NCBI GenBank assembly: GCA_964589635.1
Contig: CAZPRI010000001.1
Location: 1 to 50,319, forward strand
From: an uncultured Candidatus Saccharibacteria bacterium
Lineage (GTDB): Bacteria; Patescibacteriota; Minisyncoccia; Phycocordibacterales; JAACPR01
Reading direction: 5' to 3'
DNA length: 50,319 nt
Shown: positions 1 to 50,319 of the stretch, one piece after another
How positions within the stretch are numbered: position 1 is the stretch's first letter
How the letters are laid out: each line of letters opens with the position of its first letter
The notes under the pieces: model-generated
The model's input: only the letters and a program-made list of their open reading frames with translations
What the model was told of the DNA's origin: nothing
Databases searched by the model: none
Position numbers and translations under genes: made by a program

Positions 1-122
<122 letters not shown>

Positions 123-144
123 TAATTTAAATAAAAAAGAAAAA

Positions 145-175
145 GGCGCGCCCAAAGGGCGCGCCTTTTTCTTTT
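145..175 (+). terminator. Rho-independent terminator after rpsG
   Basis: GGCGCGCCC-AAA-GGGCGCGCC 9-bp GC stem (145-165) followed by a T-run. Confidence 0.8.
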
Positions 176-244
176 ATTAATCATTCGTATGGAACTGAAT
201 TTTGAACTTTCTGAAATAAAACGAAGAGATTTTAAAATCATCCA

Positions 245-338
245 CGTCATCCTTGTGCAGGCAGGGACCCAGGCCTTTTTTAAACCATATCAGTAATATT
301 TTATAAGTCCTAGGTTCCTGTCTTCACAGGAATGACGA
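245..338. repeat. GTCATYC-hairpin composite palindromic element, copy 1 (MITE-like)
   Basis: Arm CGTCATCCTTGTGCAGGCAGGGACCCAGGCC (245-275) faces the inverted arm GTCCTAGGTTCCTGTCTTCACAGGAATGACG (307-338) across an AT-rich spacer. Homologous to 17621-17713. Confidence 0.75.
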
Positions 339-367
339 ATGTGATGAAGTTGATCTGCCGGATGTTT

Positions 368-394
368 ATGTCCTGTGGGTGCAGGAATGACGAA
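368..394. repeat. Solo GTCATYC hairpin arm
   Basis: TGTCCTGTGGGTGCAGGAATGACGAA has the same TCCTG...CAGGAATGACG arm as 307-338. Confidence 0.6.
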
Positions 395-518
395 AAGTGG
401 GGTATTTTAACGTTTGGCATTCAGAAAATTATTCTATTTTTCTTTACTTATCAACAATTTTCAGTACAATACCAATTACCTTTAAGAAGGGGATTTTATT
501 TTTAATTAACAACATTTT

Positions 519-2654
519 ATGAGTAGAGATTATCCATTAGATAAAGTAAGAAACTTCGGTATTATCGCGCATATCGATGCCGGAAAAACAACAACTTCAG
601 AGAGAGTTTTGTTTTATACAGGAGTTTCTCACAAAATTGGTGAAGTTCACGAAGGTGAGGCAGTTATGGACTGGATGGAACAAGAAAGAGAAAGAGGAAT
701 TACTATTACTTCTGCCGCTACAACTTGTTTCTGGTCACCAACATATAACAAAGATGACAAATTTAGATTTAATATTATCGATACTCCAGGTCACGTAGAC
801 TTCACAGCCGAAGTGGAAAGATCTCTAAAAGTTCTCGATGGAGGAGTTGTTGTATTTGATGGTGTAGCTGGTGTTGAACCACAATCAGAAACAGTTTGGA
901 GACAAGCTGACAAGTACAAGGTTCCAAGAATTTGTTTCATTAACAAACTTGATAGAACAGGTGCTTCTTTTGAAAGATCATACCAATCTATTTTGGACAG
1001 ACTTACAAAGGATGCTGTTAGAGCTCAACTACCAATAGGGGAAGAAGAAAACCTTGTGGGTGTTGTTGATCTTATGAAAATGAAAGCGTATTACTTTGAA
1101 GGTAATATGGGAACAGATGTTATTGAAAAAGAAATCCCCGAAGAACTAAAAGCAGATGCTGAAAAATACAGAGCAGAATTCATAGAAAAAATCGTTGAAA
1201 ATGATGATGTACTTATGGAGAAGTTTTTTGCTGGAGAAGAAATTGCAGTAGAAGATTTAAAGAAAGCTCTAAGAGTTGGAGTTATCGCAAACAAGGTTGT
1301 GCCCGTATTCACTGGTTCAGCTCTGAAAAATACAGGAGTACAACTTGTACTTGATGCTGTTGTTGATTACCTTCCGTCTCCAATTGATATTCCACCAATT
1401 ACAGGAATTGATCCAAAAACTGGAGAAGAAGCTATTAGAGAAACAACTGATGAGGCACCTTTCGCAGCTCTTGCCTTTAAGCTTCAAACTGATCCCTTTG
1501 TAGGACAACTTACTTTCTTTAGAGTTTACTCTGGAAAACTTGAGGCTGGATCATATGTTTTGAACGCAACTACAGGAGATAAAGAAAGAGTGGGTAGAAT
1601 TCTAAGAATGCATTCAAACGATAGGGAAGAAGTGAAGGTTGTTTATGCTGGAGAAATCGCTGCCGCTGTTGGTCTAAAGAAAACTATTACTTCAGACACA
1701 TTGTGTGATCCAGCTCACCCAATCGAACTTCATAAAATTGAATTCGCTGAGCCTGTTATCTCACTTAGAATTGAACCGAAGACAAAAGCTGATCAAGAAA
1801 AAATGGGTATTGCTCTTAGAAAACTTTCTGAAGAGGACCCAACTTTCAAAGTTAAATCAGACGAAGAAACATTGGAAACAATTATTTCTGGTATGGGAGA
1901 ACTTCATCTTGAAGTTTTGGTAGATAGAATGAAAAGAGAATTTAATGTAGAAGCTAATGTTGGACAACCGCAAGTTGCATACAGAGAAACTATTACAGGA
2001 AATTCAGAAGCAGAATATAAATACTTGAAGCAATCTGGAGGTAAAGGTCAATACGGTCACGTAAAGATCAGACTAAAACCTATGGATCATGACGTTGATC
2101 TAGAAAAACTTCCAAAGAATGTTAAGAGAGATGAGACTATGGAATTCATCGATTCAATTAAAGGAGGAGTTATTCCATCTGAATATATTCCAGCTTGTCA
2201 AAAGGGAGTAAAAGAATCAATGGATAGAGGTATTGTTGCTGGATATAAGATGGTTGATGTTTCTTGTGAACTTTATGATGGTTCATACCATGATGTCGAT
2301 TCATCAGAAATCGCCTTCAAATTAGCAACTGCTTATGCTTTCACTGAAGCTGTTCAAAAAGCTAAGCCAGTAATACTTGAACCTGTTATGAAAGTTGAAG
2401 TTGTTGTACCAGATAAATTCCTTGGAGATATAACAGGAAACCTTTCTTCAAAGAGAGGACAGATTGAAGGAACACATGAAAGAGGAAATAATATTGTTGC
2501 AATTGATGCACAGGTTCCACTTTCAGAAATGTTTGGTTACACTACAGCACTTAGATCTATGACAGAGGGAAGAGGAAACATCACAATGGAATTTGATCAC
2601 TATGCAATCGTTCCACAAAATGTTGCAGAGGATATTAAAAAATCTAGAGGATAA
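519..2654 (+). CDS. fusA: Translation elongation factor G
   Basis: 711 aa with [10 protein letters not shown] (G1), DTPGHVDF (G3) and NKLD (G4). Full-length EF-G domains; follows rpsG. Confidence 0.97.
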
Positions 2655-2678
2655 TTTTAATATACTTATTCACAAAAA

Positions 2679-2706
2679 GCCGCGGCTTCGCCGCGGCTTT
2701 TTGCTT
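2679..2706 (+). terminator. Rho-independent terminator after fusA
   Basis: AGCCGCGGC-TTC-GCCGCGGCT stem followed by TTTT. Confidence 0.8.
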
Positions 2707-2728
2707 TTCATTGTTATAATAAATACAT

Positions 2729-5700
2729 ATGAAAAAATATTTATTGTTAGCTTTGTTAACGTTTGTTCCGTTTTTTGCAAGCGCTCAAGAAGCACCAGGG
2801 TTATATGTTTCAGATTTATTAATTGAAAAAACAAATTATCAAATAGGAGAGAATGTGACAGGAAGTTTTGACATATTCAATAGTTCAGAATCAGACGCAT
2901 CTGATTTGTATTATTCGTTATCATTAGTAAACGAAAGCTCAGTAACGGGAATAGGTAGTTCAGAAATCGAAGGACCATTTTTTGTGCATGCAAGCACTTC
3001 TGCTCCCGTGAATTTTGTCTATAAAATAAATGAAAAAATAGAGGATTCTAATCAATTACAAGTATCTCTGCATAAAAATAATGGTGCTGTTGTTGCGACA
3101 GGAAAAATAAATATTACTATTTCTGGAGATAATTTAAATTTTGCGGAATACAAACTAAAGGTTCCTTCATTGGTTGATGCTTACGAAACTGAAATACCTA
3201 CAATTGAAGAAATAGAGAGTAGAGAGGTTGGTGAGATGTCTTTTGATGAATTGGAAAAAGAAATTTTCATGATTCAACAATTTCAAGATGGTGATACAGA
3301 TTTCACACTGAATGATGTTCCTTATGTAGAAAAAGATGAAGAATTACTACTTATCGTTGATGAAGAGATTGAAGAGGTTGAAATAACAATATATAGAAAA
3401 AACTTCAACGGAGAGAATGTTTATTCATCCGTTCCTACTCCAGAAGATAACGATGGAGAAAAAAATATAACTATTCCAACTAATTTCACAGCCGGATATT
3501 ATGTCGGAGAAATTAAAGTTGATGGATATGTTACTTCACGATTTTCTTATAATATATTAGGAACACAGGCTGATATATTTAGTCTTACTTCAGATTCTCT
3601 TTCTCCAAAAAAAGGAGAATCATTTAATGTGAATTTAGTTTTGGGAGGGTGGCCTGTTGATGTGATAGGTTCTGAAGTTAATTCACAGCCAGAATACGTT
3701 GATATAGATTTGTTAGTTACAAATCAAAAAGGTGAGGTTGTTGATCAATATTCTCAGACTGTAATGGTTCCTGAGGTTATCGAAGAAAATGGTCAAACAA
3801 GTAATATATTCAACCTACCTATTAATCTAAAAGCAAAAAGTTCAGCAGAGAGCTTAACATTTGATTTGTTTGTTTATGATTCAGATACAGGGCAAATCCT
3901 AGATAGTCTACAGACAACTTTTGGATCTGAAATTAATGAAGAAAGTCCTAGTCTGAAAGTACTAATAGTTTCACTAATAATATTAATAGCTCTTTCTGCA
4001 ATTATATTTGCATTCAAGCTTGGTAAAAAAATACCAACAGTTGTATTAGTTCTTCTATTTGCATTAACAGTTTTCGGTTCATTTTCTACAGAAAAAACAG
4101 AGGCCTCATGGTGGACAGCAATAATTGATTCGCATAATGCATATTACAAGGGAGCACCTTCTGTGAGAGCATTGTGGGTACAAAATGGATATCTTAATAT
4201 CGATACTCCAAAACTGTATAGTGTGAAAAAATATCAACCAAATGAATCATTCACTTATGATGCAACATACTCAATTATTGCAGGAACATCGAATGGTTAT
4301 CTAGGATATATGATTGGAACACCTAGTGAGGCAGACTGGCACACATATACAAGTCTTGAATCTGCAAAGGCAGGTATACAATATTATTTAGATAACTACT
4401 CACTTCCATATTGGGCTATAAACTGGTACGGGCAATGTCTTGATGGAAATGCAGTTTCTTGTAATTTTTTGGATGGATACTCTAACCTATATGGTATCGA
4501 TATAGATGCACGACTAGCTGCTTCAACATTCACAGAAGAATTTTCAGGGTATTCATTTAGCAAGAGTTATTCTTACTCACACAATATGACAATGCCTTCT
4601 ACTCCTGGAGACTATTACATTCCTCTTCATATAACTTACTGTACTGCTTCTCATGGTTGCGCAGATAAAACATATATACAAAGAGTTGAAGTCACTGAAG
4701 ATACTGGTTCATTTTTAGGTGCACCTATTATTGAGGGCCCAAGCACTGGTAAAATTGATGAAGTGTTGAATTTCACAGCTGTAACATATTCTGAAGTCGC
4801 TTCAAATGGATCATTCATTAAAAAAGCCTTGGCTCAAGGTGCAGGTGATCAGGTTAGATATGGAATAGATTGGGATAATAATGATTCTATTGATGAATGG
4901 GCACCTTCTACTGGATATGAAAATATAGGTATAAAAGTCCCTTTCTCTAATTCTTGGGACACTACAGGAAGTTATACTTTTAAAGTATTAGCTGAAAATC
5001 AGGCTGGACTACAATCAGCCTGGACAACAAAAAATATCTTGATAGGAGAATATGACACATGCAGTGATTTTCCTGGAGAAAGGGAATGCATATCTAATAC
5101 ATGGCATGAATGGGTCTGCACATCTGATGGCTGGGAATTGTCTAATACGGGTGAGGTGTGCACAGTGGCTGATGATTATACATTGAGTTGTAGTTACAGT
5201 CCTTCAAGTTCAGTTGCTGAGGGGGGTAGTGTTACTGTCGAGGCTAGCATCTATAAAAATAATACCCTTCAGGAGGATGTTGACTTTGATTTTATATGGA
5301 AATTAAATGGTAATATAGTTAATAGTAATAATAAATCTGTTACTTTCGACAATTTAGATAATGGGTTTTATAATCTATTTCTCGAATTAGAGGACTTGAA
5401 TGAAGGAAAAAAAGTCGAAAATTTCCTAGAAGCCTGTCCATTCTCTATTGGTTCTAGTATTGAAGTTCCAGAAATATCTAGCTTCAAAATTACACCAAAC
5501 TTTGCTCCAAATTGTAAAGCATCATTTGTTGCAACAAATGTGACTACCTGTTCAATTATCGATGTTGATGGAGCTACTGTTGGTGAACCAATTTCTGATA
5601 TTGATGATGGTGATACTGATAGTACTATTAATGCTACGAATCGTCCTGTAGAAAAAGTTGGAACATTTCGTGTCAGATGTGAGGGATCAAATACAAAAAC

Positions 5701-5758
5701 AGTCTTCTCTGAAAACACACAAAAGTGTTCTTCAGTTGGAGATTTTATCCAGACATAA
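2729..5758 (+). CDS. Large secreted/membrane-associated protein of unknown function (PKD-like and Cys-rich C-terminal regions)
   Basis: 1009-aa ORF with an N-terminal signal peptide MKKYLLLALLTFVPFFASA. Internal hydrophobic pair near aa 408-455. A YGIDWDNNDSIDEW...SYTFKVLAENQAGLQSAW segment looks PKD-like. Confidence 0.7.
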   Translation: MKKYLLLALLTFVPFFASAQEAPGLYVSDLLIEKTNYQIGENVTGSFDIFNSSESDASDLYYSLSLVNESSVTGIGSSEIEGPFFVHASTSAPVNFVYKINEKIEDSNQLQVSLHKNNGAVVATGKINITISGDNLNFAEYKLKVPSLVDAYETEIPTIEEIESREVGEMSFDELEKEIFMIQQFQDGDTDFTLNDVPYVEKDEELLLIVDEEIEEVEITIYRKNFNGENVYSSVPTPEDNDGEKNITIPTNFTAGYYVGEIKVDGYVTSRFSYNILGTQADIFSLTSDSLSPKKGESFNVNLVLGGWPVDVIGSEVNSQPEYVDIDLLVTNQKGEVVDQYSQTVMVPEVIEENGQTSNIFNLPINLKAKSSAESLTFDLFVYDSDTGQILDSLQTTFGSEINEESPSLKVLIVSLIILIALSAIIFAFKLGKKIPTVVLVLLFALTVFGSFSTEKTEASWWTAIIDSHNAYYKGAPSVRALWVQNGYLNIDTPKLYSVKKYQPNESFTYDATYSIIAGTSNGYLGYMIGTPSEADWHTYTSLESAKAGIQYYLDNYSLPYWAINWYGQCLDGNAVSCNFLDGYSNLYGIDIDARLAASTFTEEFSGYSFSKSYSYSHNMTMPSTPGDYYIPLHITYCTASHGCADKTYIQRVEVTEDTGSFLGAPIIEGPSTGKIDEVLNFTAVTYSEVASNGSFIKKALAQGAGDQVRYGIDWDNNDSIDEWAPSTGYENIGIKVPFSNSWDTTGSYTFKVLAENQAGLQSAWTTKNILIGEYDTCSDFPGERECISNTWHEWVCTSDGWELSNTGEVCTVADDYTLSCSYSPSSSVAEGGSVTVEASIYKNNTLQEDVDFDFIWKLNGNIVNSNNKSVTFDNLDNGFYNLFLELEDLNEGKKVENFLEACPFSIGSSIEVPEISSFKITPNFAPNCKASFVATNVTTCSIIDVDGATVGEPISDIDDGDTDSTINATNRPVEKVGTFRVRCEGSNTKTVFSENTQKCSSVGDFIQT

Positions 5759-5774
5759 TATAAATATAAAAAAA

Positions 5775-5802
5775 CCGACCTGTTCTACAGGTCGGCTTTT
5801 TT
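5775..5802 (+). terminator. Rho-independent terminator
   Basis: CCGACCTG-TTCTA-CAGGTCGG followed by CTTTTTT. Confidence 0.75.
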
Positions 5803-5844
5803 AATAAGAATGACTACTGATAATTATCCTGATATAATTACGAT

Positions 5845-6105
5845 ATGAGTAATGTTGAATTTGATGATGAGCGGAATTTTAATACGAGTGCGCACTTTGT
5901 AGAAAAAAATTCTGCAATAATTCAAAAACTAATTGATCTTGGTATTGTCACTGATAAAAAATCAGCAAATATTCTTCTAGTTAGTATTGCAGTGGTTTTT
6001 CTTGTAGTTAGTTTGTTCTTATTCTTTAAAGTTTTCTCTAATGGTCCAGGAGCAAATAATGACCTTCCAGAAGATTTCCTTCCAGAAGACCTATTGTTGC
6101 CTTGA
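5845..6105 (+). CDS. Small single-pass membrane protein
   Basis: 86-aa ORF with one TM (ILLVSIAVVFLVVSLFLFFKVF) and an acidic PEDFLPEDLL tail. Ends TGA TGA TAA. Confidence 0.45.
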   Translation: MSNVEFDDERNFNTSAHFVEKNSAIIQKLIDLGIVTDKKSANILLVSIAVVFLVVSLFLFFKVFSNGPGANNDLPEDFLPEDLLLP

Positions 6106-6158
6106 TGATAAAAATATTACGACTTGCTTTTTATTGATATTTTGTTATTTTGATATTC

Positions 6159-6320
6159 ATAAGACCGAAGACAAGAGGCACACAACCACGTAAAATCAAT
6201 TTTATAAAAATTGACCACGTGGTAAATAAGTCCTCTCGAGGTTCTGCTTAAGAAGTTTTTTAAACAGACATCTTGTACCTATCGATCAGTCGGTCTTATA
6301 ACTGGTCGGTTTTTTATTAG
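6159..6320 (+). promoter_or_regulatory. Structured 5' leader upstream of rplJ (L10-leader-like)
   Basis: Nested helices: ATAAGACCGA (6159-6168) with TCGGTCTTAT (6290-6299), AGAGG with CCTCT, ACCACGT with ACGTGGT, and TCAATTTT with AAAATTGA. Lies directly 5' of rplJ. Confidence 0.4.
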
Positions 6321-6360
6321 AAAAGAATTATTTTTAATTCTTAATTTCTAGAGCCTAAAT

Positions 6361-6849
6361 ATGGCAATTACAAAAGATAAAAAGAAAGAAATACTAAAGA
6401 AATTGAATGACGTTACTACTCAAGAGTCAGTAGTGTTTGTAAATTTCCATAGTTTACCTGTTGCTGAAACTACAGAGTTGAGAAGAGAACTTCGATCAAA
6501 AGAAGTTAATTACTTTGTGGCAAAAAAGACATTGGTAAAAAAAGCATTTCAGGATTCAAAAATAAAAGGAGACCTTCCAGAGCTAGAAGGGGAACTTGCT
6601 GTTGTGTATGCAAATGACTCTACAACTGCTGCGAGAGAAATCTATTCTTTCCAAAAGAAATTTACAGATAAAATAAATATCTTAGGAGGAGTTTTTGAAG
6701 ACAAGTTCTTGAATAAATCTGAAATGGAGGAGATTGCTCTAATTCCATCAATCGATGTTCTTAGAGGAATGTTCGTGAATGTTATTAATTCACCAATTCA
6801 AGGATTTGCAATGGCAATAAAAGCAATTGCTGAAAGTAAAGAAGCGTAA
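6361..6849 (+). CDS. rplJ: 50S ribosomal protein L10
   Basis: 162 aa with an L10-like sequence, immediately upstream of rplL. Confidence 0.9.
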   Translation: MAITKDKKKEILKKLNDVTTQESVVFVNFHSLPVAETTELRRELRSKEVNYFVAKKTLVKKAFQDSKIKGDLPELEGELAVVYANDSTTAAREIYSFQKKFTDKINILGGVFEDKFLNKSEMEEIALIPSIDVLRGMFVNVINSPIQGFAMAIKAIAESKEA

Positions 6850-6870
6850 GTTATTAACTAAAATTTAATT

Positions 6871-7329
6871 ATGTCAGACGAACAAAACGTAAATACAGAA
6901 GAAGTAAAGAATGAAGTTGTTGCCGAGACTCCTGTAGTAGAAGAGACTACTGAAGAAGTTGAAGTTCCTGCTAAATTCGTAAAACTTGTTGAAGAGGTTG
7001 AGAACATGAGTGTTCTTGAACTAAACGAACTTGTAAAGGTTCTTGAAAAGAAATTTGGAGTTTCTGCTGTTGCTATGGCAGCACCAGCAGCCGGAGGAGC
7101 AGAAGCAGCAGAAGAAAAAGATGAATTCACTGTTCATTTAGCAGATGTTGGAGCATCAAAAATTGGTGTTATTAAGTCTGTTAAAGAAATCTTAGGTCTT
7201 GGTCTTAAAGAAGCCAAAGATTTAGTAGATGGAGCACCATCTGATCTTAAGACAGGAGCGAAAAAAGAAGAGGCTGAATCAATGAAAGCTAAACTAGAAG
7301 AAGCTGGAGCAAAGGTTGAACTTAAATAA
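6871..7329 (+). CDS. rplL: 50S ribosomal protein L7/L12 (with acidic N-terminal extension)
   Basis: C-terminal domain [27 protein letters not shown]...[14 protein letters not shown] is canonical L7/L12. Confidence 0.95.
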
Positions 7330-7348
7330 ATAAAACTTTTACACAGAT

Positions 7349-7386
7349 AAAACAAAAGCCGCACCAAAGGTGCGGCTTTTGTTTTA
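7349..7386 (+). terminator. Rho-independent terminator after rplL
   Basis: AAAACAAAAGCCGCACC-AAA-GGTGCGGCTTTTGTTTT. Confidence 0.85.
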
Positions 7387-7417
7387 TAATTAATACATAT
7401 AAATTAATAAAATATCT

Positions 7418-8701
7418 ATGAGTCCTAAATTATTTAAAATAGTTTCGATTTCTGCAATAGCTTTTGTTGCAGCAATGTCTATTGTTAACATTAAAAATTC
7501 TGAATTAAGCACAGTAAAGGATGGTGCATTTTCAAATAATGAAAATACTTTTGTGACATTAACTCCTGGGGTAGATCATTACTTCACTGTTGGAAAGGAA
7601 GGCCTAACTTTTTCTCAATTGACAGAGTCTGGTTTTAAACTCGATGATAATCGTTCTGTTGCTGGATATGTTTTAACCTGGGAGGATTCTGAAAAGCCAG
7701 ATAATACGGATAGGCAAGATTCTATTTATTATCAATCAAATCGTGTTTGGAAAAAATTTGGAAGCAGAGATTCTTTTGGAGATGAAAAAATTTCGAATTA
7801 CTTCGTTATACGAACACTTTCAACTAGACCGAGTATAAATTTAAATCTTCCTACTCATGTTACATACTTCGGTAGTACAAAATATAATTCAAGTGATAGA
7901 CCTTGGGAGAATGAAGATATCTCAGATGATTTTCCAAAAATTTATACTGAATTAATTAGTACATCTACTACAAATACTGATGATTCAACTATGGGGATTT
8001 ATTCTGCAAGATTCGAACTAACTGCAGAGGGTGGAGATGTGTATATTCCGAAAGAGGTTATAAGAACTAATCCAGAAAAAGATTCAAAAATAGAACCAGG
8101 GTTAAATATTTTTATAAAAAACTCTAAGAACAACATAATAAGTGAGCAGGATGCTGAATTTTCTTACAGTGTAAACACTTCAGCTGATACGGATTCAAAC
8201 TTCTATGTAATTGATGAGGGAGATACTGAAAGATTTGATTTAAAATTCGTAATTAATGATGTTAAAGATGATGGAATTTACAGAATCATGATGAAGGGTT
8301 TCACTTATTTTGACTCATCATCATACAATTCAGGCGATTCCAGAGTGCATGATTTTGGTTCAAATAATCGTTTTGCCTCAGAAAACCTTTTCATAAAGGG
8401 TGGTAATAGTTCAGAAGTTGGTGTTTGTAATATGACAAGAGATTTAAGTATTGGATCATCAGGTACTGATGTTGTTGCATTGCAGGATCTATTGGTGGAA
8501 AAAGGTTTACTGTCGTTCCCAGACGGGACTGCAAAGGGATATTTCGGTTCATCAACACAATCTGCTTTGGCTAAGTACCAGTCTCAAGAAAAAATAACGC
8601 TATTTTCTAATCTTACATATGGTCTTACTGGGCGAACAATAGAAAATGGTTATTTTGGATATCTTACTAGGTTGTACATAACAAATAATTGTAGGGGATA
8701 A
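7418..8701 (+). CDS. Secreted protein with C-terminal peptidoglycan-binding-like domain
   Basis: 427 aa with an N-terminal signal/anchor. The C-terminus GTDVVALQDLLVEKGLL...GYFGSSTQSALAKYQ resembles a PG_binding_1 repeat. Confidence 0.7.
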   Translation: MSPKLFKIVSISAIAFVAAMSIVNIKNSELSTVKDGAFSNNENTFVTLTPGVDHYFTVGKEGLTFSQLTESGFKLDDNRSVAGYVLTWEDSEKPDNTDRQDSIYYQSNRVWKKFGSRDSFGDEKISNYFVIRTLSTRPSINLNLPTHVTYFGSTKYNSSDRPWENEDISDDFPKIYTELISTSTTNTDDSTMGIYSARFELTAEGGDVYIPKEVIRTNPEKDSKIEPGLNIFIKNSKNNIISEQDAEFSYSVNTSADTDSNFYVIDEGDTERFDLKFVINDVKDDGIYRIMMKGFTYFDSSSYNSGDSRVHDFGSNNRFASENLFIKGGNSSEVGVCNMTRDLSIGSSGTDVVALQDLLVEKGLLSFPDGTAKGYFGSSTQSALAKYQSQEKITLFSNLTYGLTGRTIENGYFGYLTRLYITNNCRG

Positions 8702-8719
8702 AAAAAGACAGTATCTATA

Positions 8720-8746
8720 AAAAGCGGCCCGAAGGGCCGCTTTTTT
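8720..8746 (+). terminator. Rho-independent terminator
   Basis: GCGGCCC-GAA-GGGCCGC followed by TTTTTT. Confidence 0.85.
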
Positions 8747-8831
8747 AACACCTTACATAAAAACAAACTTAATAATCTGTCCCAACTCAATCTACACCAC
8801 TTCAGATACTTCAATTAAAGCATGAATTCTG

Positions 8832-8859
8832 TTGACATATACTATCCTTTTGTTAATAT
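8832..8859 (+). promoter_or_regulatory. Sigma70-type promoter for tuf-S10 transcription unit
   Basis: TTGACA (8832-8837), 16-nt spacer ending TGT, TAATAT (8854-8859); extended -10. Confidence 0.55.
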
Positions 8860-8975
8860 ACTTCTACTTATAGATTGCGCTTTTCATATGTGCATTCATT
8901 AGGTGTTTCTTTTTTTAAGGCACTTTCTCGCGCCCTTACAAAAGGAAATATTTTATTCATTATATTTAAAATAAT

Positions 8976-10172
8976 ATGTCAGAAACATTTGATAGATCAA
9001 AACCACACGTAAACGTTGGAACAATTGGTCACGTTGACCACGGAAAAACAACACTTACTGCTGCTATCCTGAGCACTCTTGATAAAAAAGGAGATGGATA
9101 CACAGCTTCAATTAAGGATGTTACACAAATTGATAGTGCCCCAGAAGAAAAAGCTAGAGGAATTACAATCGCTTTGTCTCATTCAGAATATGCTACACCA
9201 AGTAGACACTATGCTCACATTGATGCTCCAGGTCACGCCGACTACATTAAAAACATGATTACTGGTGCTGCCCAAATGGACGGTGCTGTACTTGTAGTTG
9301 CTGCCTCAGACGGTATGATGCCACAAACTAGAGAACACGTTCTTCTTGCAAAACAAGTTGGTGTTCCAAAGATTATCGTATTTATTAACAAGTGCGATAC
9401 AGTTGATGATACTGAAATGATTGAACTTGTAGAAGAAGAAATCAAGGATCTTCTAGACCAACATGGTTTCGATGGTCAAAACACACCATTTGTTAGAGGT
9501 TCTGCTCTAAAAGCTTTAGAAGAAGGACCAGATGGAGAATGGGGAGGAAAAATTATGGAACTTGTAGAACACATGGATTCATACATCCCGACACCAGTTA
9601 GGGAAACTGACAAACCTTTCCTTATGCCAGTAGAAGACATTTTCTCAATCGAAGGTAGAGGAACTGTTGTTACAGGAAGAATCGAAAGAGGTGTTATTAA
9701 AGTTGGGCAAGAAGTAGAAGTAGTTGGTATCAAAGATACAGTTAAAACTACAATTACTGGAGTAGAGATGTTCAACAAGTCTCTTGAGTCAGGAATGGCA
9801 GGAGATAACGCTGGTCTACTTGTAAGAGGTCTTAAGAAAGAAGAAATTCACAGAGGACAAGTTCTTGCTGCACCAGGATCAGTAACTCCACATACAGAAT
9901 TCGAAGCTGAAGTTTATATTCTAAAGAAAGAGGAAGGAGGAAGACACACACCATTCTTCACAGGATACAAACCACAATTCTACATTAGAACTACTGACGT
10001 TACAGGTGAAGTTTCACTTGCTGAAGGAGTAGAAATGGTTATGCCAGGAGACACAGTTACTTTCAAAGTAAAACTTGTGAACCCAGTTGCTCTTGAAGAT
10101 CAAACAAGATTCGCTATTAGAGAAGGAGGTAGAACTGTAGGAGCTGGAGTTGTGACAAAAGTTACAGCCTAA
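8976..10172 (+). CDS. tuf: Translation elongation factor Tu
   Basis: 398 aa with [18 protein letters not shown] and NKCD. Confidence 0.98.
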
Positions 10173-10259
10173 CTCAATTATTAGCCCTTTTTGGGAGATA
10201 GGAAATTGAAATAACACGTTGTTAACAAACACTATTTTCCTGATTTAAGGTAATTCATT

Positions 10260-10595
10260 ATGACAAAAACAGACAAAAAAGAAGTCGCAGGTTCAAAACT
10301 TAGAATTAGAGTTAGAGCTTATGACCACAAAATATTAGATCAATCAGTTAAATTAATAATTGATACTGCTCTTAGATTTGATGCAAAAGTAAGTGGTCCA
10401 ATTCCACTTCCAACAGAGATCAAAAAATACACAGTCAATAGGTCATCATTCGTGTACAAAGATGCGCGAGAACAATTTGAAATGAGAGTACATAAAAGAC
10501 TTATTGACATTTTAGATCCTGATGCTAAAGTTGTCGAATCATTAACAAACTTAAGTTTACCTTCAGGAGTAGATATTGACGTGAAGATGATATAA
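10260..10595 (+). CDS. rpsJ: 30S ribosomal protein S10
   Basis: 111 aa; [15 protein letters not shown] is typical of S10. First gene of the S10 operon. Confidence 0.95.
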
Positions 10596-10621
10596 GATTG
10601 ATCAGATTAAAATCTCAGAAT

Positions 10622-11227
10622 ATGAAATACATTATAGGAACAAAAGAAAACATGACACAAATTTTTACCGAAGAAGGTGAAGTTGTTCCTGTTACAATCG
10701 TGAAAGCAAATCCTATTGTTATTACTCAGGTTAAAACTGAAGATATTGATGGTTATGAAGCTATTCAATTTGGTTTTGGTGAAAGAAAGGAAAAAAACAT
10801 CTCAAAGGCTGTAAAAGGCCATGTTAAAGATTTAGGAAATTTTGCAGGATTGAAAGAATTAAAAGTTGGAAAAACTGAGTTCAAAGTAGGGGACATACTA
10901 ACAATTGAATCATTTGAAGATGGAGACAATATTGAATCAACATCAATCTCAAAAGGTAAAGGTTTTCAAGGTGTTGTTAAAAGACATGGTTTTAAAGGAG
11001 GAAGAAGATCTCATGGACAAAAACACTCAGAAAGAGAACCTGGATCAATTGGTGCAACGGGACCACAAAGAGTATTTAAAGGTACAAGAATGGGAGGAAG
11101 AATGGGTACTGATAAGGTTACTCAAAGAGGAATTAGTATTGCTAAGGTAGACAAAGAGAACAATTTGCTTTATGTTAAGGGCTCATTACCTGGAAGAAGA
11201 GGTACTTTGGTTGAAATTAAAGGTTAG
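10622..11227 (+). CDS. rplC: 50S ribosomal protein L3
   Basis: MKYIIGTKENMTQIF start matches the L3 N-terminus, and KGKGFQGVVKRHGFKGG is present. The track ORF starts at TTG 10598; ATG 10622 is preferred. Confidence 0.93.
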   Translation: MKYIIGTKENMTQIFTEEGEVVPVTIVKANPIVITQVKTEDIDGYEAIQFGFGERKEKNISKAVKGHVKDLGNFAGLKELKVGKTEFKVGDILTIESFEDGDNIESTSISKGKGFQGVVKRHGFKGGRRSHGQKHSEREPGSIGATGPQRVFKGTRMGGRMGTDKVTQRGISIAKVDKENNLLYVKGSLPGRRGTLVEIKG

Positions 11228-11232
11228 AAAAT

Positions 11233-11898
11233 ATGAAAGCAACAGTTTATACAACAGAAGGAAAAGAAAAGAGCACATTGGATTTACCTAAGGGAATCTT
11301 CGACTTGAAATGGAATGGTGACCTTGTACATCAAGTTATTGTTTCAATGCAAACTAATGCAAGAACTCCAATAGCACATACAAAGGATAGGTCTGAAGTT
11401 AGTGGAGGAGGAAAGAAACCTTGGAGACAAAAAGGAACTGGTAGAGCACGACATGGTTCAAGCAGATCACCTATTTGGGTAGGAGGAGGTGTAACTTTCG
11501 GTCCTAGAAACCACAAGAACTTTTCTAGAAAAGTAAATAAGAAAATGAAAGCAAAAGCTTTGTTCACTATTCTTTCAAAGAAATTTGAAGATAATGAAAT
11601 TATTTTTGTTGACGCTCTTAATTTCAAGGAACCAAAAACTAAAGAAGCTAAAAAGGTTATCGAAGGTCTTTCAACAATCAAAGGTTTTGAAGACTTACGA
11701 ACTAAAAGAAACAATAAAGCTGTTATTGCTATCGAAACAAACGATATAATGGCAAAGAAAAGTTTCTCAAACTACTCAAATGTTTTCACAGATGAAGTTA
11801 GAAACATTAACCCAGTTAAGCTTCTAAAATACAAGTATCTTATTATCGAAAACCCAGAAAAGAGTCTTGAATCATTAACTAGCAAGTTAACAAAATAA
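11233..11898 (+). CDS. rplD: 50S ribosomal protein L4
   Basis: GGGKKPWRQKGTGRARHGSSRSPIWVGGG motif. Confidence 0.95.
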   Translation: MKATVYTTEGKEKSTLDLPKGIFDLKWNGDLVHQVIVSMQTNARTPIAHTKDRSEVSGGGKKPWRQKGTGRARHGSSRSPIWVGGGVTFGPRNHKNFSRKVNKKMKAKALFTILSKKFEDNEIIFVDALNFKEPKTKEAKKVIEGLSTIKGFEDLRTKRNNKAVIAIETNDIMAKKSFSNYSNVFTDEVRNINPVKLLKYKYLIIENPEKSLESLTSKLTK

Positions 11899-11900
11899 TT

Positions 11901-12308
11901 ATGGCATTATTCGGAAAGAAAGAAGAAAAGAAAGATAAAAAAGTAGCAAAAAAAGCTCCTACTAAAAAGGCTACAGCAACAAAAACAAAGAAAAAAGATG
12001 TTGCTCCAAAGAAAGTTGGAAAAACTACATCTGCTGATCTTTTTTGGGTTTTAGTTTCACCTAGAATTACAGAGAGAACAGCTGTTCAATCAGAAGATAA
12101 AGTTTTTGTTTTCAATGTTCATGTTGACTCAAACAAGATCCAAATAAAAGAAGCTATAAAGAAGCAATACAATGTTGTTCCTGAAAAAGTTAACATTGCA
12201 AAGATTGCTTCAAAGCCTGTATTTAGAAAAGGTGTAAAAGGTAAAAAGTCTCAAGGTAAAAAAGCCTACGTTTACCTAAATAAAAAAGATTCAATACAAT
12301 TTGTATAA
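11901..12308 (+). CDS. rplW: 50S ribosomal protein L23 (Lys-rich N-terminal extension)
   Basis: C-terminal L23 core (RITERTAVQSEDKVFVFNV...IKEAIKKQYNV) at the expected operon position. Confidence 0.9.
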   Translation: MALFGKKEEKKDKKVAKKAPTKKATATKTKKKDVAPKKVGKTTSADLFWVLVSPRITERTAVQSEDKVFVFNVHVDSNKIQIKEAIKKQYNVVPEKVNIAKIASKPVFRKGVKGKKSQGKKAYVYLNKKDSIQFV

Positions 12309-12315
12309 AAATAAG

Positions 12316-12347
12316 AAAAAACCCTCGAAACTATTGAGGGTTTTTTC
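12316..12347 (+). terminator. Rho-independent terminator after rplW
   Basis: AAAAAACCCTC-loop-GAGGGTTTTTT. Confidence 0.65.
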
Positions 12348-12369
12348 TTATACATGCTAAAATATTTCT

Positions 12370-13419
12370 ATGGAAAAACCAGAAGCTATAAAGTTTCACT
12401 CGGGAAGTGAGCATAGTCTTTCTGCAAAGGAAATCATTAATCCAATACTTGAAAGGGAGCATTTTATTGAGTCTCTGTATGAAAAATTAAAAGACGCGAC
12501 TATTGAACAAAAAACTGATGTAGTGTCTATACTATTCAAAAATTCTGTTGAAGATGGGATGACTCTATCCAAAAAGTTAGGATTAAATACTACCGCAACG
12601 TTTCAGTCTTTGATGGATTCAGCAGATAGAGAAGATAGATTGATAGAGCAAATAACATCATCAGTGTCCAGAGAGGTTGATAATATGTCTGACACAAATA
12701 GAATATTATTTGAAACAGAACTAAGTGACTACGAAAGACGAAAAGATGATCAGTCAATCAGGAAAAGAGTTATACAAAAAGAGACTGAAGATGAAATACA
12801 AGAATACTACCTTCCTTTTATTGCACAAAAGAGAGTACAAGAAAAAATAGGAATAAGTAGTAGTTTGGCAGATGAATCTCTGGTTCAATTATTTACTACA
12901 CGAGAAAGAATACGAGGAAACCTGTTTCCGTTTTTTACAATTGCCGATTATATAAAGAAGGAAACAGGAAAAGAGCTAGAGTGGGGAGGTGAAAGGACTT
13001 TAACAGAAAAGGAAGCAATAGTTGTTCTAGAAAAATATGGATTAGATTTAGAAAATGCTAAGGCTTCTAAAAGAATAAATCCAATGCCTGTGTATAAAGA
13101 AATTTATGATGCTCAAAAAGATAATGCAAAATTAGAACTTAAAAAAGAGATTAGAGAAAGCCTTATTTCTAGAGGATACAGTGAAGGTGATTTTGAAATT
13201 TTTAAAAAGGGTACAAAATATGTAATTGAGTTTTCAGATGATATCGAAAAAAAGGAAACATTCTCTGATTATCAAAAGAAAAAAGTGGCAGCTATTGAAA
13301 AAGAATTACTCAAAGAAGGTGTAGACAAATACTCCATCGCCCAAGGTCTCGCCGGTGTATCAACTCCTGAATCTATAGAACTAAGAGAAAGACTACTTAA
13401 AGAAGGATTGAGTCCTTAA
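12370..13419 (+). CDS. Hypothetical helical protein (no recognisable domain)
   Basis: 349-aa ORF, charged/helical, first gene of the insert between rplW and rplB. Confidence 0.6.
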   Translation: MEKPEAIKFHSGSEHSLSAKEIINPILEREHFIESLYEKLKDATIEQKTDVVSILFKNSVEDGMTLSKKLGLNTTATFQSLMDSADREDRLIEQITSSVSREVDNMSDTNRILFETELSDYERRKDDQSIRKRVIQKETEDEIQEYYLPFIAQKRVQEKIGISSSLADESLVQLFTTRERIRGNLFPFFTIADYIKKETGKELEWGGERTLTEKEAIVVLEKYGLDLENAKASKRINPMPVYKEIYDAQKDNAKLELKKEIRESLISRGYSEGDFEIFKKGTKYVIEFSDDIEKKETFSDYQKKKVAAIEKELLKEGVDKYSIAQGLAGVSTPESIELRERLLKEGLSP

Positions 13420-13464
13420 ATTATATGTCTCTACTATTTTTGTAATGCAGAAAGATTGATATAC

Positions 13465-13692
13465 ATGACTAAAATATTCGAACATAATGAGTCACAAGAT
13501 GAAAATGAGGAATTTGAAGAAGAAAGATTATAAAAATTATATTTGATAGATAACTCAAACAAGGAAAAAGAAGAGGAGGCAATAGAAAAAATTGAAAAAG
13601 TACTAAGTATCTCAGAGAAATACTTATCTGAAATAGAAAAGAAAGCTGCTTTTGCAACAATAAACTATTTGAAAGCAAAGAATTTGATATAA
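13465..13692 (+). other. Small helical ORF interrupted by an in-frame TAA (13531-13533)
   Basis: ATG 13465 reads MTKIFEHNESQDENEEFEEERL, then TAA, then KLYLIDNSNKEKEEEAIEKIEKVLSISEKYLSEIEKKAAFATINYLKAKNLI and TAA 13690. Ends 8 nt before the ATPase start. Confidence 0.3.
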
Positions 13693-13700
13693 TCTAAATA

Positions 13701-16499
13701 ATGGAATTAAAAAATACCTTTCTTACTATTGAATCAGGGAAAATAGATTCTTTGGAAAGAGAAAAAGAAATTTTACAGAACGAAATTCTTGAAAGAGAAA
13801 AAAAAATCTCAGATTCAAATCCTGAAATAGTAAGAAATCAGGCAGTTGCTGAAACGTTATCTGAGTATGCTCAAAATAAACCACATGAAGTTTTAGATAA
13901 TGAAATACTTTTGGATGAGAAATCAGAGCATGAAATTGTTCTTGCGCTTTCTCCCGAAAAACATGATGACAAAATGGCGAACCTAATAGGTTTAATTCAA
14001 ACGAAAGGTATTTTGAATACTTTAGCAGTTATCCAAAAGACAGAAGATTCTCACGTGCAGGACGACTTTCACAGATTTTTAGTTCAGTATGTAAAAGAGG
14101 GTCTTCCTGTGAACGGGCTTACAGATAAAAGTGAATTAACAAAAATTTTAAAAAGAACTTTGTTTGAAATTGTTTTACCAAGTTTTAGGGGCGGGGAAGA
14201 AGGTGGTTTTAAGGTTTTATATAACAATATGAAACAGTTTTATACAGGAATGCTTTCTATTGCAAATGAAACTGATTATTTAACTCTAGAAATTGCAAAC
14301 GCTATTGGATCAAGAGAATTCATATTTTACGTGTCCGTGAGCGACTCATCTATAGATTTATTTGAAAAACAAATTCTTTCTATTTTCCCAGATGCAAGAA
14401 TGGAAGTTAAAAATGATGATTATAATATTTTTGGAGAAGCGGGCGAATCTTCTGGTGCTTATGCTACTCAAAAAGAATTGACAGTGAAAACTTTGAAAAC
14501 TGCAGAGGAGATGGATACTGATCCAGTGCGAGTTATGTTAAATATTTTCTCAAAACTTGATGAACATAATGAAGCTGCAGCAATCCAAATTATCTTCAAA
14601 CCTGTAAAAGATTTTTATACTAAAGCTTATTTGAAAGGTTTGGCCAAAGCGGAAAAGGGTGAGGGTGCTTCAGAGTTCTTTAGTATAAGAAACACAACCG
14701 GAGACAAATTCATGAGAGGAGTTTCTAAGGCTGTATCTATGACCGGGTCTATTTTTGAAGGAAGGAAAAGTTCAGAAGATGAAAAACCAAAGGATGTTGA
14801 CTCAAACCTTATAGAAAATGTAAACAAGAAAATTACTTCAGAAGTTGTTTCAACAAATTTACGACTAGTGGCTTCATCTGCTACTAAGGCTCGAGCTGAT
14901 GCTATTTTGTCGGAAATTAAGTCTGCCTTTAATCAGTATCAAAACACTAAAGGTAATAGATTGGAATTTGTTAATGTTTCTGAAAAGTATAAAAAGACAT
15001 TCTTTAAGAAATTTTCATTTAGAGAATTCAATCCAGCAAATGATATGCCACTTAGTATAGATGAATTATCTTCTTTAGCTTATTTTGTTTCTGAACAAAA
15101 AGACCTAAGCCCACAACTTAAAACTTCTGGATTTAAGACATCATCAGCACCTGTGAATATTGCTAGTGATGGAATTTTACTCGGAAAAAATGTCCACAGA
15201 GGAGCAGACACAGAAATTCATTTTTCAGACAATGACAGAATGAGACACTTTTATGCGATCGGACAAACAGGAACTGGTAAGACAACACTTTTGAAAAATA
15301 TGATAATTCAAGATATTAAAAACGGAGACGGTGCTTGTTTTATCGACCCGCATGGATCCGATGTTCAAGATATTTTGGCGAATATTCCACCAGAAAGAAT
15401 GGATGATGTTATCTATTTTGATCCTGCCGACATGAAGAGACCGATGGGGCTAAATATGCTTGAATACGATTCTAATTATCCAGAACAAAAAACTTTTGTT
15501 GTTAATGAATTGTTTTCTATTTTTCAAAAATTGTATGGAGAGTCTAATCCAGAATCTATGGGTCCTATGTTTGAACAATATTTCAGAAACGCGACAATGC
15601 TCGTGATTGAAGATCAAGAATCAGGCTCAACACTTCTTGATGTTTCAAGAGTTCTTGTTGATAAAGAGTTTAGAGAAATGAAATTGTCTAAATGTAAGAA
15701 CCCGGTAATTTTGACTGCATGGAGAGAGAACCTCGAAAAAGCGGGAGGGGAAGCGTCTCTTGCCAATGTTGCTCCGTACATTACATCAAAGTTCGATGTA
15801 TTTTTAGCTAACGACATAATGCGACCAATTATTGCTCAAGAAAAATCAAGTTTTAATTTCAGGGACATTATGGATAATAAGAAGATTTTACTTGTAAATC
15901 TTTCGAAGGGAAGACTTGGGGATATAAACTCAAGCTTGATTGGTTTGATTTTGGTTGGAAAGATTTTGATGGCAGCTCTTTCAAGAGTTGATTCGTTTGG
16001 AAAAGAAATGGCACCATTTTATTTATATATTGATGAGTTTCAAAATGTTACAACTCCATCTATTTCTGCAATTTTGTCAGAAGCCAGAAAGTATCAACTT
16101 TCATTAAACATAGCTCATCAATTCATAGATCAGTTATCAGATGGAATTAGAAGTTCTGTCTTTGGTAACGTTGGAACTATTTGTACATATCGAGTTGGAG
16201 CCAAGGATGCTGAGTTTCTAGAGTCACAATTCAGTCCAACTTTTGTTGCAAAAGATATACAAAATATAGACAACTATAATGCGTACATCAAAATGCTTTC
16301 AAATGGTGTACCAATAAATCCATTTTCTCTCCGAGCACTCGTTCCACCAGAAGGAAATCTCGAGCAAGTAGAAAAATTAAAGGAATATTCTTCTCTGAAG
16401 TATGGAAGAGTACGAGAGGAAGTGGAAGAAGAGATTATGAATAGGTATAAAAAAGAGGATAAACCTGTTCAAGAAAGAAACCCATTCGATAAGATATAG
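13701..16499 (+). CDS. TraD/VirD4-like (type IV coupling protein-like) P-loop ATPase with a ~500-aa unknown N-terminal region
   Basis: 932 aa. Walker A GQTGTGKTT (15261-15287), Walker B YLYIDEFQ (DE at 16032-16037), then ARKYQLSLNIAHQFIDQL typical of TraG/TraD C-terminal modules. No obvious TM segments. Confidence 0.75.
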   Translation: MELKNTFLTIESGKIDSLEREKEILQNEILEREKKISDSNPEIVRNQAVAETLSEYAQNKPHEVLDNEILLDEKSEHEIVLALSPEKHDDKMANLIGLIQTKGILNTLAVIQKTEDSHVQDDFHRFLVQYVKEGLPVNGLTDKSELTKILKRTLFEIVLPSFRGGEEGGFKVLYNNMKQFYTGMLSIANETDYLTLEIANAIGSREFIFYVSVSDSSIDLFEKQILSIFPDARMEVKNDDYNIFGEAGESSGAYATQKELTVKTLKTAEEMDTDPVRVMLNIFSKLDEHNEAAAIQIIFKPVKDFYTKAYLKGLAKAEKGEGASEFFSIRNTTGDKFMRGVSKAVSMTGSIFEGRKSSEDEKPKDVDSNLIENVNKKITSEVVSTNLRLVASSATKARADAILSEIKSAFNQYQNTKGNRLEFVNVSEKYKKTFFKKFSFREFNPANDMPLSIDELSSLAYFVSEQKDLSPQLKTSGFKTSSAPVNIASDGILLGKNVHRGADTEIHFSDNDRMRHFYAIGQTGTGKTTLLKNMIIQDIKNGDGACFIDPHGSDVQDILANIPPERMDDVIYFDPADMKRPMGLNMLEYDSNYPEQKTFVVNELFSIFQKLYGESNPESMGPMFEQYFRNATMLVIEDQESGSTLLDVSRVLVDKEFREMKLSKCKNPVILTAWRENLEKAGGEASLANVAPYITSKFDVFLANDIMRPIIAQEKSSFNFRDIMDNKKILLVNLSKGRLGDINSSLIGLILVGKILMAALSRVDSFGKEMAPFYLYIDEFQNVTTPSISAILSEARKYQLSLNIAHQFIDQLSDGIRSSVFGNVGTICTYRVGAKDAEFLESQFSPTFVAKDIQNIDNYNAYIKMLSNGVPINPFSLRALVPPEGNLEQVEKLKEYSSLKYGRVREEVEEEIMNRYKKEDKPVQERNPFDKI

Positions 16500-16520
16500 T
16501 CTAAATAATATTGATATTAC

Positions 16521-16549
16521 TTGATTTTATTATAAATGCGGGTTAATAT
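16521..16549 (+). promoter_or_regulatory. Candidate promoter for rplB
   Basis: TTGATT (16521-16526), 17-nt spacer, TAATAT (16544-16549). Confidence 0.4.
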
Positions 16550-16661
16550 CATGCAACTTATATTTAAGTGTTTTTCACTTGAAAAAGTATTAATTATTAG
16601 GTTGTATACCCGTTCGACTCCGCCAAAGGTTTCGATCAGGGTGCTAACTAAAAAACTTATT

Positions 16662-17510
16662 ATGGCATTAAAGAAATATAAACCAACATCGCCAGGTCAA
16701 AGAAATATGACTGTAATCAAATACAGGGATTATTTGACTACAGACAAACCAAACAAGAAACTTACAAAAGGTAAGAGAAGTACTGGTGGTAGAAACTCTG
16801 ATGGTAGAATTACTACAAGACACAAAGGAGGTGGAAACAAGAAAAAATACCGACAAATCGATTTTAAATATAACAAGATCGGTATTCCAGCAAAACTAGA
16901 AACTATTGAGTATGATCCAAACAGAACAGCCTTTATTGGTGTTGCTCTGTATGCTGATGGAGAGAGAAGATATATTATCGTTCCTCAATCAATGAAGGTA
17001 GGAGATACATTTGAGGTTTCAGAAACAGCTAAGACTAAGACAGGTAACAGAACTATGATTGGTAAAATTGCTGTAGGAACATTTGTTTATAATATTGAAC
17101 TACAACCAGGAAATGGTGCGAAATTAGTTCGATCAGCAGGAAACTATGCTGAGATTGTTGCTCAAGATGTAGAAACAGGAATGACTCAACTAAAAATGCC
17201 TTCAACAGAAATAAGAAAAGTTATTTCAACAGTTTGGGCATCAATTGGTGAAGTTTCAAACCCAGAGAAAAAACTTGTTAATGTTGGTAAGGCTGGTAGA
17301 AACAGACACAAAGGTGTTAGACCGACTGTTAGAGGTTCAGCTATGAACGCTGTAGACCATCCACACGGAGGAGGAGAAGGTAGACAAGGTATTTCTCTTA
17401 GAAGAGGTCCTAAGACACGACAAGGTAAACTTGCATACGGTGTTAAGACTAGAAAGAAGAAGAAATATTCAAAGAATATGATTGTGAAGAGAAGAAAGAC
17501 ACAGAGATAG
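16662..17510 (+). CDS. rplB: 50S ribosomal protein L2
   Basis: MALKKYKPTSPGQR start; RHKGGGNKK and HPHGGGEG motifs. The track ORF start at 16536 adds a non-homologous leader. Confidence 0.95.
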   Translation: MALKKYKPTSPGQRNMTVIKYRDYLTTDKPNKKLTKGKRSTGGRNSDGRITTRHKGGGNKKKYRQIDFKYNKIGIPAKLETIEYDPNRTAFIGVALYADGERRYIIVPQSMKVGDTFEVSETAKTKTGNRTMIGKIAVGTFVYNIELQPGNGAKLVRSAGNYAEIVAQDVETGMTQLKMPSTEIRKVISTVWASIGEVSNPEKKLVNVGKAGRNRHKGVRPTVRGSAMNAVDHPHGGGEGRQGISLRRGPKTRQGKLAYGVKTRKKKKYSKNMIVKRRKTQR

Positions 17511-17520
17511 ATTTAAAAAG

Positions 17521-17554
17521 AAAAAAGCGCGGCCTTCGGCCGCGCTTTTTCTTT
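17521..17554 (+). terminator. Rho-independent terminator after rplB
   Basis: GCGCGGCC-TTC-GGCCGCGC followed by TTTTT. Confidence 0.85.
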
Positions 17555-17576
17555 ATATTTACTTGTCCAAAAACCC

Positions 17577-17713
17577 CGTCATCCCCCACAACACCACCGT
17601 CATCCTCCGCCCTACACCACCGTCATCCTCGGGTTTAACCCGGGGACCCATGTTTAAAACTATCGTAAATAATATTTTTAAGGCCTAGGTCCCTGCCTAC
17701 GCAGGGATGACGG
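17577..17713. repeat. GTCATYC-hairpin composite element, copy 2, preceded by tandem half-sites
   Basis: CGTCATCC at 17577, 17598 and 17621 (21-23 nt period). Arm CGTCATCCTCGGGTTTAACCCGGGGACCC, AT-rich spacer, then the inverted arm GGCCTAGGTCCCTGCCTACGCAGGGATGACGG. Confidence 0.8.
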
Positions 17714-17825
17714 AGGAGGGTGTTTTTTAATTTATTCTGCTGAGTTTAGTTCTCATGAGGTGGGAAAATACCTATTTATCCAAAAAAAAAAGTATAATAT
17801 TACTAGTTATTAATTTATTTAAAAT

Positions 17826-18644
17826 ATGAAAATCTTTCAAAAAACAGTCTTGTTCTCTTTATTATTTATTCTTTTTGTTCCTTTTGTTTCGAGTGCAGAA
17901 GAATCAGCAAATAAAAATGATATTTATTTAAGTGGTGACATTGATTCAAAGGTTCACGTTATCACATACATAGACTTTGAGAGCCCTTTTGCAGATAAAT
18001 TTAATACTACAGTTAAAAGTTTAATTGATGAGTATGATGAGGATGATGTATCTTTTCTCTATAGATTTCTTCACTTAACTGGAATCTATCCTAAAGCAGA
18101 AGAAAGAATACAGGCTTTTATGTGCATGTTGGATATTGGTGATAGTGATGAGAAAATCGAATATTTAGACAGGGTATTCGGAGCGGTATCAACTGATGAA
18201 CATGAGGTAGAAGAGGTTGATCTAGATAGCTCAGATTTTGAAGATTGTTTAGAAAGTAATAAATACCTGAAAGAGATATCAGAAAATACAGATATGTATA
18301 TGAATGAGTTTAGAAAAGATTCTCAGTTTGGAATACCTCATACATCTATTTTTATTGGCAATAGTTTTGAAGCTAACATAAGAGGTGCAGTTCCAAAGAA
18401 TGAAGCAGAAAGAGTAATTGATCTAGTATTAAAGATCGATAATGACGATCATGAAGATGACGACGACGATAAGGAACATGTTGATAAATATGACGATGAG
18501 TATGAAGATGACGACAATATGGAACATGAGGACGTGAATCTTTCAGCTTCAGAGATTTCATTCCTAATTGAAACTATTTTTGGAAAAAACTCAGATGTTT
18601 ATAAGTTTATACAGTTGCTAATTCAGGTTGGAGTGATTAAATAA
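17826..18644 (+). CDS. Secreted DsbA-like thioredoxin-fold protein lacking the CxxC motif, with acidic/His-rich tail
   Basis: Signal peptide present. VHVITYIDFESPFADKF aligns to the DsbA-family FxDFxCPFC region but has SPFA (17982-17993). The later FEDCL...GIPHTSIFIGN pattern fits. Tail is DNDDHEDDDDDKEHVDKYDDEYEDDDNMEHED. Confidence 0.6.
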   Translation: MKIFQKTVLFSLLFILFVPFVSSAEESANKNDIYLSGDIDSKVHVITYIDFESPFADKFNTTVKSLIDEYDEDDVSFLYRFLHLTGIYPKAEERIQAFMCMLDIGDSDEKIEYLDRVFGAVSTDEHEVEEVDLDSSDFEDCLESNKYLKEISENTDMYMNEFRKDSQFGIPHTSIFIGNSFEANIRGAVPKNEAERVIDLVLKIDNDDHEDDDDDKEHVDKYDDEYEDDDNMEHEDVNLSASEISFLIETIFGKNSDVYKFIQLLIQVGVIK

Positions 18645-18704
18645 AATACGTTGATATTCCTACTCTTTTCCAAGGTTGGACCTTAGAAAATAAATTAGTT
18701 CAAT

Positions 18705-18735
18705 AAAAAAGCGGCCCTTCGGGCCGCTTTTTGTT
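18705..18735 (+). terminator. Rho-independent terminator
   Basis: GCGGCCC-TTC-GGGCCGC followed by TTTTT. Confidence 0.85.
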
Positions 18736-18839
18736 TATATATTGTCCTTAATACTCAGCCCGAAACAAACAATAAATCATATTTTGTATCTAAAATTAGT
18801 AAAATATGTTCTACATAATGACTTCCGGTGTATAAGTGC

Positions 18840-18867
18840 TTGACTTTAAGTTCCTATTTGATAGTAT
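18840..18867 (+). promoter_or_regulatory. Candidate promoter for rpsS-rplE unit
   Basis: TTGACT (18840-18845), 16-nt spacer ending TGA, TAGTAT (18862-18867). Confidence 0.5.
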
Positions 18868-18909
18868 TTCACAAGCTCTAATTCGGAGCTTTTTATTTTC
18901 AAAGAATTT

Positions 18910-19239
18910 ATGACAAGATCCATTAAAAAAGGTCCATATGTGGACGACAGACTTCTAAAAAAACTTGAAGGGAAAAAACCAATTGAAACTGGTGTTATTA
19001 AGACATGGTCAAGAAATGCCGAGATTTCTCCAGATATGGTTGGTTTTACTTTTGGTGTTCATAACGGTAGAGTTCATAATAACGTTCTTGTAACAGAAGA
19101 AATGGTAGGTCATGTGTTAGGAGAATTCTCTCCTACAAAAAAATTCCTGAGACACGGAGGTAAGATGCAAAAAGAACTTGATCAGAACAAAAGGGAGGCC
19201 GAAATTACAGCTGCAAAAGCTGCAAAATCTGCAAAATAA
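18910..19239 (+). CDS. rpsS: 30S ribosomal protein S19
   Basis: [12 protein letters not shown] and [10 protein letters not shown] motifs. Confidence 0.95.
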
Positions 19240-19250
19240 ATTCATAAACA

Positions 19251-19703
19251 ATGACAAAGGCATTATTAAAAAATTATAGACAATCACCAAGAAAAGTAAG
19301 ACTAATTGCTGACTCTATTAGAGGTAAAAAAATTAACGATGCTTTAAATGCTCTACAATTTATGCCAAAAAGAGCTGCTGAACCTATGAAAAAACTTTTA
19401 GAATCAGCTATTGCTAATGCAAAAGATAATTCAGTTGATCTTACAGATTTAATAGTAAAAGAAATTACTGTTGATGATGGACCAACCCTAAAAAGATCAA
19501 TGCCAAAATGGAGAGGGACTGCTCACCCAATTAGAAAGAGAACTAGTCATGTTAATCTCTTTCTTGCCGTAAAAGAATCAAAAAAAGAAAATAAAAAATC
19601 TGAAATAAAGAAAGAAACTAAAGTTGTAGCAAAGAAAACAGTTAAAAAAGCTCCTGCTAAAAAAACTGTAGCTAAAAAGAAGATAAATAAAGATAAGAAA
19701 TAA
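19251..19703 (+). CDS. rplV: 50S ribosomal protein L22 (Lys-rich C-terminal extension)
   Basis: YRQSPRKVRLIADSIRGK is typical of L22; expected operon position. Confidence 0.93.
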   Translation: MTKALLKNYRQSPRKVRLIADSIRGKKINDALNALQFMPKRAAEPMKKLLESAIANAKDNSVDLTDLIVKEITVDDGPTLKRSMPKWRGTAHPIRKRTSHVNLFLAVKESKKENKKSEIKKETKVVAKKTVKKAPAKKTVAKKKINKDKK

Positions 19704-19706
19704 TTT

Positions 19707-20366
19707 ATGTCACATACAGTACACCCATATGCACACAGAATCGGAATACTAAGAGATTGGAAATCTCGATGGTTTGGTGATAATAAGAAGTACAGAGAAT
19801 ATCTAAAAGCAGATATTCTGATAAGGCTCTTCCTAGAAGAGAGACTTGCTGATATGCATGTTGCAGATATTATTATTGATAGAAGCAAAAAAGGACTACG
19901 ATTGATCATAAAATCTTCAAGGCCAGGTCTTATTATTGGTAGAAGTGGAGAAGGTCTAGAAAAAACAAGACTTGCTCTTGAAAAATTCATGAAGAAAAAA
20001 GATATTCATGATTCAGCTGCAGATTTAAAAATTGAAATAGAAGAGGTTAGATCACCAGAAGCTGATGCTAAATTGGTTGGTCTTATGGTAAAGGAGGCTA
20101 TTGAAAAGAGAATGGCATTCAGAAGAGTTTTAAAACAAACAGTAGACAAGGTGATGGCAAACAGAGAGGTTCAGGGAGTTAGGATTAGAATCGGAGGTAG
20201 ATTGAACGGAGCTGATATGGCTAGAACTGAAGAAATTAAGAAGGGTAGAATTCCTTTGCAAACACTAAGGGCAGACATTGATTTTGCTAGAGTAAGAGCA
20301 AATATCCCACAAGGAGTACTTGGTATTAAGGTGTGGATTTATAGAGGTGATATTTTTAACAAATAA
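19707..20366 (+). CDS. rpsC: 30S ribosomal protein S3
   Basis: KH-like N-terminal domain and GGRLNGADMARTE motif. Confidence 0.95.
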   Translation: MSHTVHPYAHRIGILRDWKSRWFGDNKKYREYLKADILIRLFLEERLADMHVADIIIDRSKKGLRLIIKSSRPGLIIGRSGEGLEKTRLALEKFMKKKDIHDSAADLKIEIEEVRSPEADAKLVGLMVKEAIEKRMAFRRVLKQTVDKVMANREVQGVRIRIGGRLNGADMARTEEIKKGRIPLQTLRADIDFARVRANIPQGVLGIKVWIYRGDIFNK

Positions 20367-20371
20367 GGCTT

Positions 20372-20794
20372 ATGTTATTCCCAAAGAAAGTAAAACACAG
20401 AAAATGGCAAACAGGTAGAATGAACGATGAGAAGCGGACAAGATCTTCTACTAAGGGAGCCTCAGTATCTTTTGGAGAGTTTGGTCTTAAAGCTATAACT
20501 CAAAAACGGGTTAAATCAAATCAGATCGAAGCAGGAAGAAGAGCTATGTCACGACATCTAGGAAAAGTTGGTAAGACATGGACTAGAATTTTCCCAGATA
20601 GACCTTTTACAAAAAAACCTTCTGAAGTGAAGATGGGAAAGGGAAAGGGAGACCCACAAGGATTTGAGGTTGATGTTTTTCCAGGAAGAATTATCTTCGA
20701 AGTCGACGGAGTACCTGAAGATGTTGCTAGAGAAGCTTTGAGAAAAGCAGGAACAAAGCTTCCAGTAAAGACTAAGATTGTTGCAAGAGATTAA
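20372..20794 (+). CDS. rplP: 50S ribosomal protein L16
   Basis: MLFPKKVKHRK start; 140 aa; expected operon position. Confidence 0.95.
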   Translation: MLFPKKVKHRKWQTGRMNDEKRTRSSTKGASVSFGEFGLKAITQKRVKSNQIEAGRRAMSRHLGKVGKTWTRIFPDRPFTKKPSEVKMGKGKGDPQGFEVDVFPGRIIFEVDGVPEDVAREALRKAGTKLPVKTKIVARD

Positions 20795-20818
20795 AAATTG
20801 TGTAAAGTAGTAAAGCTT

Positions 20819-21007
20819 ATGAAAGATCTTAAAAAAATGACAGAAGCAGATTTGAAGAAAAATTTGGAGGAGAAACGAAAATCTCTTATGGATTTGAGAT
20901 TCAATATGACTGGTTCAGCAAAAAGGGGTTCAAAGGAAGCATCTACTTTAAAAAGAGATATCGCAAAACTTCTTACAGAACAAGGTCTAAGAACTAAGAA
21001 ATCATAA
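20819..21007 (+). CDS. rpmC: 50S ribosomal protein L29
   Basis: [28 protein letters not shown] is typical of L29. The track start at TTG 20798 was trimmed to ATG 20819. Confidence 0.88.
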
Positions 21008-21008
21008 T

Positions 21009-21275
21009 ATGAAATTAAAGAAAGATACAAAAGAAAAGGAGATGGTAAATTCAGGAAAAGTTCTTAGTGGTGTTGTTGTATCTGATAAGATGGATAAAAC
21101 GGTTGTTGTTGAGGTTCAAAGATATTTCAAACATCCTGTATACGGAAAGTTTGTAAAGATGAGAAAAAAATACAAGGCTCATGATGAGTTGAATGAAAAG
21201 AAAGTGGGGGACAAGGTAGAAATTGTAGAGACAAAACCTATCTCAAAAGATAAAAGATTTACAGTAAAGAAATAG
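21009..21275 (+). CDS. rpsQ: 30S ribosomal protein S17
   Basis: [16 protein letters not shown] motif. Confidence 0.93.
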
Positions 21276-21278
21276 CTT

Positions 21279-21650
21279 ATGTTACAAACACAATCAATAG
21301 TAATAATCACAGATAACTCAGGAGCCAAAATTGGTAGAATTTTTAAAGTTCTTGGAGGATCAAAAAGAAGATATGCTCAAATAGGAGATCTTGTGGTACT
21401 TTCTGTACAAAAGGCAGAGCCAAGAAAATCTATCAAGAAGAAAGATGTTGTTGTTGGTGTTGTTGTAAGACAGAAGAAAGCTTTTAGAAGAAAAGATGGT
21501 TCTTATATTAGATTTGATGAAAACTCAGTAGTGATTGTTAACAAGGAATCAAAAGAACCAGTTGCGAACAGAGTTTTTGGACCAGTTCCAAGAGAACTAT
21601 CTGAGATGGGTTACCAAAAGATATCAGGTATGGCACCAGAAGTAATTTAA
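21279..21650 (+). CDS. rplN: 50S ribosomal protein L14
   Basis: MLQTQSIVIITDNSGAK start; 123 aa. Confidence 0.96.
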   Translation: MLQTQSIVIITDNSGAKIGRIFKVLGGSKRRYAQIGDLVVLSVQKAEPRKSIKKKDVVVGVVVRQKKAFRRKDGSYIRFDENSVVIVNKESKEPVANRVFGPVPRELSEMGYQKISGMAPEVI

Positions 21651-21659
21651 TAAGATATT

Positions 21660-21971
21660 ATGAAAATCAAGAAAGGAGACAATGTAATAGTGTTAACAGG
21701 AAAAGATAAGGGTAAAACTGGAAAGGTTTTAAAGGCTCTTCCTCTTGATGGTAAAGTTATTATTGAAGGTATTAACATTTCAAAAAAACACTCAAAAAAT
21801 AGATTTTCTGGAGACAAGAAGGGTGAAATTATTGAGATTACTATGCCAATAGAAGTTTCAAACGTTGCTATTTTAGACCCAAAAGACAAAAAACCTACAA
21901 GAATTGGTTATAAGGTTGTTGATGGTAAAAAAATTAGAATTGCCAAGAGATCAGGACAAGAAATTAAATAG
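21660..21971 (+). CDS. rplX: 50S ribosomal protein L24
   Basis: KIKKGDNVIVLTGKDKGKTGKV KOW motif. Confidence 0.94.
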   Translation: MKIKKGDNVIVLTGKDKGKTGKVLKALPLDGKVIIEGINISKKHSKNRFSGDKKGEIIEITMPIEVSNVAILDPKDKKPTRIGYKVVDGKKIRIAKRSGQEIK

Positions 21972-21996
21972 AGCAAATCATTTTAAATAAAATATC

Positions 21997-22545
21997 ATGG
22001 AAAAAATTATAGACAAACAAAAAAAAGCATTTGAAGCACTGAAAGACAAATTTGGATATACAAATGTTATGCAAGCACCAAAACTTGAGAAAGTTGTTGT
22101 ATCTGTTGGAGTTGGTTCAATTGTTACAGACAAAAGAAAGGTTCAACTTATTCCAGAAAAACTTGAAAAGATAACAGGACAAAAGGCTCTTATGAGACCA
22201 GCAAAGAAGTCTATTGCTACTTTCAAGGTTAGAGAAGGTCAGGTGTCTGGTTACCAGACAACACTACGAGGTAAAATGATGACAGACTTCCTTGATAAGC
22301 TTGTAAACGTTGCCTTGCCTCGAACTAGGGACTTTAGAGGGATAAAAAGAGAGGGAGCTGATGAAATGGGTAACTACTCATTAGGAATCAAGGAGAACTC
22401 AATTTTCCCAGAAACTTCAGATGAGGACATTAGAGATATTTTTGGTATGTCTATTACAATAGTAACTTCTGCAAAGAGTGAAAAAGAAGTTGTCGCCTTT
22501 CTTGAATTCCTAGGATTCCCATTCAAAAAAGAAGAACAAGCATAA
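21997..22545 (+). CDS. rplE: 50S ribosomal protein L5
   Basis: NVMQAPKLEKVVVSVGVG and the LPRTRDFRG motif. Confidence 0.95.
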   Translation: MEKIIDKQKKAFEALKDKFGYTNVMQAPKLEKVVVSVGVGSIVTDKRKVQLIPEKLEKITGQKALMRPAKKSIATFKVREGQVSGYQTTLRGKMMTDFLDKLVNVALPRTRDFRGIKREGADEMGNYSLGIKENSIFPETSDEDIRDIFGMSITIVTSAKSEKEVVAFLEFLGFPFKKEEQA

Positions 22546-22564
22546 AATTTTAATAAGAAATAGA

Positions 22565-22600
22565 AAACACCGTACTTGTCCCACAAGTACGGTGTTTTTA
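22565..22600 (+). terminator. Rho-independent terminator after rplE
   Basis: ACACCGTACTTGT-CCC-ACAAGTACGGTGT followed by TTTT. Confidence 0.85.
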
Positions 22601-22621
22601 AAACAGTCTTAAACTAGGGTT

Positions 22622-22906
22622 TCATTGTCTACAACCCTTGTTAGAGTCTACAACCCTTGTTAGACCTCCAATTTTATTCCGAATAATCAATTCAGAAAGT
22701 GACCAGTCCTCATTTACGAGACTCAGTAGTCTATGGGGCGTACCCTGAATACTTGTATGAGTCGCTACACCCTCTTCTTCTGTTGAGATTCCAATCAAGA
22801 TTGGAATACTGCTGGGTGAGAATGATAAGGCCATAAGTCTTTTCCTAAGTCTCCTCAGACAAAGATCGGATTTCTTGCTGTTTTTTTCTACAATTGTGTA
22901 TTTCAT
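22622..22906 (-). CDS. Questionable 94-aa ORF in a GC-elevated segment (could instead be non-coding)
   Basis: ORF track only. Its last 14 codons are the tandem repeat, it holds a perfect 20-bp palindrome at 22788-22807, and no family was recognised. Confidence 0.3.
   Translation of the reverse strand: MKYTIVEKNSKKSDLCLRRLRKRLMALSFSPSSIPILIGISTEEEGVATHTSIQGTPHRLLSLVNEDWSLSELIIRNKIGGLTRVVDSNKGCRQ
22627..22664. repeat. Perfect tandem duplication of a 19-bp near-palindromic unit
   Basis: GTCTACAACCCTTGTTAGA at 22627-22645 and again at 22646-22664. Confidence 0.95.
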
Positions 22907-22949
22907 TTTTTTGTGTTCTGTCCCAAATAGGATGTTACCACCTTTAGGT

Positions 22950-22982
22950 TAAAAGAAAAGGCCGAAGCGAAGCTTCGGCCTT
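22950..22982 (-). terminator. Rho-independent terminator for the minus-strand 91-aa gene
   Basis: AAGGCCGAAGC-GAA-GCTTCGGCCTT, with a T-run on the minus strand (complement of AAAAGAAAA). Confidence 0.75.
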
Positions 22983-22985
22983 AAT

Positions 22986-23261
22986 CTACCTTAGGATGAT
23001 TTCAATCATCAAACCAGTACTAGGAAACCTTTTTAGGGGTATTTCGCCTATAATGATATCCAGTGCCTGTCTGAATGTCTCTAGGATAGAGTAGGGTGCT
23101 CCTACAAAATCTGTTTCAGTATTATCAGTCAAATCTCTGATTGAAAGAGTTACTTCAGAGTCTGGATGCTCCTCCTTTAGTTCTCGAAGTCTTAATAAGA
23201 CTTCTTCAGAATCATCAGATTTTAATTTTCCTGAGGTATATTCGAGTACGTATTTGTCCAT
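22986..23261 (-). CDS. Hypothetical acidic 91-aa protein
   Basis: ORF with its own terminator immediately downstream; no recognisable domain. Confidence 0.5.
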   Translation of the reverse strand: MDKYVLEYTSGKLKSDDSEEVLLRLRELKEEHPDSEVTLSIRDLTDNTETDFVGAPYSILETFRQALDIIIGEIPLKRFPSTGLMIEIILR

Positions 23262-23434
23262 GTTTGGTTTATCCTTTCTACCTTACATAATATTCATTTA
23301 TGTAAAAAAGTAAATATATGGTTTATTTTATTTAATCACCCCTAATAAGTTCTTCTTATTAAGCCTTTATTTTAAACAAATAATAACCAAATTAGATTTA
23401 TACTTTATTGATATATTTAAAACCTATAAAAGCG

Positions 23435-23463
23435 TTGACTTTTATAATGTGCCCTGCTAATAT
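23435..23463 (+). promoter_or_regulatory. Candidate promoter for rpsN-secY unit
   Basis: TTGACT (23435-23440), 17-nt spacer ending TGC, TAATAT (23458-23463). Confidence 0.55.
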
Positions 23464-23499
23464 ACCAGAACCCAATTTAAGGGCTTTTATTTTTTGAAT

Positions 23500-23685
23500 A
23501 TGGCAAAAAAATCAGTAATCGCAAGAGCAAAAAAAACACCTAAGTTTCAAAGCCGAGTCGTAAGACGGTGCTTTAAATGTGGAAGAAAAAGTGGATACAT
23601 GAGAGACTTCGATATGTGTAGAATTTGTTTTAGAGAATTAGCTAACGAAGGTAAGATCCCAGGAATTAAAAAATCATCATGGTAG
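23500..23685 (+). CDS. rpsN: 30S ribosomal protein S14, short Zn-ribbon type
   Basis: [12 protein letters not shown] start and [25 protein letters not shown] (CxxC...CxxC). Confidence 0.93.
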
Positions 23686-24071
23686 GAGATAAAATTTCAA
23701 ACTTAATAATAGGTCTAAAAAATGCTTACAATGCTAAGCACACTACTTTTGAACTTCCTTATACTAAAATGAACGAATCTATTTTAGAGGCTCTTAAAAA
23801 ACAAGGTTTTGTTTCTGACTTCAAACAAAAGGGAAAGGACCTTAAGAAAGAACTGTCTGTAACTTTAAAATATAAAGAAGGTGAAGCAGCTGTAACAGAC
23901 GTAAGAAGAGTTTCAAAGCAATCAAAGAGAGTTTATCTTGGATATAGAGATATTGTTCCAGTTAGACAAGGCTATGGAGTTACTATCATTTCAACACCAG
24001 CAGGTGTTATGACAGGAAAGGAAGCAAAGACTAAAAAACTTGGAGGAGAAGAATTATTTAAAATTTGGTAA
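23679..24071 (+). CDS. rpsH: 30S ribosomal protein S8
   Basis: [14 protein letters not shown]-terminus; 130 aa; ATGGTAG overlap with the rpsN stop. Confidence 0.93.
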
Positions 24072-24078
24072 TTATATT

Positions 24079-24612
24079 ATGTCTAGAATTGGAAAAAAAC
24101 CTATCGATATACCAGAAAAGACAGAAGTAACTGTTGAAGGTAATTTGATTACAGTAAAAGGGCCTCTAGGAGTTCTTACAAGAACTTTTAACAAGTTTGT
24201 GACCGTAGAAGTAAAAGATGGACAAGCTATCGTCTCTCCTGTTGGTGAATCAATCAAATCAAGAGCTTTTTGGGGAACATATGCATCACACATTAAAAAT
24301 ATGGTTGATGGTGTAAACCAAGCTTTTGTTAAGGAGCTTATTGTTGAAGGTGTGGGATATAAGTGGGCAGTACAAGGAGACAAAATTGTATTGAATATTG
24401 GTTTTTCACATCCTGTAGAATTATCTATTCCAGAAGGAATAACATGTGAAGTAGAAAAGAACAATCTTAAGATTTCAGGTACTGATAAAGAAAAGGTTGG
24501 AGAACTAGCTGCAACTATTAGATCAAAGAAAAAGCCAGAACCTTATAAAGGTAAAGGTATTAGATATGCTGGTGAAATTATTAGAAGAAAGGAAGGTAAG
24601 AAAGCCGCATAA
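24079..24612 (+). CDS. rplF: 50S ribosomal protein L6
   Basis: MSRIGKKPIDIPEKTEV start. The track ORF start at 24040 overlaps rpsH and was trimmed. Confidence 0.94.
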   Translation: MSRIGKKPIDIPEKTEVTVEGNLITVKGPLGVLTRTFNKFVTVEVKDGQAIVSPVGESIKSRAFWGTYASHIKNMVDGVNQAFVKELIVEGVGYKWAVQGDKIVLNIGFSHPVELSIPEGITCEVEKNNLKISGTDKEKVGELAATIRSKKKPEPYKGKGIRYAGEIIRRKEGKKAA

Positions 24613-24621
24613 TAATTACTT

Positions 24622-24966
24622 ATGAATAAAACAAGAACAGAAAGAAGAAAAATAAGACAAAGAAGAGTACGATCAAAAGTTCAAGGTACTTCTGTTAAGC
24701 CACGACTGTCTGTGTTCAAATCAAACACTGCTGTTTATGCTCAAATAATTGATGATGAAAAAAAAGTAACATTAGCTGCTTGTGACTCAAGAAAAATTGA
24801 AGGAGAAGATATGACAGATAAAGCAAAAAAGGTTGGTGCTTCTGTTGCAAATGATTTACTTGCTAAAAAGATTGACACTGTTGTTTTTGACAGAGCGGGT
24901 TACAGATTCACTGGAATTGTGAAAAGTTTAGCAGATGGAGCCAGAGAAGCTGGACTAAAATTTTAA
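24622..24966 (+). CDS. rplR: 50S ribosomal protein L18
   Basis: RRKIRQRRVRSKVQGTSVKPRLSVFKSN is typical of L18. Confidence 0.94.
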   Translation: MNKTRTERRKIRQRRVRSKVQGTSVKPRLSVFKSNTAVYAQIIDDEKKVTLAACDSRKIEGEDMTDKAKKVGASVANDLLAKKIDTVVFDRAGYRFTGIVKSLADGAREAGLKF

Positions 24967-24971
24967 ATATT

Positions 24972-25607
24972 ATGACTGATGTTATTGAAAAAAAAGAAAT
25001 AGAAACAAAAACACCTCAAACTGGAGCTACACCAGAAAGAAGTTCTACTTTTAAAAGAGAGGAGGGTGGAAGAAGAGTTTTTACAAAAAATAGAAGAAAA
25101 AATAATAAGAGAAGAGAAAGACCAAGATCAGAATTTGATCAAAAAATTCTTGGAATTAGAAGAGTTACAAGAGTGTCATCAGGTGGAAGAAGATTCTCAT
25201 TTTCTGTAACAATGGCAATTGGTGATAAGAAAGGAAGAATCGGTATTGGAACAGGTAAAGCTGGAGATACTGCACTAGCTATCGAAAAAGCAACAAGATC
25301 TGCCAAAAAGAATCTCTTGACTATTAAAATGACAGACAACAATTCAATCCCACATGAAGTAACTGCAAAATACTGTAGTGCAAAAGTTCTTCTTATTCCA
25401 GCAAGAGATAGAGGAATTATTGCTGGTTCTGTTGTTAGAGATATCATTAACCTATCTGGACTTCAAGATATTAACGGAAAAATTATTTCAGGAACAAAAA
25501 ATAAACTAAATATTGCCAGAGCAACTATAAAGGCTTTGGAAATGCTTAAAAATCCTTTTAATCCAAAAAAGGTTGTGGCAGTAAAAAGAGTAGATAACAA
25601 AAAATAG
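24972..25607 (+). CDS. rpsE: 30S ribosomal protein S5 (N-terminal basic extension)
   Basis: RVTRVSSGGRRFSFSVTMAIGDKKGRIGIGTGKA core. Confidence 0.94.
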   Translation: MTDVIEKKEIETKTPQTGATPERSSTFKREEGGRRVFTKNRRKNNKRRERPRSEFDQKILGIRRVTRVSSGGRRFSFSVTMAIGDKKGRIGIGTGKAGDTALAIEKATRSAKKNLLTIKMTDNNSIPHEVTAKYCSAKVLLIPARDRGIIAGSVVRDIINLSGLQDINGKIISGTKNKLNIARATIKALEMLKNPFNPKKVVAVKRVDNKK

Positions 25608-25608
25608 T

Positions 25609-26055
25609 ATGCAAATACATCAAGTAAAAAGAAATACAAAGAATGCTAAATCTACAAGAATAGGTAGAGGTGGTAAAAGAGGTAAAACTTCTGGTAGAGG
25701 ACACAAGGGTCAAAGACAACATGGAGGACATGGAGTTAGACCTGAAATGAGAGATATAATCAAGAAACTTCCTAAACTAAGAGGTAGAGGTGTTAATTCA
25801 AACAAGAGTATTAAACTAGAATCTACTCCAATAAACCTAACTTTAATTCAAGATAATTTTGAAGATAATAAAATTGTTTCTCCAAAGACTCTTTTCACAA
25901 AAGGGCTTGTAAGGAAAGTTTCAGGAAAGCTTCCAGTTGTTAAAGTTCTAGGAAACGGAGATATCAAAAACAAAGTAACTGTTACAGATTGTCTCATCTC
26001 AGTATCAGCAAAAGAAAAAATTGAAAAAGCTGGTGGTAAGGTTATACTTAAATAG
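25609..26055 (+). CDS. rplO: 50S ribosomal protein L15
   Basis: RIGRGGKRGKTSGRGHKGQ motif. Starts 2 nt after the rpsE stop, leaving no room for rpmD. Confidence 0.94.
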   Translation: MQIHQVKRNTKNAKSTRIGRGGKRGKTSGRGHKGQRQHGGHGVRPEMRDIIKKLPKLRGRGVNSNKSIKLESTPINLTLIQDNFEDNKIVSPKTLFTKGLVRKVSGKLPVVKVLGNGDIKNKVTVTDCLISVSAKEKIEKAGGKVILK

Positions 26056-26058
26056 CTT

Positions 26059-27336
26059 ATGATTAAAAGATTTTTTGAAAAACTAAGACTTCTGACAAAA
26101 GACAGAGATCTTAGAAATAAAGTGTTTTTTGTACTTGGTGCTTTGTTAGTGTTTAGAGTTCTTGCTTCAATCCCAATTCCTGGAGTTGATCAAGCAGCTT
26201 TGAATAGCTTTTTTGCAAGTAATCAATTCCTATCTCTATTGAATGTATTTTCAGGTGGAGGACTATCTGCACTTTCAATCGTTATGCTTGGAGTTGGTCC
26301 ATACATTACCGCTTCAATTATTATGCAGTTGCTGACTATTATTTCACCGAAAGTTAAGGAGGCTTTTCAAGAGAATGGTGCTGAAGGAAGAAAGAAAATG
26401 TCTAACTACTCAAGACTTTTGACATTACCTTTAGCCACAATTCAAGCTTTCAGTTTTATTATTATTCTTCAACAACAAGGAATAATTGCTCAAATCACTG
26501 GCCTTTCTCTTGTTGCAAACATAGTAGTTGTAACAGCTGGTTCACTTCTTCTAATGTGGATCGGAGAACTTATCACTGAGTTTGGTGTCGGGAACGGTGT
26601 TTCACTAATTATTTTTGCTGGTATAGTTGCGGGGTTGCCTTCTTCAATTCAGCAAGCTTTGGTTACATATGATCCATCACAAATACCAACATATTTCGCA
26701 TTCATAATGGTTGCGATTGTAACTATTATTGGCGTTGTGGTTATCACAGAAGCAGAAAGACCTATTCCTGTTACATACGCAAGACAGGTTAGGGCTCAGG
26801 GTTCAACAGCCGGAGGGCAGACAACATATCTTCCACTTAGATTAAATCAAGCAGGAGTTATTCCGATTATTTTTGCTCTTTCAATGCTACTTCTTCCACA
26901 AATGGTTTTCACTTTTCTTCAAGGAGTAAGCAATGAAATGGTAAGTTCATTTGCCGCTAGTGCAAGTGCATTCTTAACAAATCAACTAACATATGGGATC
27001 ACATACTTTATATTAGTTTTCTTGTTCACATATTTCTATACAGCAGTTACTTTTGATCCAGATAATGTTTCAAAGAACTTACAGAGAAGCGGTGGTTTTA
27101 TTCCTGGAGTTAGACCTGGAGAAGCTACAAGTGAACACATTTCAAATGTACTTTCAAGAATTACATTTTTTGGGGCATTGTTTCTTGGATTAGTTGCAGT
27201 TCTCCCTTTGGTTGTTCAATCATTGACTGGAATAACATCTTTGACTGTTGGTGGTACAGCACTTCTAATTGCAGTATCTGTAATCATTGATCTTTTGAAA
27301 AAAGTAGATGGACAAGTTTCTTTGAGAGAGTATTAA
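26059..27336 (+). CDS. secY: Preprotein translocase subunit SecY
   Basis: 425 aa, about 10 TM segments, IPIPGVD and GVGNGVSLIIFAGI motifs. Confidence 0.96.
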   Translation: MIKRFFEKLRLLTKDRDLRNKVFFVLGALLVFRVLASIPIPGVDQAALNSFFASNQFLSLLNVFSGGGLSALSIVMLGVGPYITASIIMQLLTIISPKVKEAFQENGAEGRKKMSNYSRLLTLPLATIQAFSFIIILQQQGIIAQITGLSLVANIVVVTAGSLLLMWIGELITEFGVGNGVSLIIFAGIVAGLPSSIQQALVTYDPSQIPTYFAFIMVAIVTIIGVVVITEAERPIPVTYARQVRAQGSTAGGQTTYLPLRLNQAGVIPIIFALSMLLLPQMVFTFLQGVSNEMVSSFAASASAFLTNQLTYGITYFILVFLFTYFYTAVTFDPDNVSKNLQRSGGFIPGVRPGEATSEHISNVLSRITFFGALFLGLVAVLPLVVQSLTGITSLTVGGTALLIAVSVIIDLLKKVDGQVSLREY

Positions 27337-27383
27337 GGATAAGCAAAATCATTATTAAAAAAGTAATAAAATTAATTACAGTA

Positions 27384-29939
27384 GTGTGTATTCCTGTATT
27401 CTTAGTGTTGCTATTGGGAACATCTAAACTAAATAATGATTTAAATTCATCATCATTAAGTCTGGTCAATTTTAATCTTTTAGCACAAAATTATATTCAA
27501 AATGCGAATTGTCCTGTAGAGAAGGATTTGACCGAACACATCAATGATGAAATATTTGATAGAACATCTTCTGCTATTCCAGAGTCTTCACCAACAGACC
27601 TATTTATTTCAAGAGGTAATAGTGCGTCCTGGAATGAAGAAATAGGTGGAGTATGGGAAAGAAATCCAAATGTTTTAAAATCTAATAATAAACTATTGGA
27701 TTTCTCTGGGGTCTCACCATGGAATTCAGGTACTGGTTATAACAGAGCAGGAACATTGATAACTCCTAGGCATATTATTTATGCCAATCATTATAATCCA
27801 AGTAAGGGTGAACACCCTATAGAAATAGGAACAAAAATTAATTTTGTGGATATGAACAACTCCATTGTAGAAAGAACATTGGTGGATTCTAGAAAGGTTT
27901 ATGGTACTGATATTCAAGTTGGGTTATTGAATGAAGATGTTCCAGAAAATATACCGTTTTATCCAATATTGGATTCTGGAAACCTAGAAAAGTATCTTGG
28001 AAACAAATCAAAAGATTTATTTTTAATAGCATTAAATCAAGATCATGATGTTATTGTAAGGGAGATTTTACAACCCATTAATTCTGTAAGAATCTCTCAT
28101 AAAATCCCTGTTTCAGATCAACTTAATTTGTTCAGTAAAAACTTAAGGGTAGGAGATTCTGGTAATCCAATGTTTTTTAGTATTAATGGTGATTTAGTGC
28201 TCATTGCTGGGCATGCTAGTAAGGTTGCTGGTCCATCATATTCATTTTATAAAAAAGAGATTCAAGATACTATCAATCAGATGAGTTCAGGGTACACATT
28301 GAAGAATTTTGACCTTTCATGCTTCAGGCCTCATATTGTTTTGTCTGATGAGGCTCCTCTTGTTGTTCCTGAAAAATTTGATGTTGGTGATAATGTTGGT
28401 TCAATAAAAATTAAAAGTGGTTTACAAAGTGGCGGATACGTATTTTCTATATCAAAAGGTAATGAGGACGGACTGTTGTCTATAAATAGTTCAACAGGGA
28501 AAATTGTTGTAGCAAGCAAGATATCTAATCAGTTAAAAAGCTCATCAAGAGAAATAGAAATAAGTGTTAAGTCTGATGTTTTTCCTGACACAGCAGTGTA
28601 TCAATCATACAAAATATATTTTGAGGATTATTTACCAAAATTTTCCGCTCTTATTGAAGATAAAAAGGATGATTCGATTAATTTTGCATGGAGAACAACT
28701 TCTGCAAAACCAAGAACAGTTAGTATCCCTGTAGAGACTAGATATAAACATCATATTTTTAAAAACAGTGTATTTTTGGGGACTGTAGAAAAAAACACTT
28801 TCACAGATCTTGATTTTAAAACTGAAGAACCGTCTAGGTACTTAATATATGTTGAAAGTGATAATGATCTTATTGGTTTTTCTGAAATAATCATTAATCC
28901 TTCAGAAATTAATACTCCTAACAACGCACCTATCCTATCTTCAATAGGAGATCAAGATGTCGTAGAAGAATCAACATTATCTTTAGAAATAGAGGCAACT
29001 GATGCAGATAGAGACACTCTCTCATATTCAGTTGATTCTTTGCCAGAGAATGCCTCATTTAATCCAAATTCAAGAAAATTTATTTTTGAACCAGATCAGA
29101 CTCAAGAAGGACAATACGATATTACCTTTATAGTTTCAGATGGGGAATTGAAAGATGAAGAAGCAATTGTAATCACTGTTACAAATCTAGGAGACTCAAA
29201 GTCTATTGATGACTCAGATAATGATGGAATTTTAGACACACAAGATAAATGTCCAAATACTCCAGCAAATATAAAAACTCACGTGAACAAATTTGGTTGT
29301 CCAAAACCAGTTCATACAAACTTTGATACGGGAACAGATTTGGATGATGTTGACCCGACAGCTTCAATTACAGGCCTTGAATTAGGAGTATCAAACAAAG
29401 GAAAAATTAAATTCCTAGAAGACGTTACGCTTAACACTAGCTCATATATAACAAAAAGAGTTAATCTTGATAATTTGATTAAGATTGAAAAAAATAAGGT
29501 TACAATTGATTCAGATAGTGCGCCACAATTAAATAGAAGAGCAACTATTGAGTTGGAGGGTGTCGAATTTGATACTCCGGTTATAAAGAAGGATGGAAAT
29601 GTGATATTGTGTCCATTTAGAGTCGACGCTTCAGGAGATGAGGATTGTATAATTGAATCATACGATAAATCAACAGGTCTTCTAGTTTTTACAGTTTCAG
29701 GTTTCTCAACATATGAAATTCAAGAAGGGTCAGGTGAAAATGAAACAACTGTTTCAGAAGTTAAACCTACATCAAGTGTAAACACTGATAAAAGAACTAG
29801 TTCTGGAGGAAGGGGAGGTTCCTCATCAAAAGATAGTGGAGAAAAAGAAGTAACACTGATCAATTTTCTAAAAATTCTTTTATTTTTTGGGCTGATCTCT
29901 CAAGATCAAGTAAACTTTATTACAAGCTTATTTATTTAG
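27384..29939 (+). CDS. Large surface protein: trypsin-like serine peptidase-like N-domain, cadherin-like repeat, thrombospondin type-3-like Ca-binding repeat
   Basis: GTG start (the true start may lie upstream). H in TPRHIIYANH, D in GTDIQVGLL, S in GDSGNPMF (Ser codon 28158-28160). Also ATDADRDTLSYSV cadherin-like, DDSDNDGILDTQDKCPNTP TSP3-like, and a hydrophobic C-terminus. Confidence 0.7.
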   Translation: MCIPVFLVLLLGTSKLNNDLNSSSLSLVNFNLLAQNYIQNANCPVEKDLTEHINDEIFDRTSSAIPESSPTDLFISRGNSASWNEEIGGVWERNPNVLKSNNKLLDFSGVSPWNSGTGYNRAGTLITPRHIIYANHYNPSKGEHPIEIGTKINFVDMNNSIVERTLVDSRKVYGTDIQVGLLNEDVPENIPFYPILDSGNLEKYLGNKSKDLFLIALNQDHDVIVREILQPINSVRISHKIPVSDQLNLFSKNLRVGDSGNPMFFSINGDLVLIAGHASKVAGPSYSFYKKEIQDTINQMSSGYTLKNFDLSCFRPHIVLSDEAPLVVPEKFDVGDNVGSIKIKSGLQSGGYVFSISKGNEDGLLSINSSTGKIVVASKISNQLKSSSREIEISVKSDVFPDTAVYQSYKIYFEDYLPKFSALIEDKKDDSINFAWRTTSAKPRTVSIPVETRYKHHIFKNSVFLGTVEKNTFTDLDFKTEEPSRYLIYVESDNDLIGFSEIIINPSEINTPNNAPILSSIGDQDVVEESTLSLEIEATDADRDTLSYSVDSLPENASFNPNSRKFIFEPDQTQEGQYDITFIVSDGELKDEEAIVITVTNLGDSKSIDDSDNDGILDTQDKCPNTPANIKTHVNKFGCPKPVHTNFDTGTDLDDVDPTASITGLELGVSNKGKIKFLEDVTLNTSSYITKRVNLDNLIKIEKNKVTIDSDSAPQLNRRATIELEGVEFDTPVIKKDGNVILCPFRVDASGDEDCIIESYDKSTGLLVFTVSGFSTYEIQEGSGENETTVSEVKPTSSVNTDKRTSSGGRGGSSSKDSGEKEVTLINFLKILLFFGLISQDQVNFITSLFI

Positions 29940-30040
29940 AAAAAGGAGTCTGATTAGGTAAGCGATCTAGATTTTTATTTTGTTTTTTAAAAGTATATTC
30001 TTCATGACCAAAAACTAAAATTTCTGTTAATATTACTAAT

Positions 30041-30631
30041 ATGAATAAAGAAACGTATATTTTCATCTCTAGGTCAGGAGGAGGAAAGGGTACTCAAGTT
30101 GCATTATTAGAAGAATATATAAAAGAAAAAGACTATAGCCCTGTATTCCATATGGAGGCAGGAGACAGGTTTAGAGAGTTTATTTCACATAACACCTATT
30201 CCAGCAATTTAGCAAAGGAAATGACTAATTCTGGCGAATTATTGCCATCTTTCCTGGCAGTTTGGGCTTGGACCACTGAATTAATTACAGGTGTAAAGGA
30301 AAACCAAATATTGATTATTGATGGCACACCAAGACAGCTAGATGAGGCAATTATTTTAGATGAAGCTTTGAAATTTTACGGAAGAAATAAGGTTAAAGTT
30401 GTTGTAATTGATGTTTCAAGAGAATGGTCAATTGAAAGAATGAAGGAAAGAAAAAGGGCTGACGATAGAACTTTTGAATCTAGAAAGAAGAGATTAGATT
30501 GGTTTGAGGCTGATGTAGTAAAGGTTCTAGATTATTTTGAAGAAAGTCCTGATTATGAAGTTATAAAGGTTAATGGGGAACAGTCTATCAAAAAAGTTCA
30601 TGATGAGATTTTAGAGAAATTAAAAATATAA
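30041..30631 (+). CDS. adk: Adenylate kinase-like nucleotide kinase
   Basis: SRSGGGKGTQ P-loop; 196 aa; lies between secY and map as in spc-operon tails. Confidence 0.75.
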   Translation: MNKETYIFISRSGGGKGTQVALLEEYIKEKDYSPVFHMEAGDRFREFISHNTYSSNLAKEMTNSGELLPSFLAVWAWTTELITGVKENQILIIDGTPRQLDEAIILDEALKFYGRNKVKVVVIDVSREWSIERMKERKRADDRTFESRKKRLDWFEADVVKVLDYFEESPDYEVIKVNGEQSIKKVHDEILEKLKI

Positions 30632-31398
30632 TGATTCAATTAAAGACAAAAGAAGATATAGAAATATTGAAAGTCGCAGGAAAGCATCTTGCAGACATAA
30701 TGAGACAATCAGAGAAATTTGCAAAACCTGGAGTGTCTGTTGATGTTGTAGACGATTTCTTTATGGAAGAGATAAAGAAACTTGGAGATAAGCCTGCTTT
30801 TTTAAACTATAAACCATACGGAGCAAAGAGGCCTTTCCCTGCTTCTCTATGTGTTTGCGTGAACAATGAAATAGTTCATGGAATTCCAAATGAGGACCCT
30901 GTTGTTTTAAAAGAAGGAGACATTGTTACTTTTGATGCTGGTTTAATTCACAAAGGAATGATTGTAGATCATGCCGTTACATATGCAGTTGGAGAAATTT
31001 CAAAAGAAGCTAGGAAACTTTTAAATGTCACAAAGGATGCCTTGATGGCTGGAATAAAAGAGGCGGTGATTGGAAATAGAATAGGTGATATTTCTGCAAA
31101 AATTCAATCAATTGCCGAAAAAAATGGTTTAGGAATTATTGAAGGATTAGCAGGTCATGGAGTTGGTTTCGAAATTCATGAAGATCCATACGTTCCAAAT
31201 GAAGGTGAAAAAAGGACTGGAGAATTAATCGAGGAAGGTCTAGTTATTGCAATAGAGCCAATGTTCTCTACTGGTTCTTCAGAGATAAAATTAGCAAAAG
31301 ATGGGTATACATATTTGACAGGAGATGGAAGCCTTTCAGCACAATTTGAACATACTATCGCTGTAACAAAAGATGGTCCGGTTATTTTGACAAAGTAG
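30631..31398 (+). CDS. map: Methionine aminopeptidase, type I
   Basis: HGIP, FDAG...DHAVT, GHGVGFEIHE and IEPM metal-ligand pattern. Confidence 0.93.
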   Translation: MIQLKTKEDIEILKVAGKHLADIMRQSEKFAKPGVSVDVVDDFFMEEIKKLGDKPAFLNYKPYGAKRPFPASLCVCVNNEIVHGIPNEDPVVLKEGDIVTFDAGLIHKGMIVDHAVTYAVGEISKEARKLLNVTKDALMAGIKEAVIGNRIGDISAKIQSIAEKNGLGIIEGLAGHGVGFEIHEDPYVPNEGEKRTGELIEEGLVIAIEPMFSTGSSEIKLAKDGYTYLTGDGSLSAQFEHTIAVTKDGPVILTK

Positions 31399-31450
31399 GG
31401 AAAATATGTAATATGATGAAGTATAAAGATCTTTAAAATAAGTTTGTATT

Positions 31451-31502
31451 TAGTCATAGCTTTAAGTTTCTCATTCAATTTAGAGGTTTAAAGCTATGAC
31501 TA
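31451..31502. repeat. Perfect 15-bp inverted repeat (hairpin) downstream of map
   Basis: TAGTCATAGCTTTAA (31451-31465) and TTAAAGCTATGACTA (31488-31502) with a 22-nt loop and no T-run. Confidence 0.9.
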
Positions 31503-31561
31503 AGCGGTTATAGTATTCGTCCCGAAGCAGTTGCGAATAAACTCCAAACAAAAACAAGACA

Positions 31562-31852
31562 ATGTCTACAAAAAGAGATGGAAAGATAGTTAATATTATT
31601 CAGAATCTTATGCGAACACCAGCGTCCCGGTTAGGTGCGTTACTCGATCTTACAAACAAGTTAAAGGATCGAAACAGGGTTGGTATTGATACATACATTC
31701 TTTTGTGCGAATTGAACAGGGGGAGTGTTGAGGTAAAAAACCAAAACTTATCAAATGGCTCGGTGTCATCAAAACCTCTGTCACAACGGAGAAATTCGTT
31801 GCTAAAGAGAAATTCCTTGAAGATTCCAGAGAGGTCATATTCAGCGGTTTAG
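31562..31852 (+). CDS. Hypothetical 96-aa basic protein (foreign-looking composition)
   Basis: ORF track. Visibly more G/C-ending and CGN/CTN codons than its neighbours; no known domain. Confidence 0.4.
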   Translation: MSTKRDGKIVNIIQNLMRTPASRLGALLDLTNKLKDRNRVGIDTYILLCELNRGSVEVKNQNLSNGSVSSKPLSQRRNSLLKRNSLKIPERSYSAV

Positions 31853-31879
31853 ATTGGAGCTTTAAAGGAGACTTTCTTG

Positions 31880-32233
31880 ATGAAGATCAAAAAGTCGAAG
31901 ATCACCCTTGGTGAACAAACTATTCTTTATGGAAGCATTGGAAAGAATATTGCTAATGTTTCTATCGTTGAGGAATTGATTTACGAAGCGAAAGTTGAAA
32001 CTACTCTCATGGATCTTTGGGATCTGCTCAAAAAAAAGAACAAAGGGCAGGAGGACGTACTGCTAAATAATGGTTATTCAAACGTCTTCTTCATTCGACA
32101 TACTTTCGGTGCTCTGCGTATTGTGCAGGCGAGATGGATAGATGAAGGTTGGTACTTAATGTATCACTCCATTAATAACCTTGGAGATTGTATTCCTGAT
32201 TATGGTGACTGCGTCTTCTGTCGCAATTCTTGA
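31880..32233 (+). CDS. Hypothetical 117-aa protein with Cys-rich C-terminus
   Basis: AAAGGAG SD (31864-31870) 9 nt upstream of ATG 31880. C-terminus DCIPDYGDCVFC, TGA stop, strong terminator follows. Confidence 0.55.
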   Translation: MKIKKSKITLGEQTILYGSIGKNIANVSIVEELIYEAKVETTLMDLWDLLKKKNKGQEDVLLNNGYSNVFFIRHTFGALRIVQARWIDEGWYLMYHSINNLGDCIPDYGDCVFCRNS

Positions 32234-32240
32234 AACTTTA

Positions 32241-32274
32241 AACCCGATTCGCTTACGCGAATCGGGTTTTTTCT
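32241..32274 (+). terminator. Rho-independent terminator of the two-gene cassette
   Basis: AACCCGATTCGC-TTAC-GCGAATCGGGTT followed by TTTTT. Confidence 0.85.
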
Positions 32275-32336
32275 TTATGTCTTGGTTTCTCAGTACCCGC
32301 AGGGCATAAATATATTTCAGGTTGTAAATCTATTTT

Positions 32337-32450
32337 GGAAACCCAGTCCTTAAAAGATATTTCTTACAGAAAACGTGGGTCCCCGGGTTAAACCCGAGGA
32401 TGACGTTTACTGTGTTGTAGGATAACGGTGGTTTTTGTAGGATGACAGTA
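32337..32450. repeat. GTCATYC-hairpin element, copy 3 (reverse orientation, distal arm truncated, tandem half-sites)
   Basis: The reverse complement of 32375-32405 is CGTCATCCTCGGGTTTAACCCGGGGACCCAC, near-identical to 17621-17650. GGATAACGG (32420) and GGATGACAG (32440) are half-sites; the spacer is homologous to copy 2. Confidence 0.75.
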
Positions 32451-32567
32451 GTTTTTTGGAGTTTGGAATGATGCAAGTAGAGACAATGATATTCGCAAGA
32501 TTGAACCTTGCGAATGGTATGCAATAGACTTAGAATACCTTCATTACTATTTACTTTTTATATAAAA

Positions 32568-33164
32568 ATGAAAAAAGAAAGAACTTTAGTCGTGGTAAAA
32601 CCGGACGGTGTGCAGAGGTCATTGATAGGAGAAGTAATAGGAAGACTTGAAAGGGTTGGGTTAAAACTTGTAGCCTCAAAATTTATAGTTGCAGATTTGG
32701 ATATGGTAGAAAAGCACTACACTGTTGATCCTGATTGGAAGAAGAAGGTAGGAACAAAATCACTTGAATCATATAAAAAAACAGATAAAGAGGCTCCTTT
32801 TTCTGATCCTGTAGAAATGGGAGACTTTGTTTTAAATAAATTGAAAAAATATATTTCATCAGGACCTGTAATGGCAATGGTCTGGGAAGGTGCGCATAGT
32901 GTTGGGGTTGTTAGAAAAATTGTTGGAGGAACAGAGCCTCTGACTTCTGATGTTGGAACAATACGGGGGGATTATGTTCATGATTCATATGATTTATCAG
33001 ATGTTGATGGAAGGTCTGTGAGAAACGTTGTCCATGCTTCAGGTTCTCCTGAAGAAGCAGGTGTCGAAATCAAGATTTGGTTTGAAGAAAAAGAACTAAT
33101 TGATTATAGGCTGGTTCAAGAAGCTATTTTATATGATGTGAATTTAGATGGGATATTAGAATAA
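32568..33164 (+). CDS. ndk: Nucleoside diphosphate kinase (long form with internal insertion)
   Basis: ERTLVVVKPDGVQRSLIGEVIGRLE and NVVHASGSPEEA active-site region. The track start at 32508 runs into the repeat element and was trimmed to ATG 32568. Confidence 0.9.
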   Translation: MKKERTLVVVKPDGVQRSLIGEVIGRLERVGLKLVASKFIVADLDMVEKHYTVDPDWKKKVGTKSLESYKKTDKEAPFSDPVEMGDFVLNKLKKYISSGPVMAMVWEGAHSVGVVRKIVGGTEPLTSDVGTIRGDYVHDSYDLSDVDGRSVRNVVHASGSPEEAGVEIKIWFEEKELIDYRLVQEAILYDVNLDGILE

Positions 33165-33228
33165 GCTTGCAAAATAAGGGTCTATGATTTCGGCTTTTTC
33201 TTACAAAAAATAGAGGTATAATAGAGTA

Positions 33229-33348
33229 GGGATCAGAAGAAAATATCTAGATCTTTCAAAATATAAGGGCAGGCTTACATCGGTGAATATTTAGGTATTT
33301 ATCCTGCGGCCGCCCACCTAGCATCAGCTAGGTATCACTTCTGATCTC
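33229..33348 (+). ncRNA. Candidate structured small RNA or cis-leader (family unknown)
   Basis: TATAAT at 33217-33222. An 11-bp closing helix pairs GGGATCAGAAG (33229-33239) with CTTCTGATCTC (33338-33348). Inner hairpin ACCTAGC-ATCA-GCTAGGT; its own terminator follows. Confidence 0.25.
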
Positions 33349-33386
33349 AATAGAAAAACCGGCCATTATGGCCGGTTTTTCTATTG
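33349..33386 (+). terminator. Rho-independent terminator / long perfect palindrome
   Basis: AATAGAAAAACCGGCCA-TTA-TGGCCGGTTTTTCTATT. Confidence 0.75.
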
Positions 33387-33409
33387 AATGGAAGTGCTAT
33401 AATCATTTC

Positions 33410-33796
33410 ATGAGATTAATCTTGGTAAAAGAAATAGTATCCATAGGAATAACTGTTTCATTGTTTCATTTTTTTGCATTGAAGCTTTTTTTGTACTGGA
33501 CCACAGACTGGTTCGATATTTTGATGCATTTTTTAGGAGGAGCGCTTATTGGTCTTATTGTAATTTCTTTTATACAGAGACTGCATAATGGAAAAGAAGT
33601 TTTAAATAAGAGACTGTTGTCTATTTCTGTTATATTAGCGGTTGTAGCAATAGGTTTAAGTTGGGAATTGTGGGAATTATTTGTAGGTTTTACAGATGTT
33701 TTGAGTGACAGGACGGATACAATCATAGACTTAATAATGGATTTGATAGGAGGAACATCAGCAATTATTTATTACTATTTTAAGCATACTAATTAA
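33410..33796 (+). CDS. Small polytopic membrane protein
   Basis: About 4 TM segments. Start moved to ATG 33410 because the track start at 33368 lies inside the terminator loop. Confidence 0.6.
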   Translation: MRLILVKEIVSIGITVSLFHFFALKLFLYWTTDWFDILMHFLGGALIGLIVISFIQRLHNGKEVLNKRLLSISVILAVVAIGLSWELWELFVGFTDVLSDRTDTIIDLIMDLIGGTSAIIYYYFKHTN

Positions 33797-34409
33797 TGAA
33801 GACTCTTGAAAGAAAATTAATGAATTTTCTTTTTATGAGAGGGAGAAGAAGGGTGGAAAATATATTTCAAATAAGTGTGGTAGAGATTTCCTGTATTACG
33901 CGCTAAATTTTTATCTACCTGAAAAGTTTAATTCAGATAATAATCCTCAGATATTTGAAAAAGAAATTGGGATACCTGTAAAAGATTATCTTGCTTGGAT
34001 CCAAATACAATTTTCAAGAATAGGAACCTTTCTATCAAAAAATAATGTAACACTGATCATAAATGGATCGAGCATAAAGTATTTCCGTGATTTCGTACTC
34101 GCTATACTTTTTACTAGAAAAAAGTATGAAGATGCAATAAAGGAGGTAGAATTTTGTATCGATTCGAATATTTCAGTTGGTATTGATATCTCAGTCTCAA
34201 AATGGATGTTTGGGCTGTTGGACCATGTAATGTTTGTGTATGGGTATGATAATAACAATCTTTACGTATTTGATACTCATTTTGTGGAGGGTATAGGTTA
34301 TGAGAGGACAAATCTAGGCGAGTTTGTGTTTAAATTACCAAAACAAAAAGTGAAGGAAAGGTGGACTAGATTTGGCAGGGTGTGGAATGTGGATAATATT
34401 ATAAATTAA
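33796..34409 (+). pseudogene. Papain-like (C39/BtrH-like) cysteine peptidase, interrupted by a 1-nt frameshift
   Basis: ATG 33796 opens frame 1 (MKTLERK...), which stops at 33904. Frame 0 is open 33810-34409 with no start codon before 34206. It carries NKCGRDFLYYAL (Cys 33876-33878) and LLDHVMFVYGYD (His 34224-34226). The frames join at the A4 run 33813-33816. Confidence 0.65.
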
Positions 34410-34442
34410 AAATAGCGGCGACCGAAGGTCGCCGCTATTTTT
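34408..34442. terminator. Bidirectional terminator (peptidase gene / rplT)
   Basis: AAAAATAGCGGCGACC-GAA-GGTCGCCGCTATTTTT. Confidence 0.85.
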
Positions 34443-34451
34443 AATAAACTA

Positions 34452-34796
34452 CTATTTTATTTCTCCTATGATTCTTTCAAAACTTTCTGGTTTGTCTTTT
34501 GCAATTTCTGACAAAACTTTTCTATTAACTCCAATTTCTTTTTTAGCCATTACATCAATAAATTTTGAGTAAGAGAAACCAAGTGGTCGAAGAGCAGCAT
34601 TTAATCTTGTGATCCACAATCTTCTAAAGTCTCCCTTTTTCTTTCTTCTGTCTCGAAGAGCATTTCTTCCTGCGTGCTTAATAGCCTCGTTAGCAAGCTT
34701 TTCTTTAGTTGATCGGCCAAATCTATAACCCTTAACCATTTTAAGCTTATTTCTTCTTGTCTTATTTGCATTTACTCCTTTTTTTACTCTTGTCAT
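34452..34796 (-). CDS. rplT: 50S ribosomal protein L20
   Basis: MTRVKKGVNANKTRRNKLKMVKGYRFGRS is typical of L20. Confidence 0.95.
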   Translation of the reverse strand: MTRVKKGVNANKTRRNKLKMVKGYRFGRSTKEKLANEAIKHAGRNALRDRRKKKGDFRRLWITRLNAALRPLGFSYSKFIDVMAKKEIGVNRKVLSEIAKDKPESFERIIGEIK

Positions 34797-34799
34797 ATT

Positions 34800-34985
34800 T
34801 TATTTGTTAGGTAAAAATCTCCCTCTAATCTTGTTTGTAAGTTTTATTTCGACCATTCTCTTCTTTCCTAGTCTAGTAGTTCCAGACTCTTTTGCATTAA
34901 AATGGTTCTGACCAGTTTTTCTGGCAAGAACTTTCCCGTTTTTCGTAATCTTTAGTCTTTTTGTATATGATTTGTTTGTTTTCAT
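34800..34985 (-). CDS. rpmI: 50S ribosomal protein L35
   Basis: 61 aa, basic, between infC and rplT. Confidence 0.9.
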   Translation of the reverse strand: MKTNKSYTKRLKITKNGKVLARKTGQNHFNAKESGTTRLGKKRMVEIKLTNKIRGRFLPNK

Positions 34986-35521
34986 TTTGACTTTTCTATT
35001 ATCATTGTTAGTCCTTTCGGACTTTTTTTAGCTTCTTCTGCTATTTTAAAATCTTCAGAAATTAATTTAAGAATTCTATCTAATCTACCACGTAGAAAAT
35101 CTTTATCAAGGTATTTAGACCTTCCTGGAAGGAATAACTCAGCTTTTACTCTATGACCCTCTTTAAGCCATTCTGAGGCCCTTTTAGCCTTTATCTTAAG
35201 ATCATTTTCGCTCGTAGCTAATTTTACCTGCACACTCTTTACTTCGACGTTGTGTGCTTTGGCCTTTTGAGCTTTTTGCTTCTTTTTTTCATCGTACTGA
35301 AATTTACCATAATCCATGATTTTCGCAACTGGTGGCTTTGCTGCAGGCGATATCATTATTAGGTCCATACCCATCTCAGAAGCCTTTTCCAGTGCCTCAT
35401 CTTTTGAAAGTACTCCGAAATTGTCTCCAGTATCAGAAATAACTCGCATTTCTTTTGATCTGATCATTTCATTAACTGCTATAAATTTTTTATGTGACAA
35501 TTTCTTATTTGTTAAACTCAT
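34982..35521 (-). CDS. infC: Translation initiation factor IF-3
   Basis: INEMIRSKEMRVISDTGDNFGVLS and MDLIMISPAAKPPVAKIMDYGKFQY. Confidence 0.93.
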   Translation of the reverse strand: MSLTNKKLSHKKFIAVNEMIRSKEMRVISDTGDNFGVLSKDEALEKASEMGMDLIMISPAAKPPVAKIMDYGKFQYDEKKKQKAQKAKAHNVEVKSVQVKLATSENDLKIKAKRASEWLKEGHRVKAELFLPGRSKYLDKDFLRGRLDRILKLISEDFKIAEEAKKSPKGLTMIIEKSK

Positions 35522-35559
35522 AAGTGTTAAAGGAATATAACATAAAATAGGTCAAGAGT

Positions 35560-35601
35560 AAATAGAAAAGCGGCCACGTTTGACGTGGCCGCTTTTCTAT
35601 T
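35560..35601. terminator. Bidirectional GC-clamp hairpin
   Basis: AAATAGAAAAGCGGCCACGT-TTGA-CGTGGCCGCTTTTCTATTT. Confidence 0.8.
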
Positions 35602-35609
35602 TAGTTGAA

Positions 35610-35774
35610 TTACATTTCGACAGCTTCTTCTGGAGCAGTTCCTTCCTCTACTGGTGCTTCGGCAGGCGCTTCTTCTGTAGGTGTTGCTTCTGCTGGTGTT
35701 TCAGCAGGAGTTTCCACAGGAGCTTCTGGTACTACACCTTCGTCAGGTGTACCATTTTGCATTTCTGGATCCAT
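35610..35774 (-). CDS. Candidate 54-aa acidic Pro/Glu/Thr/Ala-rich peptide
   Basis: The minus strand reads MDPEMQNGTPDEGVVPEAPVETPAETPAEATPTEEAPAEAPVEEGTAPEEAVEM then TAA (35610-35612), and the terminator follows. It is below the track length cut-off. Competing + strand ORFs start inside the terminator. Confidence 0.4.
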   Translation of the reverse strand: MDPEMQNGTPDEGVVPEAPVETPAETPAEATPTEEAPAEAPVEEGTAPEEAVEM

Positions 35775-35937
35775 AATTTTTTATGTGAATGATAAAAACT
35801 CTAAATAGAGTCATGAAAGAAGTATAACACTTATTGAAAAATACCAAATTATTAATAAACTTTTTATCAACAGTGCCTGTTGACAGGAAAGCTTCTTGAG
35901 TGCAATATTCAAGTGTTTCAATAATTAAAATAAAAAT

Positions 35938-37224
35938 ATGGCTGCAAGACCAAAAGAAAAAAATATTATTTTGTTAGTAGATGTTCCGACTTCACCAGCA
36001 CTTTCTACTTTAGAACAAGTAAAAAAATCTAAAAGAGGGAAGTTTAAGTTTATGCTTCTTTACTCTTCAAAAAAATGGAAAGGTAAGGAAAATAAAAATG
36101 TTTTGGAAAAATTTGATATCGTGAAATCTTGTAATTTTAATTCTCCTAATTCTATTATGGATACGCTTTCTCCGTACAGAGAAGAGTTTTTGTGTGTATA
36201 TACAAGAGCAGAGTCACAGGTAGAAAATTTTCAAAAAATTATTCCTCATGTTCCATACCTAAGAACTCCTACAACCGAATCACTAGAGTGGTCTATCAAT
36301 AAGTACAAAATGAGAAGAAGATTTTATGCATATGACAAGAAAATAACTCCTAAGTTTTTATTAGTAAAAGATCAAAAGAAAACAACAATAAAAGATATTG
36401 AAAAGAAAGTCGGTTTTCCTATGATTATAAAACCTACAGGACTTGCTCAAAGTATTCTGGTTTCCAAGGCTTATCATGAAAAAGAATTACAAGATATTTT
36501 GAAAGTTATTTTCAAGAAATTAGATAAGGCATATAAAGAATCTCTTGGAAGAGGGGAACCATCTGTTTTAGTTGAACAATTTGTAGAGGGTACAATGTAT
36601 TCAATTGATGGATATATTAATTCAAGAGGAAAAGTTTATTTCTGTCCTCCTGTTGTTATTAAGACTGGAAAAGAAATTGGTTTTGATGATTTTTTTGGGT
36701 ATCAACAAATGACTCCAACTCAATTAACAAAAGCAAGTATTAATTTAGCAGAAAAAGTAACTGACAAAGGTGTTAAGGCTCTGGGGCTTAGAAGCACATC
36801 CTTTCATGCCGAGCTCATAAAGAATGACAAAGGCTTTAAAATTGTCGAGATTGGTCCACGAATTGGTGGGTTTAGACATGATCTATATGAAATGAGTTAT
36901 GGAATCAATCACAGAGCAAATGCTGCATTAATTACTATTCCATTGAAACCTGAAATTCCAAAAAGATTAAAAGGGTATTCTGCTGCATTTAAAGTGTTTG
37001 CAAAAAAGGAAGGGGAGATAAAAGGTATTACTGGAATAAAAAAGATTCAGGATTTAAAATCCCTAAAAAGTCTTTCTATAAATAAAAGAATTGGCGACCG
37101 TGCAAGATTTGCAAAGAACGGAGGAAAGAGTGTCTTTAATGTACTTATGCACAATAAAGAAAAATCAAAACTGTTGGCAGATATTAGAAGAATGGAGGAG
37201 ACTATTAAGATAGAAATTAAATAA
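35938..37224 (+). CDS. ATP-grasp family ligase
   Basis: 428 aa with FPMIIKPTGLAQS, VLVEQFVEGTMYSIDGY and SFHAELIKNDKGFKIVEIGPRIGG. Confidence 0.85.
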   Translation: MAARPKEKNIILLVDVPTSPALSTLEQVKKSKRGKFKFMLLYSSKKWKGKENKNVLEKFDIVKSCNFNSPNSIMDTLSPYREEFLCVYTRAESQVENFQKIIPHVPYLRTPTTESLEWSINKYKMRRRFYAYDKKITPKFLLVKDQKKTTIKDIEKKVGFPMIIKPTGLAQSILVSKAYHEKELQDILKVIFKKLDKAYKESLGRGEPSVLVEQFVEGTMYSIDGYINSRGKVYFCPPVVIKTGKEIGFDDFFGYQQMTPTQLTKASINLAEKVTDKGVKALGLRSTSFHAELIKNDKGFKIVEIGPRIGGFRHDLYEMSYGINHRANAALITIPLKPEIPKRLKGYSAAFKVFAKKEGEIKGITGIKKIQDLKSLKSLSINKRIGDRARFAKNGGKSVFNVLMHNKEKSKLLADIRRMEETIKIEIK

Positions 37225-37254
37225 AAAAGCGGCGGCCTTCGGCCGCCGCTTTTA
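37223..37254. terminator. Bidirectional terminator
   Basis: AAAAAAGCGGCGGCC-TTC-GGCCGCCGCTTTT. Confidence 0.85.
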
Positions 37255-37461
37255 TTCTTCAATCTCTTGTTCCTCTACTAATTTTTCTATTTCGAACCCG
37301 TGATATGACAAACACTCAACAAGACTGATTCTAAAGCCCTTGATTACTTGATCAATGGTACCAGAAAATTCATCATGGCTAAACTTTAAATTACCGCAAT
37401 GAATACATTGTTTAAAATTTCCTTTTCCCATATTTTGTACTATTTCAAAGGAGTTTGTCAT
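37252..37461 (-). CDS. Hypothetical 69-aa protein
   Basis: ORF track; CIHCG motif; terminator downstream. Confidence 0.45.
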   Translation of the reverse strand: MTNSFEIVQNMGKGNFKQCIHCGNLKFSHDEFSGTIDQVIKGFRISLVECLSYHGFEIEKLVEEQEIEE

Positions 37462-37481
37462 AATCTTGTTATAATCTTAAT

Positions 37482-37991
37482 ATGAAAAAAAGAGTTATTG
37501 TTACGGATAAAATGCAAAAAAAATATTCTTACTTCCTTACCCAACCAACAGGAAAGAACTTTGATAAAAATTTTAAACCTGAGCTTACACCAAAAGAAAT
37601 GTTAGAGCTTGGAGTTTTCGGTGGCTTATATATGAGAGACTGTGAAAAAGAATTTCCCAAGTCTTGGTTTTCAAAAGCAAAATTATCTACATCAAAAAAA
37701 CATGAAGCTGATAAAAATTATTTCAAAGTAAATGCATCTCAATCTTTAAAAATTTGGAGACATAAAGGGTGGATATATAAGGATGATCCGAGAGGATGGT
37801 TTCAATGGTATTGCAGGTATTACATGGGAAGAAGAATTGAAAAGGAGGACCAAAGACAAATCAAAAGATGGAAGGCGATTAATAGGCATATTACTCAAGT
37901 TGTAAAAAATTGCATACGAGCCGATGAAACATGCAGAAGAAAACAAAGACAGGCGATTCTACATTGGGCATATGACAGTAGGAAATTGTAA
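37482..37991 (+). CDS. Conserved-looking hypothetical protein (Trp/Arg-rich GWFQWYCRYYMGRR motif)
   Basis: 169-aa ORF; terminator follows; family not identified by eye. Confidence 0.6.
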   Translation: MKKRVIVTDKMQKKYSYFLTQPTGKNFDKNFKPELTPKEMLELGVFGGLYMRDCEKEFPKSWFSKAKLSTSKKHEADKNYFKVNASQSLKIWRHKGWIYKDDPRGWFQWYCRYYMGRRIEKEDQRQIKRWKAINRHITQVVKNCIRADETCRRKQRQAILHWAYDSRKL

Positions 37992-37997
37992 ATAAAA

Positions 37998-38025
37998 AAC
38001 CCAAGTAATAATTACTTGGGTTTTT
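37998..38025. terminator. Bidirectional terminator
   Basis: AACCCAAGTAAT-AA-TTACTTGGGTT flanked by A-run and T-run. Confidence 0.75.
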
Positions 38026-38074
38026 CCGACAATTTATCTCTATGAAAGGTAGTCGGACTACCTACAATGTTCAA

Positions 38075-39865
38075 TCATGCTCTCAGAAGTAAGTCAGTAA
38101 CAAGATCTTCATACAAGGAGCATTTTGATAATAAATCATCATGTTTTCCTTTTGCAATAATTCTCCCTTTGTCCATGACTACAATTACGTCTGCGTCTTG
38201 AACAGTAGAAAGTCTATGTGCGATGAATATTCTTGTAGCTCCTGGAGACACGGTATCCAAAGCATTGTGTACAAGCTTTTCTGTCGTTGGATCAACAGCG
38301 CTTGTTGCTTCGTCTACAATCAAAATGTCAGGAACCTTCAACAGGATTCTGGCGATAGCCAATCTCTGTTTTTGACCACCGGAAATCTTGTTTCCATCTT
38401 CTCCAATCTTTTTTCGAAGTCTCGGGATTAGAGATCCAAGTCCTACAGATTTCAAAACATTTTTGAGTTCCTTGTCTGTGACATTTAGTCTCGTACTTTT
38501 CGGAACACCAAAGAGAAGGTTTTCTCTAATGGTTTCCGAAAGTATGAGAGGGGTTTGTTCGATAAATCCTGTGCACTCTCTGTAAGAAGAGTGTTCAATA
38601 TTCATCAAATCAATCCCATCAACCCTTATCGATCCAATTTGCGGATGGTATGCGAGTTGCAAGAGGCTAACTAGAGTCGATTTTCCTGCTCCAGAAGGTC
38701 CTACGATCCCAACCTTTTGGCCTGGCTCTATATCCAGAGAAATCCCGTGCAGTGAATGTTCATCAGAACCTGGGTAGGTAAAGTAAACATTTTCAAAGAC
38801 GACTTTTCCTTTGATTTGATCTACATGAACTGCATTATCTAATTCAGGGACATCTGTTGGAGTGTCGATGATTTGGAAATACTGACTGATGTCTGCCCAT
38901 TGCTCTGACAATCCTCTGAATAGATACTGGGTACTTTGCAATTGTCCAAGTGAATGGTTAGACCACGCAAGAACTGCCGCAAGGGCTCCAATCTCATATT
39001 TTCCAAGATGTATCATGTAAGCACAAATCACTAAAGTAACAGCTCTCCCAATTGCCGACATCCCTGTGCATGGAATAAAATAATTTCCAAGACTTTTAAA
39101 CAGGGTGCTGTGCTGCCTTCTTCTATACACACGGTGACGAAGGTGTTTTTGGCAGAAACGATGATGTTCTCCTGCAATCTGTAATGATCCCATGTGTTGA
39201 ATGAGAGCCTTTCCAGATTTATTAACTACTCTTTTTCTAAAAGCCATAAAGTTTTTCATTGGTTTTGTAAAACGCCTTCCAATTATGACTCCATGAGTGA
39301 CGATGAGGATTGCAAAAAGTAACGCGACCAAACCTGTTTGAGGGTAGAGTACGCACATACTTCCAAGTGCAATCAGTATTCCCATCGACATGGGTAGTAT
39401 TTGATAGAAGAGTGAGCTAAAGAAAGAACGCAATGCATTCTCACCGTCGCTCAGTTTTGTCATGGTAACCAAAGAGTGTTTATTTCTATGTTGACCAATA
39501 CTAAGCTTTTTCATGTGGGAGAGAGATTTTTCTACAATACTGTCTGCTAGCAAACAATCTAGATGTTTTACTTCCCAGTTCCACCGAACTCTGTCTATGA
39601 TGACGCCAACAATGTAGCAGGATCCAAGAAGGATCGGCCACACTGCAAGTTCATCCAGGCTTGCTTTGTTTGCAAAAAGAGTTGTAATCCTTCCAATAAA
39701 AAAAGGAACTACCATAAAGAGGGAATATGTTAGGAAAATCAAAAAGAGATTCACTAGCATTTTCCACTTGAATTCAGAGTAGGTCCGTACAATTCGAAGG
39801 AGCATTTCGCTATTTTTTTGTTTTTTCAATGTTGTTTGGTTGTTGTTCCGTTTTGTATTATACAC
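38075..39865 (-). CDS. ABC exporter, fused permease/ATPase (MsbA/type-1 exporter-like)
   Basis: 596 aa with 6 TM segments, then GPSGAGKST, LSGGQKQRLAIARILL and ILIVDEATSAVD. TGA stop. Confidence 0.92.
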   Translation of the reverse strand: MYNTKRNNNQTTLKKQKNSEMLLRIVRTYSEFKWKMLVNLFLIFLTYSLFMVVPFFIGRITTLFANKASLDELAVWPILLGSCYIVGVIIDRVRWNWEVKHLDCLLADSIVEKSLSHMKKLSIGQHRNKHSLVTMTKLSDGENALRSFFSSLFYQILPMSMGILIALGSMCVLYPQTGLVALLFAILIVTHGVIIGRRFTKPMKNFMAFRKRVVNKSGKALIQHMGSLQIAGEHHRFCQKHLRHRVYRRRQHSTLFKSLGNYFIPCTGMSAIGRAVTLVICAYMIHLGKYEIGALAAVLAWSNHSLGQLQSTQYLFRGLSEQWADISQYFQIIDTPTDVPELDNAVHVDQIKGKVVFENVYFTYPGSDEHSLHGISLDIEPGQKVGIVGPSGAGKSTLVSLLQLAYHPQIGSIRVDGIDLMNIEHSSYRECTGFIEQTPLILSETIRENLLFGVPKSTRLNVTDKELKNVLKSVGLGSLIPRLRKKIGEDGNKISGGQKQRLAIARILLKVPDILIVDEATSAVDPTTEKLVHNALDTVSPGATRIFIAHRLSTVQDADVIVVMDKGRIIAKGKHDDLLSKCSLYEDLVTDLLLRA

Positions 39866-39925
39866 TATTTATATGCTTTGTCAAACATAAAAGGCTTGTT
39901 TTAATTGGTATAATTGATGTATTAA

Positions 39926-40813
39926 ATGAAATTCAATAAACTAACAGAAGAGGAAAGTAGGGTCATAAACGAGAAGGGAACAGAAGCCCCTTTTTCTGGT
40001 GAATACGACAAGACCACAAAAGAGGGTATTTATCTTTGTCGAAAATGCGATGCTCCTTTATATAGAAGCGAATCAAAATTTGATTCGGGTTGTGGGTGGC
40101 CAGCCTTTGATGATGAAATCTTTGGTGCTGTGAAAAGACAAATTGATAAGGATGGAATGAGAAATGAAATTGTTTGTAGAAGATGTCTTGGTCATCTAGG
40201 TCATGTATTTGAAGGTGAAAAACTAACAGATAAAAATATTCGTCACTGCGTTAATTCTGTATCAATGAAATTAGTAGGAGAAGACGAGATTCCAAATTTA
40301 GAAACTATTTATCTTGGAGGTGGGTGTTTCTGGTGTCTAGAAGCAGTTTTTAAATTATTAAAGGGTATTACATCAGTTGACTCAGGGTATTCAGGCGGAG
40401 AAAAAGAAAATCCAACATATGACGAGGTTTGTTCTGGTCTGACAGGGCACGCAGAAATTGTTGAAATAAATTTTAACCCAAAGAAAATTTCTCTAGAAAA
40501 AATCTTAGAAGTATTTTTTGATTCGCATGACCCTACAACATTAAATAAGCAGGGTAATGATGCTGGGACTCAGTATAGATCTATAATTTTTTACACAAGT
40601 GAAAGACAGAAAGATATTGTAGAAAATTACTTAGATAGAATTAAAGATAAGTATGAAGACAAAATCGTTACAGAAATCGTCTCATTAGAAAAATTTTATA
40701 AAGCAGAAGAGTATCATCAGGATTACTTTGAGAAAAATCCTAGTCAAAGGTATTGTCAGTTAGTTGTTGTACCAAAGGTAAAAAAGATACAGAATATCTT
40801 GAATAGAGAATAA
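39926..40813 (+). CDS. msrAB: Bifunctional methionine sulfoxide reductase MsrB-MsrA fusion
   Basis: N-terminal half CRKCDAPL...GCGWPAF...RHCVNS (MsrB); C-terminal half GGGCFWCLEAVF (MsrA). Confidence 0.92.
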   Translation: MKFNKLTEEESRVINEKGTEAPFSGEYDKTTKEGIYLCRKCDAPLYRSESKFDSGCGWPAFDDEIFGAVKRQIDKDGMRNEIVCRRCLGHLGHVFEGEKLTDKNIRHCVNSVSMKLVGEDEIPNLETIYLGGGCFWCLEAVFKLLKGITSVDSGYSGGEKENPTYDEVCSGLTGHAEIVEINFNPKKISLEKILEVFFDSHDPTTLNKQGNDAGTQYRSIIFYTSERQKDIVENYLDRIKDKYEDKIVTEIVSLEKFYKAEEYHQDYFEKNPSQRYCQLVVVPKVKKIQNILNRE

Positions 40814-40817
40814 AAAA

Positions 40818-40840
40818 GGCCCCAAGCTTCGCTTGGGGCC
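40818..40840. terminator. GC-clamp hairpin between convergent genes
   Basis: GGCCCCAAGC-TTC-GCTTGGGGCC; the T-run is on the minus strand only. Confidence 0.65.
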
Positions 40841-40844
40841 GTGT

Positions 40845-41336
40845 TCAAAATCCTGTGATCACACCTTGTGTTGTTGCATAAACACAAGCTCTAAATATTG
40901 CCCAGTCTCTCTTCAACTCCTCAAACCTTTGATAAATTCTTCTGATGTCCTTATATTGGACGTCACTATTGTCTGGTGAGTTTTTTGTGATTCTGATATG
41001 CAAACCATCTACATAGAGACGGAGTGTTATTTCTTCATCTTTAAGAGAGATGAAGGGGATTAGTTGACTAGAAGCTGAATTCTCTTGAAAAGCTTTTGCC
41101 ACTGATTCTGATATATCAAGGAGTGACATTCGCACTTCATTGTCGTTTTGCATTTGTTCAGCAGTTCTACCACGTTTACCTGGTATAAGTTCATTCTGTA
41201 ACCAGCGTCGCAACAGTCCCATATCTTTTTTTTCTGAAATTGTTGCGATTTCATCTCTACTTTCTGCATTGAGATGTTCGACGACTTCTCCGATTAAATT
41301 CCTCAACTTTTTTACACTAAAAGTAACTTCCTTCAT
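40845..41336 (-). CDS. Hypothetical 163-aa protein
   Basis: ORF track; no recognisable domain; somewhat GC-elevated. Confidence 0.5.
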   Translation of the reverse strand: MKEVTFSVKKLRNLIGEVVEHLNAESRDEIATISEKKDMGLLRRWLQNELIPGKRGRTAEQMQNDNEVRMSLLDISESVAKAFQENSASSQLIPFISLKDEEITLRLYVDGLHIRITKNSPDNSDVQYKDIRRIYQRFEELKRDWAIFRACVYATTQGVITGF

Positions 41337-41392
41337 TTTGTTATGTTTGGTTCCATCATCTTTATATCATTTTTTGACTAAAAGTATATACG

Positions 41393-41809
41393 TTATATCT
41401 TGTCTAGCTCGAAAATTAAACAGTTCAAAATTGCGACAGTGTTAGCACCAAAACCTGCAGGGCTTATTGTAAGAGCATAATCATCACAATTCATTAAAAT
41501 ACCTTGATATGTAGAACCATCTTTAGAAAGACTCTTCTCTATAACGAGTTCATCAACCCAGCTAGATAAATATCCTCTGTATGTAACACCATCTGGTTCG
41601 TAGTAGGGGTATCTTTCATTTATTACTTTAACTGTAAAATCTTCTATTGTTGAATATTTAATTACCTCTTCTTCGGTTTCATTATTTTCTTTGGTAATTC
41701 CTTGTTCTTGTTTTTCGTAAACCCTAACTGTCTTTTTTTGATTATAAAAAGCATAGGCTCCATAGCCAAGTAATATTAATAAAAATATCATTATCACGTT
41801 TTTGTACAT
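41393..41809 (-). CDS. Hypothetical N-terminally anchored/secreted 138-aa protein
   Basis: N-terminal TM VIMIFLLILLGYGAYAF. Confidence 0.55.
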   Translation of the reverse strand: MYKNVIMIFLLILLGYGAYAFYNQKKTVRVYEKQEQGITKENNETEEEVIKYSTIEDFTVKVINERYPYYEPDGVTYRGYLSSWVDELVIEKSLSKDGSTYQGILMNCDDYALTISPAGFGANTVAILNCLIFELDKI

Positions 41810-41828
41810 ACATAATTTATACCATTTT

Positions 41829-42092
41829 TTAGAAAATATTTTCTACTATAATTTTGACATCTTCCAGTGACTTTGTGTAAATGTATAAGTCTTGAACAGC
41901 ACCATTTCCTCGTACTGCAATTTTTAGTCCACTTGCTGTCTCTGTAACCTTCAAACTCTTCTGACCACTTTTATTTTTCGTATTTTTTATTATTCCAGTA
42001 CTTATTTTGTCTACGCATTGTAATTTACTCAAAGTATTTATCACTTCTTTTGCAGTTTCTGTTGTTGTGGTATGGGTCCGAGTTAATTTCAT
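41829..42092 (-). CDS. Hypothetical 87-aa protein
   Basis: ORF track; tightly spaced with the gene downstream. Confidence 0.5.
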   Translation of the reverse strand: MKLTRTHTTTTETAKEVINTLSKLQCVDKISTGIIKNTKNKSGQKSLKVTETASGLKIAVRGNGAVQDLYIYTKSLEDVKIIVENIF

Positions 42093-42179
42093 TACATGTA
42101 AGTTACGTCATTATCTTGTCTCATGCAAATAATAAAAAGGGTAGTATACTTATAATATTAGTGTTTAACGTTAGAAAAT

Positions 42180-42371
42180 ATGAAATTATTTAGACTGTAT
42201 ACTTTTAGCTGGAAGCAAATCGCCTTATTTAAAATCTATCTTCTTTCTCTTGGACTTTGTATTGGTTCATATTGGGCAGATTTTTTTCAAAGTATTCAAA
42301 CCATTTTAATTGTAATTATAATTATTCTAGCTTTGTATTTTATACGTCTGCTTATTAAAGGTAATATCTAG
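42180..42371 (+). CDS. Small two-TM membrane protein
   Basis: 63-aa hydrophobic ORF. Confidence 0.4.
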   Translation: MKLFRLYTFSWKQIALFKIYLLSLGLCIGSYWADFFQSIQTILIVIIIILALYFIRLLIKGNI

Positions 42372-42378
42372 TCTGTAT

Positions 42379-42570
42379 ATGAAGGATGGATTTATAACAT
42401 TAGTAGGGATTTTGATTGCGATTGCTATTATAGGAATTATGTTTGTGAAGATGAATACTGGACCCGAAGGGTCTAGTTCAGAAAAGGGTACATATACGGA
42501 TGCAATAGATTCAGCAAAAGAAGCGAAGGATCTGTTAGAAAAAAATAACCAAAATAATTTTACGTACTAA
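42379..42570 (+). CDS. Short type IV pilin-like (prepilin-type N-terminus) protein
   Basis: MKDGFITLVGILIAIAIIGIMF resembles the G/F-x-x-L-I-E hydrophobic pilin N-terminus but has Gly where Glu5 is expected. Confidence 0.5.
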   Translation: MKDGFITLVGILIAIAIIGIMFVKMNTGPEGSSSEKGTYTDAIDSAKEAKDLLEKNNQNNFTY

Positions 42571-43015
42571 GTATTTTTTCTATACGATCAAATTCTTTTT
42601 TCTCAACAGATGTAACGGAAAGGCGATTTCCTTTTTGAGCGATTTTCATTCTTCCTAGAAGCGTGTCTTTTTTGATTTCATATAAAGGTAGAACCCTTTT
42701 ATATTTTTTAACAAACTTAATGTCAGGCATAAACCATCGTGGTTTTTCCGGAGTAGATTTTGGGTCGGGGTGCTCACTCTTTGGATCCCATGCTGTGTGG
42801 TCTGGATAAAATTCTTTTGATACTTTCGCTAGACCTACAATTCCAATTTCTTTTGTATTGGAATGATAAAAAAGAACAAGATCGTTTTTTTTCATTTCCA
42901 TAAGAAAATTTCGTGCCTGATAATTACGAACACCGTCCCAAGATGCTGTCCTTTCTCTTTTTAGTTTATCGATTGAAAAACAATCTGGTTCTGATTTCAC
43001 TAACCAATATTTCAT
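42560..43015 (-). CDS. EVE (PUA-like) domain protein
   Basis: MKYWLVKSEPDCFSIDKL...WDGVRNYQARNFLMEMKKNDLVLFYHS is canonical EVE. Confidence 0.88.
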   Translation of the reverse strand: MKYWLVKSEPDCFSIDKLKRERTASWDGVRNYQARNFLMEMKKNDLVLFYHSNTKEIGIVGLAKVSKEFYPDHTAWDPKSEHPDPKSTPEKPRWFMPDIKFVKKYKRVLPLYEIKKDTLLGRMKIAQKGNRLSVTSVEKKEFDRIEKILST

Positions 43016-43027
43016 GGATGTACTATA

Positions 43028-43681
43028 TCATTTTAAGTCTTTAGGGCTTGTTATTCTGGTCCAATTATTTGTCTCAACAATTTTAATATTTATTTCTTCT
43101 GTAAATTTGCTAAATGTTTGAGGTAGCCCAAATTCTCCGTTTGAAATTTCTACCATTTCTTTTTTAAATATTTCAGGTGTGAGAAAGCATGCACCTGTGT
43201 AAATTAAATTATGTGGACTTGTACCATCGAGGTCTTCTATGATTCCAACAAAGTTACCTTCAGAATTTTTTTCCATTTTTGAAACTTTAGATCCAGTTGT
43301 ATCTTTAAAAACTAAAATAGACCAATCATTTCCTTGTAGTTTTTCTAAATCTTCTTTTTTGTATAAATCGTCTCCCATTAAAACAATAAATGAATCATTC
43401 AAAAAATCTCTACATTTCCAAAGAGCGTGAGCTGTTCCAAGCATTTTATCTTGTTGTACATAAATTATCGGAATATTTTTGTAATTTGTTCCAATTTCAT
43501 TTCTTATCATGTCTCCAAAATATCCAACCACAATTATGATCTCGGTTGTATTGTCGGGTATATTTTCTAGTTTATGTTCTATTAAGCTTTTTCCTTCAAA
43601 CCTTAGTAAAGGTTTTGGTGTGTCGATAGTCAATTCTCCCATTCTTGTTCCTTTTCCTGCTGCTAAGATTACAATTTTCAT
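43028..43681 (-). CDS. Sugar-phosphate nucleotidyltransferase
   Basis: MKIVILAAGKGTRMGELTIDTPKPLL signature. The track start at 43744 was trimmed to ATG 43681. Confidence 0.85.
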   Translation of the reverse strand: MKIVILAAGKGTRMGELTIDTPKPLLRFEGKSLIEHKLENIPDNTTEIIIVVGYFGDMIRNEIGTNYKNIPIIYVQQDKMLGTAHALWKCRDFLNDSFIVLMGDDLYKKEDLEKLQGNDWSILVFKDTTGSKVSKMEKNSEGNFVGIIEDLDGTSPHNLIYTGACFLTPEIFKKEMVEISNGEFGLPQTFSKFTEEINIKIVETNNWTRITSPKDLK

Positions 43682-43812
43682 ATTGATCATGATCAATATG
43701 AAAATTAAAATATATATAAAGTCAAAAGAACACTTTTTATCCATAGAAACTACTTGTATTTTGTGGTATATAAACGACTAGAGATATAGATTTGATTTTT
43801 ATATTTTGTATA

Positions 43813-44142
43813 ATGTTACATACGGAAAAATTTGAAAATATAGAATCAGAGATTAATTGGGATGCTAATTTAGAAAGATATAAGGAGAAGATACTAAGCA
43901 GTATGGAAGTTCATGCTGATTCTGATTTTGTAGCAGAAGTCTTTAATCGTATGGAAAAAGATATTGAAGATTTATTCGGTCTTTATTCAAAACAAGGTTA
44001 TTCAATTGATCAAGTCGAGGATGATTTAATGCGAAGATTGGAACAGAGTGTTTCGGAAGGAGATCTTCCTCAAGAACAAGTCTATAGAAATATTTGGAAC
44101 CTTATTCAATCAAGAGAGGTTAAAGTCTTTGATAAGTCATAA
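43813..44142 (+). CDS. Hypothetical acidic helical protein
   Basis: ORF track, start trimmed to ATG 43813. Confidence 0.45.
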   Translation: MLHTEKFENIESEINWDANLERYKEKILSSMEVHADSDFVAEVFNRMEKDIEDLFGLYSKQGYSIDQVEDDLMRRLEQSVSEGDLPQEQVYRNIWNLIQSREVKVFDKS

Positions 44143-44162
44143 TTGGGGTCATACACCCAATT
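44141..44162. repeat. REP-like palindromic unit (variant)
   Basis: AATTGGGGTCATACACCCAATT. Confidence 0.6.
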
Positions 44163-44226
44163 ATTCAAATTTTTGTTTTGTAATTAATCCACAGATTTTC
44201 TAACCAGGGTTCTGTCTATTTTCTAC

Positions 44227-44263
44227 TTGCCCACGGCAACCACTCACGTGTTGCCGCGGGCAA
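44227..44263. repeat. GC-rich 14-bp-stem hairpin, family member 1
   Basis: TTGCCCACGGCAAC-CACTCACGT-GTTGCCGCGGGCAA (13 of 14 pairs). Confidence 0.8.
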
Positions 44264-44413
44264 AATACGTGTGACATCACAAATTTCTTATAATAAGTAA
44301 TATTAAGAAAATAGATACTAAGGAGGAGCTTCAATTACTTAGTTCTGTATCCTCTCTGGGAAAATAAGAATTGTGTTTATGTAAGGGAATTTTTAATATA
44401 TACTATATGTATC

Positions 44414-44965
44414 ATGAATCTAAAAAAGATAGATTATTTTTCATTAGCTTTTATTTTGATAAATATTTTCCTACTTTTTATTTCTGAACCTAAGTGTGAC
44501 TCAGGTGGGTGTGCTTATTTCTATGTTCTTTATGCTATTCCATCCTTGGTAATAGGGATATTTTTCTATTTATTGTTTAGGAAGATAGAGTCAAAGACTG
44601 AAGAAAGTGTTGTTCCGATTAGTGATTTGAATGATTATAGGATTATTCAAGATGAAAAAAAGAGAAAAATTATTTACTGGATTCTTAACTTAAACTTGTT
44701 ATTTCAGGTTGTCGTATTTTTGATAGTCAAAATGTTTGATATAGATATGGAACAACTCGTCGGAGATTCTTTTTTAGCTTTACCTTATTTTATCTCTAGT
44801 ATTCTACTATTGGCGTGGATAATTATTCCTGTAGAATTTATTCGTTTACAAAATATCCAAAGGAATTTATTAAAAGTTAAGTCATTTATAAGAATAATTT
44901 CATATGTCTTATATTTTGGTTTGTGGATTTTTTATACTTTCATGGTTTGGAGTAATCTGTATTAG
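44414..44965 (+). CDS. Polytopic membrane protein
   Basis: 183 aa with about 5 TM segments. Confidence 0.6.
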   Translation: MNLKKIDYFSLAFILINIFLLFISEPKCDSGGCAYFYVLYAIPSLVIGIFFYLLFRKIESKTEESVVPISDLNDYRIIQDEKKRKIIYWILNLNLLFQVVVFLIVKMFDIDMEQLVGDSFLALPYFISSILLLAWIIIPVEFIRLQNIQRNLLKVKSFIRIISYVLYFGLWIFYTFMVWSNLY

Positions 44966-44981
44966 GGAAATAAAGTGTTTC

Positions 44982-44997
44982 ATGGGGTCAGACCCCT
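44982..44997. repeat. REP-like unit
   Basis: ATGGGGTCAGACCCCT. Confidence 0.6.
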
Positions 44998-45010
44998 AAA
45001 TCAAAAGAAC

Positions 45011-45481
45011 TTAGTCTCTAGGTAATATATATGCTTTTCCATAATCTTTTTCGCCCAATAATAAAGAATTTTGGAAGTTCTTTATTATTCCTAGGTTTCC
45101 TTGTCTTTTATCCTCTTTTTTCGAGTTTTCAATAATTTGAATTGACTCTTCTATTTTTTTAATATTTCCTTCCAAAAAAGCAATTGTAGCGGATACATAA
45201 GTATTCCAAAGTTCTGATCTATTCAGAAAAAAAGAAAGTTTAAAGAACTCGATTGCTTCACTGTAATGTTCTGTTCCTGAAAAAGCTAACAATTGACCGA
45301 TATGAAAATACATAATCTCTATATCGGTAACTCTTTCTTTATTTGTATTAATATATTCTTTGATTAAATCTGCCGCTTCAATATGTTTTTTTAAAGCGGA
45401 GAGGCTTCTCCAACTAATAGGGGATACGTCAAATTCTTCGGGGTTCATTTGTAGTAAAATTTTCTTGCTTTCTTCTGTCAT
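45011..45481 (-). CDS. Hypothetical helical-repeat (TPR-like?) protein
   Basis: 156-aa ORF. Confidence 0.5.
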   Translation of the reverse strand: MTEESKKILLQMNPEEFDVSPISWRSLSALKKHIEAADLIKEYINTNKERVTDIEIMYFHIGQLLAFSGTEHYSEAIEFFKLSFFLNRSELWNTYVSATIAFLEGNIKKIEESIQIIENSKKEDKRQGNLGIIKNFQNSLLLGEKDYGKAYILPRD

Positions 45482-45542
45482 GTTCTAAATATATCATTTT
45501 TTATAAAAGAAAACCTCGACCAAATTATCGGGGCTATAATTC

Positions 45543-45579
45543 TTGCTCGTAGCAATGTCCGAGTGGTTGCTACGAGCAA
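45543..45579. repeat. GC-rich 13-bp-stem hairpin, family member 2 (opposite orientation)
   Basis: TTGCTCGTAGCAA-TGTCCGAGTGG-TTGCTACGAGCAA. The loop shares GAGTGG with the reverse complement of member 1. Confidence 0.8.
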
Positions 45580-45583
45580 AGAG

Positions 45584-45600
45584 ATGGGGTCTGACACCAT
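45584..45600. repeat. REP-like unit
   Basis: ATGGGGTCTGACACCAT. Confidence 0.6.
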
Positions 45601-45608
45601 TTACAATA

Positions 45609-46010
45609 TTATTTTGTCACTTCGTCAGCACTTAATTTACTTTTATTTTTCTCAACAATATAAGCATTTTTTAGAAGAATAATAGTGAAAATTAATATAC
45701 CAATGAAGAGATAAACAGGTGTCATGCTTGAATAAAAATCACCTTGTTCGTTTCTGTTGTTTTCAATATAAACCGCAATGTTTACAACAGTTAAAAATCC
45801 AGAATACAAACCAGCCAAAATAATTCCGGTTTTACTCCCTTTTTTTACAAAATAAATAATTGGCAAAATAAGAATTGCTAAAAACGATCTAAACCAAAAT
45901 GTTATAAGAAAAATTACACCGAGTATAATAACTGATTTTCCCCTCGAAGTCTCATACCATTTTAAAGAGTTGTAATTTTTTATCTCTTTTTTGATTTCTT
46001 CCTTAGTCAT
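45609..46010 (-). CDS. Membrane protein (3-4 TM)
   Basis: 133-aa hydrophobic ORF. Confidence 0.55.
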   Translation of the reverse strand: MTKEEIKKEIKNYNSLKWYETSRGKSVIILGVIFLITFWFRSFLAILILPIIYFVKKGSKTGIILAGLYSGFLTVVNIAVYIENNRNEQGDFYSSMTPVYLFIGILIFTIILLKNAYIVEKNKSKLSADEVTK

Positions 46011-46012
46011 AA

Positions 46013-46597
46013 TTATCTATTTATTTTAAAGCTATTAATAGCAACAATGAAATCATCTTTCATTGAATCGAAATCATTAGAATTTGCTGTTGTTGAAATT
46101 ATGTATAAAACATTTTTATAAAAAAATTGATATGACTCAAACGTATCTTCTGAAACAGAACTGCCAATCGAACTAGGTCCACTAAATTTTACCCAATACG
46201 CAGGAATTTGATCAATAAACATTTCTTTGAATTCAAAATTTCTAACACCAGGAAGGGTTTTCTCCATATCTGCTTTTGTATCTTCTTTGAAATCTCCAAA
46301 ATCAACAAGGTCTTTTATGGTTTTATCTTCCCAAGACACTGCCTCAATTACTAATGGGACATCTCTGATTGCAAGAGAAATAGTGGCACTTCCTCTTGTT
46401 GCTTTTTGTACAACAGCTTTTGAGTCGCTAGATTCTCTAGTACTAATTTGCCACCCTTCTGGGAAAGTTACAGAAAAATTATATGCTGTATTTTGATAAG
46501 TTAAATTTTCTACTTTAGAATATTTTTGGTCGGTATTAGTCGCTGGGCGAGAAAATCCAAAATCAATAAATACTCCAATTATCACCAATAAAATCAT
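46013..46597 (-). CDS. Membrane-anchored hypothetical protein (possibly 5'-truncated by a frameshift)
   Basis: 194 aa. The frame stays open 31 codons upstream of the ATG without a start, and ATG 46764 in another frame encodes a hydrophobic 24-aa lead-in. Confidence 0.6.
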   Translation of the reverse strand: MILLVIIGVFIDFGFSRPATNTDQKYSKVENLTYQNTAYNFSVTFPEGWQISTRESSDSKAVVQKATRGSATISLAIRDVPLVIEAVSWEDKTIKDLVDFGDFKEDTKADMEKTLPGVRNFEFKEMFIDQIPAYWVKFSGPSSIGSSVSEDTFESYQFFYKNVLYIISTTANSNDFDSMKDDFIVAINSFKINR

Positions 46598-46816
46598 ACC
46601 AATAATCCAATATACTTTTTTAGATGACGGATAAAATCTTCGTTTAATACTTACAGCTAATGTACAAAGAACACCTGCCCTATAGAAAAACTACCAGTTT
46701 TAATAGCATTAAATAATACTACTAATAATAAAATATTTCCCGCTAATATTAATTTGTCCTTCATATATTTTAAATAAAATATTTAATATCCTTATTATAA
46801 ATTATTGTGAAATCAG

Positions 46817-46995
46817 TTATTCAATAGCTTCAGTTTTCCGCTCACCTCTCTCAATTTTCAACAAATATGATTGAGGTTTTTTAACTTCTTACTTGCTTGA
46901 ATTTGTGTCAATCGCGCTTCTAGACGAGCGGAACGAAGCTTTTCGAACAAATTCTTTTTTTTGTGAATATAGTTTCGACATAAATATATTACCAT
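46817..46995 (-). pseudogene. XRE-family helix-turn-helix gene, frameshifted in an A-run
   Basis: Upstream frame reads ...LFEKLRSARLEARLTQIQASKKL. After the A6 run (plus-strand T-run 46877-46882) the next frame reads KKPQSYLLKIERGERKTEAIE then TAA (46817-46819). Joined, they give a classic HTH_XRE helix 2-3-4 pattern. Confidence 0.6.
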
Positions 46996-47030
46996 ATTAA
47001 AACCTATTGCAGGATATACCAGTTCGAAAA

Positions 47031-47048
47031 ATGGGGTCAGACACCCCA
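47031..47048. repeat. REP-like unit
   Basis: ATGGGGTCAGACACCCCA. Confidence 0.6.
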
Positions 47049-47071
47049 AACTAAGAAAAAGCGTGGTGTAA

Positions 47072-47320
47072 TTATTTTAAATATTTTTCTATCAAAATCT
47101 CTTTCTTTTTTCTAGACCACTTTTTGATTTGAATCTCTCTTTTTCTGGTAGATGAAAGGGAAGAGTGTTTTTCTAGATAAACTAACTTGAATTGCTTTCT
47201 TTTGGTATAAGACACACCTCGGTTTTGATTGTGTTCAAGAAGCCTACGGTTTGGGTTTGATGTCACACCAACATAAATTCATTTGTTATCGAAGCTTTTT
47301 AAAATATATAGGTAGTGCAT
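47072..47320 (-). pseudogene. GIY-YIG nuclease-family gene with in-frame TGA at codon 14
   Basis: ATG 47320 reads MHYLYILKSFDNK, then TGA (47279-47281), then IYVGVTSNPNRRLLEHNQNRG...REIQIKKWSRKKKEILIEKY. GIY...YVG and the RR-L-EHN and KKWSR-KK motifs match small GIY-YIG proteins. Confidence 0.7.
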
Positions 47321-47514
47321 GAAAACAGGGTAGCAAAAAGTTCTCAAGAACTTATAAAGAAGAGTCTCTCGACTTCGTTCGACACACTCGATTCCGTTTG
47401 CATAAATTTAGTTTTCAATAAACTTTTATCCTTGCGAGTCGATATGTGGCTTGCCACGAGTGAAGCAACAAAAACACCAACCTTTTAAGGTTGGTGTTTT
47501 TGTTGCGGAATCGA

Positions 47515-47531
47515 GTGGAGATGGGGGGAAT
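47515..47531. repeat. Direct repeat, distal copy of the tmRNA 3' end (att-like)
   Basis: GTGGAGATGGGGGGAAT is identical to 47737-47753. Confidence 0.9.
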
Positions 47532-47686
47532 CGGTCACAAGTCACTAAGTATAATTGTTCGTTCGTAAACTCACTCCAATTCTACTAAGTGCTCGCGACC
47601 CCGACTCAGCGACCCAGGTCCTCGTTGTCACTCAGACACAGGGTGCCCCGCTTCCGTCTTTCAATTCCCACTACATACACCACTAG

Positions 47687-47720
47687 AAAAAATAAAAAAC
47701 ACCTTGCTGTCGCAAGATGC
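47687..47720 (-). terminator. Rho-independent terminator of ssrA
   Basis: Minus-strand RNA CAUCUUGC-GACA-GCAAGGUG (the U-G wobble pairs only on this strand) followed by UUUUUUAUUUUUU. Confidence 0.8.
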
Positions 47721-47736
47721 TTTTTAGTTTTTCTAT

Positions 47737-47753
47737 GTGGAGATGGGGGGAAT
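47737..47753. repeat. Direct repeat, proximal copy (T-loop to 3' acceptor of tmRNA)
   Basis: GTGGAGATGGGGGGAAT. Confidence 0.9.
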
Positions 47754-48108
47754 TGAACCCCCGTGCACATAATGCTTCAGAATGAATCTACAAGATATAG
47801 TTGCTTTTTGGTTTTTTTAAACAGTGAATCTATAAAAGAAACAAAACAATTCAAAGTCGATCCCTAATTTAAATTTATAGCTGGGCGACTACAAACCTAG
47901 CTTCGCGTTTTTAACACCCGCTCAATCTACGAAGCCTCGAAAGATTGGGTGTCACTTAGGCTGTAGCGTAAGCGAATGCGAAATCGTTTGCCTTAAAGTA
48001 AGGACTTACAATATTTTTTGCATTTGAATTTTTAAGCAGTTTCAGTGGTTACTTAAGCCACACCTTGCACATAAAGAAGTGAATTATATGTCGATGCCAA
48101 GCATCCCC
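47738..48108 (-). ncRNA. ssrA: tmRNA (transfer-messenger RNA)
   Basis: The minus strand starts GGGGAUGCUUGGCAUCGAC and ends GGGGGUUCAAUUCCCCCCAUCUCCA. The acceptor stem has a G3-U wobble. Tag ORF GCA AAC GAU UUC GCA UUC GCU UAC GCU ACA GCC UAA encodes ANDFAFAYATA (47956-47991). Length is about 371 nt and smpB is nearby. Confidence 0.88.
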
Positions 48109-48357
48109 CTCAAGCGCCCGGGGTTAACCTAGGAATCTTTTTACAGATTCCAACCTGTATCAGACGCTTGAGGGGAATTATTAAATGAGAGTATGTGTAC
48201 CTCAATTAATAATCTGAAGTTCGATCCCATATTTAGGATGAAAATCAGATTACATCAGTCTTTTCAAAGAACGTCAATATTATATCTCATTTTCTTTCTT
48301 TTGTCAAAACAGTACAAAAGCCAATATTGTATCTTTTATTTAGAATAATTTGATAAT

Positions 48358-49788
48358 ATGTTGGTAATGAAATTAAAAAATGAAGCCCTCGATAAACTTC
48401 GGGGCAAAAAAGTTTTAATGGTTGGACTTGGAATTTTGGGCGGTGGCGTAGCCACCGCAAGATTTCTTGTAAAAAGAGGAGCTAAGCTTACTATTACTGA
48501 TTTAAAGGATGAAGATTACCTAAAAAAATCACTTAAGAAACTTAAGGGATTAAAAATTACATATGTTCTTGGTAAGCATAATGAATCAGATTTTAAGGAG
48601 TCGGAATTAATTGTTTTGAACCCTGATGTCCCTGTTGATAGTCCTTTTGTAAAAATAGCAAAGAAATATAAAGTTCCGATAACAAATGAATTAAATTTGT
48701 TCATGGAATATTGTAAGAGTAAAAATATTGTCGCGATAACTGGAACAAGAGGAAAGACAACAACTGTTGCGTGGACACATTTTCTAATGAATGAACTTGT
48801 TGGTAAAACTCACTTAGCAGGGAATTCTCCAACAAATCCTTTTTTAAAAATGGTAGATAAAATAAAAGAAAATGATTTTGTTGTTTGCGAATGCCCTTCG
48901 TATCAATTAGAGATTGTGGATAAAAGTTTTAAACCAAAAGTTTCCGTTATTACAAATATTTATAGGGATCATATAAACAGACACAAGACAGAAGAGAATT
49001 ATGCAAAAATAAAATCAAATATTTTTAAGTACCAATCAAAAGATGATTTTTTGATTTTGAATAATAAAGATAAATGGACGAAGGAGTTCTTAAATAAAAA
49101 AATAAAACCAGAAGTGCTTTTAGTCCCAAATAAAAAAATACTTCCTAAACTTCCTGCTGATTTTGGTGAACATAATGAGCAGAATCTAAATATTGCTTTA
49201 TTGATAATTAATCTATTCAAAAAAGAAATTTGGGTCACAGGGCTCAAGTCGAAGATGATGATTTCTGATGAGTTGATTAGAAATCTCCCACAACCAACTT
49301 TTAGACAAGAGAAGGTTTTTGAGAGTAAAGATCTAACTGTTATAAATGATTCAGCTGCGACATCACCTGAGGCAACAATTGCTGCTTTAAATAGATTTCG
49401 AGGTTTAGGAACTTTTCTTATAACAGGAGGAACTGATAGAGGTCTTCATTATAAAGAGCTAGCAAAATTTTTAAACAAAAACATTAAAAATGAAAATCTA
49501 GCTCTACTTGCTGGTTCTGCAACAGAGAAATTAAAAGAGGATTTATCCCACACCGTCATTCCTGTGAAGACAGGAATCCAGGCCTCCAAAAATATTTTCA
49601 ACGAGTTTGATTCTTTAAAAGAGTGTATTGAATTTGTTAAAAAACAAATAGCGGAAAGCGAAAAGAAAGAAGAGAGAAGTTTTATTGTTTTTTCACCTGG
49701 AGCAAAGTCTTTCGAAAAATTCAAAAATGAATTTGATAGGGGAGAAAAGTTTAATACCTTATTCAAGAAAATATTTAAAAAATTATAG
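48358..49788 (+). CDS. murD: UDP-N-acetylmuramoylalanine--D-glutamate ligase-like Mur ligase
   Basis: N-terminal Rossmann-like VLMVGLGILGGGVATARFLVKRGAKLTITD and ITGTRGKTTT P-loop; 476 aa. Confidence 0.82.
   Translation: MLVMKLKNEALDKLRGKKVLMVGLGILGGGVATARFLVKRGAKLTITDLKDEDYLKKSLKKLKGLKITYVLGKHNESDFKESELIVLNPDVPVDSPFVKIAKKYKVPITNELNLFMEYCKSKNIVAITGTRGKTTTVAWTHFLMNELVGKTHLAGNSPTNPFLKMVDKIKENDFVVCECPSYQLEIVDKSFKPKVSVITNIYRDHINRHKTEENYAKIKSNIFKYQSKDDFLILNNKDKWTKEFLNKKIKPEVLLVPNKKILPKLPADFGEHNEQNLNIALLIINLFKKEIWVTGLKSKMMISDELIRNLPQPTFRQEKVFESKDLTVINDSAATSPEATIAALNRFRGLGTFLITGGTDRGLHYKELAKFLNKNIKNENLALLAGSATEKLKEDLSHTVIPVKTGIQASKNIFNEFDSLKECIEFVKKQIAESEKKEERSFIVFSPGAKSFEKFKNEFDRGEKFNTLFKKIFKKL
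49551..49587. repeat. GTCATYC-hairpin arm embedded in frame inside murD
   Basis: CACCGTCATTCCTGTGAAGACAGGAATCCAGGCCTCC. A 23-nt run is identical to the reverse complement of 315-337. It is translated as HTVIPVKTGIQAS. Confidence 0.85.
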
Positions 49789-49795
49789 TTAAAAC

Positions 49796-49829
49796 ATACG
49801 TCTTCCCAGCCTTCGCTGGGAAGACGTAT
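49796..49829. terminator. Hairpin between convergent murD and smpB
   Basis: ATACGTCTTCCCAGC-CTTC-GCTGGGAAGACGTAT, a 15-bp stem with weak T-runs. Confidence 0.6.
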
Positions 49830-49858
49830 AGAGGATTTATATTTTCTGGTTTGGCTTT

Positions 49859-50308
49859 TTATCTCTCTTCCTTAATTGCTCGCAGGATATCAATAGTGTC
49901 TTCTCGTTTTTTGATATATTCTCTTTTATCGCTTTTCTTTTTTCCTTTTGCAACAGCGAATTCAATTTTCAATCTTTTTGCTTTTGGGTAAACTGCTAAC
50001 GGAATCAAAGACAGTCTTTCCTTTTCAACTTTTTGAGTAAGCTTTAATATGTCTGATTTCTTAACAAGAATTTTAATGAGTCTATGGGCTTCAAAACCTT
50101 TCGGAATATTATTTGCCTGATATGGAGAAATCTCTGCATTCTTCAAAAAAAGCTCGCCACCTTTCGATATAACAAAAGAACCATCAAGTTTCATCTTGCC
50201 GTCCCTGATCGATTTAGTTTCGAATCCTGTAAGTTCAAGACCTCCTTCGAATGTATCTAGAACCTCGAAATTAAATGTAGCTTTTTTGTTGTGAATTTTT
50301 ATTGCCAT
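49859..50308 (-). CDS. smpB: SsrA-binding protein SmpB
   Basis: 149 aa with KKATFNFEVLDTFEGGLELTGFETKSIR and a basic C-terminal tail. Confidence 0.94.
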   Translation of the reverse strand: MAIKIHNKKATFNFEVLDTFEGGLELTGFETKSIRDGKMKLDGSFVISKGGELFLKNAEISPYQANNIPKGFEAHRLIKILVKKSDILKLTQKVEKERLSLIPLAVYPKAKRLKIEFAVAKGKKKSDKREYIKKREDTIDILRAIKEER

Positions 50309-50319
50309 TAACTAAAATA

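Follow-up and report, generated by a model that had tools for sequence, protein, structure and literature searches.

The 4,353 nt that separate the ribosomal protein genes rplW and rplB in the window (the whole 50,319-nt stretch of DNA analyzed here, with all features below on its + strand) are quite probably a lineage-specific rearrangement in a Patescibacteria genome of the Parcubacteria/Paceibacteria type, and not a functional module. We read the block as a gene reshuffle into a permissive gap in one species, with no new molecular system; the analysis yielded as by-products a predicted VirB4-like fold for the DUF8128 domain and a candidate rplB leader RNA. The initial annotation had described an S10 operon split between rplW and rplB by about 4.3 kb, and the measured distance agrees. 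The first of the two genes (11901-12308) encodes a 135-aa L23 whose N-terminal extension is rich in Lys (Pfam Ribosomal_L23, 1.4e-18) and is the final gene of an upstream rpsJ-rplC-rplD-rplW unit, whose order is identical in relatives. The second (16662-17510) encodes L2 of 282 aa (Pfam Ribosomal_L2_N and Ribosomal_L2_C). Its start is the ATG at 16662 and not the 16536 given by the ORF finder; the orthologues in the related loci L176 and L177 are also 282 aa long and their start aligns. Across 73 unrelated metagenome loci with both genes, the spacing between them is 6-239 nt (median ~18). The ribosomal cluster of the window is also broken at fusA|rplJ, rplL|tuf, rplB|rpsS, rplE|rpsH, and secY|adk.

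A chimeric contig, joining unrelated pieces within the ribosomal operon, would also produce such an order, but nothing apart from the odd arrangement speaks for one. Independent assemblies from ENA and JGI show the order L3-L4-L23-349aa-ATPase-L2 again. The ten contigs with the rplW-insert-rplB order that were fetched represent different samples and assemblers (SPAdes NODE_, MEGAHIT k141_, JGI). They cross the three junctions (rplW-remnant, remnant-ATPase, and ATPase-rplB) with an identity of at least 99.96%. Because independent assemblies agree at this level, the order is not a chimera, and we consider an artefact scarcely conceivable.

Three co-oriented ORFs had been reported in the block. 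Those of 349 and 932 aa exist, but the small one between them is a fragment and not an intact gene. Positions 12370-13692 make up a single frame of 441 codons (full-frame translation, HMMER, tblastn, BLASTP) that is interrupted by two TAA codons, at 13417-13419 and 13531-13533, both of which are present in every independent contig that covers them. The 349-aa ORF (12370-13419) and the small ORF (13465-13692, callable part 13543-13692) lie in this common frame; thus, the block holds one broken and one intact gene, not three genes. In HMMER searches the 349-aa product matches the N-terminus of three uncharacterized transglutaminase-like repeat proteins of Patescibacteria, P0244 (1097 aa, 4e-88), P0245 (1556 aa), and P0246 (1173 aa), with 39-47% identity in the N-terminal domain. 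The 3' end of the frame is 80-87% identical to the last 30 aa of the same proteins (tblastn), and the homology crosses both stops, with 85% identity over the final 39 aa (BLASTP). Judged by these alignments, 12370-13692 is the decayed remnant of a repeat protein of ~1,100-1,550 aa with a transglutaminase-like core. Like its full-length homologues, the remnant has the "GLAGVSTPE..LRE.L...GVDK" repeat, a post-repeat segment, and the C-terminal tail: it retains the N-terminal ~350 aa, a single "GLAGVSTPES..LRERLLKEG" copy, ~75 codons after the repeat, and ~39 codons at the 3' end. Unlike them, it carries two nonsense codons, is missing most of the repeats (at least three), and has lost ~545 aa that include the transglutaminase-like core, so that Transglut_core/DUF553 is found only in the full-length homologues.

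This bears directly on the proposal that the block is a system-like module in which the 349-aa protein, the small protein, and the ATPase cooperate and are co-expressed with rplB. The ORFs are indeed co-oriented, the last two are 8 nt apart (13692 to 13701) as first described, no terminator stands ahead of rplB, and both large ORFs have promoter-like elements. However, both smaller ORFs derive from opposite ends of a single gene that has acquired two nonsense codons and lost ~545 aa internally. Genomic co-occurrence is lacking as well: none of 85 loci of the ATPase family matched an intact homologue of the remnant (tblastn), and the three loci with intact transglutaminase-like genes lie in three unrelated contexts (dUTPase, RecG/MFS, and TatD). 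The insert is also absent in every relative examined. With no conserved partnership and no insert in relatives, the module reading fails, and we hold it to be very improbable.

The 349-aa ORF with its promoter-like element could still yield a truncated protein, and an N-terminal domain protein might have been retained, or neo-functionalised, under its own promoter. The 349 codons are intact, an extended -10 element ends 6 nt upstream, and the ORF is identical in all sampled contigs. These contigs represent one near-clonal population, so their identity is uninformative about selection. The in-frame homology beyond the stop points to recent decay and not to a designed end, and no stand-alone homologue of ~350 aa was found; P0251 (189 aa) and P0266 (223 aa) cover the domain partly. 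We therefore doubt that a retained protein is the better description and continue to treat the frame as a pseudogene.

The gap appears to be older than its contents. In the relatives with the most similar L23 (56-72% identity), rplB follows rplW after 58-526 nt without the insert. The terminator that had been noted after rplW is a hairpin with perfect 16-nt arms (12311-12326 and 12336-12351; inverted repeat I3, 100% complementary), a 9-nt loop, and a T-run. It folds at -23.4 kcal/mol (z = -9.35), which was equaled in none of 200 shuffles, although the generic terminator scan did not pick it up. L176 and L177 carry a terminator hairpin of different sequence in the same place. At the other end of the block, the promoter-like site recognized earlier before rplB (16521-16549, TTGATT-17 nt-TAATAT) scores below the threshold of the generic scan, but its position and sequence are kept in relatives: in L176, TTGATT-17-TATTAT comes directly after the terminator of rplW, and in L184 the aligned position reads TAATAT. 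Since the terminator, the rplB promoter, and the leader hairpin described below are shared with relatives, the operon was already broken here before the insert. The direction of the event is read from only four relatives identified through L23 and three identified through the ATPase; the nearest L23 is 72% identical, and no same-genus genome without the insert was recovered. In the sequence of events that we propose, the S10 operon of the clade would already have been cut at rplW/rplB, with a terminator followed by the rplB promoter and a structured leader, and the pseudogene and the intact ATPase gene would have come to lie between the old terminator and the old promoter in one species.

The leader is a conserved structured element directly 5' of the rplB start codon (16589-16664; alignments A2, A4, and A5). 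Its core stem-loop (16600-16649) has invariant flanks, ATTAGGTTGTATA(C/G)C ... GG(T/C)TGCTAACTAAA, that enclose a variable apical hairpin. One compensatory pair (C-G to G-C) was found, and the differing apical hairpins still fold. Covariance model R1 matched the window, L176-L178, and L182-L185 only, among 88 sources, and a search of Rfam gave no matching family. The element is a candidate ribosomal-protein leader RNA; the distribution of such leaders has been surveyed (PMC3616713). It resembles r-protein leaders such as that of the E. coli S10 operon, which is under autogenous control by L4, in its hairpin 5' of the start codon, invariant flanks, and variable apical stem. It differs from them in having no Rfam match and in being represented by only five distinct sequences, from one clade and eight loci.

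The sole intact gene of the block (13701-16499) encodes the ATPase, and it belongs to a family with other usual addresses. Family relatives are encoded in at least 570 GTDB species genomes. The map gene is directly upstream in 30/80 family loci, and map and/or ndk flank the ATPase in 38/80, at the secY-adk-map|ndk position. The contexts of the closest homologues are RuvX-tRNA_bind-[ATPase]-PilM or YceG-75aa-[ATPase]. L23, L2, L4, and S19 were found within ~8 kb of the ATPase in 0/85 family loci. The ATPase gene belongs to the core that is conserved across the Parcubacteria-type genomes recovered and usually resides elsewhere, and the intact homologues of the remnant are no partner of it. Elsewhere in the class, the usual place of the gene is the tail of the ribosomal/secY cluster, with map on one side and ndk on the other, and in the closest relatives it adjoins pilM-type pilus genes. 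It may have arrived by a move within the genome or by replacement with a copy from a related lineage.

Arrival as a horizontally acquired island, or as the cargo of a mobile element aimed at the rplW-rplB spacer, is unlikely. At least three different addresses of the ATPase family among close relatives would fit mobility, and L176 has an IS200-type Y1 transposase elsewhere in its ribosomal cluster. A 17-nt imperfect direct repeat (family D11) also lies on either side of the ATPase ORF: the left copy, GATATAATCTAAATAAT (13686-13702), overlaps the start codon and the right copy, GATATAGTCTAAATAAT (16493-16509), overlaps the stop codon. The copies are 16/17 identical at a spacing of 2807 and bracket the ORF exactly. 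The repeat could mark a specific recombination mechanism, but it includes a common -10-like motif and could be due to chance, with ~0.5 such pairs expected in the region by our estimate. ORF, profile, and RNA searches found no transposase, integrase, or tRNA in the rplW-rplB block; none of these, and no inverted terminal repeats, lies in or beside it. The base composition of the block (GC 0.29-0.35) is like that of the remaining window, and the identity to the nearest relatives is 71% for the ATPase vs 72% for L23, which fits vertical descent.

Transcription of the rearranged region can be outlined from its sequence. Transcripts of rpsJ-rplW would end at 12311-12351. Beyond the hairpin, an extended -10-like element, TGCTAAAAT (12355-12363; upstream-motif scan), ends 6 nt upstream of the remnant's ATG in what looks like a leaderless-type layout. 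A second such element found in the same scan, TGATATAAT (13685-13693), ends 7 nt before the ATG of the ATPase and is probably its own promoter; the orthologue in L005 has TGTTATAAT equally distant from its start. The pattern TGnTAnnnT occurs 15-21 nt before the start codon in 9 of ~50 genes of the window, against an estimated ~0.65 expected. The remnant and the ATPase would each have their own promoter of leaderless type. From 13701 to 16661, a generic scan of the + strand detected no T-tailed terminator-like site, and as first suggested, read-through from the ATPase into rplB is possible; some ATPase transcripts may continue into rplB. A strong terminator-like hairpin follows rplB (17522-17550; 13 pairs, 8 of them G-C), which makes rplB either mono-cistronic or the end of a read-through unit shared with the ATPase. 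Because the ancestral promoter and leader are kept, rplB expression should be independent of such read-through. The promoters, leaderless starts, and read-through are all predictions at this level.

The ATPase had been recognized as a 932-aa P-loop protein, and profile and structure searches (Pfam, NCBIfam, PDB profiles, and Foldseek) bear this out for a soluble, intact enzyme. Its N-terminal domain is Pfam PF26449 (DUF8128, residues ~88-480, nt 13962-15140), which is present on all homologues, with 53-71% identity across the full length. Residues ~490-900 form a C-terminal NTPase domain of the VirD4/TrwB/HerA type; its Walker A motif is GQTGTGKT (residues 521-528, nt 15261-15284) and its Walker B motif is YLYIDE (residues 774-779, nt 16020-16037). 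Matches include TrwB_AAD_bind, TraG-D_C, and DUF87 in Pfam, TraD in NCBIfam, and CD1115 VirD4-like; T4SS-DNA_transf is among the T4CP profiles that match the P-loop domain. The only sequence-level PDB match was TrwB (E 0.0035). With the predicted structures, Foldseek ranked TrwK/VirB4 best for the whole protein (8e-11) and for the N-domain alone (1.4e-6, TMq 0.45), and matched the C-domain to TrwB (8e-6), HerA, Cag-beta, and DotL. Model confidence is only moderate (pLDDT 64 overall and 74 for the N-domain) and the TM-scores, from 0.27 to 0.47, are modest; the matches suggest a VirB4-NTD-like fold for DUF8128. Going by fold and family only, the ATPase most likely acts as a hexameric translocation motor that is driven by NTP and belongs to the VirB4/VirD4 superfamily, and it would serve a T4SS-like or pilus/DNA-uptake envelope machinery in these bacteria. 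A role in an anti-phage defence system of the MADS-like kind is highly improbable. The PADLOC mad8 profile does match (E 3.7e-15, residues 512-864), as do HerA defence profiles weakly, but the mad8 match is restricted to the generic P-loop domain, no further defence component is nearby, and a family of at least 570 species genomes with 53-71% full-length identity and housekeeping synteny is unlike variable defence islands.

The closest known counterparts of the ATPase are secretion ATPases. VirD4-like homologues are widespread in Patescibacteria, with 5,713 in 2,918/3,035 genomes, just 148 of them near virB4, and one in Ca. Southlakia is dispensable (PMC12102498, Microb Genom 2025). Like these orphan T4CP homologues, the ATPase matches T4CP profiles in its P-loop domain, and T4SS genes were found beside it neither in the window nor among the conserved flanks of 85 family loci. 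The same study treats the homologues as coupling proteins, whereas the ATPase has no N-terminal hydrophobic segment or membrane anchor in its 932-aa sequence and has a 400-aa VirB4-NTD-like N-domain. With TrwB/VirD4/TraD coupling proteins (PDB 1e9r) it shares an NTPase in which a helical insertion separates Walker A from Walker B, but it differs from them in its extra DUF8128 domain and in having no N-terminal transmembrane helices and no relaxase or T4SS context. With TrwK/VirB4 of R388 (PDB 7o42, 8rtd) it shares an N-domain, a P-loop C-domain, and a similar total length; unlike TrwK/VirB4, it has no VirB4 profile match and no virB3/6/8 neighbors, the conserved neighbors of the family being map and ndk. 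Thus, with its VirB4-NTD-like N-domain and no anchor, the architecture of the ATPase is nearer to VirB4 than to VirD4.

The separation of rplW (11901-12308) from rplB (16662-17510), which the initial annotation had singled out, is real. The two genes lie 4,353 nt apart, compared with 6-239 nt (median ~18) in 73 unrelated loci containing the two, a control set of distant bacteria from an L23 metagenome scan (≤44% L23 identity among the matches listed). An assembly error is ruled out as the cause of the arrangement, as all junctions of the block (12309-16661) are spanned by ten independent ENA and JGI contigs, produced with different assemblers and at least 99.96% identical. The canonical S10 order (rpsJ, rplC, rplD, rplW, rplB, rpsS, rplV, rpsC, rplP) is kept on the + strand and its contiguity is lost. 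The ribosomal super-cluster as a whole, also on the + strand in a window of ~0.33 GC, begins with fusA, a gene for an uncharacterized 1009-aa protein, rplJ, rplL, a gene for a 427-aa PG-binding protein, tuf, rpsJ, rplC, rplD and rplW. The block follows, then rplB, a gene for a 272-aa thioredoxin-like secreted protein, rpsS, rplV, rpsC, rplP and onward to secY, a gene for an 851-aa Ig-domain protein, adk and map. The rplW|rplB break is thus one among at least six interruptions of the ribosomal cluster in this genome. A literature search on ribosomal operon gene order and insertions returned nothing relevant.

Several of the other interruptions have features of their own. The upstream order (519-10172) is unusual in that rpoB/rpoC and rpsL/rpsG are absent between rplL and fusA/tuf in the window. 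The 1009-aa protein (2729-5758) has no Pfam match; a 1022-aa gene occupies the same position in the related locus L176 (L176 1-2634), the likeness being one of position. The segment from the large ORF to rpsJ is also present in L176, there with an extra IS200-type Y1 transposase before tuf. The 272-aa protein between rplB and rpsS (17826-18644) begins with a hydrophobic stretch resembling a signal peptide, contains a Thioredoxin_4/DsbA-like domain and ends in a highly acidic tail rich in Asp and Glu, and its gene is flanked by strong terminator-like hairpins at 17522-17550 and 18706-18732. The same junction holds different genes (PG_binding/Kre9_KNH) in the relatives L184 and L185. The 851-aa protein between secY and adk (27384-29939) carries the Ig-like domains He_PIG and Big_9 and also matches the Nup98-96 autopeptidase S59 domain (E 8e-7), an unusual match for a bacterium. 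Between rplE and rpsN/rpsH, at 22622-23261, are small ORFs of 94 and 91 aa on the minus strand, neither with a Pfam match, and three small minus-strand ORFs sit at this junction in L176 (17448-18288), again alike in position.

The gap between rplW and rplB appears to be older than the insert. Close relatives, whose junctions were obtained by protein search and contig look-ups, have 172 nt between the two genes in L176 (72% L23 identity), 453 nt in L177 (71%), ~60 nt in L182 (60%) and ~526 nt in L184 (56%). Within the gaps of L177 and L184 is a minus-strand ORF of 76 and 75 aa, respectively. This ORF occurs in two related lineages (L177 2764-2994, L178 1422-1652, L184 2813-3040 and L185 1040-1267, all minus strand) and possibly marks a small gene conserved at this soft spot. 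The terminator proposed after rplW was borne out: the hairpin at 12311-12351 has arms of 16 nt that pair perfectly and a T-run downstream (dG -23.4 kcal/mol, z-score -9.35). Hairpins of this kind are found 3′ of rplW, rplB and the 272-aa gene, and one lies directly 3′ of rplW in the window, L176 and L177, alike in place and different in sequence. The proposed promoter-like site before rplB (16521-16549, TTGATT-17-TAATAT) scored below a generic scan threshold, yet it is conserved in relatives; in L176 a promoter TTGATT-17-TATTAT directly follows the rplW terminator. Judged from these comparisons, the terminator on one side of the insert and the promoter and leader on the other would predate it, and the insert would be tolerated because it falls exactly between them. 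Relatives too hold lineage-specific genes at rplB|rpsS and rplE|rpsN, so the junctions rplW|rplB, rplB|rpsS and rplE|rpsN can be regarded as general soft spots. Even the near-universal rplW-rplB adjacency thus seems breakable without consequence once each side owns its terminator, promoter and leader, and reduced Patescibacteria genomes appear to tolerate repeated insertions within the ribosomal super-cluster.

The leader is a structured element immediately 5′ of the rplB start, on the + strand at 16589-16664, with a core stem-loop at 16600-16649. Counterparts are present at L176 10513-10583, L177 3104-3173, L184 3222-3294 and L182 5392-5454. Common to the five lineages are the invariant flanks ATTAGGTTGTATA(C/G)C ... 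GG(T/C)TGCTAACTAAA around an apical hairpin, which varies in sequence by lineage and keeps its pairing; one flank pair changes from C-G to G-C and is compensatory. A covariance model of the element (R1) matched only these Parcubacteria-type lineages among 88 sources, which included 80 other L23 loci from diverse bacteria. Rfam gave nothing at E ≤ 5 in 16500-16700, just sub-threshold noise at the rplW terminator in the block, and no match of a curated ribosomal-protein leader at gathering threshold in the window. The element is therefore a candidate for a new, clade-specific ribosomal-protein leader, defined well enough for testing. A tmRNA gene at 47735-48108 on the minus strand (RF00023, 106 bits) is all that Rfam reports in the window at gathering threshold.

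The initial annotation read the insert as three ORFs forming a system-like module. The 349-aa ORF (12370-13419) and the 932-aa ATPase ORF (13701-16499) exist as described; the small ORF (13465-13692) is not open and contains an in-frame TAA at 13531-13533. Positions 12370-13692 make up one reading frame, 441 codons long, which TAA interrupts twice. A word-indexed search, which found two partial repeat matches only, had left the 349-aa ORF as an orphan. An exhaustive HMMER search overturned this: residues 13-346 correspond to the first ~350 residues of three full-length transglutaminase-like repeat proteins (P0244, 1097 aa; P0245, 1556 aa; P0246, 1173 aa) at E 4e-88 to 8e-48. Beyond this N-domain, the three proteins have the repeat 'GLAGVSTPEAM.LRE.L...GVDK' in 4 to ~20 tandem copies and a transglutaminase-like core that is only weakly detected; Transglut_core/DUF553 was found in these proteins only, and the DUF553 cut-off was passed only by P0246. 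Their C-termini read '...EKYLS.IE.KAAFATINYLKAKNLV', as compared with '...EKYLSEIEKKAAFATINYLKAKNLI' in the small ORF of the window. The conceptual translation of the whole frame (tblastn was also run) aligns to P0244 in three pieces. Residues 3-347 align to P0244 5-354 (44% identity), residues 311-424 align to 405-522, straight through both stops, the second of which replaces a Glu codon, and the last 39 residues (402-440) align to 1059-1097 (85% identity). P0244 residues ~523-1058 have no counterpart.

Since the three-piece alignment runs through both stops, the two ORFs are best read as one dead gene. The frame retains the homologous N-domain, a repeat unit and the C-terminal tail, and has no intact ORF of more than 1,000 aa with Transglut_core/DUF553. 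By this comparison, the gene has lost ~545 internal residues, including the transglutaminase-like core, as well as all but one repeat, and has been interrupted by two nonsense mutations. The two TAA stops recur in all independent contigs spanning the respective positions. Recoding of TAA is unlikely, since rplW, too, terminates at TAA in the usual way. Retention of the truncated 349-aa protein is a less likely alternative. The full-length transglutaminase-like genes are found adjoining a dUTPase gene, between recG and an MFS gene, and after tatD. Three other candidates were set aside: a 345-aa minus-strand gene beside the ATPase in the ATPase-family locus L004 and the window's own 1009-aa protein are not homologous to the 349-aa ORF, and the ORF that precedes the ATPase in L004 equals the small ORF in length (75 aa) but is unrelated to it in sequence. 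A 27-28-aa tandem repeat, 'GLAGV(S/G)TPE(S/A)M.LRE.LL..G.DK', occurs in 3 to ~20 copies in P0122, P0123, P0245 and ~60 other proteins. Its partner domains in Patescibacteria proteins differ (AAA_5, transglutaminase-like), and it may resemble HEAT-like repeats. Gene callers should take warning from this locus, where one pseudogene was taken for two separate genes.

A true functional module, in which the genes of the block work together, is contradicted by these data. The shared orientation and tight spacing of the open reading frames spoke for it; the smaller two are one dead gene, and neither the pair nor its position recurs. In tblastn searches of 85 ATPase-family loci, no L23, L2, L4 or S19 and no homologue of the 349-aa ORF was found within ~8 kb of the ATPase, and P0244-P0246 as queries matched none of these loci; the ATPase and the transglutaminase-like gene are never paired there. 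A mobile island is likewise not supported. A 17-nt direct repeat, GATATA(A/G)TCTAAATAAT (16/17 identical), does bracket the ATPase ORF at 13686-13702 and 16493-16509, exactly on its start and stop codons, but the block contains no recombinase and no tRNA and has the base composition of its surroundings. The repeat may have arisen by chance, reflect a common -10/start motif or be a scar left by relocation; in the flanks of relatives, only a shared TATAAT-N7-ATG start motif was found. The observation of a split operon was thus largely correct, but the supposed system is a known conserved ATPase gene that, in this species alone, was relocated along with a pseudogene into a permissive gap between units.

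The ATPase gene has a preferred address, S5-L15-SecY-Adk-Map-[ATPase]-NDK-DUF2238-betaCASP, which is seen in L007, L009, L024, L069 and ~30 other loci. In GTDB loci, map is immediately upstream of the ATPase in 30/80, and map and/or ndk flank it in 38/80. The neighbors in the window are rplW, the pseudogene and rplB; those conserved in the 80 loci are secY, adk, map, ndk, DUF2238 and beta-CASP. Both map (30631-31398) and ndk (32508-33164) are present in the window, with just two small unannotated ORFs between them (31562-31852 and 31877-32233, no Pfam match) and no remnant of the ATPase at this site (31399-32507). The closest homologues (68-71% identity) sit at yet other addresses, RuvX-tRNA_bind-[ATPase]-PilM-... 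or YceG-75aa-[ATPase]. As addresses differ among the window, the closest homologues and the map|ndk loci, the gene would appear to have moved repeatedly within this sub-clade.

The ATPase may carry its own promoter. An extended -10 (TGnTAnnnT) lies 15-21 nt before the start codon in 9 of ~50 window genes, where by our own estimate ~0.65 would be expected by chance. The starts concerned are 2729, 12370, 13701, 30041, 37482 and 39926 on the + strand and 34982, 42560 and 45011 on the minus strand. They include the pseudogene (TGCTAAAAT, 12355-12363) and the ATPase (TGATATAAT, 13685-13693), whose orthologue at locus L005 has TGTTATAAT at the same distance from its start. Shine-Dalgarno-like motifs are rare upstream of window genes. 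The position of the extended -10 so close to the start codon suggests that leaderless or near-leaderless transcripts are common in this genome. As the initial annotation had remarked, no convincing terminator was found by a terminator scan between the ATPase and rplB, so that read-through into rplB is possible and not required.

These placements invite a wider reading, which we put forward as a long shot: the ATPase could be a housekeeping motor, not a secretion part, with its expression tied to the translation/secretion cluster, and, separately, the rplB hairpin may be a clade-specific autoregulatory leader. The first part draws on two placements of the ATPase: secY-adk-map|ndk in roughly half of the Parcubacteria-type genomes sampled and, in this species, a second site of re-entry into the ribosomal cluster, just ahead of rplB and with no terminator in between. 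If true, the recurrent linkage of the ATPase to growth-rate-regulated ribosomal units would be selected, not accidental.

Members of the ATPase family are 53-71% identical from end to end, and an alignment of 26 sequences has over 200 invariant columns. Homologues come from Parcubacteria, Paceibacteria and Nomurabacteria MAGs, which places the organism in the Patescibacteria. Among the first 600 pattern matches listed from GTDB species genomes, at least 570 encode a relative. A Walker A motif (GQTGTGKT, residues 521-528) and a Walker B motif (YLYIDE, 774-779) lie in the C-terminal half, which matches T4CP/HerA-type profiles (TrwB_AAD_bind, TraG-D_C, DUF87, TraD, CD1115 VirD4-like). Against Pfam, PF10412 was above its cut-off (23.7 bits) and PF12696 and PF01935 were just below theirs, and a profile from the family alignment (A1) matches TrwB in the PDB. 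A single contig from this population, L086, with a coverage of just 3.7x, has T in place of C at position 4808 (window 15366), so that the gene falls into ORFs of 555 and 366 aa; the change reflects either an error in sequencing or a nonsense allele carried by part of the population. A role in anti-phage defense (PADLOC MADS) is raised by a mad8-like match on the P-loop domain. The match stays at the level of the domain; the co-located mad gene set is absent, and neither the 349-aa ORF nor P0244 has a PADLOC match.

The N-terminal half is assigned to PF26449 (DUF8128) in the window protein (100% identity to P0001) and in all 120 homologues listed; this assignment comes from precomputed annotation and was not returned by our own Pfam search. 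No papers were found in a literature search on DUF8128. In an AlphaFold model of the whole ATPase (pLDDT 64), the best Foldseek match is full-length R388 TrwK/VirB4 (E 8e-11, ~920 columns), and the next matches (TrwB, HerA, Cag-beta, DotL) cover the C-terminal half only. A model of the N-domain by itself (residues 88-480, window 13962-15140; pLDDT 74, pTM 0.75) has TrwK/VirB4 as all of its top 13 PDB matches (E 1.4e-6 to 1.2e-4, TMq 0.40-0.47). DUF8128 is thus predicted to adopt a fold like that of the VirB4 N-domain, with moderate similarity. Together with the housekeeping synteny, the candidate rplB leader RNA and the extended -10 leaderless start pattern, this predicted fold is a side result worth keeping.

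A recent survey counted 5,713 VirD4-like homologues in 2,918/3,035 Patescibacteria genomes, of which 148 are near virB4, and found the homologue non-essential in Ca. Southlakia; its authors consider a different, exapted function possible (PMC12102498, 2025). The window ATPase would probably be counted among these homologues because it matches the same kind of T4CP profiles. The VirB4-like fold and the map|ndk address refine the question of what role the many 'orphan T4CP' genes of Patescibacteria have.

With the type IV coupling proteins (VirD4/TraD/TrwB), the ATPase shares the Walker A/B NTPase domain and similarity in family profiles. It differs from them in having no N-terminal transmembrane anchor (the first 490 residues hold no 19-mer above Kyte-Doolittle 1.3, and the sole segment near 1.9, 742-760, is inside the NTPase core) and no linkage to a relaxase or T4SS (mating-pair formation) gene, in the window or in the conserved flanks of 80 loci. 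It also stands outside the VirB4 sequence profiles, none of which appeared among Pfam/NCBIfam matches at E ≤ 0.1; no VirB4 chain was found in the PDB profile search with the family, and no virB3, virB6 or virB8 neighbors at the window or homologue loci. With VirB4, however, it shares in the models the two-domain layout of an N-domain and a C-terminal P-loop domain. The ATPase is thus predicted to combine a VirB4 architecture with a T4CP-like P-loop signature, in a protein that has no membrane anchor.

What the first reader, a model, noticed from the sequence alone, without database searches (positions are those of the whole stretch)
13701..16499. Soluble TraD/VirD4-like coupling-protein ATPase with a novel ~500-aa N-terminal region and no visible T4SS partners
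The C-terminal ~420 aa carry Walker A GQTGTGKTT and Walker B YLYIDEFQ. The ARKYQLSLNIAHQFIDQL...FGNVGT block is characteristic of TraG/TraD/VirD4-type (FtsK/HerA-superfamily) coupling ATPases. Classical coupling proteins are anchored by N-terminal TM helices and sit next to relaxase or VirB genes. This protein has no obvious TM segment, an uncharacterised coiled-coil-rich N-terminal half and no conjugation genes nearby.
Basis: partly seen in the sequence, partly recalled or inferred. Interest (0 to 1): 0.65.

Follow-up and report, generated by a model that had tools for sequence, protein, structure and literature searches.

The report
Patescibacterial DUF8128 coupling-protein-like ATPase
This gene encodes one member of a large, already catalogued family of membrane-transport-motor-like ATPases found in ultra-small Patescibacteria; its function is unknown, but it is a highly conserved core gene rather than a conjugation gene, here lodged inside a ribosomal-protein operon.

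Summary
The 932-aa ORF, its Walker motifs, the lack of TM helices and the lack of nearby T4SS genes are all confirmed. The C-terminal ~400 aa are a VirD4/TrwB-type (T4CP) ATPase. The N-terminal half is not novel: it is Pfam PF26449 (DUF8128). The family has hundreds of full-length relatives in Paceibacteria (Patescibacteria). A 57 %-identical homologue is listed as a 'T4CP not near virB4' in a 2025 census.

- The DUF8128 region is predicted to fold like the N-terminal domain of VirB4/TrwK. This rests on one reference protein with low TM-scores.
- Residues ~1-140 are the fused equivalent of a separate ~135-aa protein. In sister lineages that protein is encoded directly upstream of shorter family members, most of which carry an N-terminal TM helix.
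- The ATPase domain is as conserved as ribosomal protein uL14.
- The gene usually lies at the end of the ribosomal superoperon (map|T|ndk). Here it lies between rplW and rplB.

Most likely it is an exapted, non-conjugative coupling-protein-type motor working at the membrane, but this mechanism is inferred. Verdict: new member of a known kind, moderate interest.

The parts
13701..16499 (+). Complete ORF (932 aa + stop): long-form DUF8128-T4CP-like ATPase
   Evidence: ORF list and translation. More than 120 full-length homologues, all carrying PF26449.
13701..14120 (+). N-terminal helical module (residues ~1-140) with invariant E86/H88/D89 (nt 13953-13967 region) and D121-D122-F123-H124-R125 (nt 14061-14078). 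It is the fused equivalent of a free-standing ~135-aa partner protein of the short-form relatives.
   Evidence: AF2 helices at 18-132. Invariant columns. hhalign of A7 against the small-ORF family A8: probability 43.6 %, P 2.4e-4, 117 collinear columns. A8 against the fused intermediate P0237: probability 93.4 %. Alignment A5.
14133..15095 (+). DUF8128 alpha/beta domain (residues ~145-465), predicted VirB4-NTD-like fold
   Evidence: The model of residues 1-480 (pLDDT 79) matches only TrwK/VirB4 chains in Foldseek/PDB, at E 9e-6 to 1.6e-4 over ~410 columns with TM 0.33-0.40. There is no sequence-level match to PDB or to the local Pfam copy.
15096..15167 (+). Low-confidence linker (residues 466-489)
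   Evidence: pLDDT below 50 for residues 466-477.
15168..16340 (+). VirD4/TrwB-type P-loop ATPase domain (residues ~490-880). Walker A at nt 15261-15287, Walker B at nt 16020-16043, ARKY..QL motif at nt 16083-16136.
   Evidence: Median identity is 66.6 % across 36 species.
15483..15875 (+). All-alpha insertion within the ATPase domain (residues ~595-725), at the position of the T4CP all-alpha domain
   Evidence: Secondary structure of the AF2 model. TrwB structural alignment. The placement relative to the TrwB AAD is an inference.
16341..16496 (+). C-terminal tail (residues 881-932), helical and charged
12370..13419 (+). Upstream 349-aa ORF (u349). It is a neighbour and not a conserved partner.
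   Evidence: No Pfam, NCBIfam or PADLOC hit. It is a singleton among 85 related loci. It is present on the second contig L098.
11901..12308 (+). rplW (L23), the upstream flank of the insertion in the S10 operon
16662..17510 (+). rplB (L2), the downstream flank. The likely true start is ATG 16662. A 162-bp gap without a terminator separates it from the target.
17522..17550 (.). Strong hairpin terminator after rplB, the first terminator-like site on the + strand downstream of the target's stop codon

Best explanation
Identity. The gene encodes a long-form member of the Patescibacteria (Paceibacteria/Parcubacteria) DUF8128-T4CP family. The protein has three modules:
1. A ~140-aa helical module. 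In sister lineages this module is a separate small protein encoded immediately upstream.
2. The DUF8128 alpha/beta domain, predicted to fold like the N-terminal domain of VirB4.
3. A VirD4/TrwB-type coupling-protein ATPase with intact Walker A and B motifs.

Biology shown here. It is a vertically inherited chromosomal core gene and not part of a conjugative element.

Proposed mechanism (inferred, not shown). The ATPase domains form a ring-shaped motor at the cytoplasmic face of the membrane. Short forms are held there by one TM helix. Long forms, like this one, would be held through the fused helical module and the VirB4-like domain, which dock on a membrane partner. The most plausible partner is the non-conjugative chromosomal T4SS (VirB3-TrsD-VirB4-VirB6-VirB2) that nearly all Patescibacteria carry elsewhere in the genome. 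ATP hydrolysis would then feed a macromolecular substrate (DNA or protein) into or out of that envelope machine.
For: Family membership:
- PF26449 is recorded on the window's own protein and on all 120 listed homologues.
- At least 580 GTDB species loci encode a relative.
- KKR53198.1 (57 % identical) is listed as T4CP, profile t4cp1, 86 % coverage, 'VirB4 proximity: No'.

T4CP-type motor:
- Pfam TrwB_AAD_bind is above its cut-off.
- The short form P0258 passes T4SS-DNA_transf and TrwB_AAD_bind.
- hhalign against TrwB gives 92.6 %.
- A profile of the domain hits only DotL and TrwB among T4SS ATPases in PDB sequences.
- Foldseek against TrwB gives TM 0.63.

VirB4-like N-terminal half:
- The full-length model's best matches are TrwK at E 1e-15 over ~900 columns.
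- The N-terminal model matches only TrwK.
- The VirB4 NTD is known to mediate membrane and VirB3/VirB8 docking and dimerisation (PMC12857230).

Membrane link:
- 10 of 13 short forms start with a TM helix.

Fusion/fission of the N-terminal module.

Core gene:
- The motor domain is 66.6 % identical across species, against 66.7 % for uL14 and 59.2 % for SecY.
- Synteny is stable, with map|T|ndk in about half of 85 loci, and all recurrent neighbours are housekeeping genes.
- Base composition does not differ from the flanks.

T4SS and T4CP homologues are near-universal in Patescibacteria, relaxases are rare, and exaptation has been suggested (PMC12102498).
Against: - The gene is never adjacent to virB4 or other T4SS genes in the loci examined. 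In the census, only 148 of 5,713 T4CP homologues are near virB4.
- The same census reports that the t4cp homologue of Ca. S. epibionticum is dispensable for epibiotic growth while other T4SS genes are essential. Whether that homologue is a DUF8128 protein was not tested.
- Genomes can hold a second T4CP homologue that could be the true T4SS partner.
- The VirB4-NTD resemblance rests on one reference protein (TrwK, in many PDB entries) and on TM-scores of only 0.33-0.40. There is no sequence support: hhalign against TrwK gives 7 %, and the N-terminal profile finds nothing.
- Oligomeric state, membrane association and substrate are all untested.
Confidence: 0.5

Rival explanations
1. A housekeeping cytoplasmic DNA translocase of the FtsK/HerA kind. 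It would act in chromosome segregation, division-coupled DNA clearance or recombinational repair, independently of any secretion system.
For: - It is a core gene whose motor domain is as conserved as ribosomal proteins.
- It recurs beside division, shape and DNA-repair genes: the dcw cluster MraZ-RsmH-FtsL-FtsI-MurF, MreB, RmuC, UvrB and RuvX.
- HerA is among the structural matches, and there are weak DUF87/HerA profile hits.
Against: - The profile match to FtsK is E 0.8 and to HerA E 0.05, against 1e-4 for DotL and TrwB.
- No FtsK gamma domain or HerA HAS-barrel was detected.
- Sister short forms are TM-anchored.
- The neighbourhood is dominated by translation genes, which says nothing specific about DNA metabolism.
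Confidence: 0.2
2. The cytoplasmic motor of DNA uptake, associated with the type IV pilus and competence machinery. It would pull incoming DNA through ComEC, and the adjacent ndk and beta-CASP nuclease genes would then help salvage nucleotides.
For: - The two closest informative relatives (68-71 % identical) have T directly followed by pilM and three small ORFs.
- In Wolfebacteria the short form lies next to a ComFC-like gene and pilM-pilO-pilB-pilT-pilC-pilin.
- Pilins or PilB/PilC lie near T in L001, L006, L012 and L015.
- T-ndk-DUF2238-betaCASP is the commonest downstream synteny.
- There is a weak NCBIfam hit to the archaeal DNA-import ATPase CedD (E 0.0065).
- From my own knowledge: the ComB4 and Ced systems use related ATPases for DNA import.
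Against: - Pilus-type genes lie within +/-10 kb in only 10 of 85 loci, and core machinery in only 2. This may be close to background in pilin-rich genomes.
- No ComEC gene was seen next to T.
- The nucleotide-salvage link is speculation.
Confidence: 0.15
3. An NTPase component of a conflict or anti-phage defence system.
For: - The closest non-CPR relatives of the ATPase domain (33 % identity, E 1e-57 to 1e-59) are orphan genes on plasmids among CHAT, TPR, NYN, CYTH and Fic genes.
- PADLOC mad8 (MADS) matches at E 3.7e-15, and there are weak HerA defence models.
Against: - Stable housekeeping synteny, near-universal presence and very strong purifying selection are the opposite of defence-island behaviour.
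- No other MADS or defence genes are nearby.
- The N-terminal parts of the plasmid relatives are unrelated to DUF8128.
Confidence: 0.05
4. A canonical conjugative coupling protein left over from, or belonging to, an integrated mobile element.
For: T4CP profile hits.
Against: - No relaxase, integrase or mating-pair-formation genes were found in the window or in related loci.
- Composition is the same as the flanks.
- Synteny is conserved across hundreds of species.
- Relaxases are rare in Patescibacteria.
Confidence: 0.03

Closest known systems
Patescibacteria 'T4CP homologues not near virB4' (Quinonero-Coronel et al. 2025, PMC12102498) / Pfam PF26449 DUF8128 proteins
   Same: It is the same family. 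The window's protein carries PF26449. The 57 %-identical KKR53198.1 is in the paper's Table S3 as T4CP/t4cp1, not near virB4. The orphan chromosomal location, the absence of a relaxase and the suggestion of exaptation all agree.
   Different: Nothing essential differs. Points not found in the papers searched are the VirB4-like fold of DUF8128, the long (fused, TM-less) and short (TM-anchored plus small partner gene) architectures, the placement in the ribosomal superoperon, and the conservation level.
VirD4/TrwB/TraD/DotL type IV coupling proteins
   Same: Walker A and B motifs, the RH-x4-GxTGxGK(T/S) and ARKxxxxxxxxxQxxxQL motifs, an all-alpha insertion, and structural superposition on TrwB (TM 0.63).
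   Different: There is no N-terminal TM anchor in this protein. It has a ~480-aa N-terminal extension. It has no relaxase or T4SS neighbours. NCBIfam equivalog scores are far below their cut-offs (36.8 against 366 and similar). The motor domain is far more conserved than is usual for T4CPs; that last comparison rests on my own knowledge.
VirB4 (TrwK of R388)
   Same: The overall two-part layout is the same: a large non-ATPase N-terminal domain plus a C-terminal FtsK/HerA-superfamily ATPase, with no TM helices. Foldseek ranks TrwK first for the full-length model and as the only match for the N-terminal half.
   Different: There is no sequence-level similarity in the N-terminal domain. The ATPase domain is closer to TrwB than to TrwK. 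There is no adjacent virB3 and the gene is not in a T4SS cluster. A separate bona fide VirB4 exists in most of these genomes.
Orphan 'DUF87 / TraM-recognition / T4SS DNA-binding domain' ATPases on plasmids of Bradyrhizobium, Rhodococcus, Streptomyces, Bacillus and haloarchaea, and mad8 of the MADS defence system
   Same: The ATPase domain is 26-34 % identical over ~400 aa (E down to 3e-59). These proteins are also TM-less, carry ~300-aa N-terminal regions and stand alone.
   Different: Their N-terminal regions are unrelated to DUF8128. Their genomic setting is variable conflict-type islands and not core housekeeping synteny.

Membership tests
Pfam PF26449 (DUF8128) family | Match to the PF26449 profile | tested here: met
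   A precomputed PF26449.1 hit is recorded on P0001, which is the window's own protein at 100 % identity, and on all 120 listed homologues. The model is absent from the local Pfam copy, so I could not re-run the match.
Type IV coupling protein (VirD4/TrwB/TraD) | FtsK/HerA-superfamily P-loop domain with intact Walker A and B motifs | tested here: met
   GQTGTGKT at residues 521-528 and LYIDEF at 775-780, invariant in 56 sequences.
Type IV coupling protein (VirD4/TrwB/TraD) | Profile match to T4CP models at curated thresholds | tested here: inconclusive
   Pfam TrwB_AAD_bind scores 23.7 against GA 20.5, a pass, but the match covers only residues 506-558. TraG-D_C scores 21.0 against GA 22, a fail. 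All NCBIfam T4CP equivalogs are far below their cut-offs. The short-form relative passes T4SS-DNA_transf and TrwB_AAD_bind over ~300 residues. A homologue reaches 86 % coverage of CONJScan t4cp1 in a published table.
Type IV coupling protein (VirD4/TrwB/TraD) | Structure of the nucleotide-binding domain with its all-alpha domain superposes on TrwB | tested here: met
   Foldseek against TrwB: E 5e-11 and weaker, TM (target-normalised) 0.60-0.67, ~415 columns. DotL and Cag-beta also match. The query is a predicted model with pLDDT 76.
Type IV coupling protein (VirD4/TrwB/TraD) | N-terminal transmembrane anchor | tested here: not met
   No hydrophobic segment in residues 1-500. All 155 long-form sequences lack one, whereas 10 of 13 short forms have one.
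Type IV coupling protein (VirD4/TrwB/TraD) | Genetic linkage to a relaxase and/or mating-pair-formation genes | tested here: not met
   None among the scanned ORFs of the window. None recognised in 85 related loci. The published table lists 'VirB4 proximity: No'.
VirB4 | VirB4-type N-terminal domain | tested here: inconclusive
   At fold level, TrwK is the only PDB match for residues 1-480 (E 9e-6, TM 0.33-0.40). At sequence level there is no match to TrwK, to PDB profiles or to any Pfam family in the local copy.
VirB4 | ATPase domain of VirB4 type, and adjacency to virB3 within a T4SS cluster | tested here: not met
   hhalign against TrwK gives probability 7 %, against 92.6 % for TrwB. No VirB3 or T4SS neighbours were found.
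FtsK / HerA DNA translocases | Profile match to the FtsK motor or to HerA, with their accessory domains (gamma domain, HAS barrel) | tested here: not met
   FtsK E 0.8 and HerA E 0.05 with the C-terminal-domain profile. Pfam DUF87 scores 19.5 against GA 23.2. No accessory domains were detected.
MADS defence system (mad8) | A mad8 match together with the other mad genes | tested here: not met
   The mad8 model matches the ATPase core at E 3.7e-15. No methyltransferase or other mad genes are in the window. The match is to a generic ATPase core.

The most novel reading that the evidence does not exclude
The DUF8128 proteins would be a third, Patescibacteria-specific branch of the VirB4/VirD4 ATPase radiation. 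They would combine a VirB4-like docking domain with a VirD4-type motor and a dedicated small helical partner, which is fused in this protein. This branch would have been exapted into an indispensable housekeeping transporter co-expressed with the ribosome. Examples of such a role are the energising or substrate-feeding subunit of the essential non-conjugative T4SS, or a motor that imports host-derived DNA or nucleotides in organisms that cannot make their own.
Probability: 0.25. Interest if true: 0.7.

Novelty: new member of a known kind. Interest (0 to 1): 0.4.

Why it matters
Patescibacteria make up a large share of bacterial diversity and depend on hosts, and their T4SS is essential in the one system tested. 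Almost every genome also carries orphan 'coupling protein' homologues of unknown role. This analysis shows four things about one such family: its motor is as conserved as ribosomal proteins, it is wired into the ribosomal superoperon, its N-terminal half is predicted to be VirB4-like, and it has a dedicated partner that is fused in some lineages and separate in others. Together these give concrete, testable handles (interaction partners, localisation, essentiality) on what these motors do. For genome annotation, the gene should be labelled a DUF8128/T4CP-like ATPase and should not be taken as evidence of a conjugative element.

Tried and rejected
- Sequence searches with the N-terminal half. 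A profile against PDB sequences gave only noise; the best hit was the eukaryotic uS19 N-terminus at E 0.04. The local Pfam copy also gave only noise. No HD-type or nuclease family matched, despite the invariant E-H-D / H-DD-F-H-R residues.
- hhalign of the whole family against R388 TrwK found only the P-loop (probability 7 %). The VirB4 link therefore remains structural only.
- u349 as a partner: rejected. It is a singleton among 85 loci and has no family hits.
- S10-operon position as a conserved feature: rejected. The closest relatives have the gene elsewhere. The majority position is map|T|ndk.
- Type IV pilus linkage as a general rule: downgraded to 10 of 85 loci.
- Relatedness of the N-termini of the plasmid-borne relatives to DUF8128: rejected.
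- Co-occurrence of long and short forms on one contig: no coinciding contig lengths among the top 120 hits. This is unresolved.
- 'DUF8128' appears in no paper in the library. The main text of Wang et al. 2023 does not contain 'VirD4', 'T4CP', 'VirB4' or 'type IV secretion', so the non-essentiality statement is cited second-hand from PMC12102498.
- R388 could not be fetched under BR000038. It was fetched as NC_028464.
- The small partner family matches nothing in PDB or Pfam.
Full report
**1. Observation**

The ORF at 13701-16499 (+) is real and encodes 932 aa. These residues are invariant in an alignment of 56 homologues.

A Kyte-Doolittle scan finds no TM segment. The only hydrophobic stretch (742-760) lies inside the conserved ATPase core. 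Pfam scans of the other large ORFs of the window show a Patescibacteria-type chromosome segment dominated by translation and housekeeping genes:
- fusA, rplJ, rplL, tuf;
- the S10, spc and alpha-type ribosomal genes;
- secY, adk, map, ndk;
- infC-rpmI-rplT, murD and others.

No relaxase or VirB-type gene was detected. Several ORFs have no Pfam hit at all. GC content at the gene (0.31-0.35) matches the flanks.

**2. Where it sits**

The gene lies inside the S10 ribosomal-protein operon. The order is rpsJ-rplC-rplD-rplW, then an unknown 349-aa ORF, then the target, then rplB, then a thioredoxin-like gene, then rpsS-rplV-rpsC-rplP.

rplB most likely starts at ATG 16662 (MALKKYKPTSPG...), not at 16536. 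That leaves a 162-bp gap after the target with no terminator-like site in it. The first strong hairpin terminator follows rplB at 17522-17550. A second contig record is 100 % identical over 5,008 bp and spans all three junctions. Its independence from the window's own assembly is unknown.

**3. It belongs to a large, known family**

- A homology search returned 955 hits. The 120 best are full-length (908-953 aa) and 53-71 % identical. All carry the precomputed Pfam domain PF26449, including the window's own protein. PF26449 is DUF8128.
- Source names include 'type IV secretion system DNA-binding domain-containing protein', 'TraM recognition domain-containing protein' and 'DUF87 domain-containing protein', from Parcubacteria and Paceibacterota.
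- At least 580 stretches in one-genome-per-species GTDB contigs encode a relative.
- An exhaustive phmmer search with residues 1-480 found 682 clusters at the 50 % identity level.

The literature already describes the phenomenon. Quinonero-Coronel et al. 2025 found 5,713 VirD4-type T4CP homologues in 2,918 of 3,035 Patescibacteria genomes. Only 148 were near virB4 and relaxases were rare. The authors state that exaptation of t4cp 'cannot be ruled out' (PMC12102498).

I tied the present family to that census directly. KKR53198.1 (= P0060, 57 % identical to the target) is in their Table S3 as 'T4CP, t4cp1, 86.36 % coverage, VirB4 proximity: No'. The same genome also holds a second T4CP, VirB3, TrsD and VirB2. 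No paper in the library mentions DUF8128.

**4. The C-terminal domain is a T4CP-type motor**

- Pfam TrwB_AAD_bind is just above its cut-off and TraG-D_C is just below. NCBIfam T4CP models match only weakly.
- A profile of the domain hits DotL (8e-5) and TrwB (1.4e-4) in PDB sequences. HerA scores 0.05 and FtsK 0.8, and VirB4 does not appear.
- hhalign of the family against R388 TrwB gives probability 92.6 %, against 7 % for TrwK/VirB4.
- The AlphaFold model (pLDDT 76) superposes on TrwB with a target-normalised TM of 0.60-0.67 over ~415 residues. It has a helical insertion (~595-725) where T4CPs carry their all-alpha domain.
- A short-form relative passes the Pfam thresholds for T4SS-DNA_transf and TrwB_AAD_bind over ~300 residues.

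**5. The N-terminal half**

The full-length model's best PDB matches are not TrwB but VirB4/TrwK of R388, at E 1e-15 with ~900 aligned columns spanning both halves. A separate model of residues 1-480 (pLDDT 79, pTM 0.64) matches only TrwK chains. There are 14 such hits at E 9e-6 to 1.6e-4 with ~410 columns, followed by a clear drop to noise.

The caveats are important. All 14 hits are the same protein in different PDB entries. TM-scores are only 0.33-0.40. There is no sequence support. I therefore call this a predicted VirB4-NTD-like fold and not proven homology. In VirB4 this domain mediates dimerisation, membrane embedding and contacts with VirB3 and VirB8 (PMC12857230).

**6. Two architectures and a fused partner**

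The family has two architectures.
- Long forms, like the window protein, have Walker A at residue 480 or later, no TM segment, and usually an invariant D-D-F-H-R motif (155 sequences).
- Short forms (~780-820 aa) have Walker A at residues 385-427. Ten of 13 begin with a single strongly hydrophobic helix and lack the first ~140 residues.

The short form is itself a big family, found in Wolfebacteria and other Patescibacteria. In four short-form loci from different lineages, a 131-142-aa ORF ends 3-15 nt before the ATPase gene or overlaps its start. This small ORF defines a family of 297 proteins with no Pfam domain. Their contig lengths coincide repeatedly with those of the short-form ATPase.

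Three results link the small ORF to the long form's N-terminal module:
- Profile-profile comparison of the two gives an end-to-end collinear alignment of 117 columns, with probability 43.6 % and P 2.4e-4.
- The small-ORF family matches the N-terminus of P0237, a TM-less fused form, at probability 93.4 % and E 2.6e-7.
- P0237 aligns with the long form's D-P-H...D-[DE]-F-H region.

I conclude, with moderate confidence, that residues ~1-140 of the window protein are the fused version of a separately encoded partner. This is a Rosetta-stone relation, and it implies that the module interacts physically with the ATPase protein. The partner matches nothing in PDB or Pfam.

**7. A core gene, not a mobile one**

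I clustered the ORFs of 85 related loci.
- About half show the order rplR-rpsE-rplO-secY-adk-(c24)-map-TARGET-ndk-DUF2238-betaCASP-...-rplT/rpmI/infC.
- Two other species have the gene between rplB and rpsS (L032, L039). The window has it between rplW and rplB.
- Other recurrent neighbours are all housekeeping genes: the dcw cluster, mreB, obg, uvrB, rmuC, tgt and gatB.
- The closest relatives (68-71 % identical) have the gene next to pilM or yceG/ychF. The S10-operon position is therefore recent and lineage-specific.
- The 349-aa upstream ORF is not conserved.

Across 36 species, the ATPase domain has a median identity of 66.6 % to the window's copy. That equals uL14 (66.7 %) and exceeds SecY (59.2 %). 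The N-terminal half is only 35.9 % identical.

**8. Relatives outside Patescibacteria**

The ATPase domain has relatives with 26-34 % identity (E down to 3e-59) on plasmids of Bradyrhizobium, Sulfitobacter, Rhodococcus, Streptomyces, Bacillus and haloarchaea. Those I inspected are orphan genes of 700-740 aa lying among CHAT, TPR, NYN, CYTH and Fic genes. Their N-terminal parts are unrelated to DUF8128. PADLOC's mad8 model matches the ATPase core at E 3.7e-15. TM-less T4CP-like motors with variable N-terminal domains are therefore a wider phenomenon. The DUF8128 branch differs from the others by its core-gene behaviour.

**9. Mechanism**

Shown or strongly supported:
- an apparently catalytically competent T4CP-type P-loop domain;
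- no conjugation context;
- core, vertically inherited status;
- a membrane anchor in sister forms;
- a dedicated partner that is fused in this protein.

Inferred:
- a ring-shaped motor at the inner face of the membrane;
- docking through the VirB4-like domain and the helical module onto a membrane complex, most plausibly the chromosomal non-conjugative T4SS;
- coupling of ATP hydrolysis to transfer of DNA or protein.

I give this reading about 0.5. The rivals and their weights are:
- a cytoplasmic FtsK/HerA-like housekeeping DNA translocase, 0.2;
- a competence or type IV pilus-associated DNA-uptake motor, 0.15 (pilus genes lie near the gene in only 10 of 85 loci);
- a defence ATPase, 0.05;
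- a canonical conjugative T4CP, 0.03.

**10. Verdict**

The motor assignment and the orphan status are right. The 'novel, coiled-coil-rich N-terminus' is not. The gene is a new member of a known and already catalogued family whose function is unknown. Interest is moderate (0.4). The existence of the gene would not surprise a specialist. The VirB4-like N-terminal half, the fusion/fission with a small partner, the extreme conservation of the motor and the embedding in the ribosomal operon all make the family's function more tractable.

Noticed in passing
window 10260-33164: The ribosomal-protein superoperon is interrupted several times by non-ribosomal genes besides the target. These are a 349-aa orphan ORF (12370-13419), a thioredoxin-like protein (17826-18644), an 851-aa surface-type protein (27384-29939) between secY and adk, and two minus-strand ORFs (22622-22906 and 22986-23261) between rplE and rpsN.
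   Followed up: partly
window 27384-29939 (+): This 851-aa protein has He_PIG/Big_9 Ig-like domains plus a match to the eukaryotic Nup98-type autopeptidase S59 domain (PF04096, 29.7 bits against a cut-off of 28.4, residues 660-778). That is unusual for a bacterial protein.
   Followed up: no
window 17522-17550 and 18706-18732: Two nearly identical strong GC-rich hairpin terminators (AAAAAGCG(C)GGCC-TTCG-GGCC(G)CGCTTTTT) bracket the thioredoxin-like gene inserted between rplB and rpsS.
   Followed up: no
window 16536-17510: The mechanical ORF call for rplB starts at 16536. The true start is probably ATG 16662 (MALKKYKPTSPGQR), because the L2 models align from residue 45 of the long ORF.
   Followed up: yes
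window 2729-5758 (+): A 1009-aa protein with a hydrophobic cluster at residues ~411-453 and no Pfam hit lies between fusA and rplJ.
   Followed up: no
L092 8602-8997; L094 8601-9008; L096 7557-7985; L097 7599-7997: A family of ~135-aa helical proteins has 297 members, no Pfam domain, and the invariant motif F-x-L-D-A-F-H-D-A-L. In three of these four loci (L092, L096, L097) it is encoded immediately upstream of the short-form DUF8128 ATPase, whose sampled members mostly carry an N-terminal TM helix. The L094 ORF occupies the same position but showed no similarity to the other three. Fifteen of 44 members weakly hit PheRS_DBD2, with a best E of 0.016.
   Followed up: yes
L032 (rplB|T|..rplV) and L039 (T|rpsS): In two other species, whose copies are about 51-52 % identical to the window's, the same gene also sits inside the S10 operon but at a different junction (rplB/rpsS). 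This suggests repeated relocation within the ribosomal superoperon.
   Followed up: partly
L090 (Bradyrhizobium p131_1) and L091 (Rhodococcus pYYL1.1): Orphan TM-less T4CP-like ATPases of 708 and 738 aa lie among CHAT, TPR, NYN, CYTH and Fic genes on plasmids. They may be components of uncharacterised conflict systems.
   Followed up: partly
target residues ~425-475 (window ~14970-15125): A profile of the N-terminal half weakly matches the N-terminal extension of eukaryotic ribosomal protein uS19/S15 (E 0.04, motif FS[FY]R-x-[FI]...L-x-L-x-x-x-E-L). This is probably chance, but it is curious given the ribosomal-operon context.
   Followed up: no
window 46013-46597 (-): A PsbP-like protein (PF18933, E 5e-10) is encoded in a non-photosynthetic Patescibacteria-type genome.
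   Followed up: no

What the first reader, a model, noticed from the sequence alone, without database searches (positions are those of the whole stretch)
31562..32274. Compositionally foreign two-gene cassette of unknown function after map
The 96-aa and 117-aa ORFs use visibly more G/C-rich codons (CGG, CTC, GCG, CTG) than the neighbouring genes. ORF2 has a strong AAAGGAG Shine-Dalgarno, which most genes in this window lack. The unit ends with a 12-bp-stem terminator. It is flanked on the left by the 15-bp inverted repeat and on the right by a GTCATYC element. ORF1 is basic. ORF2 ends in a Cys-rich DCIPDYGDCVFC motif. The pair could be a toxin-antitoxin, anti-defence or other mobile cargo, with no family recognisable by eye.
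Basis: partly seen in the sequence, partly recalled or inferred. Interest (0 to 1): 0.6.

Follow-up and report, generated by a model that had tools for sequence, protein, structure and literature searches.

The report
Frameshifted orphan DGR target gene
The two small "genes" are the pieces of a single gene, broken by two frameshifts, that once encoded the hypervariable protein of a diversity-generating retroelement. It sits as a GC-richer insert between map and ndk of a Patescibacteria genome and is most likely a dead relic, not a toxin-antitoxin or anti-defence pair.

Summary
GC3 is 0.40 and 0.41 against 0.23±0.055 for the window's genes. The other features also hold: an AAAGGAG in a genome that hardly uses Shine-Dalgarno sites, a 13-bp terminator stem, a 16-bp left inverted repeat and a right GTCATYC element.

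The "two genes" are one gene. ORF1 and ORF2 share a frame, and the stretch between them (31741-31905) is homologous in another frame. Read through, the 223 residues align end to end (45% identity) with a roughly 200-250-aa Patescibacteria family of "hypothetical proteins".

In four homologous loci this family lies next to a reverse transcriptase, or an Avd remnant. Its last 38 or so codons match a template repeat that differs almost only at adenines. It is therefore a DGR variable (target) protein.

The "Cys-rich motif" is the variable region. The left inverted repeat is a leader hairpin conserved with covariation across the family. The terminator is homologous too.

The window holds no RT, Avd or template repeat. 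The variable region is identical in at least 10 assemblies. Relatives have map directly next to ndk. My verdict is an orphan, decaying DGR target gene. The right-hand element is a separate Ssn-related hairpin repeat.

The parts
31387..31414 (+). Promoter-like site: TTGACA, 16 nt, TAATAT. It overlaps the last codons of map. It is the likely own promoter of the module.
   Evidence: The consensus scan scored it 10 of 12. Family loci L091, L092, L094, L095 and L125 show TTGACA plus a TATAAT-like box at the matching distance upstream of the leader hairpin. A promoter role is inferred, not shown.
31449..31504 (+). It is a conserved structured element of the 5' leader of this gene family.
   Evidence: The repeat is 16 bp and perfect. 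It folds at -24.5 kcal/mol, z -6.2. It is homologous in 8 family loci. There are 20 pairs, 13 with compensatory changes, and 99.4% of cells are paired. 0 of 500 shuffles reach that, and slid controls reach 31-51%. Invariant G.U pairs point to an RNA on the sense strand. Rfam has no match.
31562..31741 (+). CDS piece A: the N-terminal 60 codons of the ancestral gene, in frame 2 (the true part of 'ORF1').
   Evidence: It aligns with the N-termini of P0007 and P0257 (..LGALLDLTNKL.. against ..LGTLLDLINRL..).
31735..31741 (+). First frame change (-1), at an A6 run (A AAA AAC).
   Evidence: Homology moves from frame 2 to frame 1 here. Frame 1 has a TGA just upstream at 31729-31731.
31741..31905 (+). 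CDS piece B: the middle 55 codons, in frame 1 (PKLIKWLGVIKTSVTTEKFVAKEKF...KVEDH). It overlaps the tail of 'ORF1', the TAG, the AAAGGAG and the start of 'ORF2'.
   Evidence: tblastn with P0181, P0195 and P0205 gives 52-53% identity and E 1e-14 to 7e-16 in frame 1. DNA identity to the L094 gene is 78%, in register with its codons.
31904..31909 (+). Second frame change (+1), in a CCC/TT run.
   Evidence: Homology returns to frame 2 between ..KVEDH and LGEQ... Frame 1 stops at TGA 31912-31914.
31907..32233 (+). CDS piece C: the C-terminal 108 codons plus stop, in frame 2 (the true part of 'ORF2').
   Evidence: ORF2 matches 625 cluster representatives at E<=1e-3. These are mostly 200-250 aa, and ORF2 matches their C-terminal halves. 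The full-length alignment is A1.
32105..32221 (+). Former variable region (VR) of the DGR target. It includes the 'Cys-rich' DCIPDYGDCVFC.
   Evidence: It is positionally homologous to the VRs of L094, L095, L096 and L123. Those pair with template repeats that differ almost only at adenines: 18/20, 21/23, 20/20 and 16/16 mismatches. A content is 0.22 against 0.34 in the rest of the gene, and the last 15 codons are all NNY. The 3' end is 86% identical to the L094 VR end.
32240..32276 (+). Intrinsic terminator of the module: a 13-bp stem, a 4-nt loop and a T-run.
   Evidence: See (-24.9 kcal/mol, z -7.1). The position and stem sequence resemble the terminators after family genes in L091, L094, L095 and L096.
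32375..32405 (-). It is followed by two more GTYATCC heads at 32418-32446 and preceded by a degenerate partner hairpin near 32290-32312. It is not part of the gene module.
   Evidence: The published SRM pattern hits the window exactly twice, here and at 17621-17651, against 0.04 expected. There is an exact second copy of 28 nt. Contig depth rises from about 6 to about 45 in metagenome contigs. A metagenome scan found 18 distinct contexts.

Best explanation
Positions 31387-32276 are one self-contained gene module: promoter-like site, structured leader hairpin, coding region and terminator. It belongs to a Patescibacteria protein family that is the variable (target) protein of diversity-generating retroelements (DGRs).

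In intact loci a reverse transcriptase with its Avd partner copies a template repeat into cDNA and misreads adenines. The cDNA replaces the last 38 or so codons of the target gene. This rewrites AAY codons into many others and diversifies a binding surface.

The copy in this window has lost that system. There is no RT, Avd or template repeat in 50 kb. The reading frame is broken twice, -1 in an A6 run and +1 in a C/T run. Near-invariant residues are replaced. Its G+C content has drifted part of the way towards the AT-rich host.

'ORF1' and 'ORF2' are the reading frames these breaks leave open. The basic tail of ORF1, the AAAGGAG and the start of ORF2 are out-of-frame or fortuitous by-products. 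The Cys-rich end is the frozen variable region.

The module lies between map and ndk, which are adjacent in the nearest relatives, so it is a lineage-specific insert.

Shown: the single-gene homology in three frames, the DGR nature of the family, the absence of partners in the window, and the invariance of the VR across assemblies. Inferred: past diversification of this copy, horizontal origin, and present lack of function.
For: One gene, not two:
- ORF1 and ORF2 share a frame, and the stretch between them is homologous in frame 1.
- The 223-aa read-through aligns end to end with 31 homologues, at 45% identity to P0007 and 43% to P0012.
- ORF2 alone finds 625 representatives and matches their C-terminal halves.

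The family is a DGR target:
- L094 carries bAvd, an RVT_1 reverse transcriptase and the target. Its TR (4327-4439) and VR (6506-6618) show 16 of 17 mismatches at TR adenines.
- L096 carries the target, an Avd-like gene and an RT, with all 20 of 20 mismatches at adenines.
- L095 has a TR and an Avd remnant, with 21 of 23.
- L123 has 16 of 16.
- L128 has an RT directly upstream of the target.
- The L094 Avd hits NCBIfam DivGenRetAVD at E 4.6e-15, below that model's cut-off.
- The literature describes a DGR clade restricted to the CPR, with targets lacking recognisable domains, and describes remote targets (PMC8144416).

This copy is an orphan relic:
- There is no TR-like repeat in the window, including in an adenine-tolerant scan.
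- There is no RT or Avd by tblastn.
- ELGGE has become ELIYE, and the near-invariant W212 is lost.
- Ten independent contigs are 100% identical across the region.
- Contigs from 2017 aquifer runs and 2025 hot-spring runs are identical, with no variant in the VR. No TR-like contig at >=80% likeness turned up in four runs.
- The gene's GC is 0.388, against 0.47-0.60 in five intact homologues that each exceed their host locus by about 8-15 points.

It is an insert:
- map and ndk are about 20 nt apart in L011, L012 and L015.

The module is conserved:
- The leader hairpin covaries.
- The terminator and the 3' end are homologous.
Against: - Only 50 kb of the genome is visible. A DGR elsewhere could act in trans, since remote targets are known.
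- The runs at hand are Logan contigs at about 4-7x depth. They hide rare variants, so low-level VR diversification cannot be excluded.
- The -1 site is a textbook slippery heptamer (A AAA AAC in the zero frame). The two shifts cancel, so programmed recoding is not formally excluded.
- ORF2 keeps an ATG behind an AAAGGAG and could yield a stand-alone C-terminal domain.
- Insertion here versus loss in relatives is polarised only by composition and by three of five relatives, which are distant (Map 53-67% identical).
- No significant structural match ties the family to the C-type lectin fold usual for DGR targets.
Confidence: 0.85

Rival explanations
1. The gene is still functional. The ribosome shifts -1 at A AAA AAC (31735-31741) and +1 near 31904-31909, or the RNA polymerase slips in the runs. 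This gives the full 223-aa variable protein, possibly as a regulated low-level product served by a remote DGR.
For: The -1 site is a canonical X XXY YYZ heptamer in the right frame, at exactly the point where homology changes frame. The two shifts compensate each other. Apart from the two frame changes, none of the three homologous pieces contains a stop in its own frame. The promoter-like site, leader hairpin and terminator are intact.
Against: No +1 slippery context exists at the second site: no re-pairing codon, and the stop lies two codons further on. Homologues have neither the A-run nor a frameshift. Near-invariant residues are lost. The ORF2 model is weak, at pLDDT 67.8 against 89.2 for P0012. 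No TR was found. Both sites are homopolymer runs, the commonest places for indels.
Confidence: 0.05
2. It is a split gene put to new use. ORF2 (117 aa) is translated from its own ATG behind AAAGGAG as a stand-alone C-terminal binding domain with a frozen variable region. ORF1 gives a short N-terminal fragment.
For: ORF2 covers the whole conserved C-terminal domain. It has an ATG with a strong SD-like motif 9 nt upstream. Gene callers call it in all assemblies. Short representatives of 94-111 aa exist in the family.
Against: The host practically never uses SD sites, with 1 of 48 genes showing one, so the motif is unlikely to act. The motif is ancestral coding sequence. The GG of ELGGE and W212 are lost. 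The model confidence is low. The short database members may be contig-end fragments; this was not checked.
Confidence: 0.07
3. It is the first reader's reading: a two-gene mobile cassette (toxin-antitoxin, anti-defence or other cargo) bounded by the left inverted repeat and the right GTCATYC element.
For: There are two adjacent small ORFs, a foreign composition, an insert relative to relatives and repeats on both sides.
Against: Homologues are single proteins of about 220 aa. The ORF1 tail and the ORF2 head are out of frame. Pfam, PHROGs, PADLOC and NCBIfam gave no hit. The left repeat is the family's leader hairpin. The right repeat is an SRM that occurs in many unrelated contexts. There is no integrase or transposase.
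Confidence: 0.02
4. The frameshifts are sequencing or assembly errors, and the gene is intact in the organism.
For: Both lie in homopolymer runs.
Against: The sequence is identical in ten contigs from MEGAHIT, SPAdes, JGI and Logan assemblies of different samples, and in runs of 2017 and 2025. The runs are short (A6, C3).
Confidence: 0.01

Closest known systems
DGR variable (target) proteins of the CPR-restricted DGR clade (clade 2 of Roux et al. 2021, PMC8144416). From my own knowledge, these were first surveyed by Paul et al. 2017, Nat Microbiol.
   Same: The family is a small protein with the variable region in its last 38 or so codons. An adjacent RVT_1 reverse transcriptase and a bAvd gene are present. 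The template repeat differs from the VR almost only at adenines. There is no transmembrane or known domain. The host is Patescibacteria from groundwater.
   Different: The window's copy has no RT, Avd or TR within 50 kb. It is broken by two frameshifts, has lost conserved residues and shows no VR variation between assemblies. I could not check whether this exact protein cluster is among the published target clusters.
Structurally solved DGR variable proteins with a C-type lectin fold: Mtd of Bordetella phage BPP-1, TvpA of Treponema, and TaqVP of Thermus (PMC6328139). The first two are from my own knowledge.
   Same: The VR sits at the C-terminus, with an AAY-rich template. The order of secondary-structure elements in the C-terminal domain is beta, alpha, alpha, then four beta strands. 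Weak Foldseek hits include C-type lectin-like proteins: rhodocetin at TM 0.40 and Ly49L at 0.38.
   Different: There is no significant sequence or structure match to any of them. The best Foldseek E-value is 0.09-0.47, and the PDB profile search is empty. Membership of the CLec fold is therefore unproven.
Remote or orphan DGR targets and inactive DGRs (Roux et al. 2021, PMC8144416).
   Same: A VR-bearing gene lies away from any RT, with no sign of current diversification.
   Different: A true remote target is intact and has a matching TR elsewhere. Here the gene is frameshifted and no TR was found in the same metagenomes.
Ssn-related motifs (SRM; NTS/dRS3 hairpin repeats cut in ssDNA by GIY-YIG Ssn nucleases; PMC11893778). 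This concerns the right-hand GTCATYC element only.
   Same: CGTCATCCTCGGGTTTAACCCGGGGACCCAC fits the published SRM pattern. Partner hairpins in other loci fit the NTS consensus almost letter for letter, for example GTCATTCCCGCGAAAGCGGGAATCCAG in L101. The element is multi-copy, and a GIY-YIG gene is present in the window.
   Different: The element occurs in Patescibacteria. I did not check whether the paper's survey covered that phylum. The GIY-YIG gene here carries an in-frame TGA. No nuclease-motif link was tested. The element is unrelated to the DGR module.

Membership tests
DGR variable (target) gene | Homology to proteins that are demonstrable DGR targets | tested here: met
   The read-through aligns full length with the family, at 43-45% identity. 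Members L094, L095, L096 and L123 have TR/VR pairs.
DGR variable (target) gene | A template repeat matching the VR, with mismatches confined to TR adenines | tested here: not met
   BLAST and an adenine-tolerant scan found none in the 50-kb window. No TR-like contig at >=80% likeness turned up in four metagenome runs that hold the organism. The rest of the genome was not visible.
DGR variable (target) gene | A DGR-type reverse transcriptase (and usually Avd) in the locus | tested here: not met
   tblastn with the L094 RT and Avd against the whole window found nothing below E 0.4. The feature is met in homologous loci L094, L096, L123 and L128.
DGR variable (target) gene | An intact reading frame through the VR | tested here: not met
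   There are two frame changes, at 31735-31741 and 31904-31909. The single-frame reading has an in-frame TAG at 31850.
DGR variable (target) gene | Population-level hypervariation confined to the VR | tested here: not met
   The VR is identical in ten contigs and in 2017 and 2025 runs. Caveat: these are contigs at about 4-7x depth, not raw reads.
DGR variable (target) gene | A conserved 3' end of the VR (IMH-like) and a footprint of adenine mutagenesis | tested here: inconclusive
   Positions 32203-32239 are 86% identical to the L094 VR end. VR A content is 0.22 against 0.34 in the rest of the gene, and the last 15 codons are NNY. A run of 15 NNY codons also occurs once in 7,536 host codons.
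C-type lectin-fold DGR variable proteins | CLec fold of the VR-bearing domain | tested here: inconclusive
   The AF2 model of P0012 is confident (pLDDT 89.2, pTM 0.75). Foldseek against PDB and BFVD gives no hit at E<=0.001. Only weak C-type lectin names appear, at TM 0.25-0.47. The PDB profile search is empty.
Toxin-antitoxin or anti-defence pair | Two separately evolved small genes, with a recognisable toxin, antitoxin or defence-related family | tested here: not met
   The two are fragments of one gene. Pfam, PHROGs, PADLOC and NCBIfam gave no hit.
Mobile element or genomic islet | Insertion relative to relatives, plus mobility genes or target-site and terminal repeats | tested here: inconclusive
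   The insert is shown: map and ndk are adjacent in L011, L012 and L015. The composition is foreign. There is no integrase, transposase or flanking direct repeat. The only candidate terminal repeat is 10 nt, which is about what chance gives.
Ssn-related motif (right-hand element only) | Fits the SRM pattern HGTCWYN(0-2)YYVSBRHN(0-5)WNVSBRGN(0-2)RNCYNB, is repeated, and the genome has a GIY-YIG gene | tested here: met
   There are two hits in the window against 0.04 expected. A metagenome scan found 18 distinct contexts. A GIY-YIG domain lies at 47075-47278(-), E 1.2e-13, with an in-frame TGA upstream. Cleavage by the nuclease cannot be tested here.

The most novel reading that the evidence does not exclude
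The intact family behind this relic may be a DGR variable-protein scaffold not recognisably related to the C-type lectin or other solved DGR target folds. The model is confident, with no significant neighbour in PDB or BFVD. The family would be expressed under a conserved, covarying 5' leader RNA hairpin that is absent from Rfam and could be a new cis-regulator of hypervariable-protein expression. In this window the C-terminal fragment (ORF2) might still be made as a frozen binder.
Probability: 0.15. Interest if true: 0.55.

Novelty: new member of a known kind. Interest (0 to 1): 0.3.

Why it matters
For annotation:
- Two "hypothetical proteins" called in many assemblies of this organism should be merged into one pseudogene of a DGR target family.
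- The composition anomaly needs no toxin or defence story.

For DGR biology the relic itself is ordinary, but following it exposed three points about the family.
- Its genes are always GC-richer than their Patescibacteria hosts, by about 8-15 points. This suggests repeated horizontal spread or a constraint tied to adenine mutagenesis.
- They carry a leader hairpin with strong covariation that no RNA database lists.
- A confident structure model has no significant structural neighbour.

The case also shows how DGR loci decay. This window keeps a target without RT or TR. L095 keeps a TR and an Avd remnant without an RT.

Tried and rejected
- Word-indexed protein searches with ORF1 and ORF2 returned only themselves. 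Only the exhaustive HMMER search found the family.
- Pfam, PHROGs, PADLOC and NCBIfam gave nothing for the ORFs or for intact family members.
- Rfam found nothing credible for the leader hairpin, the terminator or the right-hand element, at gathering or at permissive thresholds.
- A search for a template repeat in the window found none, by BLAST and by an adenine-tolerant scan.
- Laying contigs of four runs on the VR at 80% likeness showed only the VR itself and a 36-nt piece of another family member.
- I looked for remnants of RT or Avd in the flanks and found none.
- The 10-nt inverted match AAACTCCAAA/TTTGGAGTTT on either side of the unit is about what chance gives in 1.4 kb. I rejected it as a terminal repeat.
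- The 13-nt direct repeat TTRGARSTTTAAA (three copies) is judged to be chance.
- The 15-nt 'insertion' in L008 is a scaffolding gap of Ns.
- I considered programmed frameshifting and ranked it low, because no +1 site exists.
- The right-hand element is absent from IMG/VR.
- Foldseek gave no significant hit with either model.
- The paper by Paul et al. 2017 is not held in the library.
Full report
**Setting.** The window is 33.8% G+C. It carries a ribosomal-protein/secY/adk/map cluster, then ndk, a DUF2238 gene, and rplT-rpmI-infC on the other strand. The nearest genomes found through Map are uncultured Parcubacteria/Patescibacteria, with Map 53-67% identical. The organism recurs in aquifer metagenomes of 2017 and in hot-spring metagenomes of 2025.

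**Checking the observation.**
- The two ORFs exist as described.
- Their GC3 values of 0.402 and 0.412 are the highest of 51 ORFs in the window. The mean is 0.230 with sd 0.055, and the next highest is 0.352.
- AAAGGAG lies 9 nt before the ORF2 ATG. Only 1 of 48 genes in the window has even a 4-mer Shine-Dalgarno core upstream, so the motif is indeed unusual here.
- The terminator has a 13-bp stem, a 4-nt loop and a T-run. It folds at -24.9 kcal/mol with z -7.1.
- The left inverted repeat is real: 16 bp and perfect, at -24.5 kcal/mol with z -6.2.
- The composition and the motifs are therefore confirmed and are beyond chance.

**One gene, not two.**
- ORF1 and ORF2 are in the same frame, separated by a single TAG.
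- A third reading, 31732-31911 in the -1 frame, gives KKPKLIKWLGVIKTSVTTEKFVAKEKFLEDSREVIFSGLDWSFKGDFLDEDQKVEDHPW.
- Word-indexed searches found only the ORFs themselves. An exhaustive HMMER search with ORF2 found 625 cluster representatives at E<=1e-3. Most are 200-250 aa, and ORF2 matches residues of about 110-220 of them.
- Their N-terminal parts match the first 59 or so residues of ORF1. Their middle parts match the -1 frame peptide. For example, P0007 reads ..LGTLLDLINRL.. and LIKWLGTTKTSATTEKFVAKDKF.
- tblastn places the middle of P0181, P0195 and P0205 on 31738-31902 in frame 1, at 52-53% identity and E down to 7e-16. It places their C-termini on 31865-32230 in frame 2, at 45-46% identity and E about 1e-31.
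- Joining the three pieces gives 223 residues: 31562-31741, 31741-31905 and 31907-32233. These align end to end with 31 homologues, at 45% identity to P0007.
- The frame changes are -1 within the A6 run 31735-31740 and +1 within the CCC/TT run 31904-31909.
- Ten contigs from four assemblers and many samples are 100% identical here. Logan contigs of 2017 and 2025 runs agree as well. The breaks are therefore real.
- The basic tail of ORF1 and the first nine residues of ORF2 are out-of-frame readings. AAAGGAG is the ancestral codons for K-G-D.
- Near-invariant family residues are replaced. ELGGE has become ELIYE, and W212 is gone after a two-codon insertion.

**What the family is.**
- The family has no Pfam, NCBIfam, PADLOC or PDB sequence match.
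- Where the sources name it, it is 'hypothetical protein' of Nomura-, Vogel- or Sungbacteria, or of the Patescibacteria group.
- Genomic context settles its role. In L094 the homologue P0012 follows a bAvd gene and an RVT_1 reverse transcriptase. A 113-nt repeat upstream (4327-4439) is 85% identical to the last 38 or so codons of the gene (6506-6618). Of 17 mismatches, 16 have A in the upstream copy, which is rich in AAC/AAT codons.
- The same holds elsewhere. L096 carries the target, an Avd-like gene and an RT, with 20 of 20 mismatches at adenines. L095 has a TR and an Avd remnant but no RT, with 21 of 23. L123 has Avd, RT and target, with 16 of 16. L128 has an RT directly upstream.
- This is the signature of diversity-generating retroelements.
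- The literature describes a DGR clade restricted to the CPR whose targets lack recognisable domains. It also notes that remote targets exist (PMC8144416).
- Other members lie without an RT within the fetched flanks: L091, L092, L125 and the P0264 locus.

- The 'Cys-rich DCIPDYGDCVFC' is the former variable region, about 32105-32221. It is A-poor, at 0.22 against 0.34 for the rest of the gene. Its last 15 codons are all NNY, as expected when AAY codons are rewritten. A run of that length also occurs once in 7,536 host codons, so this is supportive only.
- The left inverted repeat is not a boundary of a mobile element. It is homologous to a hairpin in the leaders of eight family loci. There are 20 pairs, 13 with compensatory changes, and 99.4% of cells are paired. 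0 of 500 shuffles reach that, and slid controls reach 31-51%. Invariant G.U pairs indicate an RNA on the sense strand. Rfam has no counterpart.
- A promoter-like TTGACA-16-TAATAT lies at the corresponding distance upstream, overlapping the end of map.
- The terminator and the 3' end of the gene are homologous to those of the family.
- The unit is thus a complete, conserved gene module.

**State of this copy.**
- The window has no template repeat, whether by BLAST or by a scan that tolerates any mismatch opposite A. It has no RT or Avd.
- In four runs that hold the organism, nothing but the VR itself matches the VR at >=80% likeness, apart from a 36-nt piece of another family member.
- The VR does not differ between assemblies.
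- Five intact homologues are each about 8-15 GC points richer than their host loci, with gene GC 0.47-0.60 and GC3 0.53-0.77. The window's copy is at 0.388 in a 0.338 host. 'Foreign composition' is therefore a trait of the family, and this copy looks partly ameliorated.
- The AF2 model of ORF2 is weak, at pLDDT 67.8. The model of intact P0012 reaches 89.2.

**Insert or ancestral?**
- In L011, L012 and L015, ndk starts about 20 nt after map.
- L013 has a small unrelated ORF there. L014 has 3.3 kb with a 133-aa gene and a 932-aa TraG/VirD4-like ATPase.
- The junction is therefore a variable spot, and the window's 1.17 kb is lineage-specific.
- A relative with IF3 67% identical, L128, has a complete RT-plus-target pair directly beside rplT-rpmI-infC. 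DGR cassettes do land in this neighbourhood.
- I cannot tell whether the window's copy arrived alone or is what remains of a whole cassette.

**Mechanism and rivals.**
- The best-supported account is a decaying, orphan DGR target gene (confidence 0.85).
- Programmed recoding is the most interesting rival, because the -1 site is a canonical A AAA AAC heptamer in the correct frame. No +1 site exists, however. Homologues lack both features, and conserved residues are lost (confidence 0.05).
- A stand-alone ORF2 domain is possible but unsupported (0.07).
- A two-gene cassette (0.02) and an assembly artefact (0.01) are contradicted.

**Fold.**
- The P0012 model is confident. Its C-terminal domain has the element order beta-alpha-alpha-beta4.
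- Foldseek finds no significant neighbour in PDB or BFVD. Only weak hits appear, and these include C-type lectin-like proteins and a Bdellovibrio fibre-tip domain, at TM 0.25-0.47 and E>=0.09.
- Membership of the C-type lectin fold, which solved DGR targets share (PMC6328139), stays open.

**The right-hand element.**
- GGGTCCCCGGGTTAAACCCGAGGATGAC (32377-32404) has an exact second copy at 17622-17649 on the other strand. That copy lies between rplB and an inserted thioredoxin-like gene.
- Contig depth over the element rises about eight-fold in the metagenomes.
- A metagenome scan found 26 contigs with 18 distinct contexts.
- The element is a pair of inverted units, each GTCAT + hairpin + ATCCA. 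The stems of the partner hairpin covary.
- It fits the published Ssn-related motif. These are hairpin repeats (NTS/dRS3) cut in single-stranded DNA by small GIY-YIG nucleases (PMC11893778). The published pattern hits the window exactly at these two places, against 0.04 expected.
- The element is independent of the DGR module. It is absent from L091-L096.

**Verdict.** The finding is a new, broken member of a known kind. Its own interest is modest, with some added value from what it revealed about the family.

Noticed in passing
window 32285-32465 (+) and 17560-17715 (-): These are Ssn-related hairpin repeats (SRM, NTS/dRS3-like). Each is a pair of inverted 'GTCAT + hairpin + ATCCA' units followed by two more GGATRAC heads at a spacing of about 20 nt. 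Both copies sit where lineage-specific DNA interrupts conserved gene clusters: map|ndk, and rplB|rpsS with an inserted thioredoxin-like gene. There are many more copies in the same metagenomes.
   Followed up: partly
L101 (around 2021-2042, minus strand) and L103 (around 3235-3256): The same SRM pair is inserted in frame inside protein-coding genes. One is a uvrB-like gene (..IEVRPV[FSSVIPAKAGIQKMDPRVKPEDDKPGGWS]QIDDVMEE..). The other is a dihydrouridine-synthase-like gene. The reading frame stays open. From my own knowledge, this resembles Rickettsia palindromic elements.
   Followed up: partly
window 47320-47072 (-): A small GIY-YIG nuclease gene (Pfam E 1.2e-13, 43% identical to the one in L123) carries an in-frame TGA at codon 14. 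It is either a nonsense pseudogene or a truncated product. It is the kind of gene that the Ssn paper links to SRM repeats. It lies between the tmRNA gene and a 194-aa ORF.
   Followed up: partly
window 31449-31504; L091 5868-6000; L092 1696-1826; L094 5880-6000; L095 9868-10000; L123 4846-5000; L125 4862-5000; L128 1085-1246: This is the conserved, covarying leader hairpin of the DGR-target family, often preceded by CAAGAATTGC and followed by a second small hairpin. It is not in Rfam. It is a candidate new cis-regulatory RNA.
   Followed up: partly
L091, L092, L094, L095, L096 (family genes against their flanks): Family genes are about 8-15 GC points richer than their host loci over their whole length, not only in the VR. 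The cause is unknown. It could be repeated horizontal transfer or a constraint linked to adenine mutagenesis.
   Followed up: partly
L095 10001-11320: This is another decaying DGR. The target, its template repeat (11010-11147) and a 52-residue Avd remnant are present. No reverse transcriptase was found in the fetched locus (10 kb upstream; 5.8 kb downstream to the contig end).
   Followed up: partly
L092 517-668 and 2609-2760: A 152-nt direct repeat (90% identical) follows a tRNA-3'-end-like sequence in each copy. The two copies bracket a 2-kb segment that holds an Exo_endo_phos gene and the family member. This may be an integration scar or a tandem tRNA duplication.
   Followed up: no
window 13701-16499; L014 7243-10041: A 932-aa TraG/VirD4-like ATPase sits inside the ribosomal-protein cluster, just before rplB. 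Its orthologue (58% identical) in relative L014 sits between map and ndk, exactly where the window has the DGR relic.
   Followed up: partly
window 27384-29939: An 851-aa protein with Ig-like (He_PIG/Big_9) domains and an S59-type autopeptidase-like domain is inserted between secY and adk.
   Followed up: no
whole window (48 gene starts): The host hardly uses Shine-Dalgarno sites, with 1 of 48 genes showing one. Several genes have a TATAAT-like box ending 6-10 nt before the start codon, for example at 2729, 13701, 37482, 39926 and 41809(-). This suggests leaderless or very short-leader mRNAs.
   Followed up: no
window 38075-39865 (-): An ABC transporter (fused membrane and ATPase domains) is the third compositional outlier of the window, with GC3 0.352 and GC 0.401.
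   Followed up: no

Follow-up and report, generated by a model that had tools for sequence, protein, structure and literature searches.

A probable dRS3/NTS-class hairpin repeat in frame within murD of a Patescibacteria genome that also encodes a repeat-flanked Ssn-type nuclease

We have examined a 50,319-nt stretch of DNA (the window), in which murD, the gene for UDP-N-acetylmuramoylalanine--D-glutamate ligase, occupies positions 48358..49788 of the plus strand. The product of this ORF has 476 aa and matches Mur_ligase_M and MurD-like_N (Pfam), and its orthologues are 63-67% identical to it. Positions 49551-49587, which read CACCGTCATTCCTGTGAAGACAGGAATCCAGGCCTCC, had been taken in a preliminary description of the window as a palindromic repeat arm that adds a short peptide in frame to the C-terminal domain. 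The orthologue alignment bears this out. Protein alignment A1, together with a comparison of filled and empty sites in the DNA, delimits an inserted segment of 14 codons, S397-S410 (SHTVIPVKTGIQAS, 49546..49587, plus strand), with a net gain of 13 aa relative to the empty-site orthologues. The segment consists of a C-rich 5' flank (TCCCACAC, 49546-49553), a 31-nt arm and TCC, and is translated as S397-H-T-V-I-P-V-K-T-G-I-Q-A-S410. The arm was thus recognized correctly, but the insertion extends somewhat beyond it, as the C-rich flank is also included.

Homologous residues in the orthologues would have pointed to a chance similarity, but 20 of the 23 closest MurDs lack the inserted residues. 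The empty sites are clean in the DNA comparison, and the boundaries of the insert are probably exact to within 1-2 codons. Single-arm inserts in murD measure 27-51 nt, the present one ~42 nt. Directly 3' of the arm lies AAAAATATT, which is either the spacer of the element or native K-N-I. It should be noted that the comparison is built on metagenome orthologues, since a MurD search of the same-genus genome and of most same-family genomes gave no match at E <= 1e-40. The 90% protein cluster of MurD contains identical full-length copies and one fragment only.

The AlphaFold (AF2) model superimposes on solved MurD structures with a TM of ~0.7, and the fold is otherwise intact. Residues 399-411 are modelled with pLDDT <50 as a coil that links helix 387-395 to strand 416 of C-terminal domain 3. 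According to this model, the arm is translated as a disordered loop of 13-14 residues within a permissive surface loop of domain 3, and the surface-loop position envisaged earlier is consistent with both the alignment and the model.

The core of the murD arm (CGTCATTCCTGTGAAGACAGGAATCCAGGCC, 49554..49584, plus strand; nhmmer E = 4e-9) is an NTS/dRS3-like hairpin. Its stem pairs 49558-49565 with 49570-49577 (8 bp) around the 4-nt loop GAAG, with GTC upstream of the palindrome and a C directly after it, and the DNA fold has an energy of -6.4 kcal/mol (z = -2.5). The previously noticed 23-nt identity with an intergenic arm is real: 49554-49576(+) is an exact reverse-complement match of 315-337(-). 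The shared sequence, CGTCATTCCTGTGAAGACAGGAA, is found exactly twice in the window, and two matches occurred in 0/100 dinucleotide-preserving shuffles. The CCAGGCC tail is likewise common to the murD arm and the arm at 245-275. Another hairpin, the perfect palindrome ACGTCTTCCCAGCCTTCGCTGGGAAGACGT (49798..49827; DNA fold -13.1 kcal/mol, z = -7.35), lies 10 nt past the murD stop. Owing to its CGTC-stem-loop-stem-GACG layout it is the same on both strands, and it may represent either a terminator-like hairpin or a symmetric arm relative.

The arm belongs to a dispersed family. There are ~30 copies of this type-1 arm in the 590-kb, 34%-GC genome of this ultra-small bacterium, and ~28 further copies of a sister arm, type 2. 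Some are single, others are paired in inverted orientation about an AT-rich spacer, and others flank an ssn-type gene on another contig; a reversed-pattern control gave no match in any of the 61 genomes searched. In an alignment of 28 arms, the murD copy included, stem pairing is kept in 99.5% of stem cells, and 4 of the 7 stem pairs show double changes. Compensatory cells number 24, against 7.7 +/- 2.1 in shuffles (0/500 as high). G2, T3, C4 and C25 are invariant in 28/28, and conservation extends to the asymmetric flanks, CGTC... and ...CCAGGCC.

Several further copies lie in the window. A composite element between rpsG and fusA (245..337) is a REPIN/NIME-like doublet, in which 31 nt of AT-rich spacer separate an arm at 245-275(+) from its inverted partner at 307-337(-). 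Its DNA fold as a whole is -17 kcal/mol (z = -3.8), doublets with identical 62-nt spacing are present on contigs C3 and C5, and a partial arm (CGTCATTCCTGCACCCACAGGA, 371..392, minus strand) adjoins it. A second composite element (17577..17713) contains three CCGTCATCC half-sites with a 21-23-nt period, the third of which opens a type-2 arm (17621-17650, CGTCATCCTCGGGTTTAACCCGGGGACCCA), beyond which an AT-rich spacer leads to a type-1 arm in inverted orientation (17682-17712). A solitary type-2 arm is located at 32376..32405 on the minus strand (nhmmer E = 1e-10). As regards MITE criteria, the composite elements have inverted arms, and a target-site duplication is unreadable in the filled/empty murD comparison because the closest pair is too diverged in the loop. 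Rfam at gathering thresholds matched only tmRNA in the whole window; the arm therefore does not correspond to any curated RNA family.

The search of other coding sequences proposed in the preliminary description proved fruitful, as in-frame arms are also found in tsaD (three; the insert there is a doublet of ~140 nt) and in a prepilin peptidase gene (two). ORFs of at least 100 aa cover 88% of the genome, whereas verified genes hold only ~5/30 of the type-1 arms and 1/28 of the type-2 arms; this rarity is counted as selection against genic arms. The murD gene itself may contain another one, since positions 49231..49260 (minus strand), read as WVTGLKSKMM, match the type-2 consensus at 22/30 positions and are possibly a decayed type-2 arm. 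It is the sole window of the genome scoring 22, against a background of 30, 9, 4 and 0 windows at scores 18-21, and nhmmer at E <= 10 does not detect it as a type-2 arm. The loop is 9 aa longer than in the orthologues, with pLDDT <50 at 291-297, and orthologue P0005 has a clear type-1 arm in the corresponding loop. In all, P0003, P0005 and P0007 carry arms in MurD loops other than 397-410, two such loops being used in other lineages. The Patescibacteria peptides VIPxKxGIQ, RHxCxxRxP, WVPxxAGMT and LDxxLRxDD should be annotated as repeat-derived loops and not as conserved protein motifs.

We now consider how the murD site came to be filled. In two MurD orthologues the site is likewise occupied by an arm, whose stem differs by compensatory changes. 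One might suppose a single ancient insertion in the ancestor of the MurD clade, kept vertically as a useful loop and deleted later where the site is empty. The three arms indeed agree in site, orientation and reading frame, with a core peptide V-I-[PL]-x-K-x-G-I-Q that is alike in all carriers, and the tree permits one gain and two losses. However, the three carriers do not form a clade: P0002 groups as sister of the empty P0004/P0005 (support 100/100). At least 2 changes are required by the well-supported branches, and 3 by the best tree. The differences between the copies compensate in the DNA stem yet change the peptide (P/L, V/A, T/A). Moreover, the murD arm has 3 mismatches to copies in its own genome and 6-8 to the same-site arms of the orthologues, i.e., its paralogues are nearer than its orthologues. 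The loop is modelled as disordered, and in P0007 an unrelated GC-rich repeat occupies the 397-410 site. We consider an ancient, vertically kept insertion quite unlikely. Turnover is also seen at the level of genomes: only 11 of the 61 relatives carry arms, and copy numbers vary between 0 and 65, even within one genus.

The best-characterized hairpins of similar build come from Neisseria. There, dRS3 is a 20-bp repeat, ATTCCC-N8-GGGAAT (PMC1797815), and the NTS is CGTCATTCCCGCGMAVGCGGGAATCYRG, with at most one mismatch allowed (PMC11893778, Nat Commun 2025). According to the latter study, small GIY-YIG nucleases called Ssn bind and cut such motif hairpins in Neisseria and Wolbachia, in single-stranded DNA only. 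Cutting by SsnA needs 3 nt upstream of the palindrome, and binding needs a C directly after it. The wider class, the Ssn-related motif (SRM), is a hairpin-forming inverted repeat of 20-50 nt, oriented by its non-palindromic flanks and cut site-specifically by the cognate Ssn in ssDNA, not in dsDNA or RNA. The published search sequence, HGTCWYN(0-2)YYVSBRHN(0-5)WNVSBRGN(0-2)RNCYNB, is a search tool derived from 29 genomes and not a functional definition (PMC11893778).

Taken literally, these motifs do not capture the murD arm. It differs from the NTS at 4 positions (two compensatory stem pairs), which is over the limit, and the other arms of the genome differ at 3-8; exact NTS-type arms are present in the relatives G059, G001 and G031. 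Both ATTCCT-N8-AGGAAT, the murD copy, and ATCCCT-N8-AGGGAC, the form of most arms of the genome, depart from dRS3. The SRM search sequence leaves the murD arm unmatched and finds 1/24 arms of the genome, because the stems here have A/T where it demands G/C. The functional features of the class, on the other hand, are present: a paired and covarying stem with asymmetric conserved flanks, the 3 upstream nt and the following C in 28/28 arms, and the motif on both sides of a single-domain GIY-YIG gene. The canonical NTS in frame 2 translates exactly to VIPAKAGIQ, the peptide type to which the murD insert had been likened. A degenerate arm pattern matched at least 120 loci spread over many phyla, with Neisseria lactamica and N. 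dentiae represented, and among the matches listed most read CGTCATTCCCGCG[AC]AGGCGGGAATCCAG, many of them in inverted doublets. Judged by these sequence features, the murD arm is best classed as an AT-shifted variant of the dRS3/NTS hairpin within the SRM class. As the published motifs miss AT-shifted variants, the family is probably wider than reported. Full-text literature searches returned no papers for VIPAKAGIQ, nor for palindromic elements together with the candidate phyla radiation.

The GIY-YIG gene just mentioned (C24:8560-8847) is intact and encodes an Ssn-type protein of 95 aa; aligned along its entire length with a homologue from Neisseria dentiae, the protein shows 54% identity (E = 3e-30). 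Its Y8, Y19 and E66 have the same spacing as Y6, Y17 and E64, the residues mutated in PMC11893778. A PDB sequence search with the protein gave no match, and NCBIfam gave GIY-YIG matches below threshold only. The gene lies between 51-nt perfect direct repeats that end in an arm. An arm is likewise located upstream of a pseudogene copy on C28, in the relative G003 the ssn gene (29273-29542) lies between arms at 29190(+) and 29547(-), and CGTCA[TC]-hairpins border homologues in other phyla. Among the 61 relatives, at least 10 arms are present in 5 of the 6 genomes with an Ssn-type gene and in 2 of the 55 without (Fisher p = 2e-5). The exceptions are G001 and G037, which are arm-rich without the gene, and G011, which has the gene and one arm under the pattern used. 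No ComEC (PF03772) was found in this genome, so the role that Ssn has in Neisseria, restricting transforming ssDNA, may not apply here.

Another option considered was a REP/REPIN nature of the arms, with copying carried out by a RAYT (an IS200-like Y1 transposase); the ssn gene would then only be carried along or make secondary use of the hairpins. Many arms do form inverted doublets with a REPIN-like fixed spacing of 62 nt, two Y1_Tnp genes are present in the genome (C9:17336-17890 and C3:44859-45467), and Bertels and Rainey class the Neisseria ATTCCCGCGCAGGCGGGAATC doublets as REPINs tied to Group 2 RAYT. However, neither Y1 gene adjoins arms, their flanking hairpins being of another type (GGTCGCACC), and a RAYT gene flanked by the same REP and co-distributed with it was not found. 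Y1_Tnp is present in 27 of the 61 relatives without tracking arm counts: the arm-rich G003 and G037 lack it, and many arm-free genomes have 2-5. Classical REPs, furthermore, carry a GTAG-type 5' tetranucleotide, and the arms do not. Mobilization by a RAYT is hence unlikely.

It could also be argued that the arms are not themselves mobile and merely serve as passive landing sites for an IS110-type recombinase, since Neisseria filamentous (Nf) phages are described in the literature as integrating into dRS3 via a phage transposase. However, DEDD_Tnp_IS110 has no match in this genome and is present in 1 of the 61 relatives, where the sole gene (G059, at a contig end) has no arm within the 2.8 kb that are readable. 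The spread of arms into coding loops would also be left unexplained. This scenario is highly improbable.

On the basis of these results, we regard the murD stretch as probably a solitary copy of a dispersed dRS3/NTS-class hairpin repeat that is linked to the local Ssn nuclease. A single arm with ~8 nt of its C-rich 5' flank would have been placed in the domain-3 loop of MurD without a shift of frame and in an orientation free of stop codons. The loop peptide would be a by-product, and what is propagated or preserved would be the DNA hairpin with the few bases read by the nuclease. The local Ssn protein presumably cuts these arms, and the Ssn-arm unit, or some other activity, may copy them to new sites. 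To our knowledge, Ssn is solely a nuclease and is not known to insert or join DNA, which counts against it in the step that places an arm in a gene. A bolder version, which we put forward tentatively and think rather doubtful, is that the ssn gene and its flanking arms constitute an autonomous IS-like ssDNA element. The arms, alone or in doublets, would be non-autonomous derivatives, copied into and cleanly removed from permissive loops of essential genes by Ssn cutting and host repair. If this were true, Ssn-type nucleases would supply the activity that has long been lacking for the in-frame insertion of palindromes in reduced genomes, in Patescibacteria and, since Rickettsia are reported to be rich in SRM-like motifs (PMC11893778), possibly also for the Rickettsia palindromic elements (RPEs).

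Compared with REPIN-RAYT systems and BIMEs (bioRxiv 10.1101/2021.07.10.451892), the present family shares hairpin repeats in inverted doublets with fixed spacing, tens of copies per genome in numbers variable between relatives, and one small repeat-flanked gene. The flanked gene here, however, is a GIY-YIG nuclease and not a Y1 transposase. The likeness to the NTS/SRM system extends to this gene, which in both cases encodes a single-domain GIY-YIG protein of ~95 aa and is flanked by the motif. The oriented framework CGTC-A-stem-loop-stem-T-C-CAG is also the same, as are the singlets and inverted doublets around variable spacers (also known for dRS3 and NIME arrays, PMC1797815) and the patchy copy number among related genomes, which tracks the gene. 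The differences are that the stems here are AT-shifted (TTCCTGT/ACAGGAA, TCCCTGC/GCAGGGA), that the host genome (0.59 Mb) is from Patescibacteria, a group absent from the main text of PMC11893778, and that in-frame copies in essential genes are not discussed in that main text.

The RPEs are outlined as elements of ~100-150 bp in ten Rickettsia families (RPE-1 to RPE-10) with conserved peptides (Ogata et al. 2000; PMC10969869). The preliminary description drew a parallel to them, which holds for the behaviour but not for membership. In both systems, the palindromic repeats of a reduced genome are partly intergenic and partly embedded, in frame, in unrelated housekeeping genes, with the added peptides at fold-compatible positions, as seen here in murD, tsaD and the prepilin peptidase gene. 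The inserts here are single arms of 27-51 nt in murD or the ~140-nt doublet in tsaD, and the ~42-nt insert in this murD is set apart from the RPEs by its length and its Patescibacteria host, its arm being a variant dRS3/NTS hairpin. For Rickettsia, palindromic insertions that keep the frame of essential genes have been on record since 2000, and we know of no enzyme associated with them. The 2025 description of the Ssn/NTS system mentions, in its main text, neither coding-sequence copies nor Patescibacteria. The murD locus joins the two, in that a translated repeat keeps the exact bases read by Ssn in a 0.59-Mb genome that encodes a repeat-flanked nuclease. What was a descriptive oddity can thereby be posed as a hypothesis testable at the bench, namely that a GIY-YIG protein cuts the arms and drives their gain and loss.

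The last complete gene of the window is murD (48358-49788, + strand), with a 476-aa product carrying Pfam Mur_ligase_M and MurD-like_N, the AlphaFold model of which superposes on solved MurD structures with a TM of about 0.7. The assembly comprises 589,627 bases in 32 contigs (34% GC), and the nearest named MurD relatives are labelled Patescibacteria or Zambryskibacteria. The preliminary description had read 49551-49587 as a palindromic repeat arm, inserted in frame in the C-terminal domain region of murD and sharing an identical run with an intergenic arm, and these points are borne out. The reverse complement of 315-337 recurs without mismatch at 49554-49576, while two matches occurred in 0 of 100 shuffles. 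Residues S397-S410 (SHTVIPVKTGIQAS) lack a counterpart in 20 of the 23 best orthologues in the protein alignment, and a comparison at the DNA level shows that the empty sites of two murD loci, L004 and L005, are uninterrupted at the insert position. In the AlphaFold model, residues 399-411 (pLDDT below 50) are coil, with helix 387-395 before them and strand 416 after, in the C-terminal domain. The in-frame arm insertion (31-nt type-1 arm, 49554-49584) is real, and the original reading is right in substance.

Two orthologous loci, L001 (protein P0003) and L003 (P0002), also carry an arm at this site, in identical orientation and frame, the net gain being 13 codons in the window, 15 in L001 and 9 in L003. 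The inserts of the window and L001 extend to a C-rich 5' flank (TCCCACAC, ACCCAACA), which is also found ahead of many intergenic arms. No target duplication is readable at the window insert, as the closest filled/empty pair is too diverged in the loop.

We now consider whether these arms go back to one event. In a MurD tree computed with the insert columns left out, the three carriers do not form a clade, P0002 being sister to the empty P0004/P0005 with support 100/100. The well-supported branches require two or more changes of arm state, and the best tree has three. The stems of the three carriers differ by compensatory pairs (TTCCTGT/ACAGGAA, TCCCCGC/GCGGGGA and TCCTTGC/GCAGGGA), and the window arm has 3 mismatches to copies elsewhere in its own genome, compared to 6-8 to the same-site arms of the orthologues. 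Taken together, these sequence comparisons make simple vertical descent less likely than repeated insertion or conversion by copies elsewhere in the genome, although a single gain followed by two clean losses could also produce this distribution. Whichever history holds, the insert loop is a hot spot, since P0007 has a GC-rich repeat unrelated to the arm in the same loop.

Arms are also present in two further MurD loops in other lineages. They lie past the RF[SK] motif in P0003 and P0007, while the arm of P0005 (CGTCACCCCTGCGTAGGCAGGGGTCCAGTCC), in a further loop, is read in a different frame to give RHPCVGRGP. At this last loop the window MurD exceeds its orthologues by 9 aa, residues 291-297 have pLDDT below 50, and a stretch matches the sister arm, type 2, at 22 of 30 positions; this may, weakly, be a decayed arm copy. 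Other repeat-like peptides (TSLKLPARTLQAGRRG, LRQGYEGQANPSSTKLGTSKP, SPHYAKATRG, KGTPRLRSGKEGRRD and SSTSLGTSN) occur in MurD loops of P0003, P0004, P0005, P0007, P0009 and P0042, and the same permissive loops seem to be used by several unrelated GC-rich repeat families. Among 61 relatives, a MurD search at E <= 1e-40 was negative for the same-genus genome and for 31 of the 32 same-family genomes; metagenome contigs hold orthologues that are 63-67% identical, in the murD-smpB-ftsH context seen here. This scarcity reflects either a patchy murD in the family or a sparse reference set.

The type-1 arm (consensus CGTCATCCCTGCGnAGGCAGGGACCCAGGCC) has about 30 copies in the genome, as counted by mismatch and pattern scans together with an nhmmer profile, and the type-2 arm (CGTCATCCTCGGGTTTAACCCGGGGACCCA) has 28 at E <= 0.01. 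Among 28 aligned arms, 99.5% of the stem cells are paired, both sides have changed in 4 of the 7 pairs, and compensatory cells number 24 vs 7.7 ± 2.1 in shuffles (0/500); the pairing is far worse in every slid register. Columns G2, T3, C4, A5 and C25 are invariant. Arms are solitary or paired as inverted doublets with 31 nt of AT-rich spacer between them, as at window 245-337, and the same 62-nt spacing recurs on C3 and C5 (C numbers denote other contigs of the assembly). Some elements contain additional CCGTCATCC half-sites with a period of 21-23 nt (window 17577-17713; C24). Some type-2 arms enclose another hairpin within their loop, namely the 20-nt CCCTGCCTACCGGCAGGCAGG at C2:2919-2968, C9:9281-9330, C27:1648-1697, C6:6344-6393, C28:5232-5279 and C11:19687-19734, where two hairpin families are in a nested or modular arrangement.

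Further coding sequences with the repeat, which the preliminary description had suggested looking for, do exist. In tsaD (C6:25772-27037), the in-frame arms SVIPAQAGIQN and LGNCLRGDDA lie one at each end of a segment of ~47 aa, an arm doublet to which only 4 residues correspond in the solved E. coli TsaD; relative to the same structure, a type-2 arm (WVPGSCPRMT) lies inside a second insertion of ~22 aa. The prepilin peptidase gene (C9:15733-16620) has two arms, KVWVPASAGMT and SMDPSLRWE, read from the opposite strand. Open reading frames of 100 aa or more cover 88% of the genome, but verified genes harbour only ~5 of the 30 type-1 and 1 of the 28 type-2 arms. Selection thus presumably removes most coding insertions and spares only those that keep the frame and lie in loops.

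The genome has seven small GIY-YIG reading frames, three of which are of the type of Ssn, a small single-strand DNA nuclease. The intact gene (C24:8560-8847, 95 aa) encodes a protein with 54% full-length identity to one of Neisseria dentiae and 44-53% to proteins present in several copies in Sphingopyxis and Rhodopseudomonas; it retains Y8, Y19 and E66, spaced as the residues mutated in PMC11893778. The gene lies between two perfect 51-nt direct repeats, each consisting of ACCGTCATCACGCAACCCAC followed by an arm, the right-hand one continuing into a full composite element. The resulting IS-like unit (C24:8440-9020) comprises two CCGTCAT half-sites and an arm, the gene, the exact 51-nt repeat and, past it, an AT-rich spacer followed by a type-2 arm and half-sites, all inverted. 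Intergenic composite elements resemble this unit minus the gene. C28 has an Ssn-type pseudogene with an arm upstream, C23 a third copy flanked by its own hairpin variant, and Ssn-type homologues of other phyla have CGTCA[TC]-hairpins on their flanks.

Of the 61 relatives, 11 have the arm; copy numbers range from 0 to 65 and differ widely within one genus. At least 10 arms are found in 5 of the 6 genomes with an Ssn-type gene, compared to 2 of the 55 without (Fisher p = 2e-5).

Two other features of the window should be mentioned. At 47084-47320 (-), between the tmRNA gene (47735-48108) and upstream genes, there is a small GIY-YIG frame, broken by one TGA, which belongs to another subfamily and shares 37% identity with the Ssn-type protein; it has intact relatives on C8, adjoining a tRNA gene, and on C3. 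Directly past the murD stop, 49798-49827 is a perfect 30-nt palindrome (ACGTCTTCCCAGCCTTCGCTGGGAAGACGT; -13.1 kcal/mol, z = -7.35) that shares the arms' CGTC...GACG frame on either strand; the hairpins flanking the C23 copy have a similar start, CGTCTTCCCGGA.

The known activity of Ssn is cutting only. A Y1 transposase was also considered as the enzyme that would copy the arms. RAYT-like genes are present at C9:17336-17890 and C3:44859-45467, but they neither adjoin arms nor are co-distributed with them. Each is beside a distinct hairpin of its own (AAGGTCGCACCT...AGGTGCGACCTT and GGCAACGTCCGACGTTGTC, respectively), and they may be separate repeat systems within the same tiny genome. IS110 genes are absent from this genome. 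A ComEC domain was not found in it either, so the single-stranded DNA that Ssn would encounter more likely stems from replication, repair or invading DNA than from transformation.

A degenerate arm pattern matched more than 120 loci in the genome collection, against roughly 0.02 expected by chance if equal base frequencies are assumed. The matches listed, among which are Neisseria lactamica and N. dentiae, span Alpha-, Beta-, Gamma- and Deltaproteobacteria, Planctomycetota, Dehalococcoidia, Nitrospirota, Gemmatimonadota and others; the majority read CGTCATTCCCGCG[AC]AGGCGGGAATCCAG, and many are inverted doublets with unrelated spacers. At one locus of Rhodopseudomonas pentothenatexigens (L022, 5845-7311), six same-strand arms are spaced by ~310 nt, and behind each come a common spacer and a second-type arm in inverted orientation, a tandem array reminiscent of the Neisseria NIME arrays. 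The widespread sequence is a known one: dRS3, ATTCCC-N8-GGGAAT, forms the inverted repeats of these NIME arrays (PMC1797815), and work published in 2025 broadened it to the 28-nt NTS, CGTCATTCCCGCGMAVGCGGGAATCYRG, and to "Ssn-related motifs" (SRM) of many bacteria (PMC11893778). Our literature search returned no paper describing translated in-frame copies of these motifs, nor one describing an Ssn/arm system in Patescibacteria; the present analysis adds an identification of the repeat and ties it to a nuclease gene of the genome that carries it.

The VIPAKAGIQ-type peptide noticed at the outset finds its counterpart in the canonical NTS, which gives V-I-P-A-K-A-G-I-Q in frame 2. SsnA, a 94-aa GIY-YIG protein, binds and cuts NTS hairpins in single-stranded DNA only; cutting needs three bases upstream of the palindrome, and binding needs the C just past it, the loop being irrelevant (PMC11893778). 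These critical positions are precisely the invariant columns of the arms in this genome. Owing to their AT-shifted stems, the arms match neither published search motif, and we file them as a variant that would work like an SRM, rather than as canonical NTS.
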